Source of the DNA: Minisyncoccota bacterium
GTDB taxonomy: Bacteria; Patescibacteriota; Minisyncoccia; Phycocordibacterales; Phycocordibacteraceae
DNA length: 64,000 nt
Reading direction: 5' to 3'
NCBI GenBank assembly: GCA_022841985.1
Contig: JALHQL010000006.1
Coordinates: forward strand, 16-64,015
This document shows, one piece after another, positions 1 to 64,000 of the stretch. The translations under genes and the position numbers were made by a program. The notes under the pieces are model-generated. The model had not been told where the DNA came from. It did not search any database and was given only the letters and a program-made list of their open reading frames with translations. Each line of letters begins with the position of its first letter. Within the stretch, counting starts at the first letter, position 1.

Positions 1-3000
1 AGTGGCCGTACCTATCTGAGTGCCGCTTCGGTATATGCGGTATCCGGTGACACCCACGGCGTCAGTGGAGGCAGTCCAGGAGAGGTTGATTTGTGAAGAA
101 GAGACAGCGGTGGCGGTGAGGTTGGTGGGAGTGGAAGGGGTGGTGGTGTCGGAGGGGGGAGGGGGTGGAGGTGGAGTTACTCCGCCAGTATTTACTCCAA
201 TGACTTCAGCGCCAGTGATGTATGCACCGACAGGAATCGTTGCACCCGTGGTGCCACCAATGGAGTGAGCAACTCGACCTGCGGTCAATGCAGGAGATCC
301 TGCAGACAGTCGGAAATTTCCTCCGGCCGCATTGACGAATTGCGGATTCACGCCGCTAATACTATTAACATCTTGTCCCGGATAGGAACTCTGCCATTGG
401 GGAAACGTACGCGTAGTACCGTCCCGTTGGAAGTTAGTAAACGTATAGTAAAAATTACGATCAAACAGGATACGGTCCAATTCCCAGTTCATCCCAGCCC
501 CGGAACTTTCGGTGTAAATGCTGGTGGCACTACTATTCACAACAAGGTTGTTCTGTACGAAGTTATTCGAGTTGTCGGCCAGGACCGGCCCGCCATAAAC
601 CGCAACCCCGTGACCAGTGCCGTAGATCGTATTATTAACGAAGCGGGCGTTGCTTGGGCCGTCATGGGTTTGCCCACTCTGCAACGGATAGGGCCAGAGG
701 CAAATCCCACAACTACCGGCTGTCACTCCCGTATGGACGATATTCTGGTACCAGAGCGTGTAGACGGTTGGGGCTGTATGGAAATGTCGAAGATCCACCA
801 TTCCATAGGTCGTATTATGGATGAGGTTAAAGCGGACGATATCCTGCTCATCGGCGAATCGTGTAGGATCCACTGCCGGACCGTTAAAGCCGATGGCTTT
901 ATAGAAAATACCGCTGCCCGTGTCGTAGATATGATTGTTCTCCAGTGTTAATCCATCTGAGTTGTAGATTTGGATCCCGGCGGCATTTATATCATTGTTC
1001 AAGGGCCCATTCGTGAGGTTGTGAATCGTGCTGTTAGCCACTGTGACCAGACGTGAGCTTTGTATGCGCACGCCGGTGTGATTGTCATCGTAGGACCCTC
1101 CATTGCCGTTGATATGTAGATTGTATGCTCCACCGCCTGTCGTATTGAAAAACACTACAGCACCTGTATCTGGAGTAGTAACTGCGTTTGCTTCATGAAT
1201 TGAAAACCCATCCCAGACGATATAATTCCGGCCACTTGTGCCAATGAGTGGGTTGGGTAGGACAGAATGTGTGAGCGTCACCGTCCCTATAGCGCGAAAC
1301 GTTATAGGATTGCCACTGGTGCCCGAATTGACCGGGTTCAGAATGATATTCGTCAATGGACTAGATGATGTTGGGCCACTATTAGTATTGTAGGTTCCGG
1401 CAGTCACGAGAACCGTGTCCCCCGCCGTTGCTGCCTGTGCAGACACAGGCGACGCATAGTTAGTACTCCCCCACACAGCTCGTCCAATGGTGCACCAAGG
1501 AGTAGATGCGGAGTTGTTGGCATAGGTGGTGGCGTCAGAGCAAGTAGTAGTGTTGTTCACATAAAGAGTACGGCCCGAGCCAGTAACGGGCGGTGTTGTA
1601 TCTGTCTGCGTCGTCGCACTCACTCCTGCTGTTTGTGCAGACACATTCCCTGCGGCGTCATAGGCAGAGACGGTATAGGTGTATGAGGTGGAGGGTGAGA
1701 GACCGGTGTTTGAATAAGAGTTTGTTGTTGCGGTGGTGATTTGAGTACCGTTTCTGTATATGCGGTAGCCGGTGACACCCACGGCATCAGTGGAAGCAGT
1801 CCAGGAGAGGTTGATTTGTGAAGAAGAGATGGAGGTTGCGGTGAGGTTGGTGGGGGTGGAAGGGGCGGTGGTGTCGGTGGGGGCGGCTGCTTGGGTGGTG
1901 GCAGAGACACTTGCTGACTGGGTGGAGACATTCCCTGCTGCGTCATAGGCGGCGATGGTGTATGAGTATGCTGTTGCAGCAGTGAGACCGGTGTTGGAGT
2001 ATGAGATAGCAGTGGTGGTGGTGATTTGGACTCCGTTCCTGTAGATGCGGTAGCCGGTGACGGCAGTGTTGTCGGTGGAAGCAGTCCAGGAGAGGTTGAT
2101 CTGAGAGGAAGAGATGGAGGTGGCAGTGAGGTTGGTGGGGATGGTGGGAGCGGAAGTGTCTGAAGGAGGAGGGGTACCACCTGAGGTTTCGTCAGCACCG
2201 ATGTCGTATGGAGCAGAGCGGGTGGTGCCGTCGATGTCGGTTGAGAGGGCGAGGTATGGGTCGGAGGAGAGAGTGGCGCCGAAGTCGCGAGCGCCAGTGT
2301 CGGAGGAGGAGAGGTGGAGATCTCTACTTGTTTCATTTACAAACGAAACAGAAGTTGCATTTCTGGCATTCGATCCGGGAGCGTCAGATTGTGTAGGCCC
2401 TGAGAGACTATTCGAGCTTTGAGCATTAAATATACCCGAGTAGTTATCGGTGTTGTTATAGGAGAGGTTGTTCTTCGCTATGACAGTGATGCCGGAATTC
2501 TCAGCATTAGAAGCAATACCTATATGATTATTAAAAATGGTGTTGTTGTAAGCATATACAGTCTGATTTCCACTCCCACGGAAAATAAGTCCTCCGGAAT
2601 ATGCTGCTGCGCCGCGATTTATATCGTAAATAATATTATTAAATACTCTTAAAGTAGAACCCGCGGCACCTGAATTGACTAAAAGTCCAGATGACGGTGC
2701 AGTTGCGTCCCCTGCTCCACGAATAATGGAATCTGAAACACGTATATCTGTAACTCCAGTTACCAAAATACTCGAGATGTTTATTATATTCGAATACGAC
2801 TGAACACCAGTATTCCGTATCTGTAGCCCAGAAACTCGAACATTCTCCTCATTAATATTAAAAACTGAGGCCTGGTTTAGTAAAACTTCTAATCGATACT
2901 TGCTAGTATCCCACACCCCCGCATGTCGTGCTTCAGGAGCGGTATAGATACGGATGTAGCGGGTGGCGTCGGTGGTCCAGCCGTCGATGGTAAGAGCTGC

Positions 3001-3240
3001 AGTATCCGGATTTGTCCACACACCCTCAATACGCACCGTCTCTTGCTCATTGAGAGCGACAAGATCTCTCTGTCGTGCTGCTTCCCACGCAGAGAGAGAG
3101 GTGTAGCAGGTGGAGTAGCCGGTGCAGTCTTGGCGGATGAGAGAGACTGTTTCTGTTGCTGTTTGTGCAGATGCAGAGGGGGCAAAGATGAAGAAGCCGA
3201 CAAAGAGAATGGAGAGGATGGTTGTATTGGAACGGGTCAT
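1..3240 (-). CDS. large secreted cell-surface protein, partial (start at 3240, C-terminus runs past window start). It has a signal peptide, Asn/Thr-rich beta-helix-like repeats, and at least three fibronectin type III-like repeats.
   Basis: Reverse complement of 3181-3240 reads ATG ACC CGT ... = MTRSNTTILSILFVGFFIFAPSASAQTATETVSLIRQDCT, a signal peptide. The frame stays open past position 1. Fn3 hallmarks (ISSSQINLSW, VTGYRIYR) recur about every 290 bp. The listed + ORFs 20..268 and 265..951 and the - ORF 1620..2336 are other frames of this gene. Confidence 0.6.
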   Translation of the reverse strand, partial: MTRSNTTILSILFVGFFIFAPSASAQTATETVSLIRQDCTGYSTCYTSLSAWEAARQRDLVALNEQETVRIEGVWTNPDTAALTIDGWTTDATRYIRIYTAPEARHAGVWDTSKYRLEVLLNQASVFNINEENVRVSGLQIRNTGVQSYSNIINISSILVTGVTDIRVSDSIIRGAGDATAPSSGLLVNSGAAGSTLRVFNNIIYDINRGAAAYSGGLIFRGSGNQTVYAYNNTIFNNHIGIASNAENSGITVIAKNNLSYNNTDNYSGIFNAQSSNSLSGPTQSDAPGSNARNATSVSFVNETSRDLHLSSSDTGARDFGATLSSDPYLALSTDIDGTTRSAPYDIGADETSGGTPPPSDTSAPTIPTNLTATSISSSQINLSWTASTDNTAVTGYRIYRNGVQITTTTAISYSNTGLTAATAYSYTIAAYDAAGNVSTQSASVSATTQAAAPTDTTAPSTPTNLTATSISSSQINLSWTASTDAVGVTGYRIYRNGTQITTATTNSYSNTGLSPSTSYTYTVSAYDAAGNVSAQTAGVSATTQTDTTPPVTGSGRTLYVNNTTTCSDATTYANNSASTPWCTIGRAVWGSTNYASPVSAQAATAGDTVLVTAGTYNTNSGPTSSSPLTNIILNPVNSGTSGNPITFRAIGTVTLTHSVLPNPLIGTSGRNYIVWDGFSIHEANAVTTPDTGAVVFFNTTGGGAYNLHINGNGGSYDDNHTGVRIQSSRLVTVANSTIHNLTNGPLNNDINAAGIQIYNSDGLTLENNHIYDTGSGIFYKAIGFNGPAVDPTRFADEQDIVRFNLIHNTTYGMVDLRHFHTAPTVYTLWYQNIVHTGVTAGSCGICLWPYPLQSGQTHDGPSNARFVNNTIYGTGHGVAVYGGPVLADNSNNFVQNNLVVNSSATSIYTESSGAGMNWELDRILFDRNFYYTFTNFQRDGTTRTFPQWQSSYPGQDVNSISGVNPQFVNAAGGNFRLSAGSPALTAGRVAHSIGGTTGATIPVGAYITGAEVIGVNTGGVTPPPPPPPSDTTTPSTPTNLTATAVSSSQINLSWTASTDAVGVTGYRIYRSGTQIGTAT
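40..2125. repeat. three intragenic tandem copies, about 290 bp apart, of an Fn3-coding repeat
   Basis: Near-identical DNA 'gcagtccaggagaggttgatttgtgaagaagaga' with flanks at about 85-115, 1795-1830 and 2085-2120. The match extends about 80 bp each side. Confidence 0.7.
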
Positions 3241-3366
3241 GAGAGACTGTTCCGTACAGTATACCCCATCATGGGTATGGAATGTTCCTCTTTTAGTGTG
3301 GAGAATCGACTATCTCCCCAAACTCCTCCTCACCTGAAAACGTCCCTCTTTTTTAAAATTTAAATC

Positions 3367-4641
3367 TTAGTACTCCCGGAGAGAAACTTGTGCGTCGATC
3401 TTACGTGCGAGATCAAGAGCGACTTGTACCGCAATGAGGAGCGCCGTACCGCCGAGCACCAAGGTCGTGATACCGGTGAGCCCTTGAATGACCGCGGGAG
3501 AGACTGCAATGAGACCGAGGAAAACAGCTCCTGGGAACGTGACGCGATTCACCACCTTGCCGATATACTCTTCGGTTTCGCGACCGGGGCGCACGCCCGG
3601 AACGAAAGCTCCTGTCTTCTGGAGATTTTCTGCAACACGATGAGGTTCAAACGTGACTCCGGTATAGAAATATGTAAAGAGCACCACGAGAACGAAGTAG
3701 GCTGCTCCATATTCCCACGAATTGGAAAGGAACGCGGTGTACCAGAGTGCGGCACTTGATGCAAACGAGATGTTGAGTGCAGCAAGCATCGAGAGCGCCA
3801 TCTGCGGCAAAAGCAGGAGCGAAAGCGCGAAGATGATCGGCATAACACCCGCTTGCAAAAGCCGAATAGGGAGATAGGTCGCCGCGCCTTGCGAGAGCGC
3901 CGCGCCGCGCACGGCTCTGGCATAGGCAATCGGTATCGAACGTTCGGCATCGGAAACAACGACCACCGCATACATCATCGCAAGTGCAAGAACAGTAAAC
4001 GCGAGGTAGGCAGGAATATTTGCTGCCGTAGCCGCAAATATAGCCTGTGAAAGACTTGGAGGAAGAGTTGCGAGAATTCCTGCGAGAATGATAAGCGAAA
4101 CACCGTTTCCGATACCGAATTCAGTCACAAGCTCTCCAATCCACATGAGAAGCAACGCGCCTGCAGTAACAAGAACGATATTCGCAACAAGCGCAACCGT
4201 GCTCAATTGCGCTATGATTCCCTGATTCTCAAGAAGCGACAGAAAACTAAAAGCTTGCAAAACAGCGATTGGGATCGTAAGAAGACGACTCCATTGAACA
4301 AATTTTGCGCGCCCTGCCTCTCCCTCTTCGTGATACGCTCGTTTCACTTGCGGGAAAACAACAGTGCCGAGCTGCATAATAATCGAAGCGGTAATGAATG
4401 GACCAACACCGAGCATGACGATTGAAAGTTGTTCAAGTCCTCCTCCTGAAAAAATATTAAGGAGACCGAGGAATTGATTATTTTCGAAGAAGGAGGCGAG
4501 AGCAACCTTATCTACACCTGGAATTGGTATTGAGGCAAGAAGACGAAACAGTGCAAGAGCACCAATAAGAAAGAAAATGCGAAAACGAATTTCGGGATCC
4601 CCGAAAGCGAGCTTGAGTTTGTGAATTAAAGAATTAAGCAT
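3367..4641 (-). CDS. secY: preprotein translocase subunit SecY
   Basis: 10-TM protein, MLNSLIHKLKLAFGDPEIRFRIFFLIGALALFRL..., conserved position after rplO. Start taken at the internal ATG at 4641 (cat at 4639-4641) overlapping the rplO stop. Confidence 0.9.
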   Translation of the reverse strand: MLNSLIHKLKLAFGDPEIRFRIFFLIGALALFRLLASIPIPGVDKVALASFFENNQFLGLLNIFSGGGLEQLSIVMLGVGPFITASIIMQLGTVVFPQVKRAYHEEGEAGRAKFVQWSRLLTIPIAVLQAFSFLSLLENQGIIAQLSTVALVANIVLVTAGALLLMWIGELVTEFGIGNGVSLIILAGILATLPPSLSQAIFAATAANIPAYLAFTVLALAMMYAVVVVSDAERSIPIAYARAVRGAALSQGAATYLPIRLLQAGVMPIIFALSLLLLPQMALSMLAALNISFASSAALWYTAFLSNSWEYGAAYFVLVVLFTYFYTGVTFEPHRVAENLQKTGAFVPGVRPGRETEEYIGKVVNRVTFPGAVFLGLIAVSPAVIQGLTGITTLVLGGTALLIAVQVALDLARKIDAQVSLREY

Positions 4642-5086
4642 GAATGGTGCCGCCGGCAGCAAGAAGTGCAGTACGTGCGCCAGTAGACACTGTGCAGCCA
4701 TCAACAATCAAAGCTTTCGTGAGAGAGCCAACGCCAAGAATCTTTACAATCGGTGCACGACCTTTTGCACGGCGTACCAAATCCTTTGCAAGAAGTGTCG
4801 CAGGCGAAATCGTCTCGCCGGCCTTATAGACCGCTTCAATGGCAGAGAGATTAACTACTGAAACGGGAAGGCGATTCGTTCGAACCGTACGTGCACGATT
4901 CTTTCCGTGGCCACGAAGCTTTGGGAGCTTCTTGATGAGATCCCGAGACTCTGGACGTATCTTGTGTCCAGCGCGTGCGGTCTGTCCTTTACCTCCGCGA
5001 CCGGAAGTCTTGCCACGCTTGCCGCCGCGGCCGACAGGTGGATTTTTTCTATTCTTAGTGCGAGGAGAAAATGTGTGGAGTTGCAT
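4634..5086 (-). CDS. rplO: 50S ribosomal protein L15
   Basis: GRGGKRGKTSGRGGKGQTARAG motif. Start trimmed to MQLHTF (cat at 5084-5086). Confidence 0.85.
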   Translation of the reverse strand: MQLHTFSPRTKNRKNPPVGRGGKRGKTSGRGGKGQTARAGHKIRPESRDLIKKLPKLRGHGKNRARTVRTNRLPVSVVNLSAIEAVYKAGETISPATLLAKDLVRRAKGRAPIVKILGVGSLTKALIVDGCTVSTGARTALLAAGGTIHA

Positions 5087-5096
5087 ATATAAAATA

Positions 5097-5741
5097 TTAT
5101 TTCGCACGAAGCTTCTTGAGCGCTGCGACCGTTGCGCGAGCAATGGTGAGCTTATTCTTAGAGCGAGAGTGTATCTTAGTTACCACATCCGTCACCCCAG
5201 CAAGATCGAGCACTGTACGCACCGCTGAGCCAGCGACAAGACCTCGACCCTTCGAGGGGATGATTTCAACAGTGGAAGATGCGTATTTCATTGAAACTTG
5301 GTGTGGAATTGAACCTGAGGCCGTGCGAGGAACGACAAAGAGATGTTTCTTTGCATCGCGCGTCGCTTTATCAACGGCAAGAGCAGTATCAATTCCCTTC
5401 CCAAGACCGACTCCTACGCGACCCTTACGGTCACCGATAATAATCACAAGACTGAAATTAAAACGGCGGCCGCCGGCCATCACGCGAGCAACACGTCTCG
5501 CATCAATTGTTACTTGTTCGAACTCTCCGCGCTCACGTGGTGGACGAGCACGACTGCCTGTACGCGAAGCACGACCACGCTGAGATCCGCGAGCGCGAGG
5601 TGTGGCGGTCGCCGCAATAGGAGATGCCTCAGCGGAAACAGCTTCGGCCGACTCAATCTCACTGTCAACAGCACTATCAGCTGCGACCGGCTCAGCATCG
5701 TTCACTTTCTGTATAATCTCTGGTTCCATCGACATAGTCAT
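5097..5741 (-). CDS. rpsE: 30S ribosomal protein S5 with an acidic N-terminal extension
   Basis: GRRFNFSLVIIIGDRKGRVGVGLGKGIDTALAVDKA is the S5 dsRBD/S5 domain-2 signature. Confidence 0.9.
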   Translation of the reverse strand: MTMSMEPEIIQKVNDAEPVAADSAVDSEIESAEAVSAEASPIAATATPRARGSQRGRASRTGSRARPPRERGEFEQVTIDARRVARVMAGGRRFNFSLVIIIGDRKGRVGVGLGKGIDTALAVDKATRDAKKHLFVVPRTASGSIPHQVSMKYASSTVEIIPSKGRGLVAGSAVRTVLDLAGVTDVVTKIHSRSKNKLTIARATVAALKKLRAK

Positions 5742-5747
5742 TAAGTA

Positions 5748-6098
5748 TTAAAAAACGAGTCCTCCCGTGCGTGCGGCTTCGGCAAGAGCCTTTACTTGTC
5801 CCCCGTAACGATAGCCACCTCGATCAAAAACGATTGTCGTGATGCCTGCCGTCTTAGCTTTCTTAGCGATTGCCGCGCCAACGGACGTAGCCTGTACCGA
5901 TTGCGGTCCTTTAAACTCACGCCCATGCGATGCAGCAACCGTCTTCCCTGCTGTGTCGTCGATAAGCTGTGCCGAGACAAATCGGTTGCTTCGATATACG
6001 GCGAGGCGAGGCCGTTCCGCTGTGCCTTTTATAGTTGCGCGCACCCGCGCATGGCGGCGCTTACGAAGTTCACTATTTGTTGCGGGTGTGTGTTTCAT
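5748..6098 (-). CDS. rplR: 50S ribosomal protein L18
   Basis: [37 protein letters not shown], and synteny. Confidence 0.9.
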
Positions 6099-6127
6099 AA
6101 TGTTGTACGCTTTATTTCCCTCTCATC

Positions 6128-6658
6128 TTACACGGCCTTCTTCCCCTGCTTGCGGCGAATAATTTCACCGTCATAACGAATACCCTTGCCGAGGTACGGT
6201 TCCGGCGGCTTCACTCGCCGAATGTCCGCCGCAAATTGCCCGACCGACTCTTTGTTCAAACTCTCGAGCTTGATTATGTTCTTTTCAACCGTTGCCGAGA
6301 TATCTTCCGGAATCTTAAGCGCAACCGTGTGAGAAAAACCGACGGTGAGAACGATATCTTTCCCTTTAGCTTCCACTTTGTAGCCGACACCTTCGAGAAT
6401 GAGTTTCTTCATGTAGCGATTCTCGACACCGGCGACCATGTTCCTCACGTGAGAAGCAAAGGTACCCGTGAGCACTTTACTAAGGCGAGAGCGATCCTTC
6501 GGAGTGATAGAGACGCCCGTCGCATCGACGGTAATATCAATCGAAGGATGGACACGCTTGGTAAGTGTACCTTTCGACCCTTTGACCGTTAGCACCCCGG
6601 AATTCACCGAGACATCAGCCTTTCCTACTGCTATTGATTTTTTTGCAAGTCGACTCAT
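6128..6658 (-). CDS. rplF: 50S ribosomal protein L6
   Basis: MSRLAKKSIAVGKADVSVNSGVLTVKGSKGTL... Start at 6658 (cat at 6656-6658). The upstream part of the listed ORF is read-through. Confidence 0.9.
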   Translation of the reverse strand: MSRLAKKSIAVGKADVSVNSGVLTVKGSKGTLTKRVHPSIDITVDATGVSITPKDRSRLSKVLTGTFASHVRNMVAGVENRYMKKLILEGVGYKVEAKGKDIVLTVGFSHTVALKIPEDISATVEKNIIKLESLNKESVGQFAADIRRVKPPEPYLGKGIRYDGEIIRRKQGKKAV

Positions 6659-6662
6659 AGGA

Positions 6663-7067
6663 TTACCAAATTTCGAAAAGCTCTTCGCCGCCGAAACGGT
6701 TTTTTCGCGCCTCTGCATCTGAAATGATACCGGCCGAAGAAGAGATGAGACGTGCACCCGTGCCGCCCTTCACCCGATGTGCGGCCGTAAAAGGAGCATA
6801 GAGGCGGCGGCCTGGCTTCGAGATTCTCTTAACTCCACGCAGGATTGCGTGTCCATGCTCATCAAGGGCGAGCGTTGCGACAAACGACTTCTTCACTTCT
6901 TCACCTTCTTTCAACTTTGTGTCGACCTGCGACAAGAAGCCAAGTTCTTTGAGCTTCTTTGCAATAGCGACGAGGTGTGAGGAATACGGGACCACTACCT
7001 CGCTCTTGCCAGCGAGAGCGGCATTTTGCAGACGGATGATGAAATCGCCGACGCGGTCAGTTACCAT
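6663..7067 (-). CDS. rpsH: 30S ribosomal protein S8
   Basis: [29 protein letters not shown]..., and synteny. Confidence 0.9.
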
Positions 7068-7330
7068 GATGCTTTTTTTACGCCCGGAATCTTCCCTTCA
7101 CGTGCGAGCTCGCGGAACTGGATACGGGAGAGACCGAACACGCGCATATAGCCACGAGAGCGGCCGGTGATAGCACAACGATTCTTGAGTCGTACTGGCG
7201 ATGAGTTTCTCGGAAGTTTTTGGAGACCTTCAGAATCGCCAGCCAACTTCAAAGCAGCACGCTTGACTGCGTACTTCTTCACAAGCTTGAGCTTTTTGGC
7301 GTATCTCGCCAGTTGGGACTTTTTTGCCAT
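7061..7330 (-). CDS. rpsN: 30S ribosomal protein S14
   Basis: [21 protein letters not shown]...[40 protein letters not shown]. Confidence 0.9.
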
Positions 7331-7364
7331 AAAAAAATGCTCCAGAGAGCGTAGTCAGAGATTA

Positions 7365-7916
7365 TCAGCGTTTTACGCCTGAGTCAACGATAAGCGGCAT
7401 GCCGATATGACGGAAGAAAGCCTCGGCCTCGGCCTTCGACTTGGCCGTAGTAACGATAGTGATAGCGAATCCAAAGACATCCTTCAGATCTTCATCGCTG
7501 GTCTCCGGGAAGATAGTGTTCTCTTTAATGCCGACCGTAAGATTTCCCATATCGTCGATTGCAGAGGCCTTCAAACCGCGGAAGTCGCGAGTACGCGGAA
7601 GTGCGATGTGGATGAGCTTGTCGATAAAATCAAACATTCGAACCCCGCGGAGCGTTACCTGGAGGCCAACAGTGTCGCCCTCGCGTACTTTAAACGAAGC
7701 GATAGAGAGACGAGCAGGACGCGGTGCTGGTTTCTGACCGGTGATCCTTGCAAGTCGGTCTTGGATGATCTCCAGTTGTTTTTTGTCGCGCTTCTTCCCG
7801 ACACCAGAAGAGACGATAATCTTCTGGATACGAGGGCCCTGCATCGTACTTGTGTAGCCGAATTTTTCCGCAAGCGCAGAATAGGCTGACTGTTGGCGTT
7901 GTTTGGTAATAGACAT
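7365..7916 (-). CDS. rplE: 50S ribosomal protein L5
   Basis: Full-length L5 homolog (IVSSGVGKK...GLQVTLRGVRMFDFIDKLIHIALPRTRDFRG). Confidence 0.9.
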   Translation of the reverse strand: MSITKQRQQSAYSALAEKFGYTSTMQGPRIQKIIVSSGVGKKRDKKQLEIIQDRLARITGQKPAPRPARLSIASFKVREGDTVGLQVTLRGVRMFDFIDKLIHIALPRTRDFRGLKASAIDDMGNLTVGIKENTIFPETSDEDLKDVFGFAITIVTTAKSKAEAEAFFRHIGMPLIVDSGVKR

Positions 7917-7918
7917 AA

Positions 7919-8137
7919 TTATTTTTCGATACGAGTCACATTTGATGCGTTCACAGGACGCGGACGCTCAATAATGCGGCCGACCTGTCCCGTACGACCC
8001 TTCGTATGACGTTTAAAGAGTGCGACGCCCTCGATAACGATCTTATTCTCTTTCGGCAGAGCACGAACGATGACACCAGACTTGCCCTTGTCCTTGCCTG
8101 CAATAACCCTTACCTTATCTCCTTTTTTTACATACAT
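7919..8137 (-). CDS. rplX: 50S ribosomal protein L24
   Basis: MYVKKGDKVRVIAGKDKGKSGVIVRAL is the KOW motif. Start at 8137 (cat at 8135-8137). Confidence 0.85.
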   Translation of the reverse strand: MYVKKGDKVRVIAGKDKGKSGVIVRALPKENKIVIEGVALFKRHTKGRTGQVGRIIERPRPVNASNVTRIEK

Positions 8138-8147
8138 ACCAAAAATA

Positions 8148-8540
8148 TTAAACGACTTCGGGTGCCAGAGACACGATAGAGTGCCAGCCGAGATCGGAGA
8201 GCTCGCGTGGTACTGGACCGAAGATACGATTTCCTTTCGGAGCCATCTCCTTTCCTTGTTTTTCGATAAGTACGACCGCATTTTCATCAAAACGAATGTA
8301 CGAACCATCTTTGCGTCCGAATGGTTTTACTTGTCGCACGACGACAGCGCGGTACACATCTTTCTTCTTCACTGCTTTGCGTGGTTCGGCAGTCTGTATA
8401 GAGATCACCACAACATCTCCAATTTCTGCATAGCGGCGCATAGAGCCGCCGAGCACCTTGAAAATACGGGCGACCTTCCCCCCGGAATTATCTGCGACCA
8501 TGACGATGGATTGAGGCTGCAACATACTAGTTTGTATCAC
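8148..8540 (-). CDS. rplN: 50S ribosomal protein L14 (start may be the MLQPQS Met at 8525)
   Basis: VADNSGGKVARIFKVLGGSMRRYAEIGDVVVISIQTA... is classic L14. Confidence 0.9.
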   Translation of the reverse strand: MIQTSMLQPQSIVMVADNSGGKVARIFKVLGGSMRRYAEIGDVVVISIQTAEPRKAVKKKDVYRAVVVRQVKPFGRKDGSYIRFDENAVVLIEKQGKEMAPKGNRIFGPVPRELSDLGWHSIVSLAPEVV

Positions 8541-8802
8541 TCTCTACCGACACGGTCTTTGTCGGGTCGATGGCGAAATGTTTCATTTTTGAAATAGGGC
8601 GAGTCGCCACAATCGTAACCGTGTCACCGACTTTGGTCGTATTACCTGGGTCGTGTGCAAGATACTTCTTCGAACGTACGAAATATTTCTTGTACTTAGC
8701 ATTCTTCACATAGCGGTCGACCTTGACCGTGGCAGTGTCTTTCATCGCCGTCTTTACGACAGTGCCGACAAATGATTGGGGACGAATTATTTTTTGTTCC
8801 AT
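8527..8802 (-). CDS. rpsQ: 30S ribosomal protein S17
   Basis: FVGTVVKTAMKDTATVKVDRYVKNAKYKKYFVRSKKYLAHD. Confidence 0.9.
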   Translation of the reverse strand: MEQKIIRPQSFVGTVVKTAMKDTATVKVDRYVKNAKYKKYFVRSKKYLAHDPGNTTKVGDTVTIVATRPISKMKHFAIDPTKTVSVESDTN

Positions 8803-8806
8803 AAGA

Positions 8807-9022
8807 TTATGCAGAAACGACTTGTCGTGCGGCTACCGAGCGAGCGTGCTGCTCGGTAAGCATCTGTGCGATTTTCGTGCGGAGCTTCCCTTTCGCATTC
8901 GGATCCTTAGCACGCGCGCCAGCAGCCGAAAAACGCTCGGTGCGCAGCTCGGCACGCGTATCGGCAAGGAGCTTGATGAGCTCCTGATCTGTTTTGGTCT
9001 TCATGTTATCTTTTTTTGTCAT
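8807..9022 (-). CDS. rpmC: 50S ribosomal protein L29
   Basis: 71-aa helical protein, LADTRAELRTERFSAAGARAKDPNAKGKLRTKIAQMLT, and synteny. Confidence 0.85.
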   Translation of the reverse strand: MTKKDNMKTKTDQELIKLLADTRAELRTERFSAAGARAKDPNAKGKLRTKIAQMLTEQHARSVAARQVVSA

Positions 9023-9043
9023 ACAAATAGGGAAAAAGCAATA

Positions 9044-9466
9044 TTACCGACGGGCGATAATTGAGGTGATGACCGGAAGCTTCATGCCTGCCTGTCGCAA
9101 ATGGGCGCGAGCAATATCTTCAGGAACACCGTCAAGCTCAAAGAGTACGCGACCTGGACGCACCTCAAATACGTAATGCTTCGGATCTCCCTTACCGCTA
9201 CCCATACCCACTTCCGCAGGTTTAGCTGTTACTGGTCGATCAGGAAAAACACGGATCCACATCTTACCCGTCTTTGAAATCGCGCGGGCGAGTACTTTGC
9301 GTGCAGACTCGATCTGATTGCTCGTAACGCGAGCACTTGAGAGTGCCTTGATACCGAAAGAACCGAATACGATGGTTGTGCCGCGAGTATCAGGACGAGC
9401 AAGACGCTTCTCGCTCTTGCGCCCTGTCTGCCACTTACGATGCTTTACTTTCTTAGGAAACATCAT
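9044..9466 (-). CDS. rplP: 50S ribosomal protein L16
   Basis: MMFPKKVKHRKWQTGRKS... Start trimmed to 9466 (catcat at 9461-9466). Confidence 0.9.
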   Translation of the reverse strand: MMFPKKVKHRKWQTGRKSEKRLARPDTRGTTIVFGSFGIKALSSARVTSNQIESARKVLARAISKTGKMWIRVFPDRPVTAKPAEVGMGSGKGDPKHYVFEVRPGRVLFELDGVPEDIARAHLRQAGMKLPVITSIIARR

Positions 9467-9476
9467 GGTAAAAATA

Positions 9477-10190
9477 TTAGCTATGAGCAGATGCTGTCTC
9501 CGCCAAACGTACCGGCGTCTTCTTGTCCTGGTAGACATTGCCGCGATAGATCCATACCTTGATGCCAATGACCCCGTACGGCAAATACGCTTGCTCATGG
9601 GCAAAATCTATATCAGCACGAAAAGTCTGAAGAGGAATACGACCCTTCTTTGCCTCCTCCTTACGGCTCATTTCAGCACCCCCAAGCCTTCCTGAAAGCG
9701 CGATGCGTACACCCTCGACCTCGCGTACCGCAATAACCTTCTCAACCGTCTGCTTCAATACGCGACGGAAAGGCATACGCTTCTCAAGTCCTTCTGCAAT
9801 CATGTAGGCGACAATCGCAGCATCCGTCTCCGACTGGCGCACTTCATTGATATCGAACTTGACCTGCTTGCCGGCAGGCAAAGCATGCCCGGAGGCCTTC
9901 TGAACGACGGCGGTCAATTCTTTGCGCAGCTTGACCGCATTCTCGCCAGAACGGCCGATAACGAGACCAGGGCGTGCTGTCGAGAGAATGATGCGCAACT
10001 CATTTGCCGAACGCTCGATCTCGATGCCGCTCGTATAGGTCCCGCGTAGCTTTTTCGTAAGGAAGCGACGAATCGTCTCATCTACCTTTATGTTCTCGCG
10101 GTAGGTCTTCTTGTCGGCAGCGAACCAACGACTCTTCCAGTCTCGGATGATGCCGAGGCGGTGTGCAAAAGGATGTACGATATGCGTCAT
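9477..10190 (-). CDS. rpsC: 30S ribosomal protein S3
   Basis: MTHIVHPFAHRLGIIRDWKSRWFA... with KH and S3-C domains. Start at 10190 (cat at 10188-10190). Confidence 0.9.
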   Translation of the reverse strand: MTHIVHPFAHRLGIIRDWKSRWFAADKKTYRENIKVDETIRRFLTKKLRGTYTSGIEIERSANELRIILSTARPGLVIGRSGENAVKLRKELTAVVQKASGHALPAGKQVKFDINEVRQSETDAAIVAYMIAEGLEKRMPFRRVLKQTVEKVIAVREVEGVRIALSGRLGGAEMSRKEEAKKGRIPLQTFRADIDFAHEQAYLPYGVIGIKVWIYRGNVYQDKKTPVRLAETASAHS

Positions 10191-10194
10191 AAAT

Positions 10195-10533
10195 TTATTT
10201 CGAAATTGGAGCTGCACCAAGAGTCAACTTCACTGAGCTCTTGCGGCGGCGGATAAGCGATGCACGCCCGAAAGCTCGCGGCATGTACTTTTTCAATATA
10301 CCGGCGCTTTCAACAACAATCGATTGCACTCTGAGTGTATTTATATCCTCACCCGATACTTTTGCATTGGCGATAGCGCTCTTGAGAAGTTTCATAATAG
10401 GTTCTGCAGCGCGCTTTGGGAGAAATTCAAGTGCGACAATCGCGTCTTGTACCTTCTTCCCTTTTACAAGATCAGTCACAAGGCGGACCTTGCGCGGTGT
10501 CTGGTTATGGCTCTTGAGGGTTGCGTATGCCAT
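10195..10533 (-). CDS. rplV: 50S ribosomal protein L22
   Basis: MAYATLKSHNQTPRKVRLVTDLVKGKKVQDAIVALEFLPKRAAEPI. Confidence 0.9.
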   Translation of the reverse strand: MAYATLKSHNQTPRKVRLVTDLVKGKKVQDAIVALEFLPKRAAEPIMKLLKSAIANAKVSGEDINTLRVQSIVVESAGILKKYMPRAFGRASLIRRRKSSVKLTLGAAPISK

Positions 10534-10536
10534 ATA

Positions 10537-10890
10537 TTATTTTTTTGCAGCGGGAGCTGCAGCAGCAGGGGCCTTTGCGGCCTTTGCAGAAGCAATCTCT
10601 GCTTCCTGTTTCTTTGCCTCAATCTCCTTCTGCATTTTGCCTCCGTGGCGAAGGAATTTCTTGGTTGGAGAGAATTCACCAAGGCGATGCCCGACCATGT
10701 CTTCAGACACGAGAACCGGGAGATGCTGTTTGCCATTGTGAACTCCCAAGGTAAAACCGATCATTTCGGGACTAATCTGGCTGCGGCGCGCCCACGTATT
10801 TATTACTCCGGAAGTAGCCGGTTTTGCATTCATGACCTTTTTCTGGAGTTTTACATCCACGAAGGGTCCTTTTTTGAGTGAGCGTGCCAT
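10537..10890 (-). CDS. rpsS: 30S ribosomal protein S19 with a Lys/Ala-rich C-terminal tail
   Basis: [19 protein letters not shown]...[13 protein letters not shown]. Start at 10890 (cat at 10888-10890). Confidence 0.9.
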
Positions 10891-10924
10891 AAGCAATGAA
10901 AAGCCCGCTATGCGGGATAGATGA

Positions 10925-10953
10925 AAGATACAGGAAGCCGTCGATAGAGTCAA
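10925..10953 (-). promoter_or_regulatory. candidate sigma70-type promoter for the rpsS-to-secY unit, with a small leader hairpin before the start codon
   Basis: Minus strand reads TTGACT-17 nt-TATCTT (plus-strand 'agtcaa' at 10948-10953, 'aagata' at 10925-10930). Leader hairpin cccgc-tat-gcggg at about 10903-10915. Confidence 0.35.
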
Positions 10954-11035
10954 CTGTATCGCTCCAAAACACCCTCATAAATCCTAATCCGTTTCAGAAC
11001 GTTGACAAATGAGTGAAATAAAGTACTAAAATATT

Positions 11036-11069
11036 AAGGCCGTCCCATGAGGTCCGGCCTTACTTTTTT
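11036..11069. terminator. GC hairpin with flanking A/T tracts. A bidirectional terminator-like element inside the rplB-rpsS gap.
   Basis: aaggccgtcccatgaggtccggcctt followed by acttttttgg. Confidence 0.4.
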
Positions 11070-11164
11070 GGGGTTAGTGGACCGAAACTGCTATTCAACA
11101 GTCACACCGCATAATTGTGACAGCATAATCAGCTGCCGTCAGACGCTCCGATCGGACAATCGCC

Positions 11165-11254
11165 TCACTCAATGACTTGAGGCGCCTCTCCCATCTGAAA
11201 AGAGCTTTTTTTAATCCTCTCTTCAGAAACAGGCTTTCCCTTAGAATCTTTCAT
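11165..11254 (-). CDS. candidate 29-aa small ORF (MKDSKGKPVSEERIKKSSFQMGEAPQVIE) with a strong Shine-Dalgarno
   Basis: Minus strand reads GGAGG-7 nt-ATG (cat at 11252-11254) and a TGA stop at 11165-11167. Too short for the ORF track. No homology inferable. Confidence 0.25.
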   Translation of the reverse strand: MKDSKGKPVSEERIKKSSFQMGEAPQVIE

Positions 11255-11317
11255 CGGCAGGCCTCCTTTTATTTGGTTATGCTACCAAAAGTTCTGTATC
11301 TGTAGCGGATTATACAC

Positions 11318-11349
11318 GAAAGCCCCCGCACGGATGTGCGGGGGCTTTC
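11318..11349. terminator. perfect 13-bp GC-rich hairpin immediately 3' of rplB
   Basis: gaaagcccccgcacggatgtgcgggggctttc, 13 nt after the rplB stop at 11362. No clear U-tract, so it may be an RNA-processing or attenuator structure. Confidence 0.4.
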
Positions 11350-11361
11350 GTGATTCTGAAA

Positions 11362-12210
11362 TTAGTCCTTTCGTCTCTTTCCGACTTTGCGACGAGAAAT
11401 AATGAAAGGGTTTGAATACTTTTTCGGCGTGCGAGTCTTCTGACCCTTGCCGGTCGGCTTGCCCCACTTACTCTTCGCACGGCGAAGACCGCGACCCTGC
11501 TTGCCTTCACCGCCTCCGTGAGGATGATCAACCGGGTTCATTGCAGTACCGCGAACCGTCGGGCGAATACCCATCCAGCGACTACGGCCAGCCTTACCGA
11601 TGACGACGAGATTTGACTCTTCGTTACCGACAGTACCAATGGAAGCCCAGGCGAGATCAGAAACTTTGCGTATTTCAGTTGAAGGGAGCTTCACCTGTGC
11701 GTAGCCCGCGTCATGAGCGACGACTTCTGCGAAGTTGCCTGCGGAACGAACGAGAACAGCCCCAGCACCCGGAGAAAGCTCTATGTTGTAGATAAAAGTA
11801 CCGACAGGGATTGCACCGATAGGAAGACGATTGGCGGGCGTAAGTGGTGCATCGTGAGCGACGATAAATGAATCGCCGACCTTAACTCCCTTCGGGAGAA
11901 TGACGTAACGACGTTCGCCATCGCGGTAGAGTGCGAGGCCGATGAAGGCCGTACGGAAAGGATCATATTCCACAGTCTCAATCTTTGCTGGAATGTTCTT
12001 TTTGTCGTACTTAAAATCCACAGCACGGAGACGACGCTTGTGTCCGCCACCCTGATGACGTGTCGTGATACGACCAAAGGCATTTCTGCCGCCCTGACTA
12101 CCCTTCTTATTCAAGAGCGGCTTGTGCGGCGCATGACCAGAAAGCAACTCCTTGAATGGAAGCGTGCTCATGAAACGGCGACTCTTGGATGTAGGCTTGT
12201 ACGTTTTCAT
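11362..12210 (-). CDS. rplB: 50S ribosomal protein L2
   Basis: GGGHKRRLRAVDFKY...NPVDHPHGGGEGK is diagnostic for L2. Confidence 0.95.
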   Translation of the reverse strand: MKTYKPTSKSRRFMSTLPFKELLSGHAPHKPLLNKKGSQGGRNAFGRITTRHQGGGHKRRLRAVDFKYDKKNIPAKIETVEYDPFRTAFIGLALYRDGERRYVILPKGVKVGDSFIVAHDAPLTPANRLPIGAIPVGTFIYNIELSPGAGAVLVRSAGNFAEVVAHDAGYAQVKLPSTEIRKVSDLAWASIGTVGNEESNLVVIGKAGRSRWMGIRPTVRGTAMNPVDHPHGGGEGKQGRGLRRAKSKWGKPTGKGQKTRTPKKYSNPFIISRRKVGKRRKD

Positions 12211-12219
12211 ACGGGATAA

Positions 12220-12585
12220 TTAAGCAAATTGAATGCTATCACCAGCGTTTAGATACACATAGGCCTTACGACGTGAGGATCGGTGACCAGTGCCACGCTT
12301 TGTGCGCATTGCCTTAGGCTTTCCTTTCACCGTCACAGTACGTATCTTGCGAGGCTCAACTTTATAAATCTCTTTTATCGCACCTGCGATATCGGCCTTC
12401 GTCGCGCGCAGAGATACTTCAAACGCATACACACTTTTCTCGGTTGCAATGAGAGCCTTCTCGGAGAACCAGGGAGCCCGAATAATCTCATTTTCAATAC
12501 CGTGCGTCGGCGCGATAGTACGCGCGCGATGACGAGGCGCATTCATCTCCTTTTTTTCTTTCTTTTTGTTGCCGAAAATTGCCAT
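12220..12585 (-). CDS. rplW: 50S ribosomal protein L23
   Basis: IIRAPWFSEKALIATEKSVYAFEVSLRATKADIAGAIKEIYKVEPRKIRTVTVKGK. Confidence 0.9.
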   Translation of the reverse strand: MAIFGNKKKEKKEMNAPRHRARTIAPTHGIENEIIRAPWFSEKALIATEKSVYAFEVSLRATKADIAGAIKEIYKVEPRKIRTVTVKGKPKAMRTKRGTGHRSSRRKAYVYLNAGDSIQFA

Positions 12586-12591
12586 GATAAT

Positions 12592-13311
12592 TTATTTAGA
12601 TTTCGCGCGTGCCAGAAGCATCTTGAACGCCGCTTCTGGATTCTCTATGATCAGATACTTGCGCGAAAGTACGTCAACAGGATTGATGTTGCGCATCTCT
12701 TCCGTCATGATATTTCCAAAATTTTTGAAACTCTTTATTGTTGCTGCATTGTATGCAGAAAGAGCGACAAGTGCCGTGTTGTTTTTCTTCGTCGTGAGGG
12801 TCGCGACATCTGCATTCTTCGCAAGAGCCGCAAGAGCGATTTTTGCCGTCGCAGTTTTTGGGGCTGCGAAGATAAATTTATCGACAAAGATTATCTCCCC
12901 TTCCTTTGCTTTCTTCGAAAGCACTGAGAGTAGGGCACCGATGCGCATCTTGCGATTGATCTTCTCGCTGTAATCACGTTCCGGACGTGGACCGAAAGTA
13001 ATACCGCCATGACGCCAGATTGGGGAGCGACTCGAGCTGTGACGCGCCTGACCAGTACCCTTCTGCTTCCATGGCTTTTTGCCACCGCCCGATACTTCGG
13101 CGCGATCTTTCGTGCTGGCGCGATTCTGACGAGCATTTGCCTGCATCGCAGTCGTTACCTGATGCACAAGGTCGCTTCGCCACGGAGCACCAAAAAGACT
13201 CTCAGGAAGAGTAACTGCCCCAACCTTCTTCCCTTCCATAGAGAAGACCGGTGCTTCAATCGCTGTGTATGCGATCTTTTTCGTCTTTGTGATTTTTTTT
13301 GCGGTAGCCAT
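12592..13311 (-). CDS. rplD: 50S ribosomal protein L4
   Basis: RQNRASTKDRAEVSGGGKKPWKQKGTGQARHSSSRSPIWRHGGITFGP. Confidence 0.9.
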   Translation of the reverse strand: MATAKKITKTKKIAYTAIEAPVFSMEGKKVGAVTLPESLFGAPWRSDLVHQVTTAMQANARQNRASTKDRAEVSGGGKKPWKQKGTGQARHSSSRSPIWRHGGITFGPRPERDYSEKINRKMRIGALLSVLSKKAKEGEIIFVDKFIFAAPKTATAKIALAALAKNADVATLTTKKNNTALVALSAYNAATIKSFKNFGNIMTEEMRNINPVDVLSRKYLIIENPEAAFKMLLARAKSK

Positions 13312-13321
13312 GGTATGTAAA

Positions 13322-13936
13322 TTATGCGGAGACTACTTCAAGAAGAGTGCCGCGGCGTCCTGGCACAGCACCCGAAACGATAATCCTGCCTGCAGCCACA
13401 TCGACCACAAGTACCTTTAGGTTCGTTACAGTCACGCGATCAGTACCCGTACGGCCGGCCATGCGCATACCTTTGGCGACACGACCTCCTGCACGACCTC
13501 CACTACCACCGATAGATCCCGGGGAGCGCTCCGTGTGCTTTTGACCGTGCGTACGTGGGCCGCCATGAAAGCCATGACGCTTCACGACACCAGCAAAGCC
13601 CTTACCCTTCGTAAGACCTGAGACCTGAACAGTGTCGCCAACCGCAAATACTGATGCGTCAATTGTAGCCCCGACCTCTGCCGCAGCATCAGTGCGGAAT
13701 TCACGAATGGCCTCGTAACCCTTCCCTTTCGTGTGCCCAAGGACCGGCTTGCTGATGTTCTTCGTTCTGCGGACACCTTGACCGACCTGCACAGCCGCAT
13801 AGCCGTCCTTACCAGCTGCAGTCTTTACTTGCGTTACCGTAACGGGATCAGCAGCAAGAATAGTTCCAGCACGCGCAACGCCGTCTTCCCCGAAGATACG
13901 GGTCATGCCTTCTTTTGTAGCGAGAATAAATTTCAT
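13322..13936 (-). CDS. rplC: 50S ribosomal protein L3
   Basis: MKFILATKEGMTRIFGEDG...GKGFAGVVKRHGFHGGPRTHGQ. Confidence 0.95.
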   Translation of the reverse strand: MKFILATKEGMTRIFGEDGVARAGTILAADPVTVTQVKTAAGKDGYAAVQVGQGVRRTKNISKPVLGHTKGKGYEAIREFRTDAAAEVGATIDASVFAVGDTVQVSGLTKGKGFAGVVKRHGFHGGPRTHGQKHTERSPGSIGGSGGRAGGRVAKGMRMAGRTGTDRVTVTNLKVLVVDVAAGRIIVSGAVPGRRGTLLEVVSA

Positions 13937-13943
13937 TTTTTAA

Positions 13944-13981
13944 AGCAAATCGCGCAACAGCAAAACGCATTGCGCGATTTG
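13944..13981. promoter_or_regulatory. 13-bp-stem hairpin in the 5' leader of rplC. Possible regulatory or attenuator structure.
   Basis: gcaaatcgcgcaa-cagcaaaacgca-ttgcgcgatttgc, 8 nt upstream of the rplC start. Confidence 0.3.
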
Positions 13982-14087
13982 CCATAGGTCCCGCATCGAG
14001 ACGTCCAAAGGGACGTCGGTCGAATCTGGTACGTAGCTTTAGCGGCACTCTACATGACTCAAGTAAAAAAAGCAAGAAAATGGATGC

Positions 14088-14126
14088 CAAAAAAAGAAAA
14101 AGGGCTGTCGCATATGCGACAGCCCT
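14088..14126 (-). terminator. rho-independent terminator of the lipoprotein gene
   Basis: agggctgtcgcatatgcgacagccct palindrome. On the minus strand it is followed by ttttctttttttgg. Confidence 0.65.
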
Positions 14127-14153
14127 TTGTTTCAATGTTAATCGAGCAAACAG

Positions 14154-15398
14154 CTAGAATCCGAGAGGACGGAAGACTACTGCTTTTACACTGCCCCACA
14201 AGTTACTCGGAACAGGGACTTCCCTTACCTCCGTTCCGTCTGGATTTACTGCCCACAATACATTGTTGTCAGAAAACAAGATCAAGTTACTGCCGTCGAG
14301 CGCCCAGTAGGGATCAGATCCCGGCCCGAGATCGACTTCCGCACCTCCTGCAAGTGGCTTTACGACAATGTGCGATTGGCCATTCACATTTTTCATGAAT
14401 GCCACATGTGTGTAGTCCGGATTGACCGACATCACACGCTCGCCTTCCCTCGCGTTATTTGCGAAAAGGGTTGGACCCCCTATAAGCGAAGGCTGGTTAT
14501 TTGGAGCGGCCGGATTGATAATCTGTTGCCATATGTCGTTGGTATCTACCTTAAAATACAGTACCGAGACATAGCCAGTCATTGGATCCCGCCCTCCAAA
14601 AACTGGCGAGTACTTACGAGAAGCGTCATCAGTAACACGCAACCAACGAAGTGACCCGTCCATTAGTACGGCGAAAATGTCAGTTCTATTAGGCTCGCCG
14701 GGGTAGGAACAGGGACTGGGAATAAGCGCAGCATCTCCGACACTCATACTGCCAATGTCGAAACTTCTCTCCATAGTCGCAGATGGACAATTTGGAGCCA
14801 GAATTGCACCAGCTGATACAGCAAGTGTCTGAACGAGAGTCGGCAGAGACAGCGACGAAATACCATCGATATTGAAGCCTGTGTACGCAATCCGCTGATC
14901 CGGACCTCGGAATGGAACAATGATAGTTGGCTGGATATTGAATCCGCCCCACACAACACTCTCCACTCCTGTCGACAGATCCATTGCGCATATGGCACTT
15001 GGACACGGATAGATGAGTTTGCCCGTTGCAAGCATAGGTATTCTAGTAACTGTTCCGGTAAAATTTATACCGGTTACATTCGAATTCGCCGCATTCACCG
15101 TTACCATCGTACTTACTGGAGCAAACTGGTACCCTCTGAGTGAGGGCACGACTGTGTAGTCGCCATAAGCGAGATTGGACAGAACGTAGTTCCCATTTAC
15201 ATCGGCCGTTGCATTCGCCGACGCTGGTCCACTTGCAGTGACTGCGGCACCGGCAATAGTTGTGCCAGAGATGCTATTCGTCGCGATTATCGGCGGAGGC
15301 GGACTTGATGGTGGTGAACCGCTCTCGCCACCGCTACACGCTGTAACGGCAAAAACCATCACAACAATGAACAGTCTTGCTGCTAGCTTACTACCCAT
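14154..15398 (-). CDS. secreted lipoprotein with a carboxypeptidase-regulatory-like (transthyretin-fold) domain and a probable beta-propeller. Inserted between rpsJ and rplC.
   Basis: Signal plus lipobox (MVFAVTACSGG), Pro-rich linker, and GNYVLSNLAYGDYTVVPSLRGYQF (CarbopepD_reg-like). It has its own promoter and terminator. Confidence 0.6.
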   Translation of the reverse strand: MGSKLAARLFIVVMVFAVTACSGGESGSPPSSPPPPIIATNSISGTTIAGAAVTASGPASANATADVNGNYVLSNLAYGDYTVVPSLRGYQFAPVSTMVTVNAANSNVTGINFTGTVTRIPMLATGKLIYPCPSAICAMDLSTGVESVVWGGFNIQPTIIVPFRGPDQRIAYTGFNIDGISSLSLPTLVQTLAVSAGAILAPNCPSATMERSFDIGSMSVGDAALIPSPCSYPGEPNRTDIFAVLMDGSLRWLRVTDDASRKYSPVFGGRDPMTGYVSVLYFKVDTNDIWQQIINPAAPNNQPSLIGGPTLFANNAREGERVMSVNPDYTHVAFMKNVNGQSHIVVKPLAGGAEVDLGPGSDPYWALDGSNLILFSDNNVLWAVNPDGTEVREVPVPSNLWGSVKAVVFRPLGF

Positions 15399-15441
15399 AG
15401 CCTACCTCCCTGGTTTGGTTTTGATTGACTACCGAAAGTGA

Positions 15442-15496
15442 TTGACAAACATCTAAATCTGCTTCTTATAATATATCTCTAAAATAGACTTGTCAA
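15442..15496. promoter_or_regulatory. divergent near-consensus sigma70 promoters sharing a palindromic TATAATATA -10 element. The minus-strand one drives the lipoprotein gene.
   Basis: Minus strand: TTGACA (revcomp of 15491-15496)-17 nt-TATTAT (revcomp of 15468-15473). Plus strand: TTGACA (15442-15447)-19 nt-TATAAT (15467-15472). Confidence 0.45.
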
Positions 15497-15532
15497 CTTC
15501 TGTTGGTACGTACCCAAAAAATATGCCACTAA

Positions 15533-15572
15533 AGAAAAAACCGCCTGCGATGTAACGGCAGGCGGTTTTATC
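15533..15572. terminator. bidirectional rho-independent terminator
   Basis: aaaaaaccgcctgcgatgtaacggcaggcggtttta, with A-tract and T-tract flanks. Confidence 0.6.
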
Positions 15573-15607
15573 GGGGCATCCAGTAGTGATTCGCGGGGGA
15601 AACGCTA

Positions 15608-16015
15608 TCAACTAGAAGCGCCGACGTGGATTTCTCCTTTGGCAAATACAGGGAAAATCATATCCCAAGTGTCAGGAACATTCAATAGTGGTTTTCCCCT
15701 CTGTCGCATTCGCTTTTCGAGGTATTCGGGGAGTAATACTTCAACAAGGTTCGGGACGAGATCACCCCACGTAAGAGATCTGCCGTCAGGAGGGGTGACA
15801 TTTAGTTTTTTACATTGTTCCTCTGTGCAGACTTCGTCCGCAGCGAGAATCAGCACCAATGTTTGCTTGTCTTTCCCGCATTCCACCACAATAACGAGTG
15901 GAATGTGTTCTACATCACCTGCAGCCGGAAGAAGTGTCTTAAGTATCTCCTTCCAATCATCCGGGGGAGAATTTTTTCTTAGAAACCTCTCGATGTTTTC
16001 TCGTAACGTCGACAT
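15608..16015 (-). CDS. hypothetical protein (135 aa) inserted after rpsJ
   Basis: Start at 16015 (cat at 16013-16015) is preceded by a perfect AAGGAGG Shine-Dalgarno. The longer listed ORF would overlap rpsJ. No recognisable motifs. Confidence 0.5.
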   Translation of the reverse strand: MSTLRENIERFLRKNSPPDDWKEILKTLLPAAGDVEHIPLVIVVECGKDKQTLVLILAADEVCTEEQCKKLNVTPPDGRSLTWGDLVPNLVEVLLPEYLEKRMRQRGKPLLNVPDTWDMIFPVFAKGEIHVGASS

Positions 16016-16109
16016 GTCGAACCTCCTTGCTGTTGAAAATGTTTGTACAAGTCTATGGAGAATTCTAGCATTTCTGCCTTGCAAAATCGAGCCCGTATGG
16101 TGAATATCT

Positions 16110-16147
16110 AAAACACGAAACCCCGCGTGTGCGGGGTTTCGTGTTTT
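16110..16147. terminator. perfect hairpin terminator between rpsJ and the downstream hypothetical gene
   Basis: aaaacacgaaaccccgcgtgtgcggggtttcgtgtttt, U-rich on both strands. Confidence 0.6.
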
Positions 16148-16163
16148 AGAGTTTTGGAACTCT

Positions 16164-16583
16164 TTAGACCATCTTGACGTCAATCGTCACACCGGAAGGA
16201 AGATTGAGGTTCGTGAGGGCCTCAATAACCTTTGGTGAGGGATTTAGAATATCGATGAGGCGTTTGTGGATGCGCATTTCGAACTGCTCTCGCGCATCTT
16301 TGTAGACGAAAGTTGAGCGGTTCACTGTCCAGCGCTTGATCTCAGTTGGAAGCGGAACAGGACCGACGATTGTCGCGTCAAAACGCGCCGCGGTGTCCAT
16401 AATCTGCTTCACCGAAAGATCGAGAATCTTATGCTCATAGGCGCGGATACGAATACGGAGCTTGTGCTCTACTGGGGCAACTGCGGCTGCCTTCTTGGGG
16501 GCACGCTTCGAAGCGCTTTTCCCGCTAGAGACGATTGTATCCTTAGCAGATGCTTTTGGTTTCGTTATCGCTGCTGTTGCCAT
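16164..16583 (-). CDS. rpsJ: 30S ribosomal protein S10 with a Lys/Ala-rich N-terminal extension
   Basis: HKLRIRIRAYEHKILDLSVKQIMDTAARFDATIVGPVPLPTEIKRWTVNRSTFVYKDAREQFEMRIHKRLIDI. Confidence 0.9.
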   Translation of the reverse strand: MATAAITKPKASAKDTIVSSGKSASKRAPKKAAAVAPVEHKLRIRIRAYEHKILDLSVKQIMDTAARFDATIVGPVPLPTEIKRWTVNRSTFVYKDAREQFEMRIHKRLIDILNPSPKVIEALTNLNLPSGVTIDVKMV

Positions 16584-16607
16584 ATGAGTATCAGTTAGAA
16601 GTCAAGC

Positions 16608-17807
16608 TTACGCCGTAATTTTGGTTACGACACCTGCGCCGACTGTCTTGCCGCCTTCGCGAATAGCGAAGCGCTGCTGTTCCTCAAGTGCAACCGGGGC
16701 GACGAGCTTCACTTTGAAAGTCACCGTATCCCCTGGCATAACCATTTCCTTACCCTCAGCGAGCGTTACTTCTCCCGTTACGTCCGTCGTGCGGATGTAG
16801 AACTGTGGCTTGTAACCGGAGAAGAACGGCGTATGACGACCTCCTTCGTCCTTCGAGAGAATGTAGACCTCGGCGTTAAAGTCAGTGTGCGGAGTAACTG
16901 AGCCGCTCTTGGCGAGGACCTGTCCGCGATGCACGTCTTCCTTCTTCGTACCACGAAGCAAGATGCCCGCATTGTCGCCCGCCATACCCTCAGTGAGTTG
17001 CTTGTTAAACATTTCAATGCCGGTAACGGTCGTTTTTGCCGTTGTCTTAATACCGACGATTTCGACTTCCTCTCCAACTTTCACGACACCGCGCTCAATA
17101 CGGCCGGTGACAACGGTGCCACGACCTTCGATCGAGAAGATGTCTTCAATCGGCATGAGGAACGGTTTGCTGACCTCGCGCTCTGGCTGGTCGAAGTAGG
17201 TGTCCATCGTATCGACAAGACTCTTGACCTTCTGTGCCCATTCGTCGGTGGCTGCCTTTGACTCAAGCGCCTTGAGACCCGAGCCGCGGATAATCGGAGT
17301 ATTTGCGCCATCGTAACCTTGCTTCGTAAGAAGCTCACGAATTTCCTCTTCGACAAGGTCGATAAGGTCAGCTTCAGCTACCATGTCTACCTTGTTGAGG
17401 AAGATAATAAGTTTCTTGAGACCGACTTGTTTCGCAAGAAGTATGTGCTCACGAGTCTGTGGCATAACGCCGTCAGTCGCAGCAACCACGAGGACTGCTC
17501 CGTCCATTTGAGCGGCACCGGTGATCATGTTCTTGATGTAGTCAGCGTGTCCTGGCGCATCAATGTGCGCATAGTGACGCTTCGGTGACTCGTACTCAGA
17601 GTGGTGGAGCGCAATAGTAATACCGCGTGCCTTCTCTTCTGGAGCACTGTCAATTTTATCAACACCCTCAACGCGGGCGCTGTAACCCTCTCCCGTCAAC
17701 ATTGAGAGGACGTGCAGGATACCTGCGGTGAGAGTTGTCTTTCCATGGTCCACGTGACCGATGGTGCCGACGTTCAAGTGCGGCTTGCTGCGATTAAATT
17801 CTGCCAT
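16608..17807 (-). CDS. tuf: elongation factor Tu
   Basis: [26 protein letters not shown]-motifs. 399 aa. Confidence 0.97.
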
Positions 17808-18062
17808 ACGGATAAATTAATTAATAAGAAGTTAAAACTTCTTGCTGACTTCGCTCGCTCGGAAAAGAAATGTGGACATTTCTTTTCACTCACTCGCTTG
17901 TCAGTAAGTCACGAATTAATCCGACGTGAGTCGGAACAAACTCTATAGCTTGCCGACTCACAAAAGCAGACAAGCGAAAGAGCGACGCCAAGATGCGTTA
18001 AAAGCACTATACGAGAAGCCTCAAGGGAATGCAAGACAGCCTATGGACAAAAAAGAAATAAA

Positions 18063-20210
18063 TTATTTACGCGACGCAATAATATCTGCTGCGACATTAT
18101 TTGGAACAGTGTCGTAATGATCGAATTCCATTGTCATGCTTCCACGACCCTCGGTCATCGAGCGAAGAGTAGTAGTGTAGCCGAACATTTCGGAGAGCGG
18201 CACTTTGGCATTCACCACTTTATTCATGCCGCGCTCCTCCATACCTTCGATCTGTGCGCGCTTGCCCGAGAGGTTTCCGGTAATATCACCCATGAATTTA
18301 TCCGGAACGATAACCTCGACTCGCATAATCGGCTCAAGAATGACTGGCTTTGCTTTCTGTGCAGCTTCCTTGAATGCCATGGAAGCAGCAATTTTGAAGG
18401 CAATTTCTGAAGAGTCCACATCATGGAACGAGCCGTCGTAGAGATCGATAGAGACGTCCACCATCGGGAATCCGGCAAGGTGGCCGCGGGACATGGATTC
18501 GCGCATTCCCTTCTCCACAGCAGGAATATATTCCTGAGGAATAGCTCCTCCCTTGATGTTGTTGACGAATTCGAAATGATCCTCGCGCGTGATGTTCTTT
18601 GAAATCTTCGCACCTTCCTCAATCGGCTCCATCTTCTTCATCTTGATCTTCACGTGGCCGTACTGACCGCGACCGCCAGTCTGCTTAATGTACTTCCCTT
18701 CCGCTTCAGCTGATCCAAGTATCGTCTCGCGATATGCTACTTGTGGCTTTCCTACGTCTGCAACGACGTTGAATTCACGCTTCATGCGGTCGACGAGAAT
18801 TTCAAGGTGAAGTTCACCCATACCGGAAATGATAGTTTCGCCTGTCTCTTCGTCGGTCTTAATGCGGAATGTCGGATCTTCGTCCGCGAGTTTACGGAGC
18901 GCAACACCCATTTTCTCTTGGTCAGCCTTCGTCTTCGGCTCGATACGGAGCGACACCACCGGCTCAGGGAACTTGATCTCTTCAAGCACGATAGGGCTCG
19001 CTTCATCGCAGAGAGTATGCGATGTCTTTGTATCTTTAAGGCCTACAGCTGCAGCAATTTCACCAGTGAATACTTTCTCTACTTCTTCGCGCTTATTTGC
19101 TTGCAAGCGCACAATACGACCTACGCGCTCCTTGGAACCTGTTGTCGAATTATATATATACGAACCTGCAGAAAGTGTTCCTGCATAGACACGGAAGAAG
19201 GTCAGGGCACCGACGAATGGATCGGTCTGGAGCTTGAAGGCGAGCGCACAGAAAGGTTCGTCGTCAGACGCATGGCGCTCTATTGGTTCACCAGTCTTAG
19301 GATTTTTGCCGGTTGTTGGAGGAAGGTCGAGCGGTGAAGGCAAATAATCCACGACCGCATCAAGTACGAGTTGCACACCCTTGTTCTTAAGGGCACTTCC
19401 GCAATAGACCGGGAAGATTTCGTTTCCTATAACGGCCTTGCGCAGAATTTTCTTCAGTTCTTCGAGACTTGGTTCCTTGCCTTCAAGGTAGGCACCCATG
19501 GCTGCATCATCCTGCTCGACGATGCGTTCAATCAAAGCAGCCCGATATTTCTTTGCATCTTCGAGAAGTGCCGCTGGAATCTCACTCTCGACAACTTCCT
19601 GACCCATATTCCCTGAGAAGGAGTACGCCTTCATCGTAAGGAGGTCGACCATACCTTCATGTGCCGATTCTTCCCCGATAGGAATCTGCATGCGAATAGC
19701 TTTTGAGGAGAGGCGGTCGAGAATGGATGCATAGGAACGTTCAAACGATGCTCCCGTGCGATCGAGCTTGTTTATGAAACAGACACGTGGCACTTGTGCT
19801 TCATCAGCGTAACGCCAGTTGGTCTCAGACTGCGGTTCAACACCTGAGACACCGTCAAAGACAACAACCGCACCGTCCAAGACACGCATAGAACGCTTCA
19901 CTTCGGCAGTGAAATCAATATGTCCAGGAGTATCGATGACGTTGAAACGGTATTTCTTCGTCGGATCAACCTTATCCTTCTCATTCGTCTTCGCCCAGAA
20001 ACAAGTAATGGCGGCAGCCGTGATGGTAATACCCCGTTCACGTTCTTGCTCCATCCAATCGGTTGTCGTCTCACCTTCATGCACTTCACCTATCTTGTGC
20101 TGAGAGCCTGTGTAGAAAAGCACACGCTCGGAAGTCGTCGTCTTCCCTGCGTCGATGTGCGCGATGATGCCGAAATTACGAACTTTCTCGAGTGGATAAT
20201 CGCGATTCAT
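18063..20210 (-). CDS. fusA: elongation factor G
   Basis: [27 protein letters not shown]. 715 aa. Confidence 0.97.
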
Positions 20211-20316
20211 AGGGTAAATAAAAAATAAAGCGCCGAGGCGTTAGAGTGAAGAATAGCCGAAAGCGCAAGAAAAGCAAAGGGGTGGATGAAATTTCATCCA
20301 CCCCTTGGAACGCATA

Positions 20317-20829
20317 TCATGCCTTCATATTTCTTAAAGAGCATAATTCAAAACGAACCTTGAGTCCTGACAATGCTCTTATGAGAGACTCTTTTACAGG
20401 ATTGGGTAACGATTCAGGGGAGATGACTGTGGCATCACATGCACACCCCATCTCACCCGTCACTTTGATAACTGCCAGGACCCATGATCCCATTATGGTT
20501 TCCGTCCATATTTCAGCGCGTGCTTTATCGGAGAAAAACCGAACATGCGCACCCTCATAGCCGTACTGACCCATCGAGTTCGCAAAGCCTTTCAACTTAC
20601 TACGAAAACGCAACACGTAGTAGGGACTTTTTGAATCCTCATACCTTTCATTTTCGCGCTTTTCCCATTCACAACAAGCAGAAAACGGAGATGAGCCAAC
20701 GCCAAATAGAGCTTTGAGACGTTCCCACCAGTTATCAACACATGTATTCCAACCTTCCGGTGGAAGATCGGATGGATCTAGAGGATTGAGTGGGAAAACC
20801 GGATGTTTGAAACGAAAACCAAACTTCAT
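20317..20829 (-). CDS. hypothetical protein B (170 aa), paralog of the adjacent 66-aa protein plus a C-terminal domain
   Basis: Shares PxxPLNPLDPSDLPPEGW...CCEWEKRE with 20826..21026. Start overlaps the stop of the upstream paralog (ATGA). Confidence 0.5.
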   Translation of the reverse strand: MKFGFRFKHPVFPLNPLDPSDLPPEGWNTCVDNWWERLKALFGVGSSPFSACCEWEKRENERYEDSKSPYYVLRFRSKLKGFANSMGQYGYEGAHVRFFSDKARAEIWTETIMGSWVLAVIKVTGEMGCACDATVISPESLPNPVKESLIRALSGLKVRFELCSLRNMKA

Positions 20830-21026
20830 ATCGAACCTCTTGTATGTCTCTTTCCCTCACGTTTTTGCCATTCACAGCAATCTACAAACAAGCCTGACCC
20901 AAAACCAAATAGGGCCCTGCGAAAATCCTGAGTATCAATGTCCGTTGCCCAACCTTCTGGTGGAGGATCGGATGAATCTAAAGGATTATATGGATCAACT
21001 GGCAACGTGAAAGCAAATCCGCGCAT
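20826..21026 (-). CDS. hypothetical small protein A (66 aa) with the PLDxSDxPPEGW / CCEWxKRE motif
   Basis: Strong AAAGGAGG Shine-Dalgarno upstream (revcomp of 21030-21045). Located between the rpsG terminator and fusA. Confidence 0.5.
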   Translation of the reverse strand: MRGFAFTLPVDPYNPLDSSDPPPEGWATDIDTQDFRRALFGFGSGLFVDCCEWQKREGKRHTRGSI

Positions 21027-21079
21027 AGTGAGACCTCCTTTTTATATATGAACTTCCAACATGGACAGTACCAGAGATG

Positions 21080-21117
21080 CAACAAAAACAAAAACGCCCC
21101 GTACGGGGCGTTTTTTA
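21080..21117. terminator. rho-independent terminator after rpsL-rpsG
   Basis: aaaacgccccgtacggggcgttttttatt. On the minus strand the hairpin is followed by tttttgtttttg. Confidence 0.65.
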
Positions 21118-21212
21118 TTCTATAAAAACTACTACCAAGCGAGTGAGGGGAGAATGAAATTCCTATTTGATTCTCCCGAACGAGCGCAGGGAGCAAGCTC
21201 GGCTCTGCGAGC

Positions 21213-21677
21213 TTACCAAGCGAAGTGAGCGAAGGCCTTGTTGGCATCGGCCATACGGTGCATCTCGTCCTTCTTCTTGATCGCATCGCCTTCATTTTTT
21301 GCAGCCAGAAGGAACTCGGCAGCAAGCTTCTCCGCCATCGGCTTACCTTTCTTTGCACGAGCGGCATTGATGAGCCAACGGAACGAAAGTGCAAGACGAC
21401 GGCTCTGTGGGACTTCGCGAGGAACTTGATAGTTTGCACCCCCGACACGGCGAGAGCGGACTTCCATCAAAGGCGAGACATTGCGGAGCGCCGCTTCAAA
21501 AGTTTCAAGCGGATTTTCACCACCCTTCTCTATCGTAGCGAGTGCATCATAGACAACGGCACGAGCAGTATCCTTCTTGCCGTCCCACATGACAGCGTTG
21601 ATAAAACGAGTGAGTGTTTCCGACCCGTACTTAAGGTCGGCACGCCAGACACGCTTCTTTTTGAGAGGTCGGCGCAT
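21213..21677 (-). CDS. rpsG: 30S ribosomal protein S7
   Basis: KKDTARAVVYDALATIEK...SRRVGGANYQVPREV. Confidence 0.95.
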   Translation of the reverse strand: MRRPLKKKRVWRADLKYGSETLTRFINAVMWDGKKDTARAVVYDALATIEKGGENPLETFEAALRNVSPLMEVRSRRVGGANYQVPREVPQSRRLALSFRWLINAARAKKGKPMAEKLAAEFLLAAKNEGDAIKKKDEMHRMADANKAFAHFAW

Positions 21678-21679
21678 AC

Positions 21680-22093
21680 TTATTTAGCGGATGGACGCTT
21701 AGCGCCGTATCGGGAACGAGAACGACGACGTTTCTCAAGACCGCTCGTATCGAGCTTGCCGCGCACGATAGTGTACTGAACGCCGATGTCCTTCACGCGA
21801 CCTCCACGAAGTAGCACGACCGAGTGTTCCTGAAGATTATGGCCCTCGCCCGGAATGTAGGCGGATACTTCCATGCCATTGGTCAGACGGACACGGGCGA
21901 TCTTACGAATAGCGGAGTTCGGTTTCCTCGGAGTCTTTGTCGTCACCTTTGTGCACACACCACGCTTGAATGGCGATGCGTAGTAGGTCGGACGATTCTT
22001 GAGTGCATTAAAACCACGTGCAAGAGCCGGCACGGTCGTCTTGCGTGTCCGGTCTTTACGACCTCTCTTGGAGAGTTGATTGATGGTGGCCAT
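21680..22093 (-). CDS. rpsL: 30S ribosomal protein S12
   Basis: [12 protein letters not shown]...[51 protein letters not shown]. Confidence 0.97.
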
Positions 22094-22236
22094 GTGAGAT
22101 AAAAGAAGACCCGAGGTGGGTCAAGAGCAATATAAAGGAATCCTGAGAGAAACGCAACTCTCCTGCCCATACTTCCCTACTGGAATCGGGCAGAATGCAC
22201 GTCCGCTTTGCGAAAGGAATGGCGAGACGCCCTGTT

Positions 22237-23316
22237 TTACTTCTCATCGATTGGTTCGCGGTAAGGATCGATGGAGTATGACTTCGCCGGCTCTACCGGA
22301 GATTTGGGAGCGGCAGACGCGGGGACAGTAGGAGAAATCGGTTGTGGCTGAAGCGGCGGGACGATGGCTTTTATTGTAGGAGTGGCGGGTGTAGCTTGGA
22401 TTGGGGGAATGATGCGATTCATTCCTTCGGGGTGCCGTGTAGCAAAAGATTCGGGGACAGATTGCATTTTAGGAGCAGTAGGCAAGGTACCCACAGAAGG
22501 AGAAATGCGGACTGGTTGAGATTCCGGGATGAGAGGCTTAACTTTTGAAACGACAGGGATTGTATTCGATGACGGAGTTACGGGCATCGGAACTTTATTA
22601 AAAGCTATATGCGGCTCTTCGTGATCCGCAAGCCGCTTGCTGCTATCGAACTGTTTTGGAGGTGTCATCATGAAAGATCGTCCGGGCGGAATATTGGAAG
22701 CAGATGTTTTACTCGGCAGCTTACTTGGCGATGAAACTATCAAGTTGATGCCTCCGGAAGACTGAGGCGGTCGAACGATGTTTTTCTGCGGGACACTGAT
22801 AGGAACATTCGACGGAATGTCACGCTTTGGGATGCTTGAGAAACTAGCGGCAGGAGTAGCGAGAGGAAATTTATTTATTGGAGGAGAATATGTGGGAGAC
22901 TGCAGCGGCGGCGCGTAATTTTTTTCACGAGTAGGTATAGCTGCTGGCGTGACAGCCGCCGGCCTTGCCGGCGGCGCAGCATTCATTCCCCCGCTCCTCA
23001 TCTGCTCTCGTAGCGGCACAAAAATCTGCGTATTTATATCCTGGGCAATATTTTCTATTGTTTTTTTATCGAGTTTTGCTTCTTCAGCGAGCGCTTGAGT
23101 AAATTCAGTAGGATTCTCAATACCCATCAAAAGCAGCATCATTTCTCTCTCAAGAATTCCCCCTTGATCAATACGGAGATTGTATTTAGTTATCAGACTT
23201 TTCGCGACCTCTGTATACTTCCCCTGCGAAAGATAGTTACGTATGATTGGAGGCAAAGTTCGCATCACTTCTTTGATGCTTTCCTCGAGGGTTAAACTTG
23301 ATTGGTCTTGATTCAT
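22237..23316 (-). CDS. hypothetical protein, about 110-aa N-terminal domain then a long Pro-rich low-complexity region
   Basis: Last gene of a four-gene minus-strand operon (28347 to 22237). No catalytic motifs. Confidence 0.45.
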   Translation of the reverse strand: MNQDQSSLTLEESIKEVMRTLPPIIRNYLSQGKYTEVAKSLITKYNLRIDQGGILEREMMLLLMGIENPTEFTQALAEEAKLDKKTIENIAQDINTQIFVPLREQMRSGGMNAAPPARPAAVTPAAIPTREKNYAPPLQSPTYSPPINKFPLATPAASFSSIPKRDIPSNVPISVPQKNIVRPPQSSGGINLIVSSPSKLPSKTSASNIPPGRSFMMTPPKQFDSSKRLADHEEPHIAFNKVPMPVTPSSNTIPVVSKVKPLIPESQPVRISPSVGTLPTAPKMQSVPESFATRHPEGMNRIIPPIQATPATPTIKAIVPPLQPQPISPTVPASAAPKSPVEPAKSYSIDPYREPIDEK

Positions 23317-23327
23317 AGCGGTATCGA

Positions 23328-25379
23328 TTAGTGTGGTTTCTCTTCGGGTTTATCCTTTTTTTCAGGTTTATTTTCTTTTCCTGGCTCCTCTGGTTCTTCA
23401 GCTTTAACAAGATCTTTAACTTTTTTCCATTTATCTTCCTTCTTCAAAGCATCCTTGATAATTTTATTTGCCGCAAGCGACCCGCCAGGACCGAACACAA
23501 AAGAACTTAGTAAGGATCCTTTCACATTTTCTGCATAGGCTACCTGAAACGCTTTCTTTTCTTTGGAAATATTTCCGGTCACTTTTTTCTCATTTTCCTC
23601 CGCCTCTTTAAGCGGCTTGTTTATCGTCTCAAGAGTATCTTTAATCGTCTTAAGTTCTTGACGCGCAGCGGTGAGTTTCTGTTTGGTCTCCTCATCTCTC
23701 CGAACTCGTTCCGGACCAACAATAGTGGAGCTTGAATTTTGTTTTTCTTCTTTTTCAAGATCCTCTACTGTCTTTATTTGTTTTTTTATTTTCTCTTCAA
23801 TATCTTCACCTCCCCTTGATTTGAATTTTGCTTTTTCGTCTGAAACAACTTTTTCTGCTTCTGAACGTATCTTCATCACTCCCGCGACCTCTTTTGCTTT
23901 GCGAGTATCGATATCTTCACCGACAGACTTTATGTATGCTTGGTGCGCCTTGACTGATTTGTCCTGCTGGCCTCGATAACCTCCTTCCTGCGCGGCTCCA
24001 GGATTTATTTTTCCGTCCGAAAGATTCTGAATTACCCCGGTGCTCCGTACATCATAATTGGCCTTCGCACCGTACGTAAGAGTTCCACTCACAGCACGGC
24101 CAATTACCGGAACTCGCGCAAGTTTACTCGAACTAAATCGTCTCGATGCTGCGTTAAATCCTAACCCGGCCGTAGAACGCATACCGGCAGCCGCGAGACC
24201 AAATGAGAGCTTGCCGGCGGTTTTCATCGCCCAATCGCCGCCGATGGCACCCAATTTCTTCGAGAAATACGTGACGGCAAGAAGAAGTCCCATCGCGACG
24301 GAGAAGGAGAGGAGCATACTCGCAAGTCCAGGCAAATTAAAACCTCCGCTTGTCTGAATAAACCCTAGATAATCAGGCTTGGGGCCGAACCGCAGGAAGC
24401 TTGGATCGGTAATAATCGCAAGAGCTATATAGAGCAAAAGGAGTAAAATCGGCGCAGTAATAGTCTGTTTAATAAGCGTATCCCACCACATCTGCGACGT
24501 AGAAGCGAGTTGCGGCACTGCCCATCCTGCAAAACCTATGGGCGAGAGAAGAATGAGGAAGATGAGCACAATAAAACGCACGATGAGTATAAACGCGAGC
24601 GAGAACATCACGAAGGCAGCAACGATAAAGAGCAAGATGCCTAGCATGCCGATGAACATAATATTGTCGCCCTGAAATACCGGTATGGTGTTATTACGAG
24701 CCGCTCCATATAAATTAGCCAATCCAAGATTGGACATGATTTTTTGCGAGATAACTTCATTTGAAATGGAAGACCCTGCTGACCCGGCCTGTGTCAATAC
24801 ATCCCCGCCTGACACAGAAAGTGTTGATCCCGGCATCTGACCACCGTTTATCTGCTTATAAAACTGTGTGGCGAAGAGATTGCCCGCGTCAATAATCGCC
24901 GAAGTCGCGAAAAGTGAAAAATTCATAAATACGGCGGCGATAATCAACATCGGAATCATCTTTTTTCCACCACCATACCAATCCACGTTTAATATGGTGG
25001 TTATGCCGATAGCGAGAAAGCCGAATATGAGCAAAATGTTTCCGATGTCACGCAAGATGCGCCAAGCGACGCCAACCGCCTGAAGTTCTTTCACATACTC
25101 CCCCATTTTAACGACGGTGTAGAACACTGCGTAATCGAGCGTTACCATCGCAATGCCCAAGAGCCAGGCAAAAATGCTCATGATCTTTTGCATGACGGTA
25201 CCAATTACATTATCTGCGGAAGCGCCAAAACTAAGTGGTATTTCTTCAGAAACATCATTTGTGGGTGCTTGTTCGATAGCTGGAGGAGACGTCTGTGCAT
25301 ACGCGGCGGGCACTAAAGCGCCCGCCGCGCTTATGATAAGAGCGAGAGAGATGCCCGAAATGGTTAAGAATCGTCGCAT
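23328..25379 (-). CDS. polytopic membrane protein (signal peptide, several TM segments, Lys/Glu-rich C-terminal tail). Topology resembles TrbL/VirB6-like proteins.
   Basis: MRRFLTISGISLALIISAAGALVPAAYAQ, then multiple hydrophobic segments, then a KE-rich tail. The family assignment is inference only. Confidence 0.45.
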   Translation of the reverse strand: MRRFLTISGISLALIISAAGALVPAAYAQTSPPAIEQAPTNDVSEEIPLSFGASADNVIGTVMQKIMSIFAWLLGIAMVTLDYAVFYTVVKMGEYVKELQAVGVAWRILRDIGNILLIFGFLAIGITTILNVDWYGGGKKMIPMLIIAAVFMNFSLFATSAIIDAGNLFATQFYKQINGGQMPGSTLSVSGGDVLTQAGSAGSSISNEVISQKIMSNLGLANLYGAARNNTIPVFQGDNIMFIGMLGILLFIVAAFVMFSLAFILIVRFIVLIFLILLSPIGFAGWAVPQLASTSQMWWDTLIKQTITAPILLLLLYIALAIITDPSFLRFGPKPDYLGFIQTSGGFNLPGLASMLLSFSVAMGLLLAVTYFSKKLGAIGGDWAMKTAGKLSFGLAAAGMRSTAGLGFNAASRRFSSSKLARVPVIGRAVSGTLTYGAKANYDVRSTGVIQNLSDGKINPGAAQEGGYRGQQDKSVKAHQAYIKSVGEDIDTRKAKEVAGVMKIRSEAEKVVSDEKAKFKSRGGEDIEEKIKKQIKTVEDLEKEEKQNSSSTIVGPERVRRDEETKQKLTAARQELKTIKDTLETINKPLKEAEENEKKVTGNISKEKKAFQVAYAENVKGSLLSSFVFGPGGSLAANKIIKDALKKEDKWKKVKDLVKAEEPEEPGKENKPEKKDKPEEKPH

Positions 25380-25381
25380 AT

Positions 25382-27316
25382 TTAAGGGCCGAAACTGCTA
25401 GATGTAGCCACAGGGGCAGTGCAGACCGATCGAAGCGCAACTGCATTTGCACTGATGAGATTCAGTCGGTCAATAAGGAAACTTCCTGAGACTGCAAGAG
25501 AGCCGGGCGGATTTGCCGCCGCAGTCGTTTCAAAGGATGTCACCGAATCCTGTTGTGCTGTTGCAAGATCAGTAAGTGTTGGCGGCATGGTCCGAAGCGT
25601 CTCCAAGTCGGCAGCATACTCGGCGGCAGCTGCGTCAGTGTCCGAGTATCCGCCTTGTATCTTCTGTACCAATGCGCGAGCAGCGGTAATGGCCGTGGAG
25701 GCTGAGTCTATTTTCGAGATGGTCGGAGCTATGTGTGTTGTGAGTGCGTTCTGTGCAGCATTTATTTGAGCGGTACTGATGCTCATAAAATCTGTGAGAG
25801 TTATTTGATTCGTGGAATTTGTTGATGGTGCACCACCAATCGCCAATGTGCTTGAGGCGATTAGTTGCTGAGCGACACAGTACTGTATAAGGGATGCAAC
25901 ACTCGTTGATGCAGTGTTCGCAGGGCCCCGGATAATCTGTATAGCTGACTCATACTGTGCTACGCGATCCAACATATTAGAACCGGAGAACGGAAGTGCC
26001 GCAGCACCTGATAACACCGTCGAGTTTGTAGAGCCTAAGTTACCTGATGAATTTGCATACGCCTGAAGGCCAGACCTATTTTGTCCCGGGGTAGGAGTGT
26101 CAACCCCGAGGAGGCCGCCGGAACCGGGACCGCCAAGGATTTGTGATGCAAATTGCACTGTTTTCAAGACTTCTGCCATGTTGGATAAAATTTGATTGAT
26201 TTGCGGGCCAACATTTCCCATACGGACGACATTGTCCTGTTGGCCGCCAAGCGCCTTATTGAGGCCCGCCACAATAACTGAACCCGGTGTCTTGATTGTG
26301 CCCGTCGTACCGTCAGCATTCGTACAGGGATCTCCAGGAGTAACTCCGAGAGAAGTGTTGCCGGCGTTTGCCGCTCTGGCGCGATTAAAAGCATCGGATT
26401 TTGCGGCAGCAGAAGCAGCCAGAGCGAGCTCAACTGCCCCAGACTCGTTACCAGCAGCAACGGCAGCATTGTAGGCCTGATCATAGGCATCATTGGCTGC
26501 CTGATCGATGGCAGCGGCATGTGCGCCAGAAACGGCGCCCGTCGACATTGAGCCAAGGAAGCCGTCACTGCTGCCACACCACGATACGAAACCGTCGCCG
26601 TGTGCAAGGTCTTTGAGACGCGCACCTGTAGCGCCGCCCACGCCTGGACCAATGAGTGCCGCGAGCTGGTTCTGCGTTGCCGGGTAAACCATGTATGGAT
26701 TATTTTGAACTTGGGTCGTAAGAGCAAACCACGCTCCAACGCCCCCAAGTCTCCAATTACCATTAAGGTAGCCGGTGATGTTCGGTGATGTTCTCCGGAG
26801 TGTATCCATATTTTGAGCCCAGAACCCGGCAAGACTTGTTTTATTTAAGTATTCCTTACTCAATTGAGATATGATCGCCGTATTCCATGGCGATCGTGAA
26901 CTGCGTACATATTGGTCAAAAAACGCGAGCGTGTGCGTATCTGACACTGTCTGTAAAGATGTTTGTATGTCCGCCACAAACTGCGGAATACCCGTGCCAT
27001 TGGCCTTGCCAATCACGAAGGCTATAGTACCCGCGGTCATCATCTTTAGCAGATTCCCTGATAGGACGAAAGCGAGCGGCTGAAGAACATACGCGTTGAT
27101 CTGAAGCGCGATGAGTGCAGCATCGGAGGTGACAGCCGCAATAGAACTAATAGACTCCTTAACGACACTTATGGTATTTGCAACGAGGTTGCTAGGGTCT
27201 AAAACAGTAGAGAAGAATGCGTGCGCAGGTTTTGGCGCAACGAAAAATGCCGAGGGCATAATGAGCACAACGGTAAGGAGTATCGTAAGGGCCTTACTAA
27301 AAAGACGCGATTTCAT
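25382..27316 (-). CDS. large secreted Ala/Gly/Ser-rich protein
   Basis: Signal peptide MKSRLFSKALTILLTVVLIMPSAFFVAPKPAHA. Translationally coupled to its neighbours. Confidence 0.45.
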   Translation of the reverse strand: MKSRLFSKALTILLTVVLIMPSAFFVAPKPAHAFFSTVLDPSNLVANTISVVKESISSIAAVTSDAALIALQINAYVLQPLAFVLSGNLLKMMTAGTIAFVIGKANGTGIPQFVADIQTSLQTVSDTHTLAFFDQYVRSSRSPWNTAIISQLSKEYLNKTSLAGFWAQNMDTLRRTSPNITGYLNGNWRLGGVGAWFALTTQVQNNPYMVYPATQNQLAALIGPGVGGATGARLKDLAHGDGFVSWCGSSDGFLGSMSTGAVSGAHAAAIDQAANDAYDQAYNAAVAAGNESGAVELALAASAAAKSDAFNRARAANAGNTSLGVTPGDPCTNADGTTGTIKTPGSVIVAGLNKALGGQQDNVVRMGNVGPQINQILSNMAEVLKTVQFASQILGGPGSGGLLGVDTPTPGQNRSGLQAYANSSGNLGSTNSTVLSGAAALPFSGSNMLDRVAQYESAIQIIRGPANTASTSVASLIQYCVAQQLIASSTLAIGGAPSTNSTNQITLTDFMSISTAQINAAQNALTTHIAPTISKIDSASTAITAARALVQKIQGGYSDTDAAAAEYAADLETLRTMPPTLTDLATAQQDSVTSFETTAAANPPGSLAVSGSFLIDRLNLISANAVALRSVCTAPVATSSSFGP

Positions 27317-28347
27317 GGCTTCTTCGTGACCTGCTGACTTGCAGCAATGTCCAGTATCAAATTCACGAAAGAAGCACCCGGGGAACCAGAAGGAAGAGAA
27401 ATGCCAGCGGTCTTATATATCTCGCCGATATGTATAAATGCATTACCGAGATTAAGCACTGCCTGCGGGTACTGCTTTAACGCAAGAATTGTTACCAGAG
27501 GATCATCATTCACCTTAGCGAAGTCGGAGGCAATTTGGCTCATACGCATCATCGCATTAACAAGTGCGAGATTCTCCCCAGCAATCTCTGTAGGTACGCG
27601 AAGTACAGAAAGCCCAATCGCCGAGTCTCTATATACTTTCGAAATTGAGGCGACATGCGAAAGTGCTGCCGTATCATTATTTTCAACTGCTCGTTTTAGA
27701 TAATGTATCTCGCTTGTTGTTGCAGTACTCATATTTTTCATGAGCACTGCTTCTGCCTTTATGGCAAATTCTTTAAGCGCCTCTGGACCTGACCCTGCAA
27801 CTACGAGATCTTTTGCTGATTTGAAATCGGGTGCGACATCCATAAATGCTGAAATCGAACTCAATGCCTCGTCGGCAACACTCTGCATTTCGCTTTCAGA
27901 GAGATCTGCTCCGCCGTTCGCCTTTTTCGCTTTGACGAAGAGCGCAAAGAAAGTCTTTGCGAAGGTGTCAGTGAGCGTCCCTTCTTTTGGCGCGGGAGGG
28001 AGACCGTCTGAATCGAGAGAAGATGGAGAGGTGTCTGTTGTAGGAATGTCAGCAACCGAAAGCGGCACAATGAGCCCCCGAGAAACCGCCTCGCCATCGG
28101 TCATACCGAGATTTGAAGTGTCGATGACGCGTGGATCAGTGCCGTATAACGCCTCTTCCCAATCAGAAAGGCCGTCTCCGTCTGAATCCTTCGTTGCAAT
28201 GGCTTGGAGAAGCGCCGACTCGGTGGACGCACTGACTGTCGAAGGCGATTCAATACCGCGCACGATGACATATACACTAGCAAGAAGCGCTACCGAGAAG
28301 AGTGTTGCAGCGAGCGTACGCCAATTTTCAATAATTCTTTCCTTCAT
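27313..28347 (-). CDS. membrane-anchored protein with a thrombospondin type-3-like Ca-binding repeat
   Basis: N-terminal TM segment, DSDGDGLSDWEEALYGTDP (TSP3-type DxDGDG motif). Confidence 0.45.
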   Translation of the reverse strand: MKERIIENWRTLAATLFSVALLASVYVIVRGIESPSTVSASTESALLQAIATKDSDGDGLSDWEEALYGTDPRVIDTSNLGMTDGEAVSRGLIVPLSVADIPTTDTSPSSLDSDGLPPAPKEGTLTDTFAKTFFALFVKAKKANGGADLSESEMQSVADEALSSISAFMDVAPDFKSAKDLVVAGSGPEALKEFAIKAEAVLMKNMSTATTSEIHYLKRAVENNDTAALSHVASISKVYRDSAIGLSVLRVPTEIAGENLALVNAMMRMSQIASDFAKVNDDPLVTILALKQYPQAVLNLGNAFIHIGEIYKTAGISLPSGSPGASFVNLILDIAASQQVTKKP

Positions 28348-28452
28348 AGCGTCATCCCAAAGTATAGCAGTCCTAGCTGGAAAAGAAGTGACTATATCCT
28401 CAAATAAGTGTACATCCGAACTATCTCAAGGTTTTTTGTGAAGGTCAGACCT

Positions 28453-29211
28453 TCACAAACTACTCAAAGCTAACCATGTTGAAAGAGGGAGATCTTCGGC
28501 ACGTGCTTTAAAAGGGATACTTCCATCAGAGAGACCTGCATCAATTAGATTATTTTGTACAAATTTGCGCTTATGGGCAAAACCCGCGTGAATAAGAGCA
28601 AAGAATCGCTGCTCTTCTTCTCGCGTGGAGAAGTTTTTACGGGAAATATTACGAATAGTGAGCACGGCAGAATCTACCTGTGGTGCAGGCACGAAGGCAC
28701 CGCGCGGCACTGAGAATTCAAGCTTTGGCGTACCGTATGCTTTTACTGAGAGCGACAGAATACTCTCTTTTTTAGAGCGCGCGATGCGTTCTGCGACTTC
28801 CTTTTGCACAAGAAGAGTCATTATGCTTGGCTGATTTTCCGATTCGAGAAACATTCTAAATATTTCGCCTGTCAGGTAGTACGGAATATTCGCAACGAGA
28901 GCATAGCCTTTGGGGAGTGTGGCGATATCGAAAGTACGGATGTCGCCATGAATGAGTTCTAGTCTCTGTTCCGAAACATCCTTCGCGAAATCAGTTTGTA
29001 ACTTTAGGAAAAGTTCGTAATCTGCTTCAAGAGAGATCACCTTCCCTACTCGCTTCAAGAGTTCCCTGGTAAGCATGCCCGTACCCGGACCAATTTCAAA
29101 CGCGACAGCATCCGAAGCAAGCTCAGACACAAGGACTATGCGTTCCGCGATACGCGCATGCATCAGAAAATTTTGCCCTAACGATTTTTTCGCTTTAAAA
29201 AAAGATGTCAT
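28453..29211 (-). CDS. rsmA: 16S rRNA (adenine1518/1519-N6)-dimethyltransferase RsmA/KsgA
   Basis: KKSLGQNFLMHARIAERIV...EIGPGTGMLTREL. Start at 29211 (cat at 29209-29211). Confidence 0.85.
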   Translation of the reverse strand: MTSFFKAKKSLGQNFLMHARIAERIVLVSELASDAVAFEIGPGTGMLTRELLKRVGKVISLEADYELFLKLQTDFAKDVSEQRLELIHGDIRTFDIATLPKGYALVANIPYYLTGEIFRMFLESENQPSIMTLLVQKEVAERIARSKKESILSLSVKAYGTPKLEFSVPRGAFVPAPQVDSAVLTIRNISRKNFSTREEEQRFFALIHAGFAHKRKFVQNNLIDAGLSDGSIPFKARAEDLPLSTWLALSSL

Positions 29212-31123
29212 GGTCTTCAGTCTCATCAAGAAGTACAAGCGAGTTATCGATATCTGCGAGAAACGAGGAGGGTTCCGCTGCGGTATCGGTGCCATAAATC
29301 TTGCGAACTCGCGCGAGTGTCAGGAAAAGACGATCCTTTGCGCGTGTCATCGCAACATAAAAGAGTCGTCGCTCCTCTTCTTCGTCTCGATCTTTCTCTC
29401 CACCCATACCTTGATGAGGGAATAATCCCTCCTCCATACCACTCACGAACACCGTACCGAACTCAAGACCCTTCGCAGCATGGACCGTCATGAGCGTAAC
29501 GCCCGTCTTCTCCCCTTGATCCAACTCATCCTGATCGCTCGCGAGCGCAGACTCAGCAAGAAATGCTGCAATACCTTCTTTACCAACATTCTCATCGTGC
29601 CGTGCGGCTACGGAAGCAATCTCCTCGACGTTCTCGAAGCGCTCGCGGTCTTCTGCACTACCCTCTTCAAAAAGAGCTCGTCGCATACCGCTCTTCTCAA
29701 TGACAAGCCGTACGAAAGCAGAAGGAGTCAGCGCGGACGCCGCTTGTGAAAGTTCGGCAATGATGAGCTCAAACTGTTCAACTTTTGCAAGCTCACCTGC
29801 GCGCAAAAGTGATCGCTGTCCCGCCGCCAGTTTGCCGAGAGTCACTTTGCCAATACCGCGCGGCGGCGAAGCCGCCGCGCGCAGCTTATCGACCTCGCGA
29901 GTAGGCTCCATCGCAAGACGTATCCACGCGAGTGCGTCCTTCACCTCCTTGCGCGCGAAGAAATGCGTCCCCAACAATTTATACGGCACGCCTGCACGCA
30001 AAAGCCCTTCTTCAAGCGCTCGCGACTGAAAATTTGTACGGAAAAGTATAGCGATATCTTCGGGCTTCGTTCCTTTTTTCATCAACTCCCGTATCTTGAG
30101 AGCAATCCACCGCGCCTCATCCTCGGCGCTCCTCGCCATATGGACGACGATAGACTCACCCGCCGCCTGTTCAGTCGTCGAGTATTTTTCCTTGCGATTT
30201 TTGTTCTTTTCGATAACAGCATTCGCCGCATCCACCAAATTCTTCGTCGAACGATAGTTTCGCTCAAGAATAATCGTCTGAGACTCTGGATATTTCTTAT
30301 CGAACTCGAGTAGATTTTCAATTGTCGCACCACGCCAGGTATAAATAGTCTGATCAATATCACCAACGACAAAAAGATTCCGGTGTTTCTCTGCAAGTAT
30401 ATTTGTAAGCCTGCCTTGGAGCGCGTTCGTATCCTGGTACTCATCAATGTGTAGATACTGCCAACGATCCTGTGCGAGTGCTCGGACGTCGGCGTGTTCT
30501 TGAAGCATACGCACCGGAAGCGCAATAAGATCATCAAAGTCGAGTGACTTTTCAGCAGCAAGTGTTTTCTCATACCGTAACCACACTTCTGCCGTGATGC
30601 GCGCACCGAAACCGCTGCGTGCATTCTTCTCATAGAACTCGTTTGCACGCATTCCCTCCCCTTTCGCGCGAGAGATGCGGCCCAAAACGGCTCGTGGCGA
30701 GAGCTCTTTCGTATCTACATCAAGCGCCTTCAGTGCTGCGGCGATAGCTTTTTCAGAATCGTCACGGTCGTAGACACTGAAGAAGCGCGGAACGCCAATA
30801 ACTTTGCCATACTTTTCGAGCAATTCTCGACCGAGACCGTGAAAGGTGGCCACGAACGGAGACTCCGATAAATTTTCTTCGCCGAGCATTGTGCGAACCC
30901 GCGCACGCATTTCACGAGCGGATTTATTGGTGAAAGTAACCGCAAGAATTTGATTCGCAGGAATACCTTCACGAATAAGATGGTAGATACGCGTCGTAAG
31001 AACGCGCGTTTTACCACTTCCCGCACCTGCAAGAACTGAAATAGGTCCGTCCTTCGCAAGCACTGCAAGCTTCTGCGCATCATTTAATCCTTCAAGGTAA
31101 TTCACCCTTCGAATATAACGCAC
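29195..31123 (-). CDS. UvrD/PcrA/Rep-family (SF1) DNA helicase
   Basis: LNDAQKLAVLAKDGPISVLAGAGSGKTRVLTTRI (Walker A), and the later helicase motifs. Confidence 0.85.
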   Translation of the reverse strand: MRYIRRVNYLEGLNDAQKLAVLAKDGPISVLAGAGSGKTRVLTTRIYHLIREGIPANQILAVTFTNKSAREMRARVRTMLGEENLSESPFVATFHGLGRELLEKYGKVIGVPRFFSVYDRDDSEKAIAAALKALDVDTKELSPRAVLGRISRAKGEGMRANEFYEKNARSGFGARITAEVWLRYEKTLAAEKSLDFDDLIALPVRMLQEHADVRALAQDRWQYLHIDEYQDTNALQGRLTNILAEKHRNLFVVGDIDQTIYTWRGATIENLLEFDKKYPESQTIILERNYRSTKNLVDAANAVIEKNKNRKEKYSTTEQAAGESIVVHMARSAEDEARWIALKIRELMKKGTKPEDIAILFRTNFQSRALEEGLLRAGVPYKLLGTHFFARKEVKDALAWIRLAMEPTREVDKLRAAASPPRGIGKVTLGKLAAGQRSLLRAGELAKVEQFELIIAELSQAASALTPSAFVRLVIEKSGMRRALFEEGSAEDRERFENVEEIASVAARHDENVGKEGIAAFLAESALASDQDELDQGEKTGVTLMTVHAAKGLEFGTVFVSGMEEGLFPHQGMGGEKDRDEEEERRLFYVAMTRAKDRLFLTLARVRKIYGTDTAAEPSSFLADIDNSLVLLDETEDHDIFF

Positions 31124-31315
31124 AAATGGCTTTCCACAGCTATCGGATTAAGCCGTTGACTACCGGCTCCACTCGGCTATACTCTTTGTATCGACTGATA
31201 CGGATGTATTCAAGAAATGGCTTATGTACTTGGTATATAGGCCATTTTTGTATGAGCAGACCCACCGCGTTCCCCCTGTTTACCTATTGAATTAAATAAA
31301 AAACTTCTCGCCTCG

Positions 31316-32404
31316 ATGCCGCAAGACACGAGACCTGATATATACGGAATTCTCAGACACTGCGCGCTACTTATCGCAGGGTTCGTGACTATTATTTTTG
31401 CTATTGTCTCTCTGCCAAACCGCGCGGACGCGTTTTGGTCATTTTTTACAAATGCAGATGCGGCGGTCAATACTCCCCTTCCCGATTCAAAAACTCCCGT
31501 ACTCGTCGCCGCTACTAACTTTGACCCGAACCCAAACAAAGGTCTTGGTGAGTACCAGATAAACAACGGCAACGCCCTCATCGCCCATGGAGGCCCCGCC
31601 GGCAGTACGGGAACCACCATCGCAAACATCCCGCCACCTGACCGCATTTCGGTCTATGTGGTGCGTCCGGGCGATACGCTCTCAGAGATCGCAAACATGT
31701 TCGGAGTTTCAATAAATACCATCATCTGGGCAAATGACCTCAAAAACTCTCGAGATGTACATCCAGGCGATACGCTCGTTATTCTGCCCGTCTCGGGCGT
31801 TGAGCGCACAATAGTTAAGGGAGACACACTTAAGTCACTCGCAAAGAAATATGGCGCCCATGCGGAAGATATTGCGCAATACAACGGCCTCGATCTGACG
31901 GAAGCACTTGTCGTCGGCACGACCATTATTATCCCCGGCGGAGAGATAGCCGTACCGGTGCCGACTACACACGCACCCTCTACTCATCGCGAACCCTATC
32001 TTGGCAGTAGCGGCTCCACACAATCGGGTTACTACAGCAACCCGGTACCAGGCGGCATCATCACACAGAGCCTACATGGATGGAATGGCATTGACATCGG
32101 CGGCGTGCGCGGTACACCTGTTCGGGCAGCAGCAAATGGTACGGTCATTGTGGCGCGAGGCAGCGGATGGAACGGCGGCTACGGTGTCTACGTCGTTATC
32201 ATGCATGACAATGGCAGTCAGACACTCTATTCGCACATGGGGAGCATCGTCGTCTCTCCTGGTCAGCAGGTCTCGTCCGGCCAGATTATCGGCTATGTCG
32301 GATCGACTGGTCTATCGACCGGTCCACATCTCCACTTCGAGGTTCGCGGTGCAGTAAACCCTTTCCGTAATTGCCCAGTCGGTCGCGTCTGTGCTCCGCA
32401 ATAG
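31316..32404 (+). CDS. cell-wall endopeptidase with two LysM domains and a C-terminal M23 peptidase domain
   Basis: N-terminal TM segment, two LysM (GDTLSEIANMFGVSINTIIWAN, GDTLKSLAKKYGAHAEDIAQYN), and the M23 HxxxD...HLH signature (GYVGSTGLSTGPHLHFEV). Confidence 0.85.
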   Translation: MPQDTRPDIYGILRHCALLIAGFVTIIFAIVSLPNRADAFWSFFTNADAAVNTPLPDSKTPVLVAATNFDPNPNKGLGEYQINNGNALIAHGGPAGSTGTTIANIPPPDRISVYVVRPGDTLSEIANMFGVSINTIIWANDLKNSRDVHPGDTLVILPVSGVERTIVKGDTLKSLAKKYGAHAEDIAQYNGLDLTEALVVGTTIIIPGGEIAVPVPTTHAPSTHREPYLGSSGSTQSGYYSNPVPGGIITQSLHGWNGIDIGGVRGTPVRAAANGTVIVARGSGWNGGYGVYVVIMHDNGSQTLYSHMGSIVVSPGQQVSSGQIIGYVGSTGLSTGPHLHFEVRGAVNPFRNCPVGRVCAPQ

Positions 32405-32406
32405 AA

Positions 32407-32436
32407 AATCGCCAGCTCCTCCGAAGCTGGCGATTG
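32407..32436. terminator. hairpin shared by the convergent genes at 31316..32404 and 32456..32827
   Basis: aatcgccagct-cctccga-agctggcgatt. Confidence 0.4.
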
Positions 32437-32455
32437 CGTTAATGGTGAAATTCCG

Positions 32456-32827
32456 TTACTTAAATTTGATTGGGCCTGAACCCATTTGATTGTCATACTG
32501 CCTTTGATACAGGTTCCAGAATGCTTTTGCTTCTTCTGGGGATATGACGTGATCACGATCCGGATCAGCCTTGACGTACATCTGATAGATCGAATCTTCA
32601 ATTTCCTTAGGACTCTTACCTTTTTGAGTCTCTTCCTGGACCGCTTCGACTTTTTCCATGATAGATGCGGCTTCCCCACGCAATACGAACTGAAAGATTC
32701 CATTGCGGAAATCCCTTGCCACTTCAGGTGCGGGGGGAGCGACGGCAGACTTTACCTCCGGCGCCACACATCCAGTCACGAACATACCGAGTGCCACTAA
32801 AGCAAAACCTAAAACACGATTCTTCAT
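32456..32827 (-). CDS. small lipoprotein with an EF-hand-like Ca-binding loop
   Basis: Lipobox MFVTGCVAP. DPDRDHVISPEE fits the DxDxDxxxxxxE pattern. Confidence 0.5.
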   Translation of the reverse strand: MKNRVLGFALVALGMFVTGCVAPEVKSAVAPPAPEVARDFRNGIFQFVLRGEAASIMEKVEAVQEETQKGKSPKEIEDSIYQMYVKADPDRDHVISPEEAKAFWNLYQRQYDNQMGSGPIKFK

Positions 32828-32925
32828 AACTACCTCCTGACTAAGGGTAAATGATGTATTGATAGGAACTTACTAATATACAGTATACCAAAAATTGACT
32901 TAAAAGTCAACCGACTGTTATTTTG

Positions 32926-34458
32926 TCATTCAAATCCGAACAAACCGCGAGGACGGTACTGCAAAGCTTCGTGCACGTATGCCGGAGTGACGGAATCGGC
33001 GCCGGCAAGATCGGCGATAGTGCGCGCTACACGCATAGTGCGATGGTAACTCCTCGGTGAGAGATGGAGGCGCGTAGCGGCGCTTGTCAATGCTTCCTTC
33101 GCAGCAGCGGTGAAGCCACTTTTCTCATCGAGTTCTCGACTCGTGAGTGCTGCATTCGTTGCGCCATTTTTCCCGGTTCGCTTCTCAGCGCGCGACCGAG
33201 CAGAGATGACGCGCCCGCGCACTTTTTCAGATGATTCGCCCTGTGAAAGTTTCGAGAGAGTATCGTGCGGAACAAGCGGCACTTCAATCCAGAGATCGAG
33301 ACGGTCGACAATAGGTCGCGAAATGCGTCGCGCTTGCTTCGCTGCAGCGCGTATCGCCACGCGCGAATCATCAGAAAGTGTGTTTGCCGGATTCATCGCC
33401 GCGACGATCATGCAGTCAGCAGGAAATGTGACGCTTGCCCGCGCGCGAGAAACGGTAACAATACGATCCTCAAGCGGCTGTCGTAGAGCCTCAAGCGCCC
33501 GCGACTCAAACTCAGGGAATTCATCCAGGAACAGAACTCCTCTATGCGCCAAAGTCACTTCGCCCGCTTTAGGGAAAGCTCCGCCGCCCACGATCGCCAC
33601 ATGAGAAACTGAATGGTGCGGAGCCCGAAACGGCGGCCAATACACTGCCTCCCCTTCCTTAAGAAGACCGGCGGTCGAATGTATTGCGGTTACTTCAAGC
33701 ACATCGTCATTTGTGAGCGGAGGAAGGATACCTGCAAGCGCACGAGCGAGCATGGTTTTCCCGGTACCGGGCGGGCCATAAAAAACGATATTATGTCGGC
33801 CGGCAGCAGCAATCTCAAGCGCCCGCTTGGCGCTCTCCTGACCTTTTACATCTGCAAGATCGAGCGCGGGTGGCAGTACGAGCGCTTTTTTATCACGGAC
33901 AAGACGAGGAAGCAGTTTCTCTCCCTTCAAATGCTGCAAAAGATCTTTGAGCGACTTCGGTGCGTAAATAGCGAGTCCTTCAGCAAGCAGCGCTTCGCGA
34001 GAATTTTCTGGTGGTACGAAAATAGTCTTGATACCCGCACGCTTCGCTGCGAGTACTTGTGCCAAAACACCGCGCACATTACGCACTGTCCCATCGAGAG
34101 CGAGTTCCCCGATGAAAAGCATGTCTTCATTACAGGACGGAAGGTCACCAACGGCAGTAAGATATGCTAGTGCAAGCGCGAGATCGTAGTGTGAACCTTC
34201 CTTTTTTAAATCTGCAGGGGAAAGAGAGAGGACGATGCGTTTGTTCTGCTGCTTGGGAGACTTGTAACCAGAGTGACGTATCGCGGCACTAACCCTGTCG
34301 CGAGCCTCATCGACTGCCTTATCAGCAAGACCGACCACAGAGAATGCATGCAGTCCGCGCGTGAGATCGGCTTCGACTATGACCATTTCCGCACCCGAGC
34401 CAACAGGCTGTGCCGCAAGTGTTTTCGCGTACCCGTACTTAGGTGGCGACACGGGCAT
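32926..34458 (-). CDS. comM: Mg-chelatase-like AAA+ ATPase ComM/YifB
   Basis: [22 protein letters not shown], a C-terminal Mg-chelatase-like region, and an N-terminal Lon-protease-like substrate-binding domain. Start at 34458 (cat at 34456-34458). Confidence 0.85.
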
Positions 34459-34466
34459 TTTTGTTT

Positions 34467-34814
34467 TTACAGATGCTTGATGCACGTTGTTGCGGCAGGG
34501 TCGGCTCCGAGACGGGCTTCTTCTATCGCATCGCTGCACACTTTGCATTTTCCGTAGGTTTTTTTATTTATTCTTGAAAGCGCGGCAAGGACAGTGTCGT
34601 ACCTAGCTTCCAGATCCGCAAGAATAGCCGTGTTGCCCTCACGACTCATAATGACATCAGCCTGATCGGCAAGGTCCGCTTCAGTACCCGTCTCCGACGG
34701 AACTGGCTCCCAGTCGCCGAGAACTCTCGGATTCTTCCGCCCGACACTCCCCATCTCAACTTCCAACTTCGCCTTCTCTATTTCGAGTTTTTTCTTATAT
34801 TGTTCAGTTTTCAT
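34467..34814 (-). CDS. DksA/TraR-family C4 zinc-finger protein
   Basis: Coiled-coil N-terminal half, and C-x2-C...C-x2-C ([26 protein letters not shown]). Confidence 0.7.
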
Positions 34815-34831
34815 TGGGGAATGATACCAGA

Positions 34832-36016
34832 TTATTGAGCTCGCGAAGTTGCGAGTCGCTGGAGTATCTCACTAAATGCCGCTGGGTCGCGAGCGATAAC
34901 AAGCGTTGTCTGATTCCAATAGCCATAAACGAGGACACTCTGTCCCTCCACATCACGGTGTATACGTACGTCATGATTTGCAACGATATCGTCAAGAAAC
35001 ACGATCTGTGCTCCCAAAGCATTCGAAGTGCTTGTCGCCTTCCCCGCGACATTCGTCTTCTTCGTAGTAACAGCGGTTGATGTCGCCGATAAAACAGGAG
35101 GAGTGGGTTTTATGTAGGGCGGAAAGAGCTGCGCAAGCTCGCCTAGCATCGATGGCTCCCACTGCAGCATGCCTGAAAAAGTTTCGCTATAAGAATCCAC
35201 GGAAAGAACGAAAAATGGACTTTGTCTACCATCAATATTCACCACACCTGCCATACTGCCCGCAGCGTTCACATTGCGCAACAGAATATCAGGCGCCGAC
35301 AGACGCAGCGCGGAAAAAACACTATCGGAATTAGTGGTTGCTGTTTCAAAATAGAGGAGTCGAACGGCACCGACCGCAATCATTCGAGCGACCGATTGCT
35401 CAATTGCCTGAGAGAGGTCAAGACCCGCGCCCGTTAGCTGCTCACGCTCGTCGACGAATATCGGGGCCGATACCACTGGGGCAAAAATGACCCGTGTCTT
35501 GTCCAAATAGTTCGTATAGGCAATGTATACGCCAATTCCGCTTACTATAAGTAACAAGCTGCCTGCGATACCAAAGATAAGACCGTGCTGTGAAGATTTT
35601 TGTGGCGGTGCTTGAGGAGCGTCGGTTGCCGAGTCTTGTTCGGCAGCAAGCACGGTTGCCGCTGAAGAATGCGTGTCCTGCATCCGCTGTGAAAAATCTC
35701 CCTCGTATGTCTTCAGGGGCGTTACTGGCGGAGGCAAAGGTTGAGGCGCTACTGGTGGAGCGAATGATGGTTCTGGAATCGATTTCTGAACCGGGGCTGC
35801 CACTGGTGTCGGAATAGGGATAGGTGGAGGCGAAACCGGCGCTACGGTCGGCGGTATTACCACAAAATGATCCTCTCGCGGAACATTCGGCGAGACAAAA
35901 GGCGTAAAATCGGGAGTACCTCCTTCCTTCAAAGTCTTTATATCCCCGTGAAGAGTACGAATATACTTCCCAGGTGGATTTTTATCTGGACTTTTATTTG
36001 TTGCCGTCGTATCCAT
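34832..36016 (-). CDS. single-pass membrane protein with a Pro-rich cytoplasmic N-terminal region and an extracytoplasmic C-terminal domain
   Basis: TM segment LIFGIAGSLLLIVSGIGVYIAYTNY. No catalytic motifs. Confidence 0.45.
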   Translation of the reverse strand: MDTTATNKSPDKNPPGKYIRTLHGDIKTLKEGGTPDFTPFVSPNVPREDHFVVIPPTVAPVSPPPIPIPTPVAAPVQKSIPEPSFAPPVAPQPLPPPVTPLKTYEGDFSQRMQDTHSSAATVLAAEQDSATDAPQAPPQKSSQHGLIFGIAGSLLLIVSGIGVYIAYTNYLDKTRVIFAPVVSAPIFVDEREQLTGAGLDLSQAIEQSVARMIAVGAVRLLYFETATTNSDSVFSALRLSAPDILLRNVNAAGSMAGVVNIDGRQSPFFVLSVDSYSETFSGMLQWEPSMLGELAQLFPPYIKPTPPVLSATSTAVTTKKTNVAGKATSTSNALGAQIVFLDDIVANHDVRIHRDVEGQSVLVYGYWNQTTLVIARDPAAFSEILQRLATSRAQ

Positions 36017-36083
36017 CTCATCCCCTATAGTAACGTATGCGGGGCTACGTAAAGCGGGTTATCCTCGCGAGGTGATAGCAAGA

Positions 36084-36599
36084 TTATGAACGAGAGGTAA
36101 TTGTAAATTTGCGAGGATCATCGCACATGTCAGTAAAGGCGTGTGCCGCTTCTTTGAGCTTGCTTGAAGATGATTTGCCAAAGGAAATAACTTCTACCTG
36201 ACATCCTTCGTTCATGTCGAGATATTGGATGAGAGGAACGAAATCGCCGTCACCTGTCACGAGAACCACGGTGTCGAGTTTTGGAGCAAGCTTGACTGCG
36301 TCAATCGCCAACCCGACGTCCCAATCAGCCTTTTTTGCACCATCGGCGAAGACTTGAAGATCTTTCACTTTCGTCTCGATACCCATCTTGGTAAGCGCTT
36401 CAAAGAAATTCTTTTCTTCGCCCGTCTCAGTCGAGATAACGTACGCAATAGCGCGCACAAGGATGCGGCCCCCGACAGCTTCCTCGAGGATTTTGCCGAA
36501 GTTAACGCGTGCCTTATAGAGATGTTTTGCGCTGTGATAGAGATTCTGGGTATCGATAAATACTCCTATACGCTGCGCTGGATGCTTGATAACTGCCAT
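36084..36599 (-). CDS. NYN/LabA-like domain protein (predicted RNase)
   Basis: IGVFIDTQNLYHSAKH...VLVTGDGDFVPLIQYL. Confidence 0.7.
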   Translation of the reverse strand: MAVIKHPAQRIGVFIDTQNLYHSAKHLYKARVNFGKILEEAVGGRILVRAIAYVISTETGEEKNFFEALTKMGIETKVKDLQVFADGAKKADWDVGLAIDAVKLAPKLDTVVLVTGDGDFVPLIQYLDMNEGCQVEVISFGKSSSSKLKEAAHAFTDMCDDPRKFTITSRS

Positions 36600-36800
36600 A
36601 AAAATAAATACTTATATAAACGAAATAATAAAAACTACTGCTTTTCAATGATACCACCTAACCCTGCGCGAAAACGCGAGACGCAAGACACAGAAAGGCG
36701 GTTACCAGAGGCGTGCTTTTGCGGTACGACAAAAGAAAATCATTGGGACCCCTAACACCGCAAATGGCGTGTAGCACCGGAAGTAAGCCAGTAACCCAGC

Positions 36801-37067
36801 TTACTTCTTCAAACCGAGCTTCTTGATAAGCGCGTTGTAGTGACGCTTGTTATTTGTCTCAAGATAGTGAAGATGCGTACGACGCGCAGCAACCATTTGA
36901 AGAAGACCTCGACGGGAATGAAAATCCTTCGGATTCTTCTTGAGATGCTTCGCGAGTTCGTCAATTTGCCCCGAAAGAAGCGCGACTTGAACGTCTGGCG
37001 AGCCAGTGTCTGTATCGTGTCGGGCGGCATTTTTGATAACCGACGCCTTTTTTCTGGTGGTAAGCAT
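36801..37067 (-). CDS. rpsO: 30S ribosomal protein S15
   Basis: DTGSPDVQVALLSGQIDELAKHLKKNPKDFHSRRGLLQMVAARRTHLHYL. Confidence 0.9.
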   Translation of the reverse strand: MLTTRKKASVIKNAARHDTDTGSPDVQVALLSGQIDELAKHLKKNPKDFHSRRGLLQMVAARRTHLHYLETNNKRHYNALIKKLGLKK

Positions 37068-37193
37068 TGGAGCCCTATCCTACCACGTCTTGCTTATTTG
37101 TGCAAGTTTTGTGTAATCACAGAACCTGCGTCCTAGAGTACCAATACCTTTGAGAAATGTGCGCGGCTTTGCCTCGCTCATTAGTATTCGTTG

Positions 37194-37275
37194 TGGGCAT
37201 GGAGGGACTCGAACCCTCAACCCTTACGGGATACGCTTCTGAGACGTACGCGTATACCAATTCCGCCACATGCCC
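37194..37275 (-). tRNA. tRNA-Leu (anticodon CAG), class II with a long variable arm
   Basis: Cloverleaf folded by hand from the reverse complement. Acceptor gggcatg/catgccc, anticodon loop ctCAGaa, T-loop ttcgagt. No encoded CCA. Confidence 0.7.
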
Positions 37276-37317
37276 TTCTCTATCTATCTTCTCGCCCGCC
37301 ATCTAGCGGACCAGTTG

Positions 37318-37389
37318 TGCCCCTGGCAAGAATCGAACTTGCATTGACGGCTTAGAAGTCCGCAGTTCTGTCCATTGAACTACAGGGGC
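37318..37389 (-). tRNA. tRNA, probably Arg (anticodon TCT) with a 31-39 mismatch. Assignment tentative.
   Basis: Acceptor gcccctg/caggggc, T-arm gcaag-ttcgatt-cttgc, anticodon loop ctTCTaa. No encoded CCA. Confidence 0.5.
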
Positions 37390-37508
37390 GATATTCTTAC
37401 TCTACCCTACTACCAAGCGAGCCGCGTAACAAATGAAAGTCGTCATTCATTTGTCCGAGGCGAGCGTGGGGGAAAAGCTTTGTCCGCAAATAATTTCGCA
37501 CACGAGCA

Positions 37509-37814
37509 TCATCGCGAAGGGTCAGTATAGCGATAGACACCCGTCTCATACTTTGTCGCCTCAGCGGCACGTTTCTCGAATATTGGCTGAGCGGCATCAA
37601 GAAAAGATCTATTGAAAGCCTGCGGCGAACTGAGTTCGACTGAACCAATGACACCTCCGCGAGCTATTGTATCGAAAACCCATACATTCCACACAATGAC
37701 GCCTACGAGCACTATCGCCGAACATATGAGTACCGCTATCCAGTCGCGCGCCGGATCTTGGCGAACCTCAGAGTGTAGCCGTTTCAAGAAAGAATTGGGA
37801 GAGATAGAATTCAT
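37509..37814 (-). CDS. small membrane protein, last gene of the pilMNO-type operon
   Basis: One TM segment (IAVLICSAIVLVGVIVWNVWVF). Start overlaps the stop of the upstream gene. Confidence 0.4.
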   Translation of the reverse strand: MNSISPNSFLKRLHSEVRQDPARDWIAVLICSAIVLVGVIVWNVWVFDTIARGGVIGSVELSSPQAFNRSFLDAAQPIFEKRAAEATKYETGVYRYTDPSR

Positions 37815-38371
37815 GGTGTAGAGGCTTTTAAAACGTCTTGGCCGTCCGAATTCGCCGTATTCGCAGACAATGAGCCGACACGCAGCTTCAGATTGGCACG
37901 CCAGTTACCCTTATCATCTTCCTGTCCGAGTGAGATTTCAGAAATTGAAAGAGCATACGGAGCATACTCAATTGTGCCGACAGTGCGCATCACTGCGTCA
38001 AAGACTCCATTGATTGTCAGAGTAAGCACCAGCATTGGCTGTTTCGTTTCAGTACCTGCCGAAACAGAAAGAACTCTTACTAAGGTTCCTTGCTGGCGTC
38101 CACGTGCCTCGAGGTCATTGATGAATGCGACCACACCAGTTTCCGGAACAAAATAGCTCTGTACGACAGTTTCCTCGCTCGTAATCTTAGTGAGCGCCGC
38201 GCGCACAGAGGCGGCACGACTGGTAGCTTCAATCGCCGCCACAATCTCACTTTCCAATTTCGCGACGCCGACGCTTTTTGTTGAGACGGCAGCATACCAA
38301 AACCCATAGAGAATGAGTGTGGTGACGCATACGGCGCATGCTAGAGCGAGTTGGATAAAAGATGATTTCAT
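37811..38371 (-). CDS. pilO: PilO-like type IV pilus assembly membrane protein
   Basis: N-terminal TM segment plus a periplasmic domain. Position after pilM and pilN with overlapping start and stop. Confidence 0.5.
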   Translation of the reverse strand: MKSSFIQLALACAVCVTTLILYGFWYAAVSTKSVGVAKLESEIVAAIEATSRAASVRAALTKITSEETVVQSYFVPETGVVAFINDLEARGRQQGTLVRVLSVSAGTETKQPMLVLTLTINGVFDAVMRTVGTIEYAPYALSISEISLGQEDDKGNWRANLKLRVGSLSANTANSDGQDVLKASTP

Positions 38372-38952
38372 GGCGCAAGAGTCACGGTAATAGTAAACGA
38401 GATATCAGTATCTTTCGCATACGCAGAAATCGGCAGAGCGGCAGAGCGAACGAGCGGCACACTTTCTAGCGCAAGCTGGTAGTTACGAAGCGCGGCGCGT
38501 GTCTCTGAAGTTCCGGAGAGTATAAGTATGCCAGGACTCTTAGGGGTAGCGGGCGTATAGTTCAGTCCGGAAAGGGTGATCCCTGGGCGTACTACGGCGA
38601 GCATCGAACGAATGATCGTACTTGCGGAAGGCGTGTTCGCAAGCGCCGTTAAAATCGCCATGTTATTTGAGAGTTTCGTAAGACGCGTAGCGAATACGGT
38701 TTCATCCTCAGGTGAAATTGCAGATTTTATGTTTGCGAGACGCATCTCTTTTGCACCAGAACTTGCAGCAAGGAAAACATAGGTTGGCAACAACAGCATA
38801 GCTGCGGTACACGTAATCGCCGTTAGAAGCCATGCGATGACGACGATAACGCGCAGAACATAGTCGCGGGAGAGAGTGCGCTGCCGCTCAAAAGGAAGAA
38901 GATTGGTAAATTCGTTGTGCATACTGTTATGCATGATGATCACGCAGTGCAA
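38368..38952 (-). CDS. pilN: PilN-like type IV pilus assembly membrane protein
   Basis: Single TM segment (VIVVIAWLLTAITCTAAMLLLPTYVFL). Translationally coupled to pilM. Confidence 0.5.
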   Translation of the reverse strand: MHCVIIMHNSMHNEFTNLLPFERQRTLSRDYVLRVIVVIAWLLTAITCTAAMLLLPTYVFLAASSGAKEMRLANIKSAISPEDETVFATRLTKLSNNMAILTALANTPSASTIIRSMLAVVRPGITLSGLNYTPATPKSPGILILSGTSETRAALRNYQLALESVPLVRSAALPISAYAKDTDISFTITVTLAP

Positions 38953-40015
38953 GACCTATTGCTGTCGCGTACGCAAGTGACTCAGTGTAATCAAGCTGTG
39001 GAATCCACGCATCGCGCGAAGCAAAATTAGTGAACACGTCGCCGGTGGTAACGGGAATCCGCAGTGCGCCTTCGAGGTATTCAGGAAACCCGCGTATTGA
39101 GGCATTGCCGCCGGCGAGAATAGCATGCGATACCTTTTCATGGACTCCTTTGAGCGTCTCTTTTTCTTGCCAATAGTCGAGTCGGCGGGAAATCTCATCG
39201 CGAATTGCAGAAACTGTCGAGAGCATCGAAGCAAGATACTCTTCATTCCCCGGTGCGGGGACAATACCTCGTTCGGCCTTCACCACACGCGCTTCGGCAT
39301 CAGTAACGCCGAAATACTTTTGCACGGCGAGCGTGAGCGCATGCCCGCCGATGCTAATTGTTGTTGCAAAACGAGGTATACGCCCAACAACGATGGTCAT
39401 TTTTGTCGTTGTTTTCCCGACATCGATGATGAGTGCCGTCGAAGTATCCCCTTTCGGAAGGAGTGCGCGTGCCATAGCGAACGTCTCCCCTTCGATTGCT
39501 CGTACGCTGATATTCGCCTGATCAAACACCGAGAGCGTATCGTCGACAATACGCCGCGCAAAACCAATACCCGCGACAAGTTTGTCATCGTGCTCGCCTC
39601 GCCCTACCTCAACAATATCGAAGGATGTCTCCGCTGGAGGCAACGGTATGAGCTCGTCGAGACGCTGTTCAATCGCCGTACGCCATCCAGCCCTCCCCAC
39701 ATCTGGGACTGAGGTCTCAAAGAGGTATGCTTTTGACTCCGGCAGCATGATATTAGTCGCGGAGATGCCGGTCGCACGGGCAGCGGCAATGAGCGTATTG
39801 GCTACTGTTGCTCGGTCGACTATCTCGCCACTGACAAACGCCCCCGTAGGCAAAAGTATTTCCGTGCAACTTGCCAAGGTAAGACCCTGGACTCCTTCGG
39901 TGAGACGCACTGCCTTCACACCGCTTGTTGAAAGGTCGATACCCGAAAATGGAAGCGCGAGATACTGCGGTGGAGCGAAGGCGATGCGCAGACGCTTACT
40001 GAAAACGAAAGACAT
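38927..40015 (-). CDS. pilM: PilM, actin-like (FtsA/MreB-fold) type IV pilus assembly ATPase
   Basis: SGIDLSTSGVKAV..., GAFVSGEIVDRATVANTLIAA, IIDVGKTTTKMTIV are characteristic of the PilM/FtsA fold. Confidence 0.7.
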   Translation of the reverse strand: MSFVFSKRLRIAFAPPQYLALPFSGIDLSTSGVKAVRLTEGVQGLTLASCTEILLPTGAFVSGEIVDRATVANTLIAAARATGISATNIMLPESKAYLFETSVPDVGRAGWRTAIEQRLDELIPLPPAETSFDIVEVGRGEHDDKLVAGIGFARRIVDDTLSVFDQANISVRAIEGETFAMARALLPKGDTSTALIIDVGKTTTKMTIVVGRIPRFATTISIGGHALTLAVQKYFGVTDAEARVVKAERGIVPAPGNEEYLASMLSTVSAIRDEISRRLDYWQEKETLKGVHEKVSHAILAGGNASIRGFPEYLEGALRIPVTTGDVFTNFASRDAWIPQLDYTESLAYATAIGLALRDHHA

Positions 40016-40053
40016 GCAGATAGTATAACGCGGACATGCCCCGAATACGCATC

Positions 40054-40395
40054 TTAATGTGCACTGGTGCCAGGCGGCACATCCCTATCGGGCGTAAGAA
40101 ATGCAAATGTGTCGTCCGCACCGACAGCAAAAAGCATGCCGTTACTTTCAAGTCCACGTATTGTGCGCGGCTCAAGATTTGTTACAAACGCGAGCTGGCG
40201 ACCGACGAGTGATTGTGGATCCGACACATACGCTGCGATGCCGGAAACAATCTGCCGCGGACCGACCTCTTCCCCGAAATCGATCATGAGACGAAGAAGC
40301 TTATCCGTCTCGGGCACGCGCTCAGCAAAACGCACCGTACCAACTTTCACTTCGATCTTGCTAAACTCTTCAATTGATATACGTGGTTTATCCAT
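40054..40395 (-). CDS. tRNA-binding domain protein (CsaA / EMAP-Myf-like OB fold)
   Basis: IEEFSKIEVKVGTVRFAERVPETDKLLRLMIDFGEE...IVSGIAAY. Start at 40395 (cat at 40393-40395). Confidence 0.7.
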   Translation of the reverse strand: MDKPRISIEEFSKIEVKVGTVRFAERVPETDKLLRLMIDFGEEVGPRQIVSGIAAYVSDPQSLVGRQLAFVTNLEPRTIRGLESNGMLFAVGADDTFAFLTPDRDVPPGTSAH

Positions 40396-40801
40396 GGTCG
40401 GCGCGTGAGAGATACCCAGTAAGGATGAGTGCGGCAGCGGATGCATCGACGGCGACGTGTTTTTTCGGCGCTCGCGACTTCCCTTCTTTTTCTGGCGCGC
40501 GACGCGCTTGTGCACTCGTAAATACTTCAGACTCGAAGAACACCGGTACGCCCGCACGTTCGGTAATCAGAGAACCGAACGTGCGGGCGTCTTTCGCTAT
40601 CGGATTCTCTCCGCCCGCGAGAGTGCGCGACTCGCCTATAACCACTGCCCCGATATTTTCTTTCGCAATAAACGCACAAAGCTCATCGACGAGTCGTGGA
40701 GTGTTTGCAATTATAGAGTGAGGAAATCCCATCGCTCCCGATTCATCAGAAAGCGCGAGGCCTATTTTCTTACTTCCGTAATCAACACCGAGATATCGCA
40801 T
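40388..40801 (-). CDS. ruvX: putative pre-16S rRNA nuclease / Holliday-junction resolvase-like YqgF (RuvX)
   Basis: MRYLGVDYGSKKIGLALSD...GAVVIGE. Start at 40801. Confidence 0.8.
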   Translation of the reverse strand: MRYLGVDYGSKKIGLALSDESGAMGFPHSIIANTPRLVDELCAFIAKENIGAVVIGESRTLAGGENPIAKDARTFGSLITERAGVPVFFESEVFTSAQARRAPEKEGKSRAPKKHVAVDASAAALILTGYLSRADHG

Positions 40802-40808
40802 ATGTTCA

Positions 40809-41129
40809 GTGTATGGTATAACACAACGCATGTATACGTATATGCATGACCTGTCACCGCTCTACTTCCCTCTTGCTCCTGAACTTATGCTCACGGTACT
40901 CCCCTTTCTTATTCTCGTCGCCATCTGGACACTCGCTGTCAAAGGCTACGCGCTCTGGCATGCTGCACGCAATGGGCAAAAAGGGTGGTTCATTGTTCTT
41001 CTCATTATAAACACGCTTGGTATTCTCGAAATCGTATACCTCATTTGGTTCCGTTCTGACAAAAAGAACGCTTCTTATCCTGTGCACGACTCGCATACGC
41101 CAGCGGTGAATTCATCACCGCAGGCATAG
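40809..41129 (+). CDS. small two-TM membrane protein
   Basis: LMLTVLPFLILVAIWTLAV and GWFIVLLIINTLGILEIVYLIWF. Confidence 0.4.
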   Translation: MYGITQRMYTYMHDLSPLYFPLAPELMLTVLPFLILVAIWTLAVKGYALWHAARNGQKGWFIVLLIINTLGILEIVYLIWFRSDKKNASYPVHDSHTPAVNSSPQA

Positions 41130-41171
41130 TAATAATTTTGAAGTCAGCTTCTGTGAATAAGTGAGCAGCGG

Positions 41172-41579
41172 TTGCCCCTACCACTTATAATTGATGCGAT
41201 GAGGGAAACCCAGAGAAAAGGAGACGTCGCTGTTTCGCAAGCGATTGCAACATTTACAAAAGCGGGTTATGACGTCTCTGTTCCCCTTACAGAATCAGCT
41301 GCATATGATTTAATCGTGGAGAGGGACGGATTGATAAAACGGATACAGGTAAAATATTCGACTAGTGGAGAGGTTGACCTTCGTAGAATTCATTCAAACT
41401 CGACTGGGTATGTTGTTAAGAAGCCTAAAAAAGGCGCTTATGATTGGATTTACGTCTTTAAAGCCCTCTCTGAAAAAGAGTATCTTATTATCGACTGCCC
41501 TTTCGGTCGGCGGTCGATAACACCTGGAGTTCAGCATTCTATTAAAGTCGTACTGAAACAATTAGGAGGGGTCGCATAG
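41172..41579 (+). CDS. small PD-(D/E)xK-like nuclease-fold protein (Hjc-type or restriction-endonuclease-like). Tentative.
   Basis: AAYDLIVERDGLIKRIQVKYS fits a D...E-x-K core. Its 3' end overlaps the tRNA-Ser 5' end by about 15 nt. Confidence 0.35.
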   Translation: MPLPLIIDAMRETQRKGDVAVSQAIATFTKAGYDVSVPLTESAAYDLIVERDGLIKRIQVKYSTSGEVDLRRIHSNSTGYVVKKPKKGAYDWIYVFKALSEKEYLIIDCPFGRRSITPGVQHSIKVVLKQLGGVA

Positions 41580-41653
41580 TTGGTCTAGTGCAGTGGACTT
41601 GAAATCCACCGTACCGTAAGGTACCGCGAGTTCGAATCTCGCCCCCTCCGCCA
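41565..41653 (+). tRNA. tRNA-Ser (anticodon TGA) with encoded CCA. Integration target of the adjacent island.
   Basis: ggagggg...cccctcc acceptor, anticodon loop ctTGAaa, long variable arm cgtaccgtaaggtaccg, T-loop ttcgaat, then gCCA. Confidence 0.85.
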
Positions 41654-43147
41654 AAATTGGAAATCGGAATTGGAAGCCGAAATGGGGTCGGCGCGAAGCG
41701 CCGACACAAACGCATTCCCGCCAAGAATTCCCGAATTCAAAAGGTTTTTCCACGCTCCGCGTGGCTCAAAAAAGACGGTTCGATCCTTAATTTGAAAGTT
41801 CGAACCGACTTTTTTGTACAAATGAAGTTTTTCTTCATTTGTACACTCGTTTGCCAATTCCATATTGTATTTCAAAAACTTTTCGGTAAGTTCGAACCGA
41901 TTATTCGCTTTTTGCTCAAAAGCCGATAATTTCTCTTTGAGAAGCTGTTTAGAGCTAACCAAGGCATTTTTGGCGTCGCGATATTCTTCGAGCGACAAAG
42001 CGTTTTCGAGATAAGCATTCATCAGCTTCTCAATCTTGGAATTCAAAAGAGAAATATCGGCTTTTGTTTTGTCTGCAAAAAGCGTAGACGATTGGGCTTC
42101 ACTCAACATATCTTTTCTATTTTCCGCCAACATCCAAGAAGCCCAATCGTCGGGCAAAGAAACTTTTTTGATTTCCTTTTGAATTTCTGAAGTGATGATT
42201 TCTTCGCGACTATACTTTTGTGCGCAAGGATTTTTCCGTTTGGTACATCGCAAATAGTTATGACCTTTCTGCGTTTCGGTGGTAATGAAGCAACCACATT
42301 CTCCGCAACGGAAAAATCCTCTGTACAAAAATGGTTTCAATCCTCGCGACTTCGGTTTAGATTTTCTCATCATCACTTCCTGAACAAAATCAAAAAGTTT
42401 CTTTGTGATAATCGGTTCGTGCTTTCCCTCAAAAATCTCACCATTATATTTCATCAGTCCTGTATAGATAGGATTTTTGAGAAGTTTTTGATAATTCGAC
42501 ACCGCAAGTTCCTTTCCGCTTTTTCGTTTCAATCCAAGTCCGTTAAATTTGTCGCGAAGCTCCCGCAAAGTGAAAGACCCAGACGAATATGCCTCAAATG
42601 TTTTCTTGATTAAGGGTGCGATATTTTTATCAACAACAATTCTCCCGCCGACATTTAGATAGCCAAGTGGAGACATTTGAGGCCATATTCCGTCTTTCAC
42701 TTTGTTTCGCTTACCACGCTTTATATTCTCACTAAGGTTATCTACATAATACTTGGATTGCGAAAAAGCGATGGAAAGCATGAATTTGCCTTGCGGTGTC
42801 GGATCACACCAGAAAGTTGGAAATTTTAGCTCGGCAAGTTTTTCCGTATCGAGCAAGTAGATAATTTTTCCACCATCAACACTATTTCTCGCCAATCTGT
42901 CGGGATGCCATGCCAAAATCCCATTTGCTTCGCCTTGCTCGATACGGAGAAGCATTTCATTAAATACTGGCCGACCTGGTGCTTTAGCAGTTTGTTTCTC
43001 TACAAAAATATCTACCACCTCGATTTGTTCTTTAACCGCCAACTCTTTGAGTTCGGCCAGTTGATCGGAAATGCTTCTCACTTGCCGATCCTCTGTATCG
43101 GTTGATTTGCGAGTGTATATAAAAAACTTTCTGGTGTGATTATTCAT
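41585..43147 (-). CDS. large serine recombinase (resolvase/invertase catalytic domain, recombinase domain, zinc ribbon)
   Basis: FIYTRKSTDTEDRQVRSISDQ (catalytic Ser region), GILAWHPDRLARN, zinc ribbon CGECGCF...YLRC. Start trimmed to MNNHTRKFF at 43147. The open frame continues through IR1-L and antisense through the tRNA, so the true C-terminus is uncertain. Confidence 0.8.
   Translation of the reverse strand: MNNHTRKFFIYTRKSTDTEDRQVRSISDQLAELKELAVKEQIEVVDIFVEKQTAKAPGRPVFNEMLLRIEQGEANGILAWHPDRLARNSVDGGKIIYLLDTEKLAELKFPTFWCDPTPQGKFMLSIAFSQSKYYVDNLSENIKRGKRNKVKDGIWPQMSPLGYLNVGGRIVVDKNIAPLIKKTFEAYSSGSFTLRELRDKFNGLGLKRKSGKELAVSNYQKLLKNPIYTGLMKYNGEIFEGKHEPIITKKLFDFVQEVMMRKSKPKSRGLKPFLYRGFFRCGECGCFITTETQKGHNYLRCTKRKNPCAQKYSREEIITSEIQKEIKKVSLPDDWASWMLAENRKDMLSEAQSSTLFADKTKADISLLNSKIEKLMNAYLENALSLEEYRDAKNALVSSKQLLKEKLSAFEQKANNRFELTEKFLKYNMELANECTNEEKLHLYKKVGSNFQIKDRTVFFEPRGAWKNLLNSGILGGNAFVSALRADPISASNSDFQFWRRGRDSNSRYLTVRWISSPLH
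41648..41767. repeat. IR1-L, a 120-bp inverted repeat whose outer end is the tRNA-Ser 3' terminus (CCGCCA)
   Basis: Exact reverse complement of 43170-43289, checked base by base. Confidence 0.9.
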
Positions 43148-43169
43148 AATATTGTATTGGCAAACGAGT

Positions 43170-43289
43170 GAGCCACGCGGAGCGTGGAAAAACCTTTTGA
43201 ATTCGGGAATTCTTGGCGGGAATGCGTTTGTGTCGGCGCTTCGCGCCGACCCCATTTCGGCTTCCAATTCCGATTTCCAATTTTGGCGG
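43170..43289. repeat. IR1-R, inverted copy of IR1-L, ending in GGCGG
   Basis: Perfect 120-bp match to the reverse complement of 41648-41767. Confidence 0.9.
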
Positions 43290-43558
43290 TGTGTATTGGA
43301 CGAAGTTCGAATGTATTTCGGACAAAATCCGCAGGATTTTGACGACTAATCGCACGCGCGGAGCGCGTGGTGGCTTGAAACTGCATTGTACGCTCCGATA
43401 CTGTGCCAACACGAACGAATGCGCCTCGGACACGCTCGCGGACTCGCGTGTGCAAAAACCAAAAAATTTCCTTGCATTTTTCTCGCGTCTCCTCCCCCCA
43501 CCCCTCCACCGCGAAGCGGAAAAAGAAATGGAAAGGAAATTTTTGGTTTTGCTTCGCC
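43285..43558. repeat. IR2-L, a 274-bp structured repeat starting at the shared GGCGG core
   Basis: Reverse complement matches 49219-49492 almost exactly. It has internal hairpins (cacgcgc-gga-gcgcgtg, caaaatcc-gcag-ggattttg) and an internal inverted copy of ggaaatttttggtttt. The ORFs predicted inside it are artefacts of repeat DNA. Confidence 0.85.
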
Positions 43559-43662
43559 GTAGCCATAACAATATTATTTTGCACACTTGTATTATAACTT
43601 AACATTGAGTCAAAACACAAGAGAGTGCTATAATTAACCATGTTGATAAGTTTTTATATAAT

Positions 43663-43872
43663 ATGGCAAAATCCACAGCACAAAAATTTGGTGAGAACAT
43701 GAAAAAGATACGGCTCGAAAAAGGTATGTCGCAAGGCGACATTTGCCGTGAGTTAGGGTTAGACCGAGCGTATATTAGTAATGTTGAGAATGGCAAACAA
43801 AATCTTACCATTAGCACAATGGAAAAGGTCGCCAAGGCGCTGAGTGTGAGTATTGATATACTTCTGAAATAA
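43663..43872 (+). CDS. XRE/Cro-type HTH protein, probably the controller (C) protein of the restriction-modification system
   Basis: 69 aa. MSQGDICRELGLDRAYISNVENGKQNLTISTMEKVAKAL. Directly upstream of the M and R genes. Palindrome ttgagtcaa lies about 40 nt upstream. Confidence 0.65.
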   Translation: MAKSTAQKFGENMKKIRLEKGMSQGDICRELGLDRAYISNVENGKQNLTISTMEKVAKALSVSIDILLK

Positions 43873-43879
43873 TAATCAT

Positions 43880-45544
43880 ATGGCAAAGTTAAAAGACACC
43901 CCAAAACATGATAGACCTCGCGAGAAATTTCTCGAAAAAGGAAGCGACGCTCTGACCGACAGTGAGTTGTTGGCTATTTTGCTTGGAAGCGGTATCAAAG
44001 GAACCAACGTCAAATTACTTGCACAAAAAATATCTCGAAAATTTGGTGACAAGCTCATGGATGCGACAGTGGAGGATCTCGTACAGATTCCGGGTATCGG
44101 AAATGCCAAAGCTCTGCAAATTGCCTCAATGTTTGCACTGGCAAATCGAATGTATGAAAAGCACAACGGGGATGAGGAGCACAAAGTATTATCGGCGCTT
44201 GATGCAGCACGATTAGTCCCCGAATTAAAAACCGCAAAAAAGGAACATCTGGTTTGTCTTTACCTTAATGCACGAAGTGTATTGGTTCACAAAGAGATTG
44301 TTTCAGTTGGCACATTGGACAAAAGTATTATTCACCCCCGAGAAGTTTTTGCGCCTGGACTTGAAAAGCACGCCGCGAGCGTCATAGTTATTCATAATCA
44401 CCCATCAGGCGACCCTTCACCGAGTGACGAAGATAAACAAGTTGCCGCTCGAATTGTCGAAGCAGGCAAAATTGTCGGTATCAACGTACTTGATTTTCTT
44501 ATTATCGCGGAGCGAGGTGTACACAGCATTCTCGCAGAGTTGCAAAAAGTTGAGCCGAAAGCAACCGATTATGTTGCCGAAGGCAACCAAGGATCACTTT
44601 TTGATCTGCTTGTGGATTCTCGCCATATGTATTTTCTCGGAGTAAACGATAAAGCACCCGAACCTATAACAAAAACCAAACATAAGTTTATCGATCTCTT
44701 TGCAGGTATTGGTGGTTTCCATGTTGCCTTTCATAATGCGGGCGCTGAATGTGTGTTTGTGTCCGAATGGGACGAAAAAGCGCGAACTACGTACAGACAC
44801 AACTTTTATAAAGTATCTCCCGATATATTTAGAAATGGCAATTTCGTTGGCGATATCACTAAGGTGAACGAAAAAGAAATGCCTGATTTTGACATCATTA
44901 CGGGCGGCTTTCCTTGCCAGCCATTTTCACAAGCAGGTTTCAAGAAAGGTTTTAATGAAGCACGCGGCACATTGTTTTTTGATGTAGTTCGCCTTATGAA
45001 AGAAAAGAAACCTAAGGCATTTTTCCTTGAAAACGTGCGGGGTCTTTACGCACACGATGGAGGAAAAACATTTGAAACAATTAAGCGCATCATTGAAGAA
45101 GATCTCGGCTATTCATTCCATGCAAAAATCATTAAAGCATCAGATTTTGGTATGCCACAACACCGTCCGCGTTTGTTTATGGTCGGTTTCAGGGACGGAC
45201 ATGATTTTGAATGGCCCGAACCAGTCAATGAATTGAAATACACAATGTCCGATATTTTCGGTGGAAAGTGTAATAAAGATGTCGGCTTTACACTTCGTGT
45301 AGGAGGTCGCGGAAGCCAGATCACTGATCGACGCAACTGGGACGCGTATCGCGTGGATGGAAAAGTAGTCCAGCTCGGACCTAAAGAGGGCTTGAAAATG
45401 CAAGGATTCCCCGAGTGGTTTGAGTTTCCTGAAGATGTATCGTCAGTACAGTCTATGAAGCAGCTCGGCAACTCTGTCGCTGTACCTGCAATTCAAGCTG
45501 TTGCGGAAAGAATAATTGAAACACTAGAAAAATATGACAAATAA
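43880..45544 (+). CDS. fusion protein of an N-terminal RadC-like JAB/MPN domain and a C-terminal C5 cytosine DNA methyltransferase
   Basis: RadC HhH (VQIPGIGNAKALQI) and JAMM motif (IVIHNHPSGDPSPSDED). MTase motifs I FIDLFAGIGGFHVAF, IV GGFPCQPFSQAG, VI ENVRGL, VIII QHRPRLFMVGF, X KQLGNSVAVP. Confidence 0.8.
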   Translation: MAKLKDTPKHDRPREKFLEKGSDALTDSELLAILLGSGIKGTNVKLLAQKISRKFGDKLMDATVEDLVQIPGIGNAKALQIASMFALANRMYEKHNGDEEHKVLSALDAARLVPELKTAKKEHLVCLYLNARSVLVHKEIVSVGTLDKSIIHPREVFAPGLEKHAASVIVIHNHPSGDPSPSDEDKQVAARIVEAGKIVGINVLDFLIIAERGVHSILAELQKVEPKATDYVAEGNQGSLFDLLVDSRHMYFLGVNDKAPEPITKTKHKFIDLFAGIGGFHVAFHNAGAECVFVSEWDEKARTTYRHNFYKVSPDIFRNGNFVGDITKVNEKEMPDFDIITGGFPCQPFSQAGFKKGFNEARGTLFFDVVRLMKEKKPKAFFLENVRGLYAHDGGKTFETIKRIIEEDLGYSFHAKIIKASDFGMPQHRPRLFMVGFRDGHDFEWPEPVNELKYTMSDIFGGKCNKDVGFTLRVGGRGSQITDRRNWDAYRVDGKVVQLGPKEGLKMQGFPEWFEFPEDVSSVQSMKQLGNSVAVPAIQAVAERIIETLEKYDK

Positions 45545-46625
45545 AACTAAAACAACTCTCACAGGTAACAAAGGCGAATGGTCTGAGTTCTATGCCTTTA
45601 TTAAAATCCTGACTGACGGGAAAGTTTTTACTGCTGACAAAAATCTAAAAATCCTTGAGGAACATTTTCATATTGTCCTAAAAATTATCCGACAAGAAGC
45701 GATTGGAAAGAAAGAATACGACATCTCAAGAAACGATGGCAAAGTTATTGTATCTGATGAAAATGCAGAGATATCAATAATTGATCTTGAAAAAATCAAA
45801 GGGAGTGTCGCCAACGTTTTTGAGCAAATTAAAAATTCCAAAGGCACGACATTTGAAGTCGCGAGCGCGGCAAGTCCGATGCACGATCTTCACTGTACTC
45901 AAATGCGTGCTTCGAGTGGTAAAAAAGCCGACTTGACCATTGTTCTGCATGATAAAAAATCTCCCGAATTCCCAGAACTCGGTTTCAGTATCAAATCAAT
46001 GCTCGGTTCTCCGGCAACACTCCTAAATGCTTCTGGTGCTACAAATTTTCTATACCGCATTGCAACAGAAGATAATAAGCCCGTACAAAGTAGTGATGAT
46101 ATGTCGGTGAGAGATGCGACAAAACTGACGTATGGTGTCGGTGCACAACTTGAGTTTATTGGAATGGATAGCGATGTTTTCCGTCGTAATCTGCGAAAAA
46201 TTGATTCCATATTTCCCGAAATAGTTGCTCAAATGTTGCGACATTACTACATGGGAGAAGCGACTACAATCAATGATCTCGCAAACAAAATTGCAGATGA
46301 TTCCGTCTTTATGGAGCGAATCGACTTTACCAAAGAAATGCTGATAATGAACATCAAACGTTTCCTATCAAGCATTGCCCTCGGAATGATGCCAAGCAAA
46401 GATTGGGACGGATACACCGAAGCGCATGGCGGATATATCATCGTTAAAGAAGACGGTGATGTTGTCTGCTACCATCTCTATAACCGCGACAAATTTGAGG
46501 ACTATCTATTCCATAACACAAAACTCGATACGCCTAGCACTACTCGTCATGGATTTGGGAAAATCTATAAAGAAAATGACGAACAAAGAATGAAGCTTAA
46601 TTTACAAATACGATTTTTGAAATAA
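45534..46625 (+). CDS. probable cognate type II restriction endonuclease (363 aa). Family not assignable by eye; an HpaII-like family is possible.
   Basis: Start overlaps the MTase stop (ATGACAAATAA). Size and position fit an R gene. No catalytic motif is confidently identified. Confidence 0.45.
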   Translation: MTNKTKTTLTGNKGEWSEFYAFIKILTDGKVFTADKNLKILEEHFHIVLKIIRQEAIGKKEYDISRNDGKVIVSDENAEISIIDLEKIKGSVANVFEQIKNSKGTTFEVASAASPMHDLHCTQMRASSGKKADLTIVLHDKKSPEFPELGFSIKSMLGSPATLLNASGATNFLYRIATEDNKPVQSSDDMSVRDATKLTYGVGAQLEFIGMDSDVFRRNLRKIDSIFPEIVAQMLRHYYMGEATTINDLANKIADDSVFMERIDFTKEMLIMNIKRFLSSIALGMMPSKDWDGYTEAHGGYIIVKEDGDVVCYHLYNRDKFEDYLFHNTKLDTPSTTRHGFGKIYKENDEQRMKLNLQIRFLK

Positions 46626-46803
46626 AAAATTGCCAGATGTTGTGTAAGCAAGACAATCGAACGAAGTTGGGGAAATAAGCCACAAAGCGAAAAGTGCTTG
46701 ATTTGTATTGATAAGAGAGTAATCCTTACTTTGGCGCTTGACTCCTTATTTTAAGGCGCGTATAATAGATACGCGGTTATTTATTTTACTTATCAATCAA
46801 TTT

Positions 46804-47031
46804 ATGGAAGAAAAATCATCGGTAAATAAGTCAAAAATTGAGAAAAAGATGAACGTTATCATTTCTTTGCTTTTGAAAATTGCAAATGATGGGGGTACGG
46901 TAAGTCTAAAAGAGCAAGTGCGTGACCTTGCCTCATTTGGTTTGGATTCAGCAGAGATTGCCGAAATTACAGGTAAAAAGGTGGGGCATGTTAGTAAAGA
47001 ATTATCAGTATTAAAAAAGGAGAGTAAATAG
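46804..47031 (+). CDS. mini HTH protein 1 (75 aa), first of four tandem paralogs
   Basis: MNVIISLLLKIA...FGLDSAEIAEITGKKVGHVSKEL. Lrp/AsnC-like or sigma70-region-4-like HTH. Confidence 0.5.
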   Translation: MEEKSSVNKSKIEKKMNVIISLLLKIANDGGTVSLKEQVRDLASFGLDSAEIAEITGKKVGHVSKELSVLKKESK

Positions 47032-47034
47032 CCT

Positions 47035-47256
47035 ATGGAAAACAAAAATGACATTTTACAACAAGTCTCGAAGAAACTGAGTATTTTAATCGCACTCCAG
47101 CTTCAGGGTGAGAATAAAGTGGTTGAGGTAAAAGAAAACGTGGAAAAACTTTCCAGATTCGGACTTACAGACAGTGAGATCGCAGAAATCCTCGGCACCA
47201 CAGCAGGTACCGTATCAGTTGCTAAAGCTAGAATTAAAAAAGCTAGATCAAAATAA
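47035..47256 (+). CDS. mini HTH protein 2 (73 aa)
   Basis: LSILIALQLQGE...FGLTDSEIAEILGTTAGTVSVAKARIKK. Starts 3 nt after the paralog 1 stop. Confidence 0.5.
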   Translation: MENKNDILQQVSKKLSILIALQLQGENKVVEVKENVEKLSRFGLTDSEIAEILGTTAGTVSVAKARIKKARSK

Positions 47257-47259
47257 AGT

Positions 47260-47436
47260 ATGGCAAAGAATAAACAAAATCGTGATCCCCTTGAAGACGT
47301 GCGAGAAACTCTAAAAAGTATTCTCGTACTAGAATTATTTAAGTTAAATATTCCGCAGGTGGATATTGCTAAAAAGTTGCGAATGGACTTAAACGCGGTG
47401 AATGCCTTCCTGAAAGGAATTAAGAAAGATAAATAA
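47260..47436 (+). CDS. mini HTH protein 3 (58 aa)
   Basis: LKSILVLELFKLNIPQVDIAKKLRMDLNAVNAFLKGI. Below the ORF-track size cutoff. atg at 47260, taa at 47434-47436. Confidence 0.4.
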   Translation: MAKNKQNRDPLEDVRETLKSILVLELFKLNIPQVDIAKKLRMDLNAVNAFLKGIKKDK

Positions 47437-47437
47437 T

Positions 47438-47602
47438 ATGGGTAGAAAAACTAAAAGCGAAAAACTGGAGCCTTTGGAGGAGATTAAACGACTACTTGTT
47501 CTCGGGCTTATAAATCAGGGCGTAAAAGGAAAAGACATCGCCGCCATTCTGGAGGTTGATCCAGCAATTATTAGTCGTTTGATTTCATCTACGAAAAAAT
47601 AG
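47438..47602 (+). CDS. mini HTH protein 4 (54 aa)
   Basis: IKRLLVLGLINQGVKGKDIAAILEVDPAIISRLI. atg at 47438, 1 nt after the paralog 3 stop. Confidence 0.4.
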   Translation: MGRKTKSEKLEPLEEIKRLLVLGLINQGVKGKDIAAILEVDPAIISRLISSTKK

Positions 47603-47605
47603 TAT

Positions 47606-48184
47606 ATGGCAGACCGACTCAACCCCGACATTATGGAGGTACTCGTTAAGAAGACGGATAAGACAGCCGAACAAATTCGTCCGCGCCTCTCTGAACTTCG
47701 TCGCAAGTATAGCGGTCTCACAATGAACGCTGCTGCTCAGATGTACGCACAATCGCACGGCACTTCCATTATGACGAAGCTTGACCAAGGCGACCGACAA
47801 TCGCTCGCTACGGTACAAGCAATTACTCAAGTGAGCGTATCCAGCGTTTCAAAGGTAGATAAACGCACGCTAAATATAAATAACTCGCCGATACATAACC
47901 TTTCATTTGGTGACCGAAATCAAATAAATCAAAGTGTTGTGACGCTCGACAATGCACTCACTGAGTTATCTGAAAAAATCAGCAAAAGCACAGTACTGAC
48001 TGACGACGAAAAGAATGACTACAAGTCTGATATACAAACTATTGCAAGTCAGGCTGGAAAAAGTAAACCGAACAGGCAAATCATCAAAGTAGCATGGGAG
48101 AGCGTTAAGGCGCTTGCGGACATAGAAGGCTTTGCCCAATTGGTCGGCAGGATTACTCCGCTTATTCAAGGATTTTTTTCATAA
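47606..48184 (+). CDS. hypothetical protein (192 aa), upstream partner of the HEPN-like protein
   Basis: Stop at 48184, next start at 48186. The N-terminus resembles the mini-HTH proteins weakly. Confidence 0.45.
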   Translation: MADRLNPDIMEVLVKKTDKTAEQIRPRLSELRRKYSGLTMNAAAQMYAQSHGTSIMTKLDQGDRQSLATVQAITQVSVSSVSKVDKRTLNINNSPIHNLSFGDRNQINQSVVTLDNALTELSEKISKSTVLTDDEKNDYKSDIQTIASQAGKSKPNRQIIKVAWESVKALADIEGFAQLVGRITPLIQGFFS

Positions 48185-48185
48185 T

Positions 48186-48887
48186 ATGTCTCAACGCCTT
48201 GATCCAATTCTATTAAAGAAACTTGCCGATAAAATTGGTAAGTCCATCAAATATACGCGCGAGCAAAATGCCAAACGTGCTTCAAGAGCGGGCGTTTCTT
48301 CCGAAGCCTATTTTTTATATTGGCTGAAAGAAAAGAAAATTGGCTTTCAAAAGTACAAGCGTTCTTTGCCTGTTGATGTTCAAAACGAAGCAAGAACACT
48401 CACAGGCACTCCACAACACACAACAAGCACCACATCTAATCGTGTGGGACACACCGAAACACTCACTGCTTCATCGCGCTATATCGATTTACTCGAAATG
48501 ATTCAGGATGATGAGCTTAGAGATAGATGTGCGGATCTTATAAAACGACCAAGGAATCATGACAGAGTTTTTAGAGAAGCCACAACTATTCTTGAACATC
48601 GGGTCAAGAATTTGAGTGGTATTACACAAAGAATGAACCCGCAAGCATTAATTGGGAAAGCAATTGCGCCTGATCCTGCGCGAGCTATTTTAGTGGTCAG
48701 CAGTGATTCCAGTGAGCAAGAAGGTTTTTACAAAATTTGCGCTGGTATTGAAGCAGCATTCCGCAACCGCACCCATCATGAAGTCTCGAACAAGCTCACA
48801 CGTAATGACGCGATAAAATTTTGTGGCTTCATTGACTCACTGTTACTTGTGCTTGTTAATGCAGAAGTACATCAAGAACGGATTTAG
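48186..48887 (+). CDS. protein with a C-terminal HEPN-like (Abi_C / TIGR02391-like) domain. Candidate abortive-infection RNase.
   Basis: C-terminal EQEGFYKICAGIEAAFRNRTHHE contains R-x4-H. Start atg at 48186. Confidence 0.45.
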   Translation: MSQRLDPILLKKLADKIGKSIKYTREQNAKRASRAGVSSEAYFLYWLKEKKIGFQKYKRSLPVDVQNEARTLTGTPQHTTSTTSNRVGHTETLTASSRYIDLLEMIQDDELRDRCADLIKRPRNHDRVFREATTILEHRVKNLSGITQRMNPQALIGKAIAPDPARAILVVSSDSSEQEGFYKICAGIEAAFRNRTHHEVSNKLTRNDAIKFCGFIDSLLLVLVNAEVHQERI

Positions 48888-49218
48888 CTAAAGGGAGCCG
48901 TCCACGTCAGTGGACGGGCTTCTGTGCGCGCATAGGGTGGGTGGGGCAAGCACATACAGATTTGTTTGTGCCCTAGCACAATCCATTTTTCTTTGAGTAA
49001 CTACTAACCTCTCTCGAAGTCACTGAGCGAACGCACACAACGCCGAAGCAGCCAGCGCGAGCGAATGCGAGCGGGCTATGTGTAGGCGGTTGTGTGTGTT
49101 CGCGGACGTTAGAGCTACTACTAAACGTCGCTATGGCACGCGCCTCGGTCGCCACAAGGAAATGGAGCAAACGGGCTTCAATGTGATAACTTTGTTGCCC
49201 TTTGTGGAGTTTCCTTGT

Positions 49219-49492
49219 GGCGAAGCAAAACCAAAAATTTCCTTTCCATTTCTTTTTCCGCTTCGCGGTGGAGGGGTGGGGGGAGGAGACGCGAGAAAAA
49301 TGCAAGGAAATTTTTTGGTTTTTGCACACGCGAGTCCGCGAGCGTGTCCGAGGCGCATTCGTTCGTGTTGGCACAGTATCGGAGCGTACAATGCAGTTTC
49401 AAGCCACCACGCGCTCCGCGCGTGCGATTAGTCGTCAAAATCCTGCGGATTTTGTCCGAAATACATTCGAACTTCGTCCAATACACACCGCC
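49219..49492. repeat. IR2-R, inverted copy of IR2-L, ending in CCGCC followed by A
   Basis: 274 bp. Base-by-base reverse complement of 43285-43558. Confidence 0.85.
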
Positions 49493-49672
49493 AGAAGTCC
49501 GAGTTAGAACCAAAGCAAAGTAAGGGTTTTAATACAACTAAACTCAAAATAAAACATCCATCTAAAATATGGGTGTTTTGCTTATTGGTGGCACTTATCC
49601 ACAATAGGGCACTTTACAAGAAAGAGATAATTGTATAGGATCATACTATCACTTAACAGCTATCATTAATTT

Positions 49673-51340
49673 ATGAAAAACACCGAGGAAAATAAAATTG
49701 AAACAATAGACATTACTCCCGATAAAAGCATTTATCACAAAATCGGGGAGGCAAATTACTCGATTTCTGACGCACTCGCAGAATTAGTGGATAACTCAAT
49801 TGATGCCGCAAATGACAATGGTGTCGAGATTTATATCGTTTTAGACAAGAAAGACGAGAAAATTGTCATTGAGGACAATGGAAAGGGAATGAGCAAAGAA
49901 ATAGCTTCAAAAAGCTTGGTACTAGCCCATTCTAAAAAGCACGAGGCACTAGGTGAATTCGGTTTGGGACTAAAGTCCGCATGCACCAGTTTAGGAACAA
50001 TCTTTTCTATAACAAGTACACCTGAAGGTTCTGAAGAAAGATACTCTCTTGAATATAATAAGGAACAATTTTTAAAATCAGATGACTGGCATCATTACCC
50101 TCTCGCAATATCAAAAGCTCCAAAAAATGAACACGGAACAAGAATAGAAATCAGTAATTTGCGAATAAAATTATATGACGCTCAAGTAACACGTCTCAAG
50201 GATGACTTAGCTAAAAGATATGGACCATACATTGAACACAACAATGTTGTCATTAAAGTTGGTTTAAAAAGAGAGACGGCAAAGCCTTGTGTGCCAAGTG
50301 AAATTAAACTCGTTGAAGGTTCGAAGAAAGAATTTTCATACATGCTCTCAAAAGGAGCCACCATTACAGGTTGGTATGGTTTATCAGAGGTCGGATCACA
50401 AAAACAAAGTGGTTTTAATATGTTTCGTAGGGGGCGTCTTATACGATCATCGGAAAAGCTTGGTTATAATTACCACCCACATCTAATGAGTATTGTCGGA
50501 GAAATTAATTTGGACTCCGTCCCAGTCACACATAACAAACGAGAATTTATTATTGAATCAGGGGAATTCAAAGAGTTTATTAAAGAATTCTGGGGTGATC
50601 AGACCGAGAAATATTTAGGCCAAAAAGTGAAGGGAATGATTGATGAAGTAACAAAGACAGCTAGAGATCGATCAAACCAAGAAAAAGCTGATAGCATGCC
50701 GACTGAAAAGAAAGAGACTATAAAAAATAACTTATTGAATGCTCTTAACCGACTAGACGAATTCAAAGAGCTGGCCTATCCAGATCTGTATCAACCTAAA
50801 AAAAGGTCTGCGAGCGGAAAAGAGGACCCAAAAGAATCAAGAGAAACTGATTTACGTGTAGCCAGGGAGGAAGAAATCAAACCTACAAAAGAGGAGGAGA
50901 GGGATCAGAGAACGCCCAAAAAAACACAACCAAAAACGGCCAAATTTATCATGGTTGGTGGAAAAAAATTCAAATTCGATTTCTTTTTGAAGAATTTGGC
51001 AAATGACACCATCGACAAAGAGACAGTTATCAATCAGGAAAACGTTATTGAAATATACATTAATACGGGATTTAAAGGTTACGGCTTGACGAAAGATTCT
51101 GATTTTTATTCTACTTTCCACATAGCAGAGGCGATTGCTGAACTTTATGTTAAAGAAGCTGGTCAAAAAATGGAAAGGGTCTTTGAATTACGAAACGGTC
51201 TTATATATGAAGTGGCGTCGTTAATCTATGAAGAAGAAGAGTATAAGAAACTAGAGAAGACTGAAAAAGAACTAGTCGCAGTAACTGAAAAGAGGAAAGA
51301 GTTGGAAGAAAAAAGAACAAGAACAAGTTTAAAAATATAA
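49673..51340 (+). CDS. GHKL-superfamily ATPase (HATPase_c_3, prokaryotic MORC-like) with a charged coiled C-terminal region
   Basis: N-box ELVDNSIDA, G1 IEDNGKGM, G2 GEFGLGLKSA. Confidence 0.75.
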   Translation: MKNTEENKIETIDITPDKSIYHKIGEANYSISDALAELVDNSIDAANDNGVEIYIVLDKKDEKIVIEDNGKGMSKEIASKSLVLAHSKKHEALGEFGLGLKSACTSLGTIFSITSTPEGSEERYSLEYNKEQFLKSDDWHHYPLAISKAPKNEHGTRIEISNLRIKLYDAQVTRLKDDLAKRYGPYIEHNNVVIKVGLKRETAKPCVPSEIKLVEGSKKEFSYMLSKGATITGWYGLSEVGSQKQSGFNMFRRGRLIRSSEKLGYNYHPHLMSIVGEINLDSVPVTHNKREFIIESGEFKEFIKEFWGDQTEKYLGQKVKGMIDEVTKTARDRSNQEKADSMPTEKKETIKNNLLNALNRLDEFKELAYPDLYQPKKRSASGKEDPKESRETDLRVAREEEIKPTKEEERDQRTPKKTQPKTAKFIMVGGKKFKFDFFLKNLANDTIDKETVINQENVIEIYINTGFKGYGLTKDSDFYSTFHIAEAIAELYVKEAGQKMERVFELRNGLIYEVASLIYEEEEYKKLEKTEKELVAVTEKRKELEEKRTRTSLKI

Positions 51341-51341
51341 A

Positions 51342-52754
51342 ATGAGTCAGACCCTTAAGCGAGCAAACGAATATTTTGGGGTAACTGAGTCTGACTATAA
51401 GAAGACTGGCGCATTTAATCCGGTCATCGGTGTAGACAGCTTATTTTTTGTAGATCCGCTACTGCTCTCTAAAACAAGAATACCTGAGTTCAAGGATGCT
51501 CAAAAAGAGGTGCGTGATTATTTTGCTAGTGTCATCACACTTATCAGAAGTGGTAATCAAAAAGCAAAAGCACTAGCTCACAAGAAACTTATTTTAAGAG
51601 AGGTTAGGGGTATCGGCATAGGTTACGGTAGTACATCTGATGATGGTTCCGCCATTGGTCCAAAACTTGCAAAACGTTTGTTAAATACTGCAGAGGAACT
51701 CATCCAGATGGGTATTACCGATCCAGCCATCTTTGAAGTCATGGGTCTTTTTGAGGAAGATTTTGGGCCAGATCGACTTAGTGACGGCTTGACACGCATT
51801 CTTCTCAAACGCGTCTGCCAATATTCTGAACGAATCACGAAAGAACTCAAAATTATAGATACATATACACTAACTACTTATGAGAGAAAGTACACTCTAA
51901 CAAAACACCCCCTTAAAGATGGGCCTTTGCTTTTCGTGCCCCAAGGCATATTGCGAGATCTCCCGATAGCGAATAGTTTTGAGGAGATTAGTGTAGTTGC
52001 AATTTTTAATGAAGATCTGAGAAAGAAATTTAATTCTATTCTGGCATCCTGTTTTGCTGGAGATAAAAATAAAAAGCCCAAGAAATCTGAAATTAAGAAA
52101 TATCTCCTAGAAACGAAAGATGGAATCAAAACAGTTGTTGCGGCATATCAGTCATGTAGTCCTGAATCGTATAATTTTGACACCGATCCTTCTGGTTTAT
52201 ATCTGTGGCTTGAGAAAGCAAAACAGTTAGCTCGTGAGAACCCAATTTCACTTCCATCAAAACCAAAACAAGGTGATATTGATGATGTGGTACAGAAAGT
52301 TATACAGGCATTTAAAAGAGGAATTGAATCTAAGGGTTGGTGGAAATCACTTTATAACGAGAGTAAGGAATCACTGAATGAAAGCCACGCAAGACATTTC
52401 TTTTATGCAACCGCGCTCTTGTATTGCGAAGCATGTGATATTGATATTTCACCCGAATCAAATGCTGGTCAAGGTCCAGTAGATTTCAAATTGAGCCGTG
52501 GTCACAAAAAGATAGTTGTTGAAATAAAATTAACTTCAGGACATGTTCGACAAGGTTATGAAAAACAAACACGAATATATGAAGAAAGTGAAGATGCTGA
52601 AGCTAGTTATTTCCTTGTTGTTCAAGTAACAGAGAAAAGTAAAGTTCTGCAAAAGGTGCTTAAAATGGAGGAAGTGGAAGAAAAGGAGGGTAAAAAACAC
52701 CCGACAATCGTAGTTGTGGATGGGCGAGAGAAACCGTCAGCAAGTCACGCCTAG
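51342..52754 (+). CDS. partner protein (470 aa) with a C-terminal PD-(D/E)xK nuclease-like motif
   Basis: GQGPVDFKLSRGHKKIVVEIKLTSG fits PD...(E)xK. Start is 2 nt after the GHKL stop. Confidence 0.5.
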   Translation: MSQTLKRANEYFGVTESDYKKTGAFNPVIGVDSLFFVDPLLLSKTRIPEFKDAQKEVRDYFASVITLIRSGNQKAKALAHKKLILREVRGIGIGYGSTSDDGSAIGPKLAKRLLNTAEELIQMGITDPAIFEVMGLFEEDFGPDRLSDGLTRILLKRVCQYSERITKELKIIDTYTLTTYERKYTLTKHPLKDGPLLFVPQGILRDLPIANSFEEISVVAIFNEDLRKKFNSILASCFAGDKNKKPKKSEIKKYLLETKDGIKTVVAAYQSCSPESYNFDTDPSGLYLWLEKAKQLARENPISLPSKPKQGDIDDVVQKVIQAFKRGIESKGWWKSLYNESKESLNESHARHFFYATALLYCEACDIDISPESNAGQGPVDFKLSRGHKKIVVEIKLTSGHVRQGYEKQTRIYEESEDAEASYFLVVQVTEKSKVLQKVLKMEEVEEKEGKKHPTIVVVDGREKPSASHA

Positions 52755-52924
52755 TCATATTTACTTTTCAATAGAATAATCAACTGCATTTTGCCCTTTA
52801 TCTGAGTTTGGTTTAGGCGTCTCAAACCACTCCGGATGCTCCTTATGCATTTTCCTCAGTTTTTGTATACTTGTATCAAGAATCCAGAAATTAAAGCGTC
52901 TTTTTGGTTCTAATTTCGGGACAT

Positions 52925-53106
52925 CGTCACCGCCGCGAAGCGGAAAAAGAGGAAAGGAAATTTTTGGTTTGCCTGCGCGAGTCCGCGAGCGCGGTCGAGG
53001 CGCGTTCCAGCGCAATCGGAGCGTACGCTTCGGGTTCAAGCCACCACGCGCTCCGCGCGTGCGAAGTGGGTTCGAGCAAAGGTGATACACTCACCGCCTC
53101 AAAAGA
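52925..53106. repeat. third, degenerate IR2-family copy, ending in CACCGCC
   Basis: cgcgaagcggaaaaagaggaaaggaaatttttggttt...gcgcgagtccgcgagcg...ccaccacgcgctccgcgcgtgcg...caccgcc aligns to IR2 with indels. Confidence 0.6.
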
Positions 53107-53196
53107 AGATATTGAGTGCGCTGAAGTGGTTGCAGCTTGTACACAAAAACGCACAGAACAATTCTGCCGTGCCATACTCTCTGCTATTATTCCCTC

Positions 53197-53670
53197 ATGA
53201 CTCGCGAAGCGATTTTAGAATGGAAAGGAAGAGAATACGATCATAATCCCAAAAGCGCCGATTGGTATTGGGCACTTGGCATCATTGCGGTCGCCGGCAC
53301 TATAGCAGCAATACTTTTCGGCAGTTACCTGATCGCGATGCTCATTGTCATCGCAACAGTATCGATCGCACTCCACGCCGCAAAACAACCACCCCTGCAT
53401 CGCTTTCGTCTTGTCGAGCAAGGCATCGTCATCGGCGACGAGCTGCATCCTTTTGCACGAATGACCTCCTTCTCTGTGCTTGAAGACATCGAGGGAACGC
53501 TCCCTCCGATGATTTCCATAAAAACTGATAGTTGGCTCTCGCCGCACCTCGTCATTCCGCTTGAGGGTGTTGATGTTGATATGGTATATGCCTACTTCCT
53601 CCATCATGTTGATGAAGAAGCCCACCATCACACGTTCGTCGATTTGGTGGCGGCGTGGCTCAGATTCTGA
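53197..53670 (+). CDS. two-TM membrane protein with a His-rich C-terminus
   Basis: WYWALGIIAVAGTIAAILFGSYLIAMLIVIATVSIALHAA. Start MTREAIL at 53197. Confidence 0.4.
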   Translation: MTREAILEWKGREYDHNPKSADWYWALGIIAVAGTIAAILFGSYLIAMLIVIATVSIALHAAKQPPLHRFRLVEQGIVIGDELHPFARMTSFSVLEDIEGTLPPMISIKTDSWLSPHLVIPLEGVDVDMVYAYFLHHVDEEAHHHTFVDLVAAWLRF

Positions 53671-53685
53671 TATACATTCACTATT

Positions 53686-53760
53686 GCCCCCGTCGTTCAA
53701 CGGATAGGACGCGAGCTTGCGGAGTTCGTAATCGAGGTTCGATTCCTCGCGGGGGCACCA
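53686..53760 (+). tRNA. tRNA-Arg (anticodon read as GCG) with encoded CCA
   Basis: Acceptor gcccccg/cgggggc, D-arm gttc/ggac, anticodon loop ttGCGga (G37), T-arm cgagg-ttcgatt-cctcg, then aCCA. Confidence 0.6.
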
Positions 53761-53916
53761 AGTAGGAAAGGACGGTTGATTTATTGAGAACCTGCTGCGC
53801 AGAAGATTTTTGTCGCGCTTGAGACAAAACAAGGAATATGCTCTACTTTATCTAGATTAGTAATGAGCCATTTCGGCTCTGTAGGACATTCTCAAACAAA
53901 AAAAGGAGGTTCGACC

Positions 53917-54261
53917 ATGAAGAGATGCTCTGTAGAGGAATTGAAACAGAACGGCGAAGAGACTCCTGAGTCTATCCTCGCCCACGCCCAATGGAGGAAA
54001 TCGCGAGGTCGCAATCCGAGCAAGGGTTACAAGGGCCAGAACAATCCTAGAAAGGCATTGGCTCTTGCTATCAAGGATTTTCTGTTCAATTGCTACAAGA
54101 TCGCAGCTCGCAAGTGGCTCAGCGACCTGCGCGAAAGCACCAGCCAGTACAGAAAGCTCAGTCGCTACATCCGCAAGGCAGCTCGGAGGGGCAAATTCTT
54201 GCTCGCCGAGATCGGCACTAGCGAGAGGGAGCTCCGGTCGTTCACCAAGATTCCGACCTAG
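53917..54261 (+). CDS. hypothetical basic protein (114 aa)
   Basis: AGGAGG Shine-Dalgarno 7 nt before the ATG at 53917. Confidence 0.4.
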   Translation: MKRCSVEELKQNGEETPESILAHAQWRKSRGRNPSKGYKGQNNPRKALALAIKDFLFNCYKIAARKWLSDLRESTSQYRKLSRYIRKAARRGKFLLAEIGTSERELRSFTKIPT

Positions 54262-54371
54262 TTTCAGTCGATTCGCGTTTCTCAATCAAAGCCCCAAGTG
54301 GAATTCAATCCGCTTGGGGCTTTCACTTTTTCTAAGTGATATTGTGCGAAGTATGGTGTTACACTTTCCTT

Positions 54372-55292
54372 ATGGATGCTGAGGCGGCAAAACGACAGTT
54401 TCTTGAATATATCGAGATTGAACGCGGCCGTGCAGTAAAGACTATTGAGAATTATGACCGCTATCTCACCCGCTACTTCACCCAGATGAAGATACAGAAC
54501 GTAAGCGGCATTAGCGAACAGAGTATTCGAGAGTTCCGCCTCTGGCTCAATCGGCAGCCGGGTACGGCTGCCGATTCCATGAAGCGCCGCACTCAGAATT
54601 ACTACATGATTGCACTCCGCGCCTTTCTCAAGTTTCTCCGAAAACGCGATATTGCTGCCATTTCTCCTGAGAAAATAGAGCTTGCGAAGCTTCCTGAGCG
54701 ACAACTTGACCTTATTACTTCTGCCGAACTAGAACGTCTTATACAAGCACCTAGAGAAGCATTTAAGAAAGAAAAAGACCCTGACAAAGCAAGGTCCTAC
54801 TTGCGAGATACTGCGATTCTCGAACTATTATTCTCCACCGGTCTGCGCGTCTCCGAGCTCTGTGCACTCAATTCTGATATTGATTTAACGCGCGACGAGG
54901 TTTCGGTGCGCGGCAAAGGCGAGAAAGTCCGTGTCGTATTCCTCTCCCCTACTGCGAAGCAGGCTGTACGCGAATACCTCAAGGCAAGAAATGACATGGA
55001 AGAAGCTTTGTTCGTAGATGGCAGACCAAACAAATTGCACCGCATCATCCCCCGCGACGTCCAACGGCATTTGAAATCATATGTAGCGCGGGCGGGTATC
55101 ACAAACGTCGTTACGCCGCACACCCTCCGTCACGTCTTCGCCACAGATCTTCTGACTAATGGCGCCGACATCCGCTCTGTCCAACAACTCCTCGGTCATG
55201 CTTCCATCAACACGACCCAAATTTACACACACATCACTGACTCGCACCTACGAGAAATCCATAAAAAATTCCACGGACAGAAACGCACATAA
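54372..55292 (+). CDS. tyrosine site-specific recombinase, XerC/XerD-like
   Basis: N-terminal SAM-like domain, and the catalytic C-terminus HTLRHVFATDLLTNGADIRSVQQLLGHASINTTQIYTH. Confidence 0.8.
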   Translation: MDAEAAKRQFLEYIEIERGRAVKTIENYDRYLTRYFTQMKIQNVSGISEQSIREFRLWLNRQPGTAADSMKRRTQNYYMIALRAFLKFLRKRDIAAISPEKIELAKLPERQLDLITSAELERLIQAPREAFKKEKDPDKARSYLRDTAILELLFSTGLRVSELCALNSDIDLTRDEVSVRGKGEKVRVVFLSPTAKQAVREYLKARNDMEEALFVDGRPNKLHRIIPRDVQRHLKSYVARAGITNVVTPHTLRHVFATDLLTNGADIRSVQQLLGHASINTTQIYTHITDSHLREIHKKFHGQKRT

Positions 55293-55338
55293 CTTGAACT
55301 TAGAAAAATGAAGATATCCTCTGTGGCGCTGACGATTT

Positions 55339-56277
55339 TTATTGTGGAGGAAGATCGTTCGAAGATTCGGTCGTTGAGTCGGCAAGCGGCGGATCGGACG
55401 GAGTCGTCTCATCAGTTTGGCTAACTGGTGGAACAGTTATCGCACCATCTTCTGACGGGGGATCATTCTCAAGAGACGGCGTTTCTGTTAGCTCAGACGA
55501 GGAAGTCTCTTCTTTCTCTGAATCCTCAATCGGCGGAGCTGGATTAGTCGAAATTTCCTCGATCGTCAGGGAATCTTCAAGACTTTGAGTAAGTTGAGGC
55601 AAGGGGTCCGTTTGAGTTATCGGGGCAATTACCGGAAGATCGGCGGTAAGAGTGAGGACGATATGTTCTGTATCGTGATACCCAGCCCCAGCCGTCCCTC
55701 CCTCTTGATAGGCCTCGTACTTGAGATCGAGCACGCATTTTTGACCATCAACGACTCCTGGAGCTGGACTTGGCAGAGAAAGCGCGAGAGACCATGGAGT
55801 AAATGCGCTGGTATCGATCGTGGAAAACGAAACTACTGAGCCCAGGTAGGCTAGGGGATCGCTTCCCGCTGCGTTAATGGCGGCACAAAACGTCGCATTG
55901 CCCGAAGCGGTGCCAGAAACCTTATATCGCATCGGGAGAGAACCAACTACAGGAGTTGGAGTAAGTACAAATGTTTCTCCTGGCTGAGCAAGAAAAAGTG
56001 TTGCGGAGTCACGGTCAGACGTCACCGTGAAATCAAGCGGGCCCGCTGCAAATGTATTTCCAGTCGACTGCTCATTGTCCCTGAAATAAGAGCTGGTCCC
56101 TCCTATCGAAAGAAGCGTCGGGACCGCGATAACCGCCAAGAGAGCAATTGCGACGATTGGTGAACGATGTACTCGTTTCTCTATGGGCGTAGAAACTGTT
56201 ACCCGACGAGGTATAAACATGTCCGACATGTCCGACGACCGCTCGTACACTATCGTTGTGAAGGGTATCTTTTTCAT
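55339..56277 (-). CDS. TasA/camelysin-family secreted protein with a SipW-cognate-class signal peptide. True start may be Met at 56229 or 56220.
   Basis: AIALLAVIAVPTLLSIGGTSSYFRDNEQSTGNTFAAGPLDF matches the SipW-cognate signal motif. Confidence 0.6.
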   Translation of the reverse strand: MKKIPFTTIVYERSSDMSDMFIPRRVTVSTPIEKRVHRSPIVAIALLAVIAVPTLLSIGGTSSYFRDNEQSTGNTFAAGPLDFTVTSDRDSATLFLAQPGETFVLTPTPVVGSLPMRYKVSGTASGNATFCAAINAAGSDPLAYLGSVVSFSTIDTSAFTPWSLALSLPSPAPGVVDGQKCVLDLKYEAYQEGGTAGAGYHDTEHIVLTLTADLPVIAPITQTDPLPQLTQSLEDSLTIEEISTNPAPPIEDSEKEETSSSELTETPSLENDPPSEDGAITVPPVSQTDETTPSDPPLADSTTESSNDLPPQ

Positions 56278-56840
56278 GATAAAAATTCTCTCTCTTCTTT
56301 CGTAGAGGATTCAGGTTCTACATATTTACGCCTGCTTCGCAGAGTAATTTTTATTTCACGCGCGATACCTATTGCCTCGTAGCAGATAATGAGTGCCGCA
56401 GGTATAGCAATAAGAAGAGCGAAGCCAAGCTGGGTTTTACTAAACGCAAGAATATAACCTGCGTAAGGGAGCGAGAAGATGACACGCCCAATAACTTTAT
56501 TTGCAGGCGTTTCGCTAGGATCGACATCTTCGTTCGCGTCTCCTTTGGTCTCAAAGTACGTCATATCCCCTTCAGTACGTATCGATACAATACGATGCGT
56601 CGTCGGTATCGAAGTGCGGGTATCGTCGCCAAAAGTTATTACATCACCCGCTTTGTAATCAGTCGCCGGATGTATGAGGATCAAACTCCCTGTCAATATC
56701 GCGGGCTCCATCGAGCCTGAACGCACAATTTTCAACTCATAGGGATTAAGTAAGCCGAGATGGGGTGCCACAAGAAAAGCAACCGCCCCGAAAATAATCA
56801 GAGCAAGGAGCGTATTCAGGATGATATTGACGACCTTCAT
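56274..56840 (-). CDS. sipW: signal peptidase I, archaeal/SipW type
   Basis: SGSMEP box (RSGSMEPAILTGSLI), N-terminal TM segment, C-terminal TM segment. Embedded among TasA-like genes. Confidence 0.75.
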   Translation of the reverse strand: MKVVNIILNTLLALIIFGAVAFLVAPHLGLLNPYELKIVRSGSMEPAILTGSLILIHPATDYKAGDVITFGDDTRTSIPTTHRIVSIRTEGDMTYFETKGDANEDVDPSETPANKVIGRVIFSLPYAGYILAFSKTQLGFALLIAIPAALIICYEAIGIAREIKITLRSRRKYVEPESSTKEEREFLS

Positions 56841-57835
56841 GACTTTTTACTCCCGAACAGACCCCAACCGAACGAGAATGGGAAACTGAATCCATTTTTA
56901 TTACTTGTTTGGCGCCACACATCACTATTTCCACTAGTGGGTTTGTTGTTATTATTTTTCCCGGGTGCTGTGTCACTTCCACCCGAATTCCCTGGTCCTG
57001 TGCCAGGACCATCATTCCCGGAATTCCCAATACCAGGAGGAGGCGGGTCCTCCCCATTCCCCACCCCATTGTTCCCTTTTGGCGACTTATCATCACAAAC
57101 GAACTTCGGTTGATCTTTTGAACTTACCGCTCGAATAAGCACGTCGACTGAAAATGAATCTGTCTGCGCCGCATTTCCGAGCACACCTCCATCACATTTC
57201 ATTGCGCCAGTTTTAGAATTCACGGTGAGATTCCCCGTGCACCAACACATCCCAACGTACTTTGTCTTCCCTTGTTTGATAAAGCTATTGTTTTTCGAAT
57301 CTCCGACGGCGTACGTTTTATTATTTAATACATGTAGCGCTTGTTGTATCGTCGTGCCGAATATTGTTTCCTCACTTGGCGGCTCGAATTTTCCATCGCC
57401 ATCATCAATCCATCCGTAGAATTCCGTGCCCGCCGCGAGCTCTCCTGAAACATTTCCATTTGGATCCACGAGTGCCTCTGGTTCGTTTATACCGCTTTCA
57501 TCGTTCTTCATGTTCTTGAAGTCGATGCACGCATATGCGTCTGATTTTTTTGCGTGAATGCTTATCACGTTACACCCGAAGTCGCCAGGCTTCACATCGT
57601 TTAAATTAAAGAATTTATCGACGCCTGGCGTGAGATCTTTGAGTGCCCATGTCGCAGACGGAACTGACACGCCGTTGTACCATGCTTTGCTATCTATTTT
57701 TAGATCAAGCTTTGTTGAAGTAAACGACGCTGTCGCCACCGTGTCTCCTGGCACAAATGATGCTGCAGTACCGGCAAACACCATCATCCCAAGAAGGATG
57801 ATGGTGCGCTTGCCGATGATGCGTATTGGGCTCAT
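56837..57835 (-). CDS. TasA-like secreted protein, divergent paralog with a Gly/Asn-rich C-terminus
   Basis: Signal peptide MSPIRIIGKRTIILLGMMVFAGTAASF, KLDLKIDSKAWYN similar to the IDLKVDN of its paralogs. Confidence 0.5.
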   Translation of the reverse strand: MSPIRIIGKRTIILLGMMVFAGTAASFVPGDTVATASFTSTKLDLKIDSKAWYNGVSVPSATWALKDLTPGVDKFFNLNDVKPGDFGCNVISIHAKKSDAYACIDFKNMKNDESGINEPEALVDPNGNVSGELAAGTEFYGWIDDGDGKFEPPSEETIFGTTIQQALHVLNNKTYAVGDSKNNSFIKQGKTKYVGMCWCTGNLTVNSKTGAMKCDGGVLGNAAQTDSFSVDVLIRAVSSKDQPKFVCDDKSPKGNNGVGNGEDPPPPGIGNSGNDGPGTGPGNSGGSDTAPGKNNNNKPTSGNSDVWRQTSNKNGFSFPFSFGWGLFGSKKS

Positions 57836-57852
57836 GACGTTATGTCATTGCA

Positions 57853-59301
57853 CTAGCTGCCAATGTCGTCGTTTGTTATTGTGCAGGTGATAGATTCACC
57901 CTCATCGAGAGTCACTACACCACCTAAGACAGCGGGGCATTTTGCACTACCCATGATTGATGCAAAAGAATACCCGACCACTGCATCCTCATTAATGATG
58001 TGAGGGAAATTGGCTGTAACTCCTTGAGATGTATTTTGTGGTACTAACACCCCATCAATACGTAACTTGAACTGATTAGCCGTCTTGGTACCGCCATTGT
58101 CGTTAATTACATTCTTTATGAGCGTGATGTTTCCAGGCAGATCGTTATTTGTGATGGTGCAAGTCTTATTATCGCCCGCTGCAAGCGTAATACCTCCCTC
58201 GCTATCGCAATCGCCGCTAAACGAAGCGACGTAGCCTGCGACACCTGTCTCAGTCACGCTGTAAGCCCCAGGGACAACTGTAGTCGTTACTCCAGAAGTG
58301 ACTGGCGTAATGACGACACCGTTATCAACGAAGAGCTGATAGTCAGCAACGACATTGTTACCACCATTGTCATTCACAACCTGCTTTATAACCGTGATTT
58401 TCGCCGTACGAGTGTTGGTGCCGCCGCAAGAGAAGTTCGGATTGTTACGCGCCTGAACAGCACGGAATGCAACATCGACAGTAGCCTTGTCTGTTTGAGT
58501 GAGATTATTGAGAGCAGCCCCATCGCAAAGCAGGCCGGAATTAACGCTTGGATTTACTCCTTGACCGGCTGCTACGGGATTCAGAGATAAATTGCCGAAA
58601 CACCATCCTTTGGCGATGTAGACAGTCTTATTGGCAGGAATCGGACCTGGAGTTTGTGGTGTCCATACATTATGAGTGGGATCAGCAAGGGCAACTGAAA
58701 ACGGTGTTGATGTAGCGAGATTGTAGAGTGTTTGTACACCGTTAGAAATCGGATTCTCTCCGACTTCATACACATTATCTCCATCGTCTGCCCACCAGAA
58801 CATTTGAATGTTCTGTGCGAGTTCACCATCCCAGGTGTTGTTGATGTCCTCTGGGGCATCAGGAGTTACGAGCTCTGGTTCAGTCGAAGAGTTGTCATCG
58901 TTACTTGTGAGCGACAAATCCATACACACCCATGCATCATTCTGTACATGAAGCGAAATAGTGTCTTCACCTTCATCATCTGGCTTCATATCGTTGAAGT
59001 TGAAGAACAGGAGACCCTTGTCGAGGTCGCTCAAGGGGAAGGAGGTGTCGCAAGAGGTACCCGGAACTGGATACGCTGCACTACCCTGCCATTTCCAAAC
59101 TGGTTCCTCAGAAGTGCCAACGTTGGTACATTTTTTGAGATTGTAATAACTCTCGTTATCTACTTTGAGATCAATTGCGCCGGCAGCAAATGTGTTGCCG
59201 CTCGAAGTCTCAGAGTCCGAAAAGAATGCGCCTGTGCTTCCTATCGCAATGAGCGATATCGAAGCGATAATCACAGCGAGACTAGCGTACATGCGGTGCA
59301 T
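57853..59301 (-). CDS. TasA-like secreted protein, SipW-cognate signal class
   Basis: AIGSTGAFFSDSETSSGNTFAAGAIDLKVDN. Confidence 0.65.
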   Translation of the reverse strand: MHRMYASLAVIIASISLIAIGSTGAFFSDSETSSGNTFAAGAIDLKVDNESYYNLKKCTNVGTSEEPVWKWQGSAAYPVPGTSCDTSFPLSDLDKGLLFFNFNDMKPDDEGEDTISLHVQNDAWVCMDLSLTSNDDNSSTEPELVTPDAPEDINNTWDGELAQNIQMFWWADDGDNVYEVGENPISNGVQTLYNLATSTPFSVALADPTHNVWTPQTPGPIPANKTVYIAKGWCFGNLSLNPVAAGQGVNPSVNSGLLCDGAALNNLTQTDKATVDVAFRAVQARNNPNFSCGGTNTRTAKITVIKQVVNDNGGNNVVADYQLFVDNGVVITPVTSGVTTTVVPGAYSVTETGVAGYVASFSGDCDSEGGITLAAGDNKTCTITNNDLPGNITLIKNVINDNGGTKTANQFKLRIDGVLVPQNTSQGVTANFPHIINEDAVVGYSFASIMGSAKCPAVLGGVVTLDEGESITCTITNDDIGS

Positions 59302-59408
59302 AAAATTGTGTGTAATTTAATAATTTCCCTTACTGGTTTCCCTTCCAGCCCGCCGGGCCCCAGCAGTCGGGGCTCGGAACGGCTAAAGAGAACTTACTAC
59401 TACTGTGC

Positions 59409-60293
59409 TTATGGTGTAGTCCAAGTAGGTACGTAGCTCGTGCAGGAGAAGTTCGGATTGTTACGAGCTTGTACTGCGTAGAACTGCATATCGCCCTGTA
59501 CTTGATCGGTCTGCGCCGCATTGTTCACAAGCGTTCCGTCACACTTAAATCCTGTGCCATCGAGTGGTGAGCGCGCAACACCCGATCCATCCTGTGTAAG
59601 ATTAGTCGGAGTGAGTGTACCTGCGCACCAGATCTTACCGATATATACAGTTGAGTTGCCTGGTACTGGATTCGTACCGAATGCGCCAGCTGCAGGCGAT
59701 GCGAGAGCGATTTGACCCGCGCTGTTCAATTCAGCGAGCGAGCCGCCAAGGAAGATTTTCTCAGGAGTCCCACTCTGACCTGGAGTCGGTTCATAGACAT
59801 TGTCGCCATCATCTGCCCAGAATGCGAATTTCAATACGCTATCGAGTTCACCCTGATTAAGGCCCGGGGGTTCGCAAGTGCCATCGTCAGACAATTCAGG
59901 TTCCGTACACGACTGATCAGAATCATCAGTGATACGCGCAGCTGCACACATCCATGCATCGTTTGAGCCGACATGGATCGAGATAGTGTCCTCTCCGTAA
60001 TCTCCAGGCTTCACGTCCTCGAAGTTGAAGAACTTGTGAGTTCCTGCTACGAGGTTAGCAAGCGTCCAAGAGTTCGCGGGATTTGCAACGAGTGCCCCCG
60101 TTGAGGTTCCGACAAATGTTGGAATGTTGAAGTCAATTGCGTAGCTTGTATTATCAATTTTAAGATCAATATCGCCAGCAGCAAATGTGTTGCCGGTGGA
60201 TGTTTCAGTATCACTGAAGAATGCTCCTGTACTTGCAATCGTCGCGCCACCAAGGGCGACAATGACTGCAAGCGAGAGAAGAAGTTTTTGCAT
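59409..60293 (-). CDS. TasA-like secreted protein, SipW-cognate signal class, first gene of the operon
   Basis: Start trimmed to MQKLLLSLAVIVALGGATIASTGAFFSDTETSTGNTFAAGDIDLKIDN (coordinate within 1 nt). The upstream part of the listed ORF starts at TTG and lacks this signal. Confidence 0.65.
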   Translation of the reverse strand: MQKLLLSLAVIVALGGATIASTGAFFSDTETSTGNTFAAGDIDLKIDNTSYAIDFNIPTFVGTSTGALVANPANSWTLANLVAGTHKFFNFEDVKPGDYGEDTISIHVGSNDAWMCAAARITDDSDQSCTEPELSDDGTCEPPGLNQGELDSVLKFAFWADDGDNVYEPTPGQSGTPEKIFLGGSLAELNSAGQIALASPAAGAFGTNPVPGNSTVYIGKIWCAGTLTPTNLTQDGSGVARSPLDGTGFKCDGTLVNNAAQTDQVQGDMQFYAVQARNNPNFSCTSYVPTWTTP

Positions 60294-60535
60294 ATAATTT
60301 ATTTTTAAGTTGAGTTTTTTGGTTAATAGTTTTATGTGATGCGTTGTGCGATTACTATTATCGACCAAAAGTATCGCGTCGCGTGAGTCGCGAACGCGAC
60401 ACACAAAGTAAGTGTCTCCCTCTGCCGAAAGTCTGACAAGTGTGTACACTGGTAACATCCTGTGTACAAAAAAGTGGATAACTTTCCATAAAAACGTGGT
60501 GAAATAATGCGCCCTGTCTCTGCTATAGTTGTCAC

Positions 60536-61303
60536 ATGAGAATAGTCTCGTGGAATGTAAATGGCCTGCGCTCGCTTGCAAAGGATGGTCGTTGGGAATC
60601 TTTTCTGAAAGGTACGAAACCAGACATATTTTGCCTCCAGGAGACGAAAGTGAGCCCGGAACAGGTATCTGAAGCAATGCTCTCCCCTGCCGGATTTCGC
60701 TCGTTTTTTTCGTCGTGCCAAGTGAGAAAAGGCTATAGTGGCGTGGCTATTTACTCAAAAATTGAGCCTTTGAAAGTCATTTATGGCATGGGAATAAAAG
60801 AGTTCGATCAGGAGGGGCGATTTGTCGGTGCTGAATATGAGGACTTCTGGCTTATTAATGCGTACTTCCCCAATGGCGGCCAAGGTCCAGAACGTCTCGA
60901 TTACAAAATGCGATTTTATGATGCTTTTCTCACATTTGTAGAGAAACTCCGTAAGCAGAAACCAGTCATATTCTGTGGCGATGTGAACACTGCCCATGAG
61001 GAAATCGACCTCGCGAGACCGAAAGAAAATGAGGATACTACAGGATTTTTGCCCGAAGAGCGTGCCTGGATAGACGAAGTTATCAGTACTGGCTACATTG
61101 ATTCATTCCGGCATTTTTATCCTCATACCAAGGAGGCTTACACGTATTGGGATATGAAGACCCGAGCACGCGATAGAAATGTCGGCTGGAGAATAGACTA
61201 TTTCTTTATTGCAAACGAATTTATTAAGAACATTAAAAAAGCAGAAATTCATAGCAGCATATACGGCTCCGACCACTGCCCTCTTTCTATAACCATCTCC
61301 TAA
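60536..61303 (+). CDS. xth: exodeoxyribonuclease III / AP endonuclease
   Basis: MRIVSWNVNGLRS...FCLQETK...GDVNTAHEEIDL...SDHCPL. Confidence 0.9.
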   Translation: MRIVSWNVNGLRSLAKDGRWESFLKGTKPDIFCLQETKVSPEQVSEAMLSPAGFRSFFSSCQVRKGYSGVAIYSKIEPLKVIYGMGIKEFDQEGRFVGAEYEDFWLINAYFPNGGQGPERLDYKMRFYDAFLTFVEKLRKQKPVIFCGDVNTAHEEIDLARPKENEDTTGFLPEERAWIDEVISTGYIDSFRHFYPHTKEAYTYWDMKTRARDRNVGWRIDYFFIANEFIKNIKKAEIHSSIYGSDHCPLSITIS

Positions 61304-61633
61304 AAGACAAGTTGTCCACAGGCATGTCCTTTACAATGTCCTTTACTGGAATAGTATTGGCAAAGGAAGGGATGTTCTTTCTATAGTTCTCTATCGGCGT
61401 CGGTGCGCTTCTCGAGGCTCCTGCCTACGTCGCGGCGATCCGCGTATAAGTATTGCGCACGGTGTTCCACGTGAAAGCGCCAGTATGCAACGTATAAAAG
61501 CTGCCCTTATTCTCGGGTCGGGGGCCCCATCAAACGCCCAAGCTCCTTTTTGCCTCCGGCCACCACAGGGTGGCTTTTTTGTTTCTATCTACGAATTATC
61601 CCCTAAATACCTTGGTGTACGTTACACGGGAAA

Positions 61634-63190
61634 CTAACACACGTGATATTTGTCCATTATGTGCTTTATTTCCTCATCTTCAGCCGCTTCCCTACGCTGC
61701 TTCCCTGCTTCCCCAAGCTTCTTCAGCTCTTCATCAGACATTTTAAATAGCTCTTCGGTTCTTTTATCAAGATATTCCTCGGTGTTTTTAGCAGAATCAT
61801 CAAGTATCTCCTCAAGAAGAGCATTAAGCGCCCATCCTATTTTCGGCCCAGGTTTCACATGAAACTTATCCATAATATGCACCCCGTCTGTTTTAAGCAT
61901 CGTCACAGAGATAGGATCGCGAAGCGCTTGATCTACCATCGCTTTATACTTACGGAAGCGAAATGGCTGTTCTTTAGGCCTTCCTGTCCCTATACGGTCA
62001 CAGATACGAAGATTGAGCAGATCCATTATATTCTCCTCACCAACGTTCTTTATCATGCGGCGCACAGCAGAAAGGGTAATTTTCTCGGGATCAGAGAAGA
62101 ACATGTGCCAACGAACCAATTTAACGACTTTATCTATGGTTTCACGTGAAAAATGAAGGTCTTCAAGAGCCTTTTTTGTTACACGTGAACCAACAACTTC
62201 ATGTCCATGGAAGCTCCAATCCTTCCTTTCTTCTATCCAACGGCGAGTCTCTGGCTTAGATATATCGTGATACAGGCCAGCGAGACGTATGTCGAATCCC
62301 CACTTTTTATCTGCGGCGTGCTGCATAGTACGAAGATTGTGTCCAAAAACATCGTATGAATGTGCCTGATTCTGTTCGACACCAATGCCACGAATCAAAT
62401 CAGGAACAATAAATGCTAGAATACCGAGCTGTTGCGCCAGAACGAGCGCATTCATCGGCTGATTTGAATTAAGTATCCTCACAAACTCATCTCGAACCCT
62501 TTCACGTGAAACACTGCTCAAATGCTTGCTATTTTCGCTTATAGCCCCCGCCGTATTGCTTTCTATGCCGAATTCAAGCTCTGCGACTAGGCGAACCGCA
62601 CGAAGCATGCGTAGAGCGTCCTCATTGAACCTCTGCGAGGCGTTACCTACTGCCCGCACCACTTTGTCCTTTATATCTTTTTGACCGTCGTACGGGTCAA
62701 CTACGTGTCCTTTAGAGCCCTCTAGCGCGATAGCATTGATCGTAAAGTCGCGTCGGGCCAGATCTTCGAGTAGGGAAGTACCGAACTCTACTTTATCCGG
62801 TCGGCGTTTATCAGAATAGCTAGATTCTGTACGATAGGGAGTAACCTCAACGATAGCGAGGCGAGGATCTTCAGAATTTGTCTTAACACCCACCGTGCCA
62901 TAGTCGTTTTCATAAAAAGAGTCCGGAAATACGGCCTGAATCTGATCCGGTGTGGCATTTGTAGTGATATCCCAATCCTTGGGTTCCCGTCCGATGATAA
63001 GGTCGCGGACACAACCGCCTACAAGATAGGATTCAAATCCAGCCTGCCGTAGACTATTTCCGACTACTGAGACCTCTTCTGGAACTCGATACACCATGAG
63101 CGAATCGTAGCATAGCATTCCTGGTTTTTTCGCATTTGTACCGTAAGCACGCAAAAGCTCGAGCTTGTGCTCCTTGCACTTGCCTCGCAC
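61634..63190 (-). CDS. cca: CCA-adding tRNA nucleotidyltransferase with a C-terminal HD domain
   Basis: LVGGCVRDLIIGREPKDWDITTNATPDQI (polymerase-beta head) and an HD region (YHDISKP...HGHEVVG). Confidence 0.85.
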   Translation of the reverse strand: MRGKCKEHKLELLRAYGTNAKKPGMLCYDSLMVYRVPEEVSVVGNSLRQAGFESYLVGGCVRDLIIGREPKDWDITTNATPDQIQAVFPDSFYENDYGTVGVKTNSEDPRLAIVEVTPYRTESSYSDKRRPDKVEFGTSLLEDLARRDFTINAIALEGSKGHVVDPYDGQKDIKDKVVRAVGNASQRFNEDALRMLRAVRLVAELEFGIESNTAGAISENSKHLSSVSRERVRDEFVRILNSNQPMNALVLAQQLGILAFIVPDLIRGIGVEQNQAHSYDVFGHNLRTMQHAADKKWGFDIRLAGLYHDISKPETRRWIEERKDWSFHGHEVVGSRVTKKALEDLHFSRETIDKVVKLVRWHMFFSDPEKITLSAVRRMIKNVGEENIMDLLNLRICDRIGTGRPKEQPFRFRKYKAMVDQALRDPISVTMLKTDGVHIMDKFHVKPGPKIGWALNALLEEILDDSAKNTEEYLDKRTEELFKMSDEELKKLGEAGKQRREAAEDEEIKHIMDKYHVC

Positions 63191-63248
63191 AAGAACCTGA
63201 AGACAAATGCTCGTGTCTCGGCTCGCTTGGTAGTACTATGGCAGATAC

Positions 63249-63320
63249 GCCCCGATGGTGAAACGGATATCACAACAGTCTTCGGAACTGTAGGTCCAAG
63301 TTCGATTCTTGGTCGGGGCA
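63249..63320 (+). tRNA. tRNA-Arg (anticodon TCG). No encoded CCA.
   Basis: Acceptor gccccga/tcggggc, D-arm gtga/tcac, anticodon arm acagt-ctTCGga-actgt, T-arm ccaag-ttcgatt-cttgg. Confidence 0.65.
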
Positions 63321-63383
63321 CATACGAGCAAAGCTCGGGGCACTGGAAACAGAAACGCACGACATGCTATCATGTCGTGCAGA

Positions 63384-63454
63384 GCGGGTATGGTTCAATG
63401 GTAGAACATCTGGTTGCCAATCAGATGATGGGAGTTCGATTCTCCCTACCCGCA
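63384..63454 (+). tRNA. tRNA-Gly (anticodon GCC). No encoded CCA.
   Basis: Acceptor gcgggta/tacccgc, anticodon loop ttGCCaa, T-arm gggag-ttcgatt-ctccc. Confidence 0.7.
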
Positions 63455-63472
63455 CCGAAATACACTGTAAAA

Positions 63473-63901
63473 TCAACGTTTTTTAAGCTTTATTCCAATT
63501 CCTGCGTTATTTTTTATATATTCAATCGCAGCTATAATAATTTTTGGATTATCTTCAAATTGCCTTAGCCCGACATTACATTTCGAACAAAGCAACCCTC
63601 GAACTTCCATTGACGTATGATTGTGATCAAGTAAAGGGCGTTTCATTGGTTTTTTGCATATAGCACATACTCCCTGTTGTTTCTCAAAAAGTTCTGCGTA
63701 CAACTGTCTAAATGGTTCGGCTGTGCCAAACTTCGCCGTTAATTTCTTATCTTCGAGACACTGTTTGCAACAAACTCTTCCTTCGGCCGCAGGGTTTTTC
63801 TCACAATTTGGACAAATACCTTTATCTTTAAAAGCTAATTTTCTTTTCTTTACATACATTTTTTGATACTCTCTTGCCTGTTCTGGTGTTCGAAAAGCCA
63901 T
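63473..63901 (-). CDS. recombination endonuclease VII-like protein (phage T4 gp49 family) with Cys-rich zinc-binding motifs
   Basis: GVCAICKKPMKRPLLDHNHTSMEVRGLLCSKCNVGLRQFED is the Endo VII core. N-terminal CPNC...CCKQC. Confidence 0.65.
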   Translation of the reverse strand: MAFRTPEQAREYQKMYVKKRKLAFKDKGICPNCEKNPAAEGRVCCKQCLEDKKLTAKFGTAEPFRQLYAELFEKQQGVCAICKKPMKRPLLDHNHTSMEVRGLLCSKCNVGLRQFEDNPKIIIAAIEYIKNNAGIGIKLKKR

Positions 63902-64000
63902 GGATTTCCTTATTTATGCTATCCACAATAGCATTCTGTGGAATAACATAGCAGTGCATAAAGCTGTTAGTTGTGTGGATAAAGGACAGGGGACTTTTAT

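Follow-up and report, generated by a model that had tools for sequence, protein, structure and literature searches.

The large serine recombinases of SCC elements (SCCmec and its relatives, with Ccr) insert these elements via a short core at the 3′ end of a conserved housekeeping gene, where the docking site is regenerated, elements accrete in tandem, and the cargo comprises resistance and anti-phage defense functions. The island of CPR bacteria that we describe here resembles SCC elements in all of these traits, with insertion and docking predicted for the island, but targets a tRNA gene, has a single recombinase whose gene lies inside a perfect 120-nt repeat, and ends in perfect inverted repeats of approximately 270 nt with a universal hairpin core, where the repeats of SCC elements are short and either direct or imperfectly inverted; a relationship in sequence was not detected. 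Integrons provide a second parallel with their variable, promoter-proximal cargo arrayed beside a recombinase and with attC sites as foldable, imperfectly palindromic boundaries whose structure is conserved above sequence. Nevertheless, we rejected an assignment to integron cassettes and attC sites because the CPR recombinase is of the serine type and not a tyrosine recombinase like IntI, and because its boundary elements (called Y in the following) stand as head-to-head pairs, one inverted pair per cassette, whereas each integron cassette has one attC in direct order. Furthermore, each CPR cassette comes with a regulator and a promoter-like site of its own, and the sequence of Y is highly conserved.

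Tycheposons and other tRNA-associated genomic islands share with the CPR island the insertion at tRNA 3′ ends, variable accessory cargo, tandem arrays, and streamlined host genomes, but they rely for the most part on tyrosine recombinases, repeat the tRNA end in direct orientation at their flanks, and have neither long perfect inverted repeats nor a universal non-coding cassette module. A recombinase in or beside a segment that is bounded by inverted repeats and exists in both orientations is otherwise familiar from the serine invertases Hin, Gin, Cin, and Pin. These are small serine recombinases that act on 26-bp sites with an enhancer and change the connection of a gene and its promoter by flipping, while the CPR island has repeats of 120 to 275 nt, a large serine recombinase beside a tRNA gene, and a flip that would leave its junctions unchanged. 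Finally, the yeast 2-micron plasmid carries FLP/FRT within inverted repeats of 599 bp. If the CPR island circularised, it would similarly hold two inverted copies of approximately 390 bp (Y′X and X′Y) that part a small, recombinase-coding unique region from a large one, but its orientation states are far from equimolar, no circle, origin, or replication function was found, and recombination of identical sites is not known from large serine recombinases.

All coordinates given here refer to the window, i.e., the whole 64-kb stretch of DNA that was analyzed (Table 1). Self-BLAST of the window aligned 43284-43558 with 49493-49219 at 100% over 275 nt (E = 2.5e-144), and an inverted-repeat search extended these arms of repeat IR2 to 278 nt with a single mismatch at 49494, a length for which a chance origin in 64 kb is impossible. 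The near-perfect inverted repeat of the original prediction is thus an exact one (275/275 reverse complements), and two further claims on its arms stood up as well: Each arm contains an internal inverted duplication, the ggaaatttttggttt motif (25 nt, 80% complementary, 45 nt apart; 7 matches in a search of the window vs 0.29 expected), and the ORFs predicted inside the arms, with their identical Arg/Cys-rich translations, are repeat artefacts and not genes because the family alignment does not preserve their reading frames. The tRNA 3′ end recurs in both arms: as its reverse complement TGGCGG at the start of the outer segment of Y, and at the terminus of Y′ as CACACCGCCA (49484-49493), where its copy has the same orientation as 41648-41653. 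Only three copies of Y are found in the window, all of them inside the island.

Table 1. Features of the island in the 64-kb window.
Feature	Position	Strand	Basis or remark
tRNA-Ser(UGA)	41565..41653	+	ARAGORN, Rfam
Large serine recombinase gene, 520 aa from ATG at 43147	41585..43147	-	Pfam
IR1 left arm (X)	41648..41768	+	tRNA 3′ end, then recombinase 3′-terminal coding region
IR1 right arm (X′, X prime)	43169..43289	-	inverted copy of recombinase 3′ end plus core
IR2 left arm (Y)	43281..43558	+	repeat search, self-BLAST, family profile
Y outer segment	~65 nt, up to about 43349		varies with recombinase/tRNA type
Y universal core	43350-43558		family alignment/profile
Hairpin H1 of Y	43353-43369		
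Hairpin H4 of Y	43430-43451		
Long hairpin H5 of Y	about 43452-43552		
69-aa HTH_3 protein, restriction-modification control-protein-like	43663..43872	+	Pfam, PADLOC
Variable cargo of the window cassette	43880..48887	+	Pfam, PADLOC
preY, conserved hairpin-rich non-coding element, inner side of distal arm	48921..49209	+	BLAST, profile
IR2 right arm (Y′, Y prime)	49219..49496	-	repeat search, self-BLAST
Next cassette: MORC-like GHKL ATPase, 470-aa partner, small minus-strand ORF	49497..52926	+	sequence, Pfam, PADLOC
Third Y copy	52927..53100	-	profile, sequence, family alignment

The island exceeds the originally predicted unit by a recombinase gene with an inverted repeat of its own and by the 3′ end of tRNA-Ser, whose last 6 nt (CCGCCA, 41648-41653) delimit the island on the left and at the same time open this second repeat. 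IR1, which is missing from the original prediction, is 121 nt long and 100% complementary; it brackets the recombinase gene and abuts the left arm of IR2, with X′ overlapping Y by 5-9 nt (TTTTGGCGG). The recombinase matches the Pfam families Resolvase (PF00239, 1.9e-20), Recombinase (PF07508, 9.7e-14), and Zn_ribbon_recom (PF13408, 2.1e-6), contains the motif YTRKST, and is only distantly related to its PDB relatives SPbeta SprA/YokA and the A118 integrase. Its reading frame passes through X into the tRNA gene, and residues 460-506, which are encoded in X, are still alignable in homologues of 42% identity. Either arm completes the ORF, which is whole in both orientations. CCGCCA recurs at 49488-49493, so that a short core is repeated at both island ends as it is at other loci, but given a shared core of just 4-9 nt, this direct repeat alone is weak evidence.

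Inside the cassette, the HTH gene is the first gene and forms a conserved backbone beside Y (Pfam HTH_3, 2.8e-16; PADLOC Control_protein, 9e-18), with homologues just inside Y at about 19 genome loci and many metagenome loci. A promoter-like site (TTGAGT-18-TATAAT, 43605-43634) lies outside Y and inside the cassette. The cargo of the window encodes a RadC/JAB-C5 methyltransferase fusion, an HpaII-type restriction enzyme, a 192-aa protein, a Hypoth_Ymh protein, and four small ORFs, while another locus (L114) has the same backbone with other cargo between the HTH stop codon and preY. Matches to preY were found at 9-24 genome loci and many metagenome loci, always adjoining the arm opposite the HTH gene. 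Across the family, cargo ranges from restriction-modification and AbiE over APH plus Erm resistance to a deaminase, methyltransferases, and a peptidase. The arms had been proposed to be the cassette ends of a mobilisable unit of defense genes; comparative evidence supports this role, as homology breaks exactly at the inner end of the arm, neighbors are ordered (see below), and the arms consistently delimit variable cargo next to a large serine recombinase and a tRNA gene, but the restriction to defense cargo is not supported.

A census of copies and their neighbors, which had been suggested as a check, was run with a 20-mer from the arm as query and with a profile search for copies. The 20-mer matches more than 118 species-level genomes, nearly all of CPR/Patescibacteria, and Y was found at 112 metagenome loci; the profile recovered 203 copies in 170 loci, and 44 of the copies are cut by contig ends. 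No match of the Y module was found in Rfam, IMG/VR, or plasmid and phage collections, and since we found no earlier description, the hairpin-rich module and its island family are apparently undescribed. Neighbors of Y are highly ordered across the 170 loci and recur in one layout: A tRNA 3′ end is followed by a perfect inverted repeat of approximately 120 nt around the large serine recombinase gene, then by a Y arm, a small control-protein-like HTH gene, variable cargo, the non-coding preY, and the inverted Y arm. Adjacent Y copies form head-to-head pairs in 27 of 33 cases, with a median arm identity of 99.2% within a locus vs 91.9% between loci, and tandem modules occur at two loci (L095 and L064). 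Both boundaries of Y are sharp in the family comparison. The outer 45-80 nt differ by recombinase or tRNA type, with an outer terminus that is the reverse complement of the target tRNA 3′ end and a distal terminus that repeats this end, and the inner ~210 nt form a succession of hairpins that is nearly universal.

The recombinase adjoins Y at no fewer than 20 genome loci (at least 20) and most metagenome loci, and the tRNA-Ser 3′ end adjoins the same recombinase in about 29 of 30 related metagenome loci. Within the recombinase clade of the window, targets comprise at least 5 tRNA-Ser isoacceptors and one tRNA-Asp, and distant clades target tRNAs for Ala, Leu, and Glu. A flanking repeat is carried by 48 of 49 testable recombinase genes (median length 120 nt, median identity 100%), including 13 with a protein only 37-50% identical to the recombinase of the window. 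Loci without a recombinase hold palindromic footprints and no clean junctions, which looks like decay and not like precise excision.

Homology between related islands is lost where Y ends on the inside (43560), behind the HTH gene (43872), and ahead of preY (48885-48923), and HTH identity is uncoupled from recombinase identity. Cassettes are flipped at three loci (L130, L205, and L054) and the recombinase segment at two (L104 and L054), and all four orientation combinations occur among genomes; these differences were observed between genomes only, and a pattern search for the flipped state of the window's strain returned no match, a result that is uninformative. Orientations are strongly skewed (cargo, about 20 to 3; recombinase, >40 to 2), and therefore either inversion is not free or selection favors one state. 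Terminal inverted repeats of a MITE or IS element were rejected despite the inverted ends, given that the cassette has no target-site duplication (its flanking bases are themselves inverted, TGGCGG...CCGCCA) and that no transposase lies in or near it. A REP/BIME-like dispersed repeat was rejected in view of three copies in 64 kb, confined to one island with ordered neighbors.

The explanation that we favor for the observed anatomy, distribution, and boundaries of the Y arms, the orientation variants, and the modular breaks of homology is that these arms are probably the ends of cargo cassettes that are associated with the recombinase, integrated at tRNA genes, exchangeable, and occasionally inverted. 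The recombinase would insert the unit at the 3′ end of the tRNA gene via the short CCGCC(A) core, presumably by acting at the island junctions. Through the copy of the tRNA end at its terminus, the distal arm would recreate a docking site where further cassettes such as the MORC cassette could accrete. Mutual recombination of the two arms may keep them identical and sometimes flip the cassette, and recombination at or within arms may swap cassettes between platforms. For the universal hairpin core, we favor a DNA-level role, possibly as a cassette boundary or recombination module. Several observations are counted against this explanation: Neither an excision product nor an empty site or a junction of a circle was recovered, the dyad symmetry expected for the att site of a serine integrase was not above shuffled controls at the junction of Y′ and X, orientations are skewed, loci without a recombinase have palindromic footprints in place of clean junctions, and the internal inverted junction of X′ and Y is not accounted for by the scheme.

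It is rather unlikely, though by no means far-fetched, that the arms serve as homology arms only, with cassettes moving as "minimal mobile elements" through DNA uptake and RecA-dependent double crossover in Y while the recombinase moves nothing but the platform. CPR bacteria are naturally competent, the Y core is ~92% identical between distant CPR lineages compared to 37-45% for the recombinases, homology breaks at the inner end of the arm, cassettes are found in either orientation, and the arms of L064 are identical over the inner 212 nt only, with outer segments of different types. However, homology arms do not need hairpins, and yet the stems covary around conserved loops; this scenario also leaves unexplained why the arms are inverted instead of being two different sequences and why the recombinase gene has an equivalent repeat. 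Perfect inverted repeats around both segments, the adjacent recombinase, and the existence of both orientations among genomes could instead suggest a phase-variation switch that flips the cassette and the recombinase's own gene to turn defense genes on and off within a population. We find such a switch distinctly improbable, as one orientation strongly predominates, the recombinase ORF is complete either way round, and the arms are identical over their full length with the promoter-like site within the invertible segment, so that a flip alters no local junction. The locus has the inverted repeats and nearby recombinase of an inverton, but not the reconnection of promoter or coding sequence upon inversion.

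The original prediction had alternatively considered the arms as structured RNA elements, and a non-coding RNA gene or cis-element, perhaps including preY and transcribed as a regulator, guide, or processing signal, would fit the compensatory changes around conserved loops seen in the family alignment of the Y hairpins, folds of 8 divergent representatives whose stability exceeds that of shuffled sequence (z = -3.3 to -5.9), and a conservation of Y above that of neighboring proteins. This reading found no specific support and appears very unlikely to us: The suggested search of RNA-family covariance models gave no match to Rfam 15 for Y or preY at the gathering threshold, nor at permissive E values of up to 5 (window) or 0.1 (seven other loci), and there is no convincing promoter in or before Y. 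Despite the compensatory changes, folding has no strand asymmetry (H5, -27.9 vs -27.7 kcal/mol; H1-H4, -36.3 vs -36.3; equal counts of G-T pairs on the two strands), and the loops occur in both orientations among copies, which is a better fit to DNA palindromes. Lastly, it is barely conceivable that the arms result from faulty assembly or represent an ordinary intergenic repeat that is dispersed and marks no boundary. Many copies lie at contig ends, which shows that the repeat is difficult for assemblers, but the same architecture is present in dozens of separate assemblies, one of them a closed 993-kb chromosome (L074), an independent Logan contig matches the window at 100% identity over 43531-48972 and thus across the cassette interior, and both the confinement of the window's three copies to the island and the non-random order of neighbors speak against a dispersed repeat.

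A bolder extension of the favored explanation, which we regard as unlikely, is that the recombinase and its nested inverted repeats constitute a CPR-wide platform for cassette exchange with the universal Y hairpin module as a functional transfer signal. The two island ends (Y′ and X) have their exact reverse complement in the internal junction of X′ and Y, which would allow the island, when single-stranded, to fold into two stem-loops. Such a copy, for example from uptake during natural transformation, might join the island ends on the X′Y splint and thereby recreate a double-stranded attachment site that the recombinase can use. If it takes place, such travel of a mobile element as single-stranded DNA would be novel and would also offer a route of gene flow among CPR organisms, in which conjugative systems are not known.

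The rearranged third copy of Y that had been predicted after the next module is indeed present as a diverged copy at 52932-53100 (profile match 52932-53075 on the minus strand, E = 4e-34; outer terminus near 53098). Its outer type (GGCGGTGAGTG...) differs from that of the IR2 arms, the H5 loop is flipped, and the copy is cut off inside this loop, at GCGGCGGTG, where the MORC cassette abuts. The latter begins directly at the CCGCCA core and is bracketed by apparent inverted ends of ~25 nt (GAAGTCCGAGTTAGAACCAAAG and CTTTTTGGTTCTAATTTCGGGAC, read by eye), with CACCGCC present on both sides.

CPR bacteria (candidate phyla radiation, or Patescibacteria) have tiny genomes and account for much of bacterial diversity; to our knowledge, the exchange of genes among them is largely uncharted. 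From the combined data, we read the low-GC island at around 41-53 kb of the window (39-44% GC versus roughly 50% outside) as recombinase-driven and tRNA-targeting, and the long inverted arms within it, IR2-L and IR2-R (here Y and Y'), as the boundaries of a cargo cassette that can be exchanged.

The original prediction had described these arms as near-perfect reverse complements, and self-BLAST indeed found 275/275 identical positions (43284-43558 versus 49493-49219). An inverted duplication around ggaaatttttggttt within each arm was likewise borne out (25 nt, 80% complementary, 45 nt apart), as was a third copy after the next module. The ORFs inside the arms, which had been dismissed as repeat artefacts, have identical low-complexity translations in frames that are not kept in the family alignment and are thus not genes. 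An independent Logan contig (L001, sample SRR22388336) is 100% identical to 43531-48972 of the window and starts 28 nt within the arm, as expected of a true repeat. Its other end, at 48972, lies within the non-coding element preY and not at the repeat, which suggests a second branch point in this sample, either a preY copy or a strain variant. Exact-protein look-ups with the recombinase, the MORC-like protein, and two host proteins returned no record; the restriction enzyme was the sole exact match, in one Logan sample.

Features of the island and of other parts of the window, in their order along the sequence
Feature	Position	Strand or orientation	Remarks
145-nt repeat, three copies	14-158, 1739-1883, 2024-2168	direct	unrelated to Y arms
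274-nt repeat pair	1602-1875 / 1887-2160	direct	reported as 285 nt apart; unrelated to Y arms
135-aa ORF	41172-41579		in low-GC DNA; overlaps tRNA-Ser 5' end by 15 nt; weakly homing-endonuclease-like
tRNA-Ser(UGA)	41565-41653		3' end is the island start
IR1 arms (X / X')	41648-41768 / 43169-43289	inverted	perfect, 121 nt; brackets recombinase gene
Large serine recombinase gene		minus	directly after tRNA 3' end
IR2-L / IR2-R (Y / Y')	43281-43558 / 49219-49496	inverted	278 nt, one mismatch (repeat search)
Promoter-like site	43605-43634		downstream of IR2-L
HTH gene			69 aa; resembles restriction-modification control protein
RadC/JAB-C5 methyltransferase fusion	43880-45544		cytosine-5 methyltransferase of the HpaII-type system; N-terminal RadC-like JAB domain, helix-hairpin-helix motifs
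HpaII-type endonuclease
Small ORFs	46738-47602		four in succession: 97, 73, 58, 54 aa
Hypoth_Ymh protein
preY	48921-49209		non-coding, hairpin-rich; followed by IR2-R
MORC-like GHKL ATPase cassette	49497-52926		with 470-aa partner; apparent ~25-nt inverted ends, CACCGCC both sides
Third Y copy	52932-53075	minus	outer end near 53098
Gene	53137-53670		past far end of island; with tRNA-Arg(GCG) in region 53137-53760

The left arm of IR1, the repeat around the recombinase gene, opens with CCGCCA, the six bases that end the tRNA, and carries the 3'-terminal recombinase codons, and its right arm adjoins IR2-L, with TTTTGGCGG common to both. IR2-R terminates in CACACCGCCA, which places a direct repeat of the tRNA end at 49488-49493. 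A second cassette, encoding the MORC-like ATPase and its partner, starts immediately at this CCGCCA core and ends against the truncated third Y copy. Inside the island, the end-to-end junction is also kept as a complete inverted copy (X' to Y).

Mapping of Y, recombinase, HTH, preY, and tRNAs across loci revealed one recurrent layout: a tRNA 3' end, a repeat arm, the recombinase gene with its 3' end facing the tRNA, a second repeat arm, Y, the HTH gene, cargo, preY, and finally the inverted Y. Among full-length recombinase genes with enough flanking sequence, 48 of 49 lie between inverted repeat arms no shorter than 50 nt (median length 120 nt, median identity 100%), including 13 whose protein is only 37-50% identical to that of the window. 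Adjacent Y copies are oriented head to head in 27 of 33 pairs, and the median identity of Y arms is 99.2% within a locus versus 91.9% between loci. Recombinases of the window's clade (79-96% identity) are found with tRNA-Ser of at least 5 anticodons and once with tRNA-Asp, and the target tRNAs of distant clades are Ala, Leu, Glu, and Ser. Tandem modules occur in loci L095 and L064. Additional segments bounded by perfect or near-perfect repeats adjoin the recombinase module at L054:3267-4813 and L064:22-1721 (arms of 99 nt and 235 nt, with 1.2-1.35 kb between them) and thereby form chains of three repeat-bounded segments. Where the recombinase is missing, a short perfect palindrome is left between tRNA end and Y, apparently as a deletion footprint; several of these palindromes can be recognised as the outer portions of the two X arms. 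The preY element, roughly 290 nt long, is kept across many CPR loci, always on the inner side of whichever arm lies away from the HTH gene. Its middle third is not always present, and it has no Rfam match.

For a census of Y we used the 20-mer GGAGCGCGTGGTGGCTTGAA, common to all three copies in the window, which matched at least 118 stretches in a collection with one genome per species. The matches listed come almost entirely from CPR/Patescibacteria bins, which span many classes, and often sit no more than about 100 nt from a contig end; the 20-mer was not found in IMG/VR viral contigs, and Y had no match in plasmid or phage collections. An iterated profile extended the family to 203 copies in 170 loci from the genome collection and a second, metagenomic set. 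Over a hundred species-level genomes from many CPR classes would share one conserved and easily recognised DNA module as the mark of swappable defence and resistance cassettes, with a distinctive recombinase next to each cassette and a perfect inverted repeat around the recombinase gene. The module could be searched for to map the CPR mobilome, might explain many contig breaks in CPR genome bins, and might provide compact serine recombinases whose tRNA targets are predictable; the role of the double inverted repeat and the binding partner of the universal hairpin core are open to experiment.

The Y unit spans roughly 270 nt, with conservation falling sharply at both ends. Its outer 45-80 nt exist in at least 4 variants that each open with the reverse complement of a tRNA 3' end: TGGCGG with tRNA-Ser ending in CCGCCA, TGGTGG with tRNAs terminating in CCACCA, and GCGG with TCCGC. 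The inner part of roughly 210 nt is nearly universal and includes CGCACGCGCGGAGCGCGTGGTGGCTTGAA, which scarcely varies, a short hairpin (H4) with a conserved loop on at least 6 different stems, and a long AT-rich hairpin (H5) whose arms change compensatorily between subfamilies. Each copy was folded separately, in place of a mixed MAFFT alignment on which RNAalifold recovered no more than 14 pairs because the subfamilies are out of register; the architecture of H4 and H5 is common to 8 of 8 divergent representatives (z = -3.3 to -5.9 versus shuffles). The loops of hairpin H1 (GGA versus TCC) and of H5 (C-rich versus G-rich) occur in both orientations among family copies, e.g., at L095:1591-1832, L096:1727-1954, and L102:2361-2616.

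Such folding could be that of a structured RNA, as the original prediction had offered as an alternative, yet this reading is unsupported: Rfam covariance models, applied with the gathering threshold and with permissive E-values, detected only tRNAs in the window and seven other loci and did not match Y. Both strands of Y fold equally well, with equal numbers of G-T pairs and no strand asymmetry, so that its structure fits DNA hairpins on either strand as well as RNA, and no feature of Y points to a transcript. That Y is an assembly artefact or a generic repeat with random neighbours, the case that would have spoken against cassette ends, is contradicted by the ordered neighbours and by the presence of the same layout in independent assemblies.

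Cargo between HTH and preY varies by locus and elsewhere comprises TdeIII and MvaI/BcnI restriction-modification systems, AbiEii, an aminoglycoside phosphotransferase with an Erm-type methylase, a deaminase with a methyltransferase and DUF5680, a Panacea-domain antitoxin, or a peptidase. Among close relatives, similarity to the window stops at the inner end of Y (43560) in 3 loci (L144, L130, and L189) and at the HTH stop (43872) in 2 others (L162 and L146). Locus L114 shares with the window only the inner half of Y with the HTH gene (43424-43872) and preY with the inner half of Y' (48885-49353), around unrelated cargo. HTH identity is uncoupled from that of the recombinase (39% HTH with a 95% recombinase, 94% HTH with an 86% recombinase). 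Of the proposed mobilisable defence-gene unit, the mobilisable part is supported by ordered cassette ends and homology breaks, but resistance genes, deaminase, and peptidase show that its cargo is not confined to defence.

Exchange purely by homologous recombination in the conserved arms is compatible with most of these data but leaves the hairpin covariation and the recombinase's own repeat unexplained. The order of HTH and preY indicates a flipped cassette, relative to the recombinase, in L130, L205, and L054; L104 and L054 have an inverted recombinase segment. A phase-variation switch is nevertheless unlikely because flipping alters no junction and one orientation prevails across loci. A search of loci with common cargo for opposite orientations relative to the recombinase found none, and a gapped-pattern search for this strain's flipped state had no match in JGI metagenomes, which may lack the strain.

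For a cassette exchanged within a recombinase-driven island, the recombinase would probably recognise the outer part of Y, which is particular to each recombinase and tRNA type, and the tRNA-end mimic of the distal arm would remake the target so that the next cassette can accrete. The inverted arms may recombine with each other, giving near-identity and occasional flips, and the universal core would be the point of cassette swapping; a conserved factor, perhaps the HTH protein, may bind to this core, or it may insulate transcription. The expected empty tRNA site is CCCCCTCCGCCA joined to GAAGTCCGAG; neither an empty site nor a circle was seen among the loci examined, and dyad symmetry at the presumed attachment junction did not exceed shuffled controls. 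By this geometry, a single island strand could also fold so that both ends meet on the internal X'-to-Y copy, a reading that seems improbable.

Functionally closest are SCC-type islands, which use large serine recombinases, along with other tRNA-integrating cargo islands. SCC-type and Y islands have in common the 3'-end target, site regeneration, tandem cassettes, and resistance or defence cargo. Unlike SCC-type and tRNA islands, Y islands reside in CPR hosts and feature a perfect repeat around the recombinase gene, long inverted cassette ends, a universal hairpin core, and an HTH/preY backbone. By their defining features, the island does not qualify as a set of integron cassettes or a Hin-type switch, nor do its arms qualify as IS or MITE ends, and Y matches no Rfam family. 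We classify the Y island among the site-specific integrative islands, although several of its features are unexplained. The full-text literature that we searched, with incomplete coverage that makes an earlier description possible, contained no description of the Y element.

The right end of the MORC-like cassette breaks the long-hairpin loop of the third Y copy; this loop mimics the tRNA-Ser 3' end (CCCCTCC[A/G]CCGC), and the cassette end there suggests that it is another recombination point. Relatives of the window (L144, L018, L068, and L090) carry tRNA-Arg(GCG) and a homologue of the gene past the island's far end on the 5' side of tRNA-Ser(UGA). It looks as if the window's tRNA-Ser and island are inverted relative to these genes, in hosts too divergent in DNA to compare. 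The ORF overlapping the tRNA-Ser 5' end may be part of another insertion on the opposite side of this tRNA. Within the cassette, the RadC-like JAB fusion is unusual for a restriction-modification methylase, the first two of the four small ORFs are paralogues (39% identity), and one of the four has a weak sigma-70 region 4-like HTH.

Follow-up and report, generated by a model that had tools for sequence, protein, structure and literature searches.

The window analysed here, a stretch of 64,000 nucleotides, encodes an intact and horizontally mobile Type II restriction-modification (RM) operon at positions 43663-46625, with the gene order controller (C), methyltransferase (M), endonuclease (R) (Table 1). 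The C protein, whose XRE-type gene an earlier sequence-only reading had already placed 5' of the fusion, matches HTH_3 in Pfam (2.8e-16) and Control_protein in PADLOC (9e-18); 7 nt separate the end of its gene from the start of M, which encodes a RadC domain and a C5 cytosine methyltransferase in a single chain. The R gene is adjacent to M and co-directional, its start overlapping the M stop codon by 11 nt, and its product, put forward in that reading as a candidate endonuclease to be compared with the HpaII family, matches the Pfam profile RE_HpaII (PF09561; 5.9e-107) over its whole length (1-359 of 359) as well as REase_II in PADLOC (3.5e-92); members of its sequence cluster are named 'HpaII family restriction endonuclease'. 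The identity of the RM system and the reality of the fusion are, taken together, very nearly certain.

Table 1. Positions of the RM operon, its domains and the flanking elements, numbered from the first nucleotide of the window
Feature	Positions	Strand	Basis
Large serine recombinase gene of the island	41585..43147	-	Resolvase, Recombinase and Zn_ribbon_recom domains
Left arm of 278-nt perfect inverted repeat	43281..43558	.	100% complementary pair
Two overlapping sigma-70-like promoter matches directly 5' of the C gene	43605..43662	+	consensus matches only
Controller (C) protein gene, 69 aa, XRE/HTH_3 type	43663..43872	+	HTH_3, PADLOC
RadC-C5 methyltransferase fusion gene, 554 aa plus stop codon	43880..45544	+	Pfam, NCBIfam, alignment
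RadC N-terminal helix-hairpin-helix region (UPF0758_N), aa 5-78	43892..44113	+	Pfam PF20582
RadC JAB/MPN domain, aa 109-217	44204..44530	+	Pfam PF04002
JAB metal site, E122	44243-44245	+	
JAB metal site, H172-x-H174...S182..D185	44393-44434	+	
Conserved linker motif D-Y-V-A-E-G-N-Q-G-S-L-F-D-L-L-V-D, aa 230-246	44567..44617	+	candidate clamp-binding (QxxLF)
Spacer from motif to methyltransferase, aa 247-268	44618..44683	+	alignment
C5 cytosine methyltransferase domain, aa 269-554	44684..45541	+	Pfam PF00145; motifs I, IV, VI, VIII, X
HpaII-family Type II restriction endonuclease gene, 363 aa	45534..46625	+	RE_HpaII, PADLOC
Right arm of 278-nt inverted repeat	49219..49496	.	100% complementary pair

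A small controller gene of the XRE-type helix-turn-helix class is what C-protein-controlled RM systems possess, whereas the order C-M-R is atypical of those systems, in which C precedes R. The promoter matches 5' of C read TTGAGT-18-TATAAT, with an extended -10 TG, and TTAACC-17-TATAAT; inspection by eye of the region 5' of C for a C-box operator revealed no clear palindrome. A C homologue lies 5' of the fusion at loci L001, L002, L004, L007, L014 and L020 and was undetected at four of ten close loci (L003, L005, L006 and L010): the earlier description of a C-M-R operon holds for this locus, where all three genes are present, but the C gene is a non-constant component of the unit. The C protein would control the operon, the m5C methyltransferase would protect host DNA, and the endonuclease, translationally overlapped with M, would cut unmethylated DNA.

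Profile comparison identifies the N-terminal half of the fusion as a full-length RadC of the housekeeping (YicR) type, with a helix-hairpin-helix (HhH) N-terminus and an intact JAMM metal site. It scores 209.4 bits against the NCBIfam RadC equivalog NF000642 (cut-off 180) and 191.2 bits against TIGR00608 (cut-off 133.85), matches UPF0758_N (PF20582; 4.2e-23, 81.7 bits) and RadC JAB (PF04002; 4.4e-35, 120.7 bits), and aligns at 2.9e-22 with the JAB domain structure of a RadC homologue (PDB 2qlc). Stand-alone Pfam HhH models fall slightly under their cut-offs, whereas UPF0758_N, which includes the HhH, is far over its own. Among 69 aligned fusion homologues (53-98% identity), residues G72, I73, G74 and K77 of the HhH region and the JAMM residues E122, H172, H174, S182 and D185 are invariant, the latter four lying in the motif IVIHNHPSGDPSPSDED (aa 169-185), so that the RadC/JAB domain with HhH and JAMM motifs claimed in the sequence-only reading is borne out. 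Its suggested link to the RadC-like proteins of mobile DNA associated with anti-restriction does not stand: the full-length match, HhH N-terminus included, rules out the short mobile-element type. RadC proteins are widespread DNA-associated enzymes, none of which, to our knowledge, has been assigned a biochemical activity. Purifying selection on the RadC half is very strong (dN/dS 0.01-0.04) and at least matches that on the methyltransferase half (0.03-0.10).

A 46-aa linker joins RadC in frame to the methyltransferase of 286 aa, which begins at aa 269 by its match to DNA_methylase (PF00145; 1e-77), exceeds the cut-off of TIGR00675 (dcm), and is complete, as had been proposed: motifs I (FAGIGG, 274-279), IV (GFPCQ, 343-347), VI (ENV, 384-386), VIII (QxRxR, 427-431) and X (GN, 530-531) are invariant in the 69 homologues. 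Its best solved relative is M.HhaI both by sequence (213 bits) and by fold (E 8.7e-26), and its unfused relatives, at about 70% identity, begin at the equivalent of aa 263-270. An AF2 model of the fusion (mean pLDDT 81.7, pTM 0.59) predicts that both halves are well folded, without rigid packing between them.

The linker is itself conserved, with the near-invariant consensus DYVA[DE]GxQx[ST]LFDLL: Y231, A233 and F241 are invariant, and G235, Q237, S239, L240 and D242 are at least 95% conserved (Q237 in 68, S239 in 66, L240 in 67 and F241 in 69 of the 69 sequences). In the spacer that follows, aa 247-253 are fairly conserved and aa 254-268 are variable in sequence and length, rich in K and N, and interrupted by indels. 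The clamp-binding consensus of bacteria, QL[S/D]LF or in its general form QxxLF, depends critically on positions 1, 4 and 5 (PMC12309361), and proteins of mobile elements engage host clamps across phyla through such a motif (PMC4549789). The linker contains a QxxLF pentapeptide conserved at positions 1, 4 and 5, and, of 210 proteins with a RadC domain, 199 have a QxxLF-like motif at this position (134 of 138 with C5 and all 47 with D12 methylases). The candidate clamp-binding peptide of the linker is DYVAEGNQGSLFDLLVD. The conserved stretch, at 17 residues, is longer than a typical clamp motif of 5-6 residues, and the most divergent fusions have no Phe at motif position 5 (QLTLTDLL, QLTLADAF, QITLSEYY). 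The motif is among the least confident parts of the full-length AF2 model (pLDDT 54-57), whereas in a RadC-only model built on a more diverse alignment it reaches 66-76 and forms short beta bridges and a helix; judged by these models, it could be a folded extension of the RadC domain instead of a free linear motif. Canonical stand-alone RadC proteins do not have it, and therefore clamp binding would not be a general property of RadC. No dnaN gene lies within the 64-kb window.

The in-frame RadC-C5 methyltransferase fusion is genuine and selected. Both domains are full length in 118 of the best 120 clusters at the 90% identity level, the reading frame is identical at ten independent genome loci, and the fusion is not the product of a frameshift or an assembly error. 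More than 115 sequence clusters, with identity as low as 49%, share the architecture, most of them from bacteria of the candidate phyla radiation; an identity spread of 49-98% excludes copies of a single misassembled sequence as the source of the homologues. An HpaII-family R gene lies directly 3' of M at all ten fused loci, and an internal Met is not conserved (position 250 is Met in 12 of 69 sequences). In L014, a relative with 99% identity, a frameshift immediately after QGSLF splits the gene into separate, overlapping RadC and methyltransferase reading frames; this locus also has no R gene. In the same bacterial groups, loci L011-L013 pair an HpaII-type R gene with an M gene that is unfused and about 70% identical; the fusion is therefore a derived state.

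The same RadC module, linker motif included, is found at the N-terminus of RM methyltransferases of three unrelated families: besides the lineage described here, at least five further lineages of C5 methylases carry it, as do Dam-type (D12) and N6/N4 methylases. In every context examined a separate, complete endonuclease gene adjoins the fusion. These endonucleases belong to at least six families (HpaII, HaeII, NgoFVII_C, MTaX1, PLDc_2/NgoFVII-like and EcoRV-like). With one module on three methylase families and beside such varied endonucleases, the role of RadC is independent of methylation chemistry and target sequence; to judge from these comparisons, the module is an accessory that would act in cis, with a job tied neither to the one nor to the other. 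It is very probable that the module is functional and generically linked to RM methylases. At locus L020, genes for a HaeII-family endonuclease and for a separate Vsr protein lie 3' of a RadC-C5 methyltransferase fusion. A Vsr-type repair partner was considered for the RadC half and ruled out, as a Pfam profile search found no Vsr homology in the fusion and the L020 relative has a Vsr of its own. We found no description of RadC-methylase fusions in the literature. The opinion that such a fusion is unusual is correct among characterised systems; the fusion is not rare but belongs to a broad class, found mostly in uncultivated bacteria, that extends across C5, D12 and N6/N4 methylases. These recurrent fusions are a new lead on the function of RadC.

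The island that carries the RM system adjoins a tRNA-Ser gene, is low in GC and is depleted of CCGG. The large serine recombinase gene of the island abuts tRNA-Ser(tga) (41565-41653) and is bracketed by 121-nt perfect inverted repeats (41648-41768 and 43169-43289), and the 278-nt inverted-repeat arms bracket the RM cassette and its downstream cargo; this pair is also perfect at L002, an independent metagenome-assembled locus, and a third, diverged copy (52930-53064) marks the right edge of the island. Related elements are present at tRNA-Ser genes at L002, L005 and L014 as well. Homology among loci stops sharply at the ends of the M and R genes, members of the R-gene cluster reach even Chlorobium, and the dS of the RadC and methyltransferase halves is mosaic, which indicates recombination. 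The host flank encodes ComM and PilM, and therefore competence machinery is present. CCGG is the most depleted palindrome of four nucleotides on the island (4 observed, 23.8 expected) and is not depleted in the host flanks (174 observed, 191 expected); family membership and this site avoidance make CCGG the likely target of the system.

Taken as a whole, the best explanation, to which we assign a probability of roughly 45%, is that of a mobile HpaII-family RM system in which a RadC module acts in cis and would recruit the methylase to DNA undergoing replication or recombination. It would do so with its HhH region and QxxLF-type motif, probably via the beta sliding clamp, so that newly made DNA, unmethylated or hemimethylated, is modified ahead of the cognate endonuclease; the JAB hydrolase might in some way process DNA or a protein bound to it. 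Genetic work by Saveson and Lovett (1999), as cited in PMC12302355 and PMC9674854, tied RadC to recombination at replication forks that have suffered damage. Taken separately, targeting of the methylase to the clamp or the replication fork remains doubtful, and it is unlikely that the 'RadC + Qx[ST]LF' module is in general a clamp-tethered, DNA-dependent hydrolase that couples RM methylases to the fork. The fusion may, as the sequence-only reading suggested, tie methylation to the processing of DNA that is incoming or damaged.

An alternative that we hold to be rather unlikely, by analogy with SPRTN/Wss1 or with the metalloprotease domain of ArdC, is that the JAB domain is a DNA-tethered metalloprotease, which might free the methylase by cleaving its own chain at the conserved motif of the linker, or remove DNA-bound proteins (a stalled methylase, the cognate endonuclease) where methylation is incomplete. 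The invariant JAMM residues would suit a protease, and the conserved motif, about ten residues past the domain, is a possible cis cleavage site; but this motif contains no Gly-Gly, the usual context of JAMM cleavage. The split L014 locus shows that the halves are able to exist apart, but it has lost its R gene and may be in decay. According to PMC3239186, every JAB/JAMM domain whose biochemistry has been characterised is a peptidase, and multidomain proteins of mobile elements are processed by peptidase domains in PMC5512222, where Aravind's group nevertheless argues that RadC has no groove for a ubiquitin tail. Covalent trapping concerns only C5 methylases, yet the module is also found on N6-adenine methylases; and the neighbouring endonucleases are of unrelated folds, so that a specific protease-substrate pair is unlikely.

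It is improbable that the JAB domain provides the methylase with a repair function, as a nuclease or as another enzyme that processes nucleic acids, acting, for example, on T:G mismatches from m5C deamination in the manner of Vsr, or on nicked or flapped intermediates that it would trim. In line with such a role, the HhH region for DNA binding has been kept and is conserved, and the original HpaII locus has a vsr-like gene; however, the fusion with a HaeII-family endonuclease at L020 keeps its own Vsr gene, so that RadC is no Vsr substitute there, and the module is equally common on D12 adenine methylases, for which deamination repair is irrelevant. These two observations weaken any explanation specific to m5C chemistry, and we know of no RadC protein for which nuclease activity has been shown. 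From context, PMC3239186 and PMC5512222 suggest that RadC is a nuclease: in related DinG helicases it stands where a 3'-5' exonuclease would be, and its fold is akin to that of the deaminases that act on nucleotides.

The mobility of the cassette raises another possibility, to which we give little credence: that the RadC module serves the mobile element, in establishment in a new host or in natural transformation, and not routine maintenance methylation. The module might bind incoming single-stranded or newly converted DNA and bring about its early methylation, or it might counteract resident restriction. Early methylation of incoming DNA is the role of DpnA in the pneumococcal DpnII system. 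The sharp ends of homology at M and R, the tRNA-Ser island with its serine recombinase, the spread of R-gene relatives to Chlorobium, the mosaic dS and the competence genes of the host flank all accord with such a role, but C5 methylases generally need duplex DNA. The fusion protein is not transferred along with the DNA and therefore would not protect the element at first entry; as the only methylase of the system it must also perform maintenance methylation. On mobile elements, RadC-like genes neighbour genes for anti-restriction, and fusions of RadC to ArdC occur (PMC3239186 and PMC12458937), but the RadC part here is of the housekeeping YicR type and not of the short mobile-element type. 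Finally, a neutral accident or artefact without coupling (a frameshift in sequencing, or the loss of the stop codon that separated neighbouring radC and M genes), for which the separate reading frames of L014 and the unfused M genes beside HpaII-type R genes could be cited, is effectively refuted by the common frame in the many clusters and ten independent assemblies, the absence of a conserved internal Met, the recurrence on three methylase families and the low dN/dS of the RadC half.

Compared with the HpaII system (R.HpaII/M.HpaII, CCGG), the operon has an endonuclease that matches the entire RE_HpaII profile, a C5 methyltransferase of the monomeric type with all canonical motifs, adjacent and co-directional M and R genes, and avoidance of CCGG on its island; it differs in the 268-aa RadC-plus-linker extension at the N-terminus of the methylase and in the C gene 5' of M. 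Like stand-alone RadC/YicR, the fusion has an HhH-containing N-terminus and a JAB domain with the E...HxH...S..D metal site, but the free-standing proteins, of about 220-230 aa, have C-termini without the 17-aa motif (e.g. ...SLKAKGLF in P0229), whereas here the chain continues into the motif and then the methyltransferase. Earlier RadC fusions (ArdC-RadC, DnaG primase-RadC, DinG/Rad3 helicase-RadC and the polyvalent proteins of conjugative elements), as catalogued in the RadC passages of Iyer et al. 2011 and 2017 (PMC3239186, PMC5512222), also place an accessory RadC, usually with its catalytic residues retained, on proteins that act on DNA and are often encoded by mobile DNA; those passages name no methyltransferase partner of RadC, whereas the partner here is an RM methyltransferase. 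Unlike a polyvalent protein, the fusion is not a giant protein of a conjugative element but has two domains and belongs to an RM operon. Type IIG/IIC enzymes likewise have a hydrolase-type domain N-terminal to a DNA methyltransferase in an RM locus, but the domain fused here is a JAB domain and not a PD-(D/E)XK, HNH, PLD or GIY-YIG nuclease, and this, together with the complete, separate R gene, rules out a single-chain enzyme of that type. A eukaryotic C5 methylase, DNMT1, is tethered to PCNA via a PIP box. If the linker binds the clamp, the fusion would resemble it: each would be a C5 methylase that a short motif of the Q-x-x-L type, within a flexible N-terminal segment, keeps at the fork, although the beta clamp is not homologous in sequence to PCNA and DNMT1 has no JAB/RadC domain. 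A clamp-tethered RadC module, if that is what it proves to be, would be a bacterial counterpart of DNMT1-PCNA maintenance methylation, and the fusions would reveal the cellular role of RadC as an enzyme that works at forks or in recombination and there removes or processes some obstacle on new DNA.

The three closely packed ORFs at 43663-46625 on the forward strand (69, 554 and 363 aa) constitute a complete Type II restriction-modification (RM) system with its controller: a C gene, a methylase gene (M) and an endonuclease gene (R) that starts inside the end of M, overlapping its stop by 11 nt. ORFs on the opposite strand of this interval are short and overlap the three RM genes. In the M product, Pfam identifies UPF0758_N at residues 5-78 (4.2e-23), the RadC JAB domain at residues 109-217 (4.4e-35) and a C5 DNA_methylase domain from residue 269 onward (1e-77); in NCBIfam, the N-terminal half exceeds the cut-offs of the RadC equivalog NF000642 (209 bits vs 180) and of the curated model TIGR00608, and the C-terminal half exceeds that of the curated dcm model. 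On sequence grounds, this half belongs with the RadC proteins at its N-terminal end of the fusion; the alternative of a short mobile-element RadC-like (YeeS-type) domain was rejected, as the full-length equivalog model is passed and the HhH N-terminus is present. The sequence-only reading of a RadC/JAB domain fused in frame to a C5 methyltransferase within a C-M-R operon was correct: profile searches (Pfam, NCBIfam) recognize RadC/JAB, a C5 methylase and an HpaII-family endonuclease, while the gene layout, JAMM string and five methylase motifs that it described are borne out by ORF calls and an alignment of 69 homologues. The system belongs to the HpaII family and is otherwise an ordinary Type II RM system. 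Its membership of this family, together with strong avoidance of CCGG on the surrounding island (4 observed vs 23.8 expected, the lowest ratio among all sixteen 4-mer palindromes), points to CCGG as the probable target; the host flanks are not depleted (174 observed vs 191 expected). GGCC is also scarce on the island (9 observed vs 19.8 expected).

Features of the RM operon, the island and the host flank (window coordinates)
Feature	Position	Strand	Details
Two adjoining ORFs	23328-25379, 25382-27316	-	683 and 644 aa; no Pfam match at 1e-5
ComM-type Mg-chelatase-like helicase	32926-34548		host flank
PilM-like protein	38927-40015		host flank; label read from translation
PD-(D/E)XK_5 endonuclease gene	41172-41579		135 aa; 2.6e-18; PADLOC homing-endonuclease model 5e-8
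tRNA-Ser(tga)	41565-41653		left edge of island
Large serine recombinase	41585-43147	-	island
121-nt perfect inverted repeats	41648-41768 / 43169-43289		bracket serine recombinase; 1400 nt between arms
278-nt perfect inverted repeats	43281-43558 / 49219-49496		bracket RM cassette and cargo; 5660 nt between arms
C protein, XRE/HTH_3	43663-43872	+	69 aa; Pfam HTH_3 2.8e-16; PADLOC Control_protein 9e-18
RadC-C5 methylase fusion (M)	43880-45544	+	554 aa; three Pfam domains
Linker motif	44567-44617	+	aa 230-246; near-invariant stretch between JAB and methylase
R gene	45534-46625	+	363 aa; Pfam RE_HpaII, profile 1-359 of 359, 5.9e-107
Four small tandem ORFs	46738-47602		directly 3' of R; 97, 73, 58 and 54 aa
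192-aa protein	47606-48184		weak PADLOC PDC-M14B candidate matches
TIGR02391/Hypoth_Ymh protein	48132-48887		251 aa; 53-nt overlap with gene of 192-aa protein
MORC-like GHKL ATPase	49673-51340		HATPase_c_3 1.5e-21; Morc6_S5; weak MzaB and BbrUII-type matches
470-aa ATPase partner	51342-52754		no Pfam match; weak PADLOC PDC-M36A 8.9e-10
Diverged partial copy of 278-nt repeat	52930-53064		83-90% identity; right edge of island

In a collection of 5.8 billion proteins, 118 of the best 120 clusters are full-length two-domain proteins (49-98% identity), and their named sources are nearly all candidate-phyla-radiation bacteria (Parcubacteria/Paceibacterota, Moranbacteria, Beckwithbacteria, Gracilibacteria, Kerfeldbacteria). 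This taxonomic census is based on protein-database names; a single-protein scan of genomes gave close relatives, at 13 loci. The exact protein of the window has been deposited publicly, within an 84-member cluster whose entries are called 'DNA repair protein RadC' or 'DNA (cytosine-5)-methyltransferase 1'. The reading frame is preserved at ten independent genome loci, each with an HpaII-family R gene directly downstream. The 69 aligned homologues show no variation in the JAMM residues E122, H172, H174, S182 and D185 or in methylase motifs I, IV, VI, VIII and X. Against close relatives, the RadC half has a dN/dS of 0.01-0.04 and the methylase half one of 0.03-0.10; by these measures both halves have intact catalytic residues and are strongly selected. 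An assembly error or frameshift, which the sequence-only reading had named as grounds for abandoning the fusion, is rejected on the frame kept in the clusters and the ten loci and on the low dN/dS. Nor is a separate methylase made from an internal translation start supported, the alignment containing no conserved internal Met in the linker.

Because unfused methylases about 70% identical to that of the window are paired with HpaII-type endonucleases in related bacteria (loci L011-L013), the fusion is a derived state. Against three related loci (L001, L002 and L005), dS in the fusion gene is a mosaic, high over the RadC half (0.8-1.1) and low over the methylase half (0.08-0.12), implying recent recombination near the linker and exchange of modules among close relatives. 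One 99%-identical relative (L014 5001-6690; ENA ERZ27275109 k141_15012) has a frameshift right after its QGSLF motif that leaves RadC (241 aa) and the methylase (324 aa) as separate proteins, and the HpaII-type R is missing; this copy appears to be a cassette in decay or one reduced to an orphan methylase. Its serine recombinase is just 40% identical to that of the window.

The sequence-only reading recognized a real fusion but missed its generality, as a modular RadC add-on with a conserved linker motif on many methylases. The closest relatives of the RadC half plus linker (aa 1-256) are mostly N-terminal RadC modules on DNA methylases, not free RadC: among the best 120 matches, 16 carry PF00145, 37 carry PF02086 (D12/Dam-type) and at least one carries PF01555, and the 'RadC-only' matches are mostly fragments off short contigs. 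An exhaustive profile-free search over 1.84 billion cluster representatives, with the fusions found confirmed by Pfam, added RadC-C5 methylase fusions in 50%-identity clusters (P0240, P0243, P0249, P0326), whose similarity to the query ends ahead of the target-recognition region, as well as RadC-D12 fusions (P0258, P0278) and a RadC-N6_N4 fusion (P0369). The neighbourhoods of RadC-methylase fusions are RM loci with differing endonuclease families: RE_HaeII at L020 (where a C gene precedes a RadC-C5 fusion and a separate Vsr gene is present), RE_NgoFVII_C at L021, MTaX1 at L019, a PLDc_2/NgoFVII-like enzyme at L015 and an EcoRV-like enzyme at L016. By domain assignment, the RadC module is found repeatedly on unrelated methylases of three families, and this recurrence on varied methylases, beside varied endonucleases, ties RadC to RM methylases generally, not to m5C chemistry or CCGG. 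Within the window, neither a second radC nor a dnaN was found by tblastn or by Pfam on ten of the forty ORFs of at least 200 aa.

The linker of the fusion conforms to the consensus [DE]-Y-V-A-[ED]-G-x-Q-x-[ST]-L-F-D-L-L-[VE]-[DI] and is followed on its 3' side by a length-variable, K/N-rich spacer. Of the 210 RadC-containing proteins long enough to judge, 199 have a QxxLF-like motif with this same spacing from the HxH (134/138 with C5 and 47/47 with D12 methylases), and canonical free RadC proteins stop short of its position. The core Q-x-[ST]-L-F matches the bacterial sliding-clamp-binding consensus QL[S/D]LF or QxxLF, of which positions 1, 4 and 5 are critical (PMC12309361); transposases of mobile elements bind host clamps across phyla through a QxxLF-type motif (PMC4549789). 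The candidate clamp-binding peptide of the window fusion is TDYVAEGNQGSLFDLLVDS, which includes Q237, L240 and F241. In the most divergent fusions (QLTLTDLL, QLTLADAF, QITLSEYY) the Q, the L and two downstream hydrophobic residues are kept and the Phe is lost. In the AF2 model of the full-length protein (overall pLDDT 81.7, pTM 0.59), with which a fold search retrieved C5 methylases only, residues 231-250 are among the least confident (pLDDT 54-57); a second model, of RadC with its linker, drew on a more diverse alignment of 115 sequences and is more confident about these residues (pLDDT 66-76), giving them two short beta bridges plus a helix at 240-246. Because the two models differ in this way, the motif could be a binding element that folds conditionally, or else a small folded addition to the RadC domain. 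That it binds the sliding clamp is a tentative proposal, to which we assign a probability of roughly 0.3.

The window comes from the chromosome of a candidate-phyla-radiation bacterium, has a GC content of about 0.50 and encodes SecY, EF-Tu, EF-G, UvrD, ComM and PilM, and its nearest genome loci are Paceibacterota MAGs. GC falls locally to 0.41, with strong AT skew, at 23001-24000; the two adjoining ORFs without Pfam matches are also in the host segment. The RM operon is located in a low-GC island (about 0.40; roughly 41000-53000, window 41001-53100) that starts at tRNA-Ser(tga) and holds, from left to right, the serine recombinase, the RM operon, the four small ORFs, the 192-aa protein, the TIGR02391/Ymh-type protein and the MORC-like ATPase with its partner. 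On the left margin of the low-GC region, the PD-(D/E)XK_5 gene extends 15 nt into the tRNA gene. Related elements are found at tRNA-Ser in three of the other loci (L002, L005, L014), the gene being tRNA-Ser(gct) or tRNA-Ser(tga) among MAGs, and homology to the window locus often sets in where M starts and stops shortly past R. The 90%-identity cluster of R includes a Chlorobium phaeovibrioides RefSeq protein (WP_126343450.1), and the near-identical locus L001 is binned as Bacteroidales; either the cassette has crossed phyla or these contigs are mis-binned or contaminating.

Both pairs of inverted repeats are also present in an independent MAG (L002; 1292-1412 / 2813-2933 and 2930-3202 / 9520-9792), where they are 100% complementary within the genome and 4-7% diverged from those of the window, implying that the arms are homogenised within each genome. 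Such concerted evolution suggests active inversion or gene conversion. Because the recombinase ORF runs through one 121-nt arm, inversion would exchange the last ~20 residues of the recombinase. The third copy of the 278-nt repeat, oriented like the 49219-49496 arm, may mark an older island junction. A structured RNA in this repeat was sought, and there was neither an Rfam match nor a significant fold (z-scores -1.1 and -1.6). Of the cargo, the first two small ORFs are 40% identical to one another; the first (97 aa) has no Pfam or PADLOC match, and a strong promoter-like site (TTGACT-17-TATAAT) overlaps its start. The TIGR02391/Hypoth_Ymh family is frequent in defence or abortive-infection contexts. 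From R to the right repeat arm, the cargo of the window and that of L001 are not alike. Outside that arm, the MORC-like ATPase and its 470-aa partner form a two-gene unit that is probably another defence module.

We infer that the RadC module works in cis and performs a task that all RM methylases share. The explanation that we favour is that the HhH region and the linker motif would direct the methylase to DNA that is newly made or recombining, so that modification would run ahead of the cognate endonuclease, and that the JAB hydrolase would perform a processing step. Such recruitment is compatible with the sole genetic phenotype attributed to radC, which concerns recombination triggered by defects at replication forks (Saveson and Lovett 1999, as cited by PMC12302355 and PMC9674854). 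We consider it unlikely that the JAB domain is instead a DNA-tethered protease, for self-processing at the linker or for removal of DNA-bound proteins; the version in which it acts on a covalently trapped C5 methylase is weakened by the many fusions to adenine methylases. Less likely still is a role in establishment of the mobile element or in transformation, in favour of which the host flank encodes the ComM-type helicase and the PilM-like protein. These two are consistent with type IV pilus and competence machinery, which is thought to be important in candidate-phyla-radiation bacteria. Equally improbable is that the JAB domain is a repair nuclease, and its form as a general substitute for Vsr is rejected, since L020 has a Vsr gene of its own and RadC is also found on adenine methylases.

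The whole of this account of RadC-methylases is based on sequence and predicted structure. The strongly selected, recurrent fusion of full-length RadC to three unrelated RM methylase families is a clean functional association, and it indicates that RadC acts on DNA where and when methyl marks have to be added, irrespective of base or sequence. Fusions of two domains are tractable, in that RadC activity could be read through methylation, endonuclease tolerance or clamp binding, and the class is a rare experimental handle on RadC. What RM biology gains from the class is an accessory module together with a candidate clamp-binding motif. Candidate-phyla-radiation bacteria lean heavily on RM for defence, and the fusion points to a lineage-typical elaboration of their RM systems.

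RadC is found in most bacterial lineages, is part of competence regulons and is carried by many mobile elements; to our knowledge, it has no assigned biochemical activity or clear phenotype. A 2008 paper, known through the works that cite it, is entitled 'RadC, a misleading name?', and a 2025 paper still describes RadC as poorly characterised. In the literature searched, outside which lie subscription journals and REBASE, we found neither RadC-methylase fusions nor a clamp-binding bacterial methylase described, and no paper tying RadC or a bacterial RM methylase to the clamp; neither the combination of RadC with a methylase, nor the linker motif, nor the occurrence of the module on further methylases seems to have been described. 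The passages on RadC in the accounts of its fusions by Iyer et al. (PMC3239186, PMC5512222) name no methyltransferase as partner, whereas the RadC of the window is on a methylase. The solved RadC structure is of an isolated JAB domain (2qlc), in contrast to the fused RadC of the window, and the solved C5 methylases, of which M.HhaI is the closest, are all unfused, whereas the methylase of the window carries RadC.

Follow-up and report, generated by a model that had tools for sequence, protein, structure and literature searches.

The 192-aa and 233-aa proteins encoded between positions 47606 and 48887 of the window, i.e., of the whole 64-kb stretch of DNA analyzed here, are the last two products of a six-gene operon that is best read, with modest confidence, as a modular defense or addiction cassette regulated by helix-turn-helix (HTH) proteins, carrying a HEPN effector and lying in an island that bears a restriction-modification (R-M) system. 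The locus type, in which an array of small (mini-) HTH genes is followed by one or two proteins with a common N-terminal domain (NTD) and interchangeable C-terminal modules, is recurrent and apparently undescribed. An earlier note on this DNA had taken the two genes, hereafter P1 (192 aa) and P2 (233 aa), for a two-gene module ending in a HEPN-like toxin, with P1 as its candidate antitoxin or sensor. The HEPN call is correct, and the family in question dates back to 2013 in the literature; it is the partner assignment that has to be revised, and the conserved transcription unit has six genes instead of two. Since P2 is the last gene of this operon, it is not one half of a simple toxin-antitoxin (TA) pair.

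Behind its promoter, the operon carries the four mini-HTH genes and then P1 and P2, after which a hairpin follows; all five intergenic gaps are 1-3 nt long. A promoter scan located a sigma70-type promoter at 46738..46766 (forward strand), TTGACT-17 nt-TATAAT, which agrees with the consensus at 11 of 12 positions; the -35 and -10 boxes and the 5'-UTR (ACTTAnCAATCAATTT-ATG) are kept in several related loci (L014, L015, L016, L004, L024 and L030). The -10 box is overlapped by a perfect palindrome with 7-bp arms, CGCGTAT-5-ATACGCG (46757..46775), which is the sole match to this sequence within the window. Its arms show compensatory change elsewhere (CGTGTAT/ATACACG in L016 and GCCTAT/ATAGGC in L015), and L024 has an analogous pair, AGGTAT/ATACCT. 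We infer from the sequence that this palindrome is a candidate operator. At the opposite end, a GC-rich hairpin (48893..48923, forward strand; -26.3 kcal/mol, z = -2.3) begins 6 nt past the P2 stop codon and likely marks the operon end; the terminator scan did not pick it up, and its T tract is weak.

The mini-HTH genes, all on the forward strand, encode sHTH-1 (46804..47031, 75 aa; sHTH HMM, E = 4e-15), sHTH-2 (47035..47256, 73 aa; sHTH HMM, E = 1.5e-18), sHTH-3 (47260..47436, 58 aa; assigned by comparison within the mini-HTH family and by the sHTH HMM) and sHTH-4 (47438..47602, 54 aa; HTH_23, E = 0.0027, and the sHTH HMM). A longer form of sHTH-1, a 97-aa ORF starting from a TTG at 46738, probably over-extends into the promoter. 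sHTH-2 has an HTH like that of sigma70 region 4, with a sub-threshold match to Pfam Sigma70_r4_2 (E = 3.6e-4). Together with their relatives, these proteins make up a single family, with 65 sequences of 20 loci joined in one BLAST-connected cluster, and this family resembles sigma70 region 4 as well as LuxR and CRP-type HTH domains: Sigma70_r4_2 is matched by 14 of 19 family members (best E = 7.8e-7), and the PDB matches include sigma-H, SigR region 4 and an archaeal regulator.

P1 (47606..48184, forward strand) extends from ATG to TAA and comprises an NTD (residues 1-72; 47606-47821), a highly conserved stretch that models poorly (residues 73-107) and a four-helix C-terminal domain (CTD; residues 108-192). 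P2 (48186..48887, forward strand), whose 233 aa are counted from its ATG, comprises an NTD (residues 1-75), a disordered and variable linker (residues 76-95) and a Ymh-type HEPN domain (residues ~96-233). This ATG is the right start because all homologs begin at an equivalent methionine; a 251-aa version from a TTG at 48132 was ruled out, as homolog N-termini align with the ATG. Both are real genes, as the earlier note had held, and both are under purifying selection (pN 0.04-0.15 and pS 0.5-0.95 for P1; pN 0.05-0.08 and pS 0.5-0.6 for P2). The AF2 models reach a pLDDT of 77 for P1 and 86.8 for P2. The two genes meet at a TAAtATG junction with a 1-nt spacer, which is consistent with translational coupling, in agreement with the earlier proposal.

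The HEPN assignment of P2 is carried by Pfam PF09509 (Hypoth_Ymh), which matches residues 108-220 with 52.4 bits (E = 5.9e-14) against a gathering score of 25, over positions 4-116 of the 119 in the model; a precomputed match to the same family is present in 113 of 114 P2 homologs. NCBIfam TIGR02391 scores 28.2 bits on P2, under its cut-off of 39.45, and Abi_C (PF14355), to which P2 had also been likened, gives no match in a Pfam search at E values up to 1, so that this likeness falls away. Several P2 homologs are labeled TIGR02391 at JGI. Among solved structures, the P2 family profile gave no sequence match, even at E = 10. The motif on which the HEPN call had originally been based, EQEGFYKICAGIEAAFRNRTHHE, corresponds to residues 177-199 and includes the predicted R-x4-H catalytic motif, R193-N-R-T-H197-H198, whose codons read from the sequence at 48762..48779 (forward strand). 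By itself an R-x4-H means nothing, because it is found in 47% of P2 shuffles and in 28 of the 83 ORFs in the window that are 150 aa or longer. The P2 motif rises above chance because of the PF09509 match and its invariance across 50 homologs with identities down to 33%: in this alignment F192, R193, H197 and H198 are invariant, as are D108, L111, R114, D126, T133, Q178, G180 and G187, and the signatures FRxxxHH, EQxG and DRVFREATT are invariant or nearly so. The C-terminal half of P2 is a HEPN domain of the Ymh/TIGR02391 type and, as such, a predicted RNase toxin.

The relation between the two proteins, about which the earlier note was silent, lies in their N-termini. These helical regions of ~70 aa are homologous (HHalign probability 98%, E = 1.5e-13), and the same helical domain is present in both AF2 models; no Pfam model matched it. 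The domain is also fused to other C-terminal modules, namely a Swt1-like HEPN in P0296 (54 bits) and a ~150-aa domain without assignment, as in L020. HEPN_Swt1 is matched only by P0296 and, marginally, by P0354, and the L020-type C-terminal domain, with its KDANDKTHS motif, was considered as a Ymh-like HEPN and rejected, given that the two have no profile similarity. The NTD can moreover be exchanged: P0018, P0020, P0021, P0023 and P0024 have a HEPN domain that is ~84% identical and an NTD swapped for a second variant, and where the operon partner could be traced (P0018, P0021 and P0023), the partner P1 retains the first variant. The possibility that the mini-HTH proteins are themselves NTD-only paralogs was ruled out (HHalign probability <1%).

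When 1.84 billion representative proteins were searched exhaustively with phmmer, P1 proved separable, with its CTD found alone or behind a wHTH-like domain in proteins of ~225 aa. Members of this group, which matches PADLOC PDC-M14B, lie between hsdM and hsdS in a type I R-M/GmrSD operon, next to an IS110 element, or next to resolvase and RadC genes; no mini-HTH genes adjoin the CTD-only relatives, as judged with the sHTH HMM. In P1 itself, the four-helix bundle is preceded by the invariant, poorly modeled segment ...RTLNINNSPIHNLSFGDRNQ... An overlapping DNA or RNA element as the cause of this central conservation was ruled out, given saturated synonymous sites in the region (pS 0.75-1.0, pN 0-0.02) and no Rfam match. 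P2, with its variable linker, contains nothing that corresponds to the conserved beta-prone part of the segment (residues ~85-107). Amyloid-signaling pairs carry the same short motif in two adjacent gene products (bioRxiv 10.1101/2024.11.07.622273), and a relay of this kind between P1 and P2 (BASS-like; Bab/Agp) was discarded because the motif is confined to P1.

Of the 45 related loci fetched, about 40 include sequence upstream of the NTD gene, and in every one of these the sHTH HMM finds the NTD protein directly behind 1-6 mini-HTH genes (3-6 per array in complete loci). The mini-HTH array is the constant partner of both P1 and P2. What follows the array varies. P2 stands behind P1 only in the clade of the window (L001, L002, L009, L010 and L014-L018), where P2 identity is ~70% or higher. 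No P2 accompanies P1 in L003-8, L011-13, L019, L021-25 and L028-30, and in Lloydbacteria and Zambryskibacteria P1 is found alone or with other partners. P1 is followed by a wHTH-Schlafen/AlbA_2 protein (SLFN_AlbA_2) in L024 and L030, by a 2-TM protein with HsdS in L012, L021 and L023, and by a protein composed of the NTD and the uncharacterized domain in L020, whereas the Lloydbacteria cassette, which consists of mini-HTH genes and P1, adjoins rpoC-dnaG-rpoD and has no obvious effector. Conversely, P2-like proteins (35-50% identity) occur with mini-HTH genes and without P1 in six independent contexts (L033, L035, L036, L037, L043 and L044). In L043, a controller protein and an R-M system are followed by three mini-HTH genes and then by the P2-like gene, which a further mini-HTH gene separates from Schlafen/AlbA_2; in L044, four mini-HTH genes and the P2-like gene are followed by a Shedu-type SduA_C nuclease, with a serine recombinase nearby. 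A serine recombinase is also found near L036. Since each of the two can be found where the other is missing, P1 is not the dedicated antitoxin of P2, and the role of antitoxin or sensor once proposed for it is at odds with this distribution.

The genomic setting in the window is that of an island, as had been supposed. GC content drops from about 0.50 to 0.38-0.44 between tRNA-Ser (41565-41653) and tRNA-Arg (53686-53760), a segment of ~12 kb that holds the operon, with a large serine recombinase at one edge and a tyrosine recombinase just past the other. Directly upstream of the operon are genes for a RadC-JAB-Dcm fusion methylase and an HpaII endonuclease, and downstream are a paraMORC-like GHKL ATPase, about 0.8 kb from P2, and a PDC-M36A-like protein. 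L043 resembles the window in having an R-M system directly upstream of the cassette. In other samples, near-identical operons have different genes behind them (255 aa, TspO, cupin), and the identity ends at about 48954. The HpaII system and the GHKL ATPase lend the operon a defense-like setting, which upholds this part of the TA or abortive-infection (Abi) proposal, although not the notion of P1 and P2 as a dedicated pair.

The slot after the array or the NTD gene is taken by defense-type genes, namely SLFN_AlbA_2, SduA_C, a 2-TM protein with HsdS, or a Swt1-like HEPN fused to the same NTD (P0296), and the interchangeability of these partners is read as the signature of a modular defense system. 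Together with the PF09509 match, the operon structure, the homologous NTDs, the constant array and the island setting, it favors the reading as a regulated defense or addiction cassette. By analogy with the HEPN family, P2 would be a metal-independent RNase that acts as a dimer through R193/H198 and cuts cellular or phage RNA, leading to growth arrest. The anatomy of the operon suggests that the mini-HTH proteins would repress it at the -10 palindrome and/or bind the NTD and thereby keep the NTD proteins inactive, until a trigger would free the HEPN effector; an infecting phage could provide it, as could the loss of the island or of its R-M system. P1 would then serve the cassette as a further output module or as a modulator. 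Several observations speak against this reading. A contact between mini-HTH proteins and the NTD has no support in sequence, because HHalign detects no similarity between their profiles. There is no convincing PADLOC model for P2 (PD-Lambda-3_B, E = 9e-5; Aga_HEPN, E = 0.014), and the conservation of P1, with 72-100% identity across >120 clusters, is unusual for a conflict gene. This conservation and the effector-less cassette beside rpoD in Lloydbacteria count among the main objections.

A wider form of the same idea is possible but doubtful: mini-HTH arrays together with an NTD adaptor would constitute an unrecognized family of immune or regulatory cassettes, modular in build and distributed widely among CPR/Patescibacteria and further uncultured bacteria, in which the NTD couples interchangeable effectors to the HTH array and P1 is an ultra-conserved core transducer. 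The invariant, poorly modeled and beta-prone segment of P1 (residues ~73-107) may in this reading take up its fold only when the proteins assemble. The NTD-fused effectors would in that case be the Ymh HEPN, the Swt1-like HEPN and the helical bundle of P1, and the separate downstream effectors would be Schlafen/AlbA_2, the Shedu-type nuclease and small TM proteins.

It is rather unlikely that the mini-HTH array and P1 instead form a housekeeping cassette of CPR-type bacteria, linked to transcription or RNA polymerase, to which P2 would be an accessory HEPN protein for RNA processing or regulation. This would agree with the extreme conservation of P1 and of sHTH-4 despite saturated synonymous sites, sHTH-4 being the most conserved of the four mini-HTH proteins (81-87% identity in seven distant loci, Lloydbacteria included), and with the likeness of the mini-HTH proteins to sigma70 region 4. 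The effector-less Lloydbacteria cassette directly after rpoC-dnaG-rpoD is as compatible with a housekeeping regulator as with a defense cassette, and rpoD also lies about 3 kb upstream in L009. Neither P1 nor P2 has relatives on IMG/VR contigs, where a single match to sHTH-4 is a generic HTH that ends a phage HNH-like ORF, and PHROGs yielded only weak, generic HTH matches; a phage origin was discarded on these grounds. A housekeeping role is, however, hard to reconcile with the position of the cassette in the window, downstream of an R-M system and in an island that is low in GC and flanked by recombinases, with genomic positions that vary among lineages, with downstream partners that elsewhere are typical defense modules (Schlafen/AlbA_2, SduA_C, HsdS and the TM protein) and with a shuffling of NTDs and effectors that is typical of conflict systems. 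In line with these objections, members of the Ymh family are known from R-M and Abi settings (PMC3710099).

Also unlikely is a pure addiction module for the island and its HpaII R-M system, in which labile mini-HTH repressors or antitoxins would decay after loss and the HEPN RNase would kill segregants, with no phage sensing involved. Inverted copies of a ~275-nt repeat bracket the operon together with the RadC-Dcm/HpaII R-M genes, as would suit such a module; so would the large serine recombinase and tRNA genes at the island edge and the serine recombinases close to L036 and L044, and an HTH antitoxin that autoregulates at a palindrome is the canonical logic of type II TA systems. Yet no mobile element is visible around the Lloydbacteria and L033 loci, nothing points to a plasmid or phage, and a simple module would have no obvious need for several HTH paralogs and two NTD proteins.

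Least probable is a classical type II TA pair in which P1 is an antitoxin that neutralizes P2, the HEPN toxin, by binding it, and the small genes upstream are regulators with no relation to the pair: the 1-nt junction, the constant adjacency of P1 and P2 in the clade of the window, their similar divergence (84%/85% identity to L009 and 92%/91% to L015 for P1/P2) and a hetero-association that could run through the common NTD would all fit it, but the two genes do not co-occur obligately side by side as a type II pair would, no HEPN gene accompanies P1 in most P1 loci, P2-like genes without P1 keep their mini-HTH genes in all six contexts, the P1 CTD family occurs as single genes in type I R-M operons with no HEPN neighbor, and the swap of the P2 NTD beside an unchanged P1 NTD argues against a tight NTD-NTD fit.

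If the operon is indeed a regulated defense or addiction cassette, it would be informative in several respects. Ymh HEPN proteins are common in R-M and defense neighborhoods, and a defined operon with clear partners offers a concrete test system for them. The architecture of an array followed by an NTD protein recurs in very distant lineages with its effectors exchanged; it was not found in Pfam, NCBIfam, PADLOC, PHROGs or the literature searched. CPR bacteria have tiny genomes and few recognized defense systems. A cassette kept at 72-100% protein identity would therefore inform CPR phage biology and the regulation of defense systems in general, and its interest would be higher still should it prove to be a general modular system in these bacteria. 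Were the housekeeping alternative true, the cassette would rank among the most conserved uncharacterized operons of the CPR radiation.

Among known systems, the closest is the Ymh family itself, a HEPN family with a conserved Rx4-6H motif whose members occur solo or fused to paraMORC, AbiJ-NTD1 or AbiTii and are found in R-M operons (Anantharaman et al., 2013; PMC3710099). P2 scores above the Pfam cut-off for this family, keeps the Rx4-6H motif and has both an R-M system and a paraMORC-like GHKL ATPase nearby. Unlike in the described Ymh architectures, its HEPN domain is fused to a ~70-aa NTD and always stands behind a mini-HTH array. The literature searched yielded no biochemical or functional study and no solved structure of a Ymh family member. 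With the HEPN TA and Abi modules (HEPN-MNT, AbiD/F/J/U2/V, RnlA and R-M-linked RNases of the PrrC/RloC type), the operon shares a predicted R-x4-H RNase, small upstream proteins and a location in a defense island, and by analogy growth arrest is likely the logic that they have in common. It differs from HEPN-MNT and Abi modules in that it has no MNT nucleotidyltransferase, ABC ATPase or Abi_C match (Pfam and NCBIfam found no NTP_transf/MNT domain in P1 or the four small proteins) and in that four mini-HTH paralogs resembling sigma70 region 4 (1-6 elsewhere) lie upstream, along with the NTD-bearing P1.

Further likenesses are partial. Residues ~105-188 of P1 match the C-terminal ~85 positions of four PADLOC PDC-M14B models (best E = 3.2e-7), and PDC-M14B-like CTD relatives occur in R-M operons and beside mobile genes; the match covers no more than the C-terminal third of the model, however, P1 has the NTD in place of the wHTH-like domain, and PADLOC found no PDC-M14A match among the six proteins scanned, P2 and its neighbors included. 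PD-lambda-3 is reportedly an abortive-infection system of E. coli, described by Vassallo and colleagues in 2022. It acts via abortive infection (PMC13190303) and is listed with a PD-(D/E)xK nuclease domain (PMC10952713). The P2 HEPN region matches PD-Lambda-3_B weakly (E = 9.3e-5, 19.8 bits), a marginal and partial match, whereas the nuclease domain is absent from the operon and there is no equivalent of gene A. Finally, stand-alone HTH regulators of the BrxR/CapW type, which are single wHTH-WYL proteins, precede interchangeable defense systems. The cassette resembles them in placing a DNA-binding module with its own promoter and palindrome ahead of variable defense effectors, but in place of a single regulator it has arrays of 1-6 paralogous HTH proteins of 52-85 aa, with an NTD protein always first after the array.

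The most conserved stretch of P1, the 192-aa product of the gene at 47606-48184, comprises residues 73-107 (window 47822-47926), with pN of 0-0.02 and pS of 0.75-1.0, and related proteins carry GINIxNIxGVxxxGDxNxVN at the matching position. In the AF2 model this segment has pLDDT <50 and shows only a short beta-hairpin; it may fold only upon oligomerisation or partner binding. For P2, the 233-aa HEPN protein encoded at 48186-48887, two related loci from different samples (L037, 4739-5444, and L038) show an identical split of the P2-like gene into a 96-aa ORF with the helical N-terminal domain only and an overlapping 147-aa HEPN-only ORF, followed downstream by more mini-HTH genes, which encode tiny sigma-region-4-like proteins, and by a split ~290-aa protein. 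HEPN-only proteins of 147-158 aa also form homolog clusters (P0108, P0110).

In Lloydbacteria (loci L003-L008, L013 and L029), a six-gene mini-HTH array with P1 lies directly 3' of rpoC-dnaG-rpoD, and on a 1.8-Mb contig (L009) the cassette lies ~3 kb downstream of rpoD. Because the small proteins themselves resemble sigma region 4, it may be meaningful that the cassette repeatedly lies close to the gene for the primary sigma factor, although this could also be coincidence.

Upstream of the operon in the window lies a complete CCGG-type restriction-modification (R-M) system (43880-46625), in which the ORF of an HpaII-family endonuclease shares an 11-nt overlap (45534-45544) with that of a 554-aa fusion of UPF0758-N/RadC-JAB to a C5 cytosine methylase. 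These genes are preceded by a 69-aa HTH_3 controller-like gene (~43663-43872), placed in the window via 100% DNA identity to a related locus (L001). The R-M and operon block is flanked by inverted copies of a ~135-275-nt non-coding repeat, found at 43284-43558, 49219-49493 and 52930-53066, and the element contains an internal inverted repeat (49227-49251/49298-49322). The repeat has no match in Rfam; it is also present in L014, L015 and L020, and in other metagenomes the same element lies downstream of the operon. It may mark the edge of a cassette, or else be a MITE or resemble an att site.

A large minus-strand serine recombinase ORF with Resolvase, Recombinase and Zn-ribbon domains (41565-43267 region) ends within the plus-strand tRNA-Ser(tga); GC falls at this site, which suggests that the island probably integrated with one edge here. 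Toward the other end, a tyrosine recombinase (54336-55292) lies just beyond tRNA-Arg(gcg) (53686-53760).

Direct copies of the repeat, 79-90% identical, flank a block of two coupled genes (49673-52754) encoding a MORC-like GHKL ATPase, with HATPase_c_3 and Morc6_S5 domains and a weak MzaB match, and a 470-aa PDC-M36A-like protein. An M36A homolog (37% identical; L030, 1181-2575) also lies near a mini-HTH cassette. Although near-identical strains lack this block, its closeness to the operon may be no accident, because Ymh HEPN domains, the type found in P2, are known as fusions to paraMORCs.
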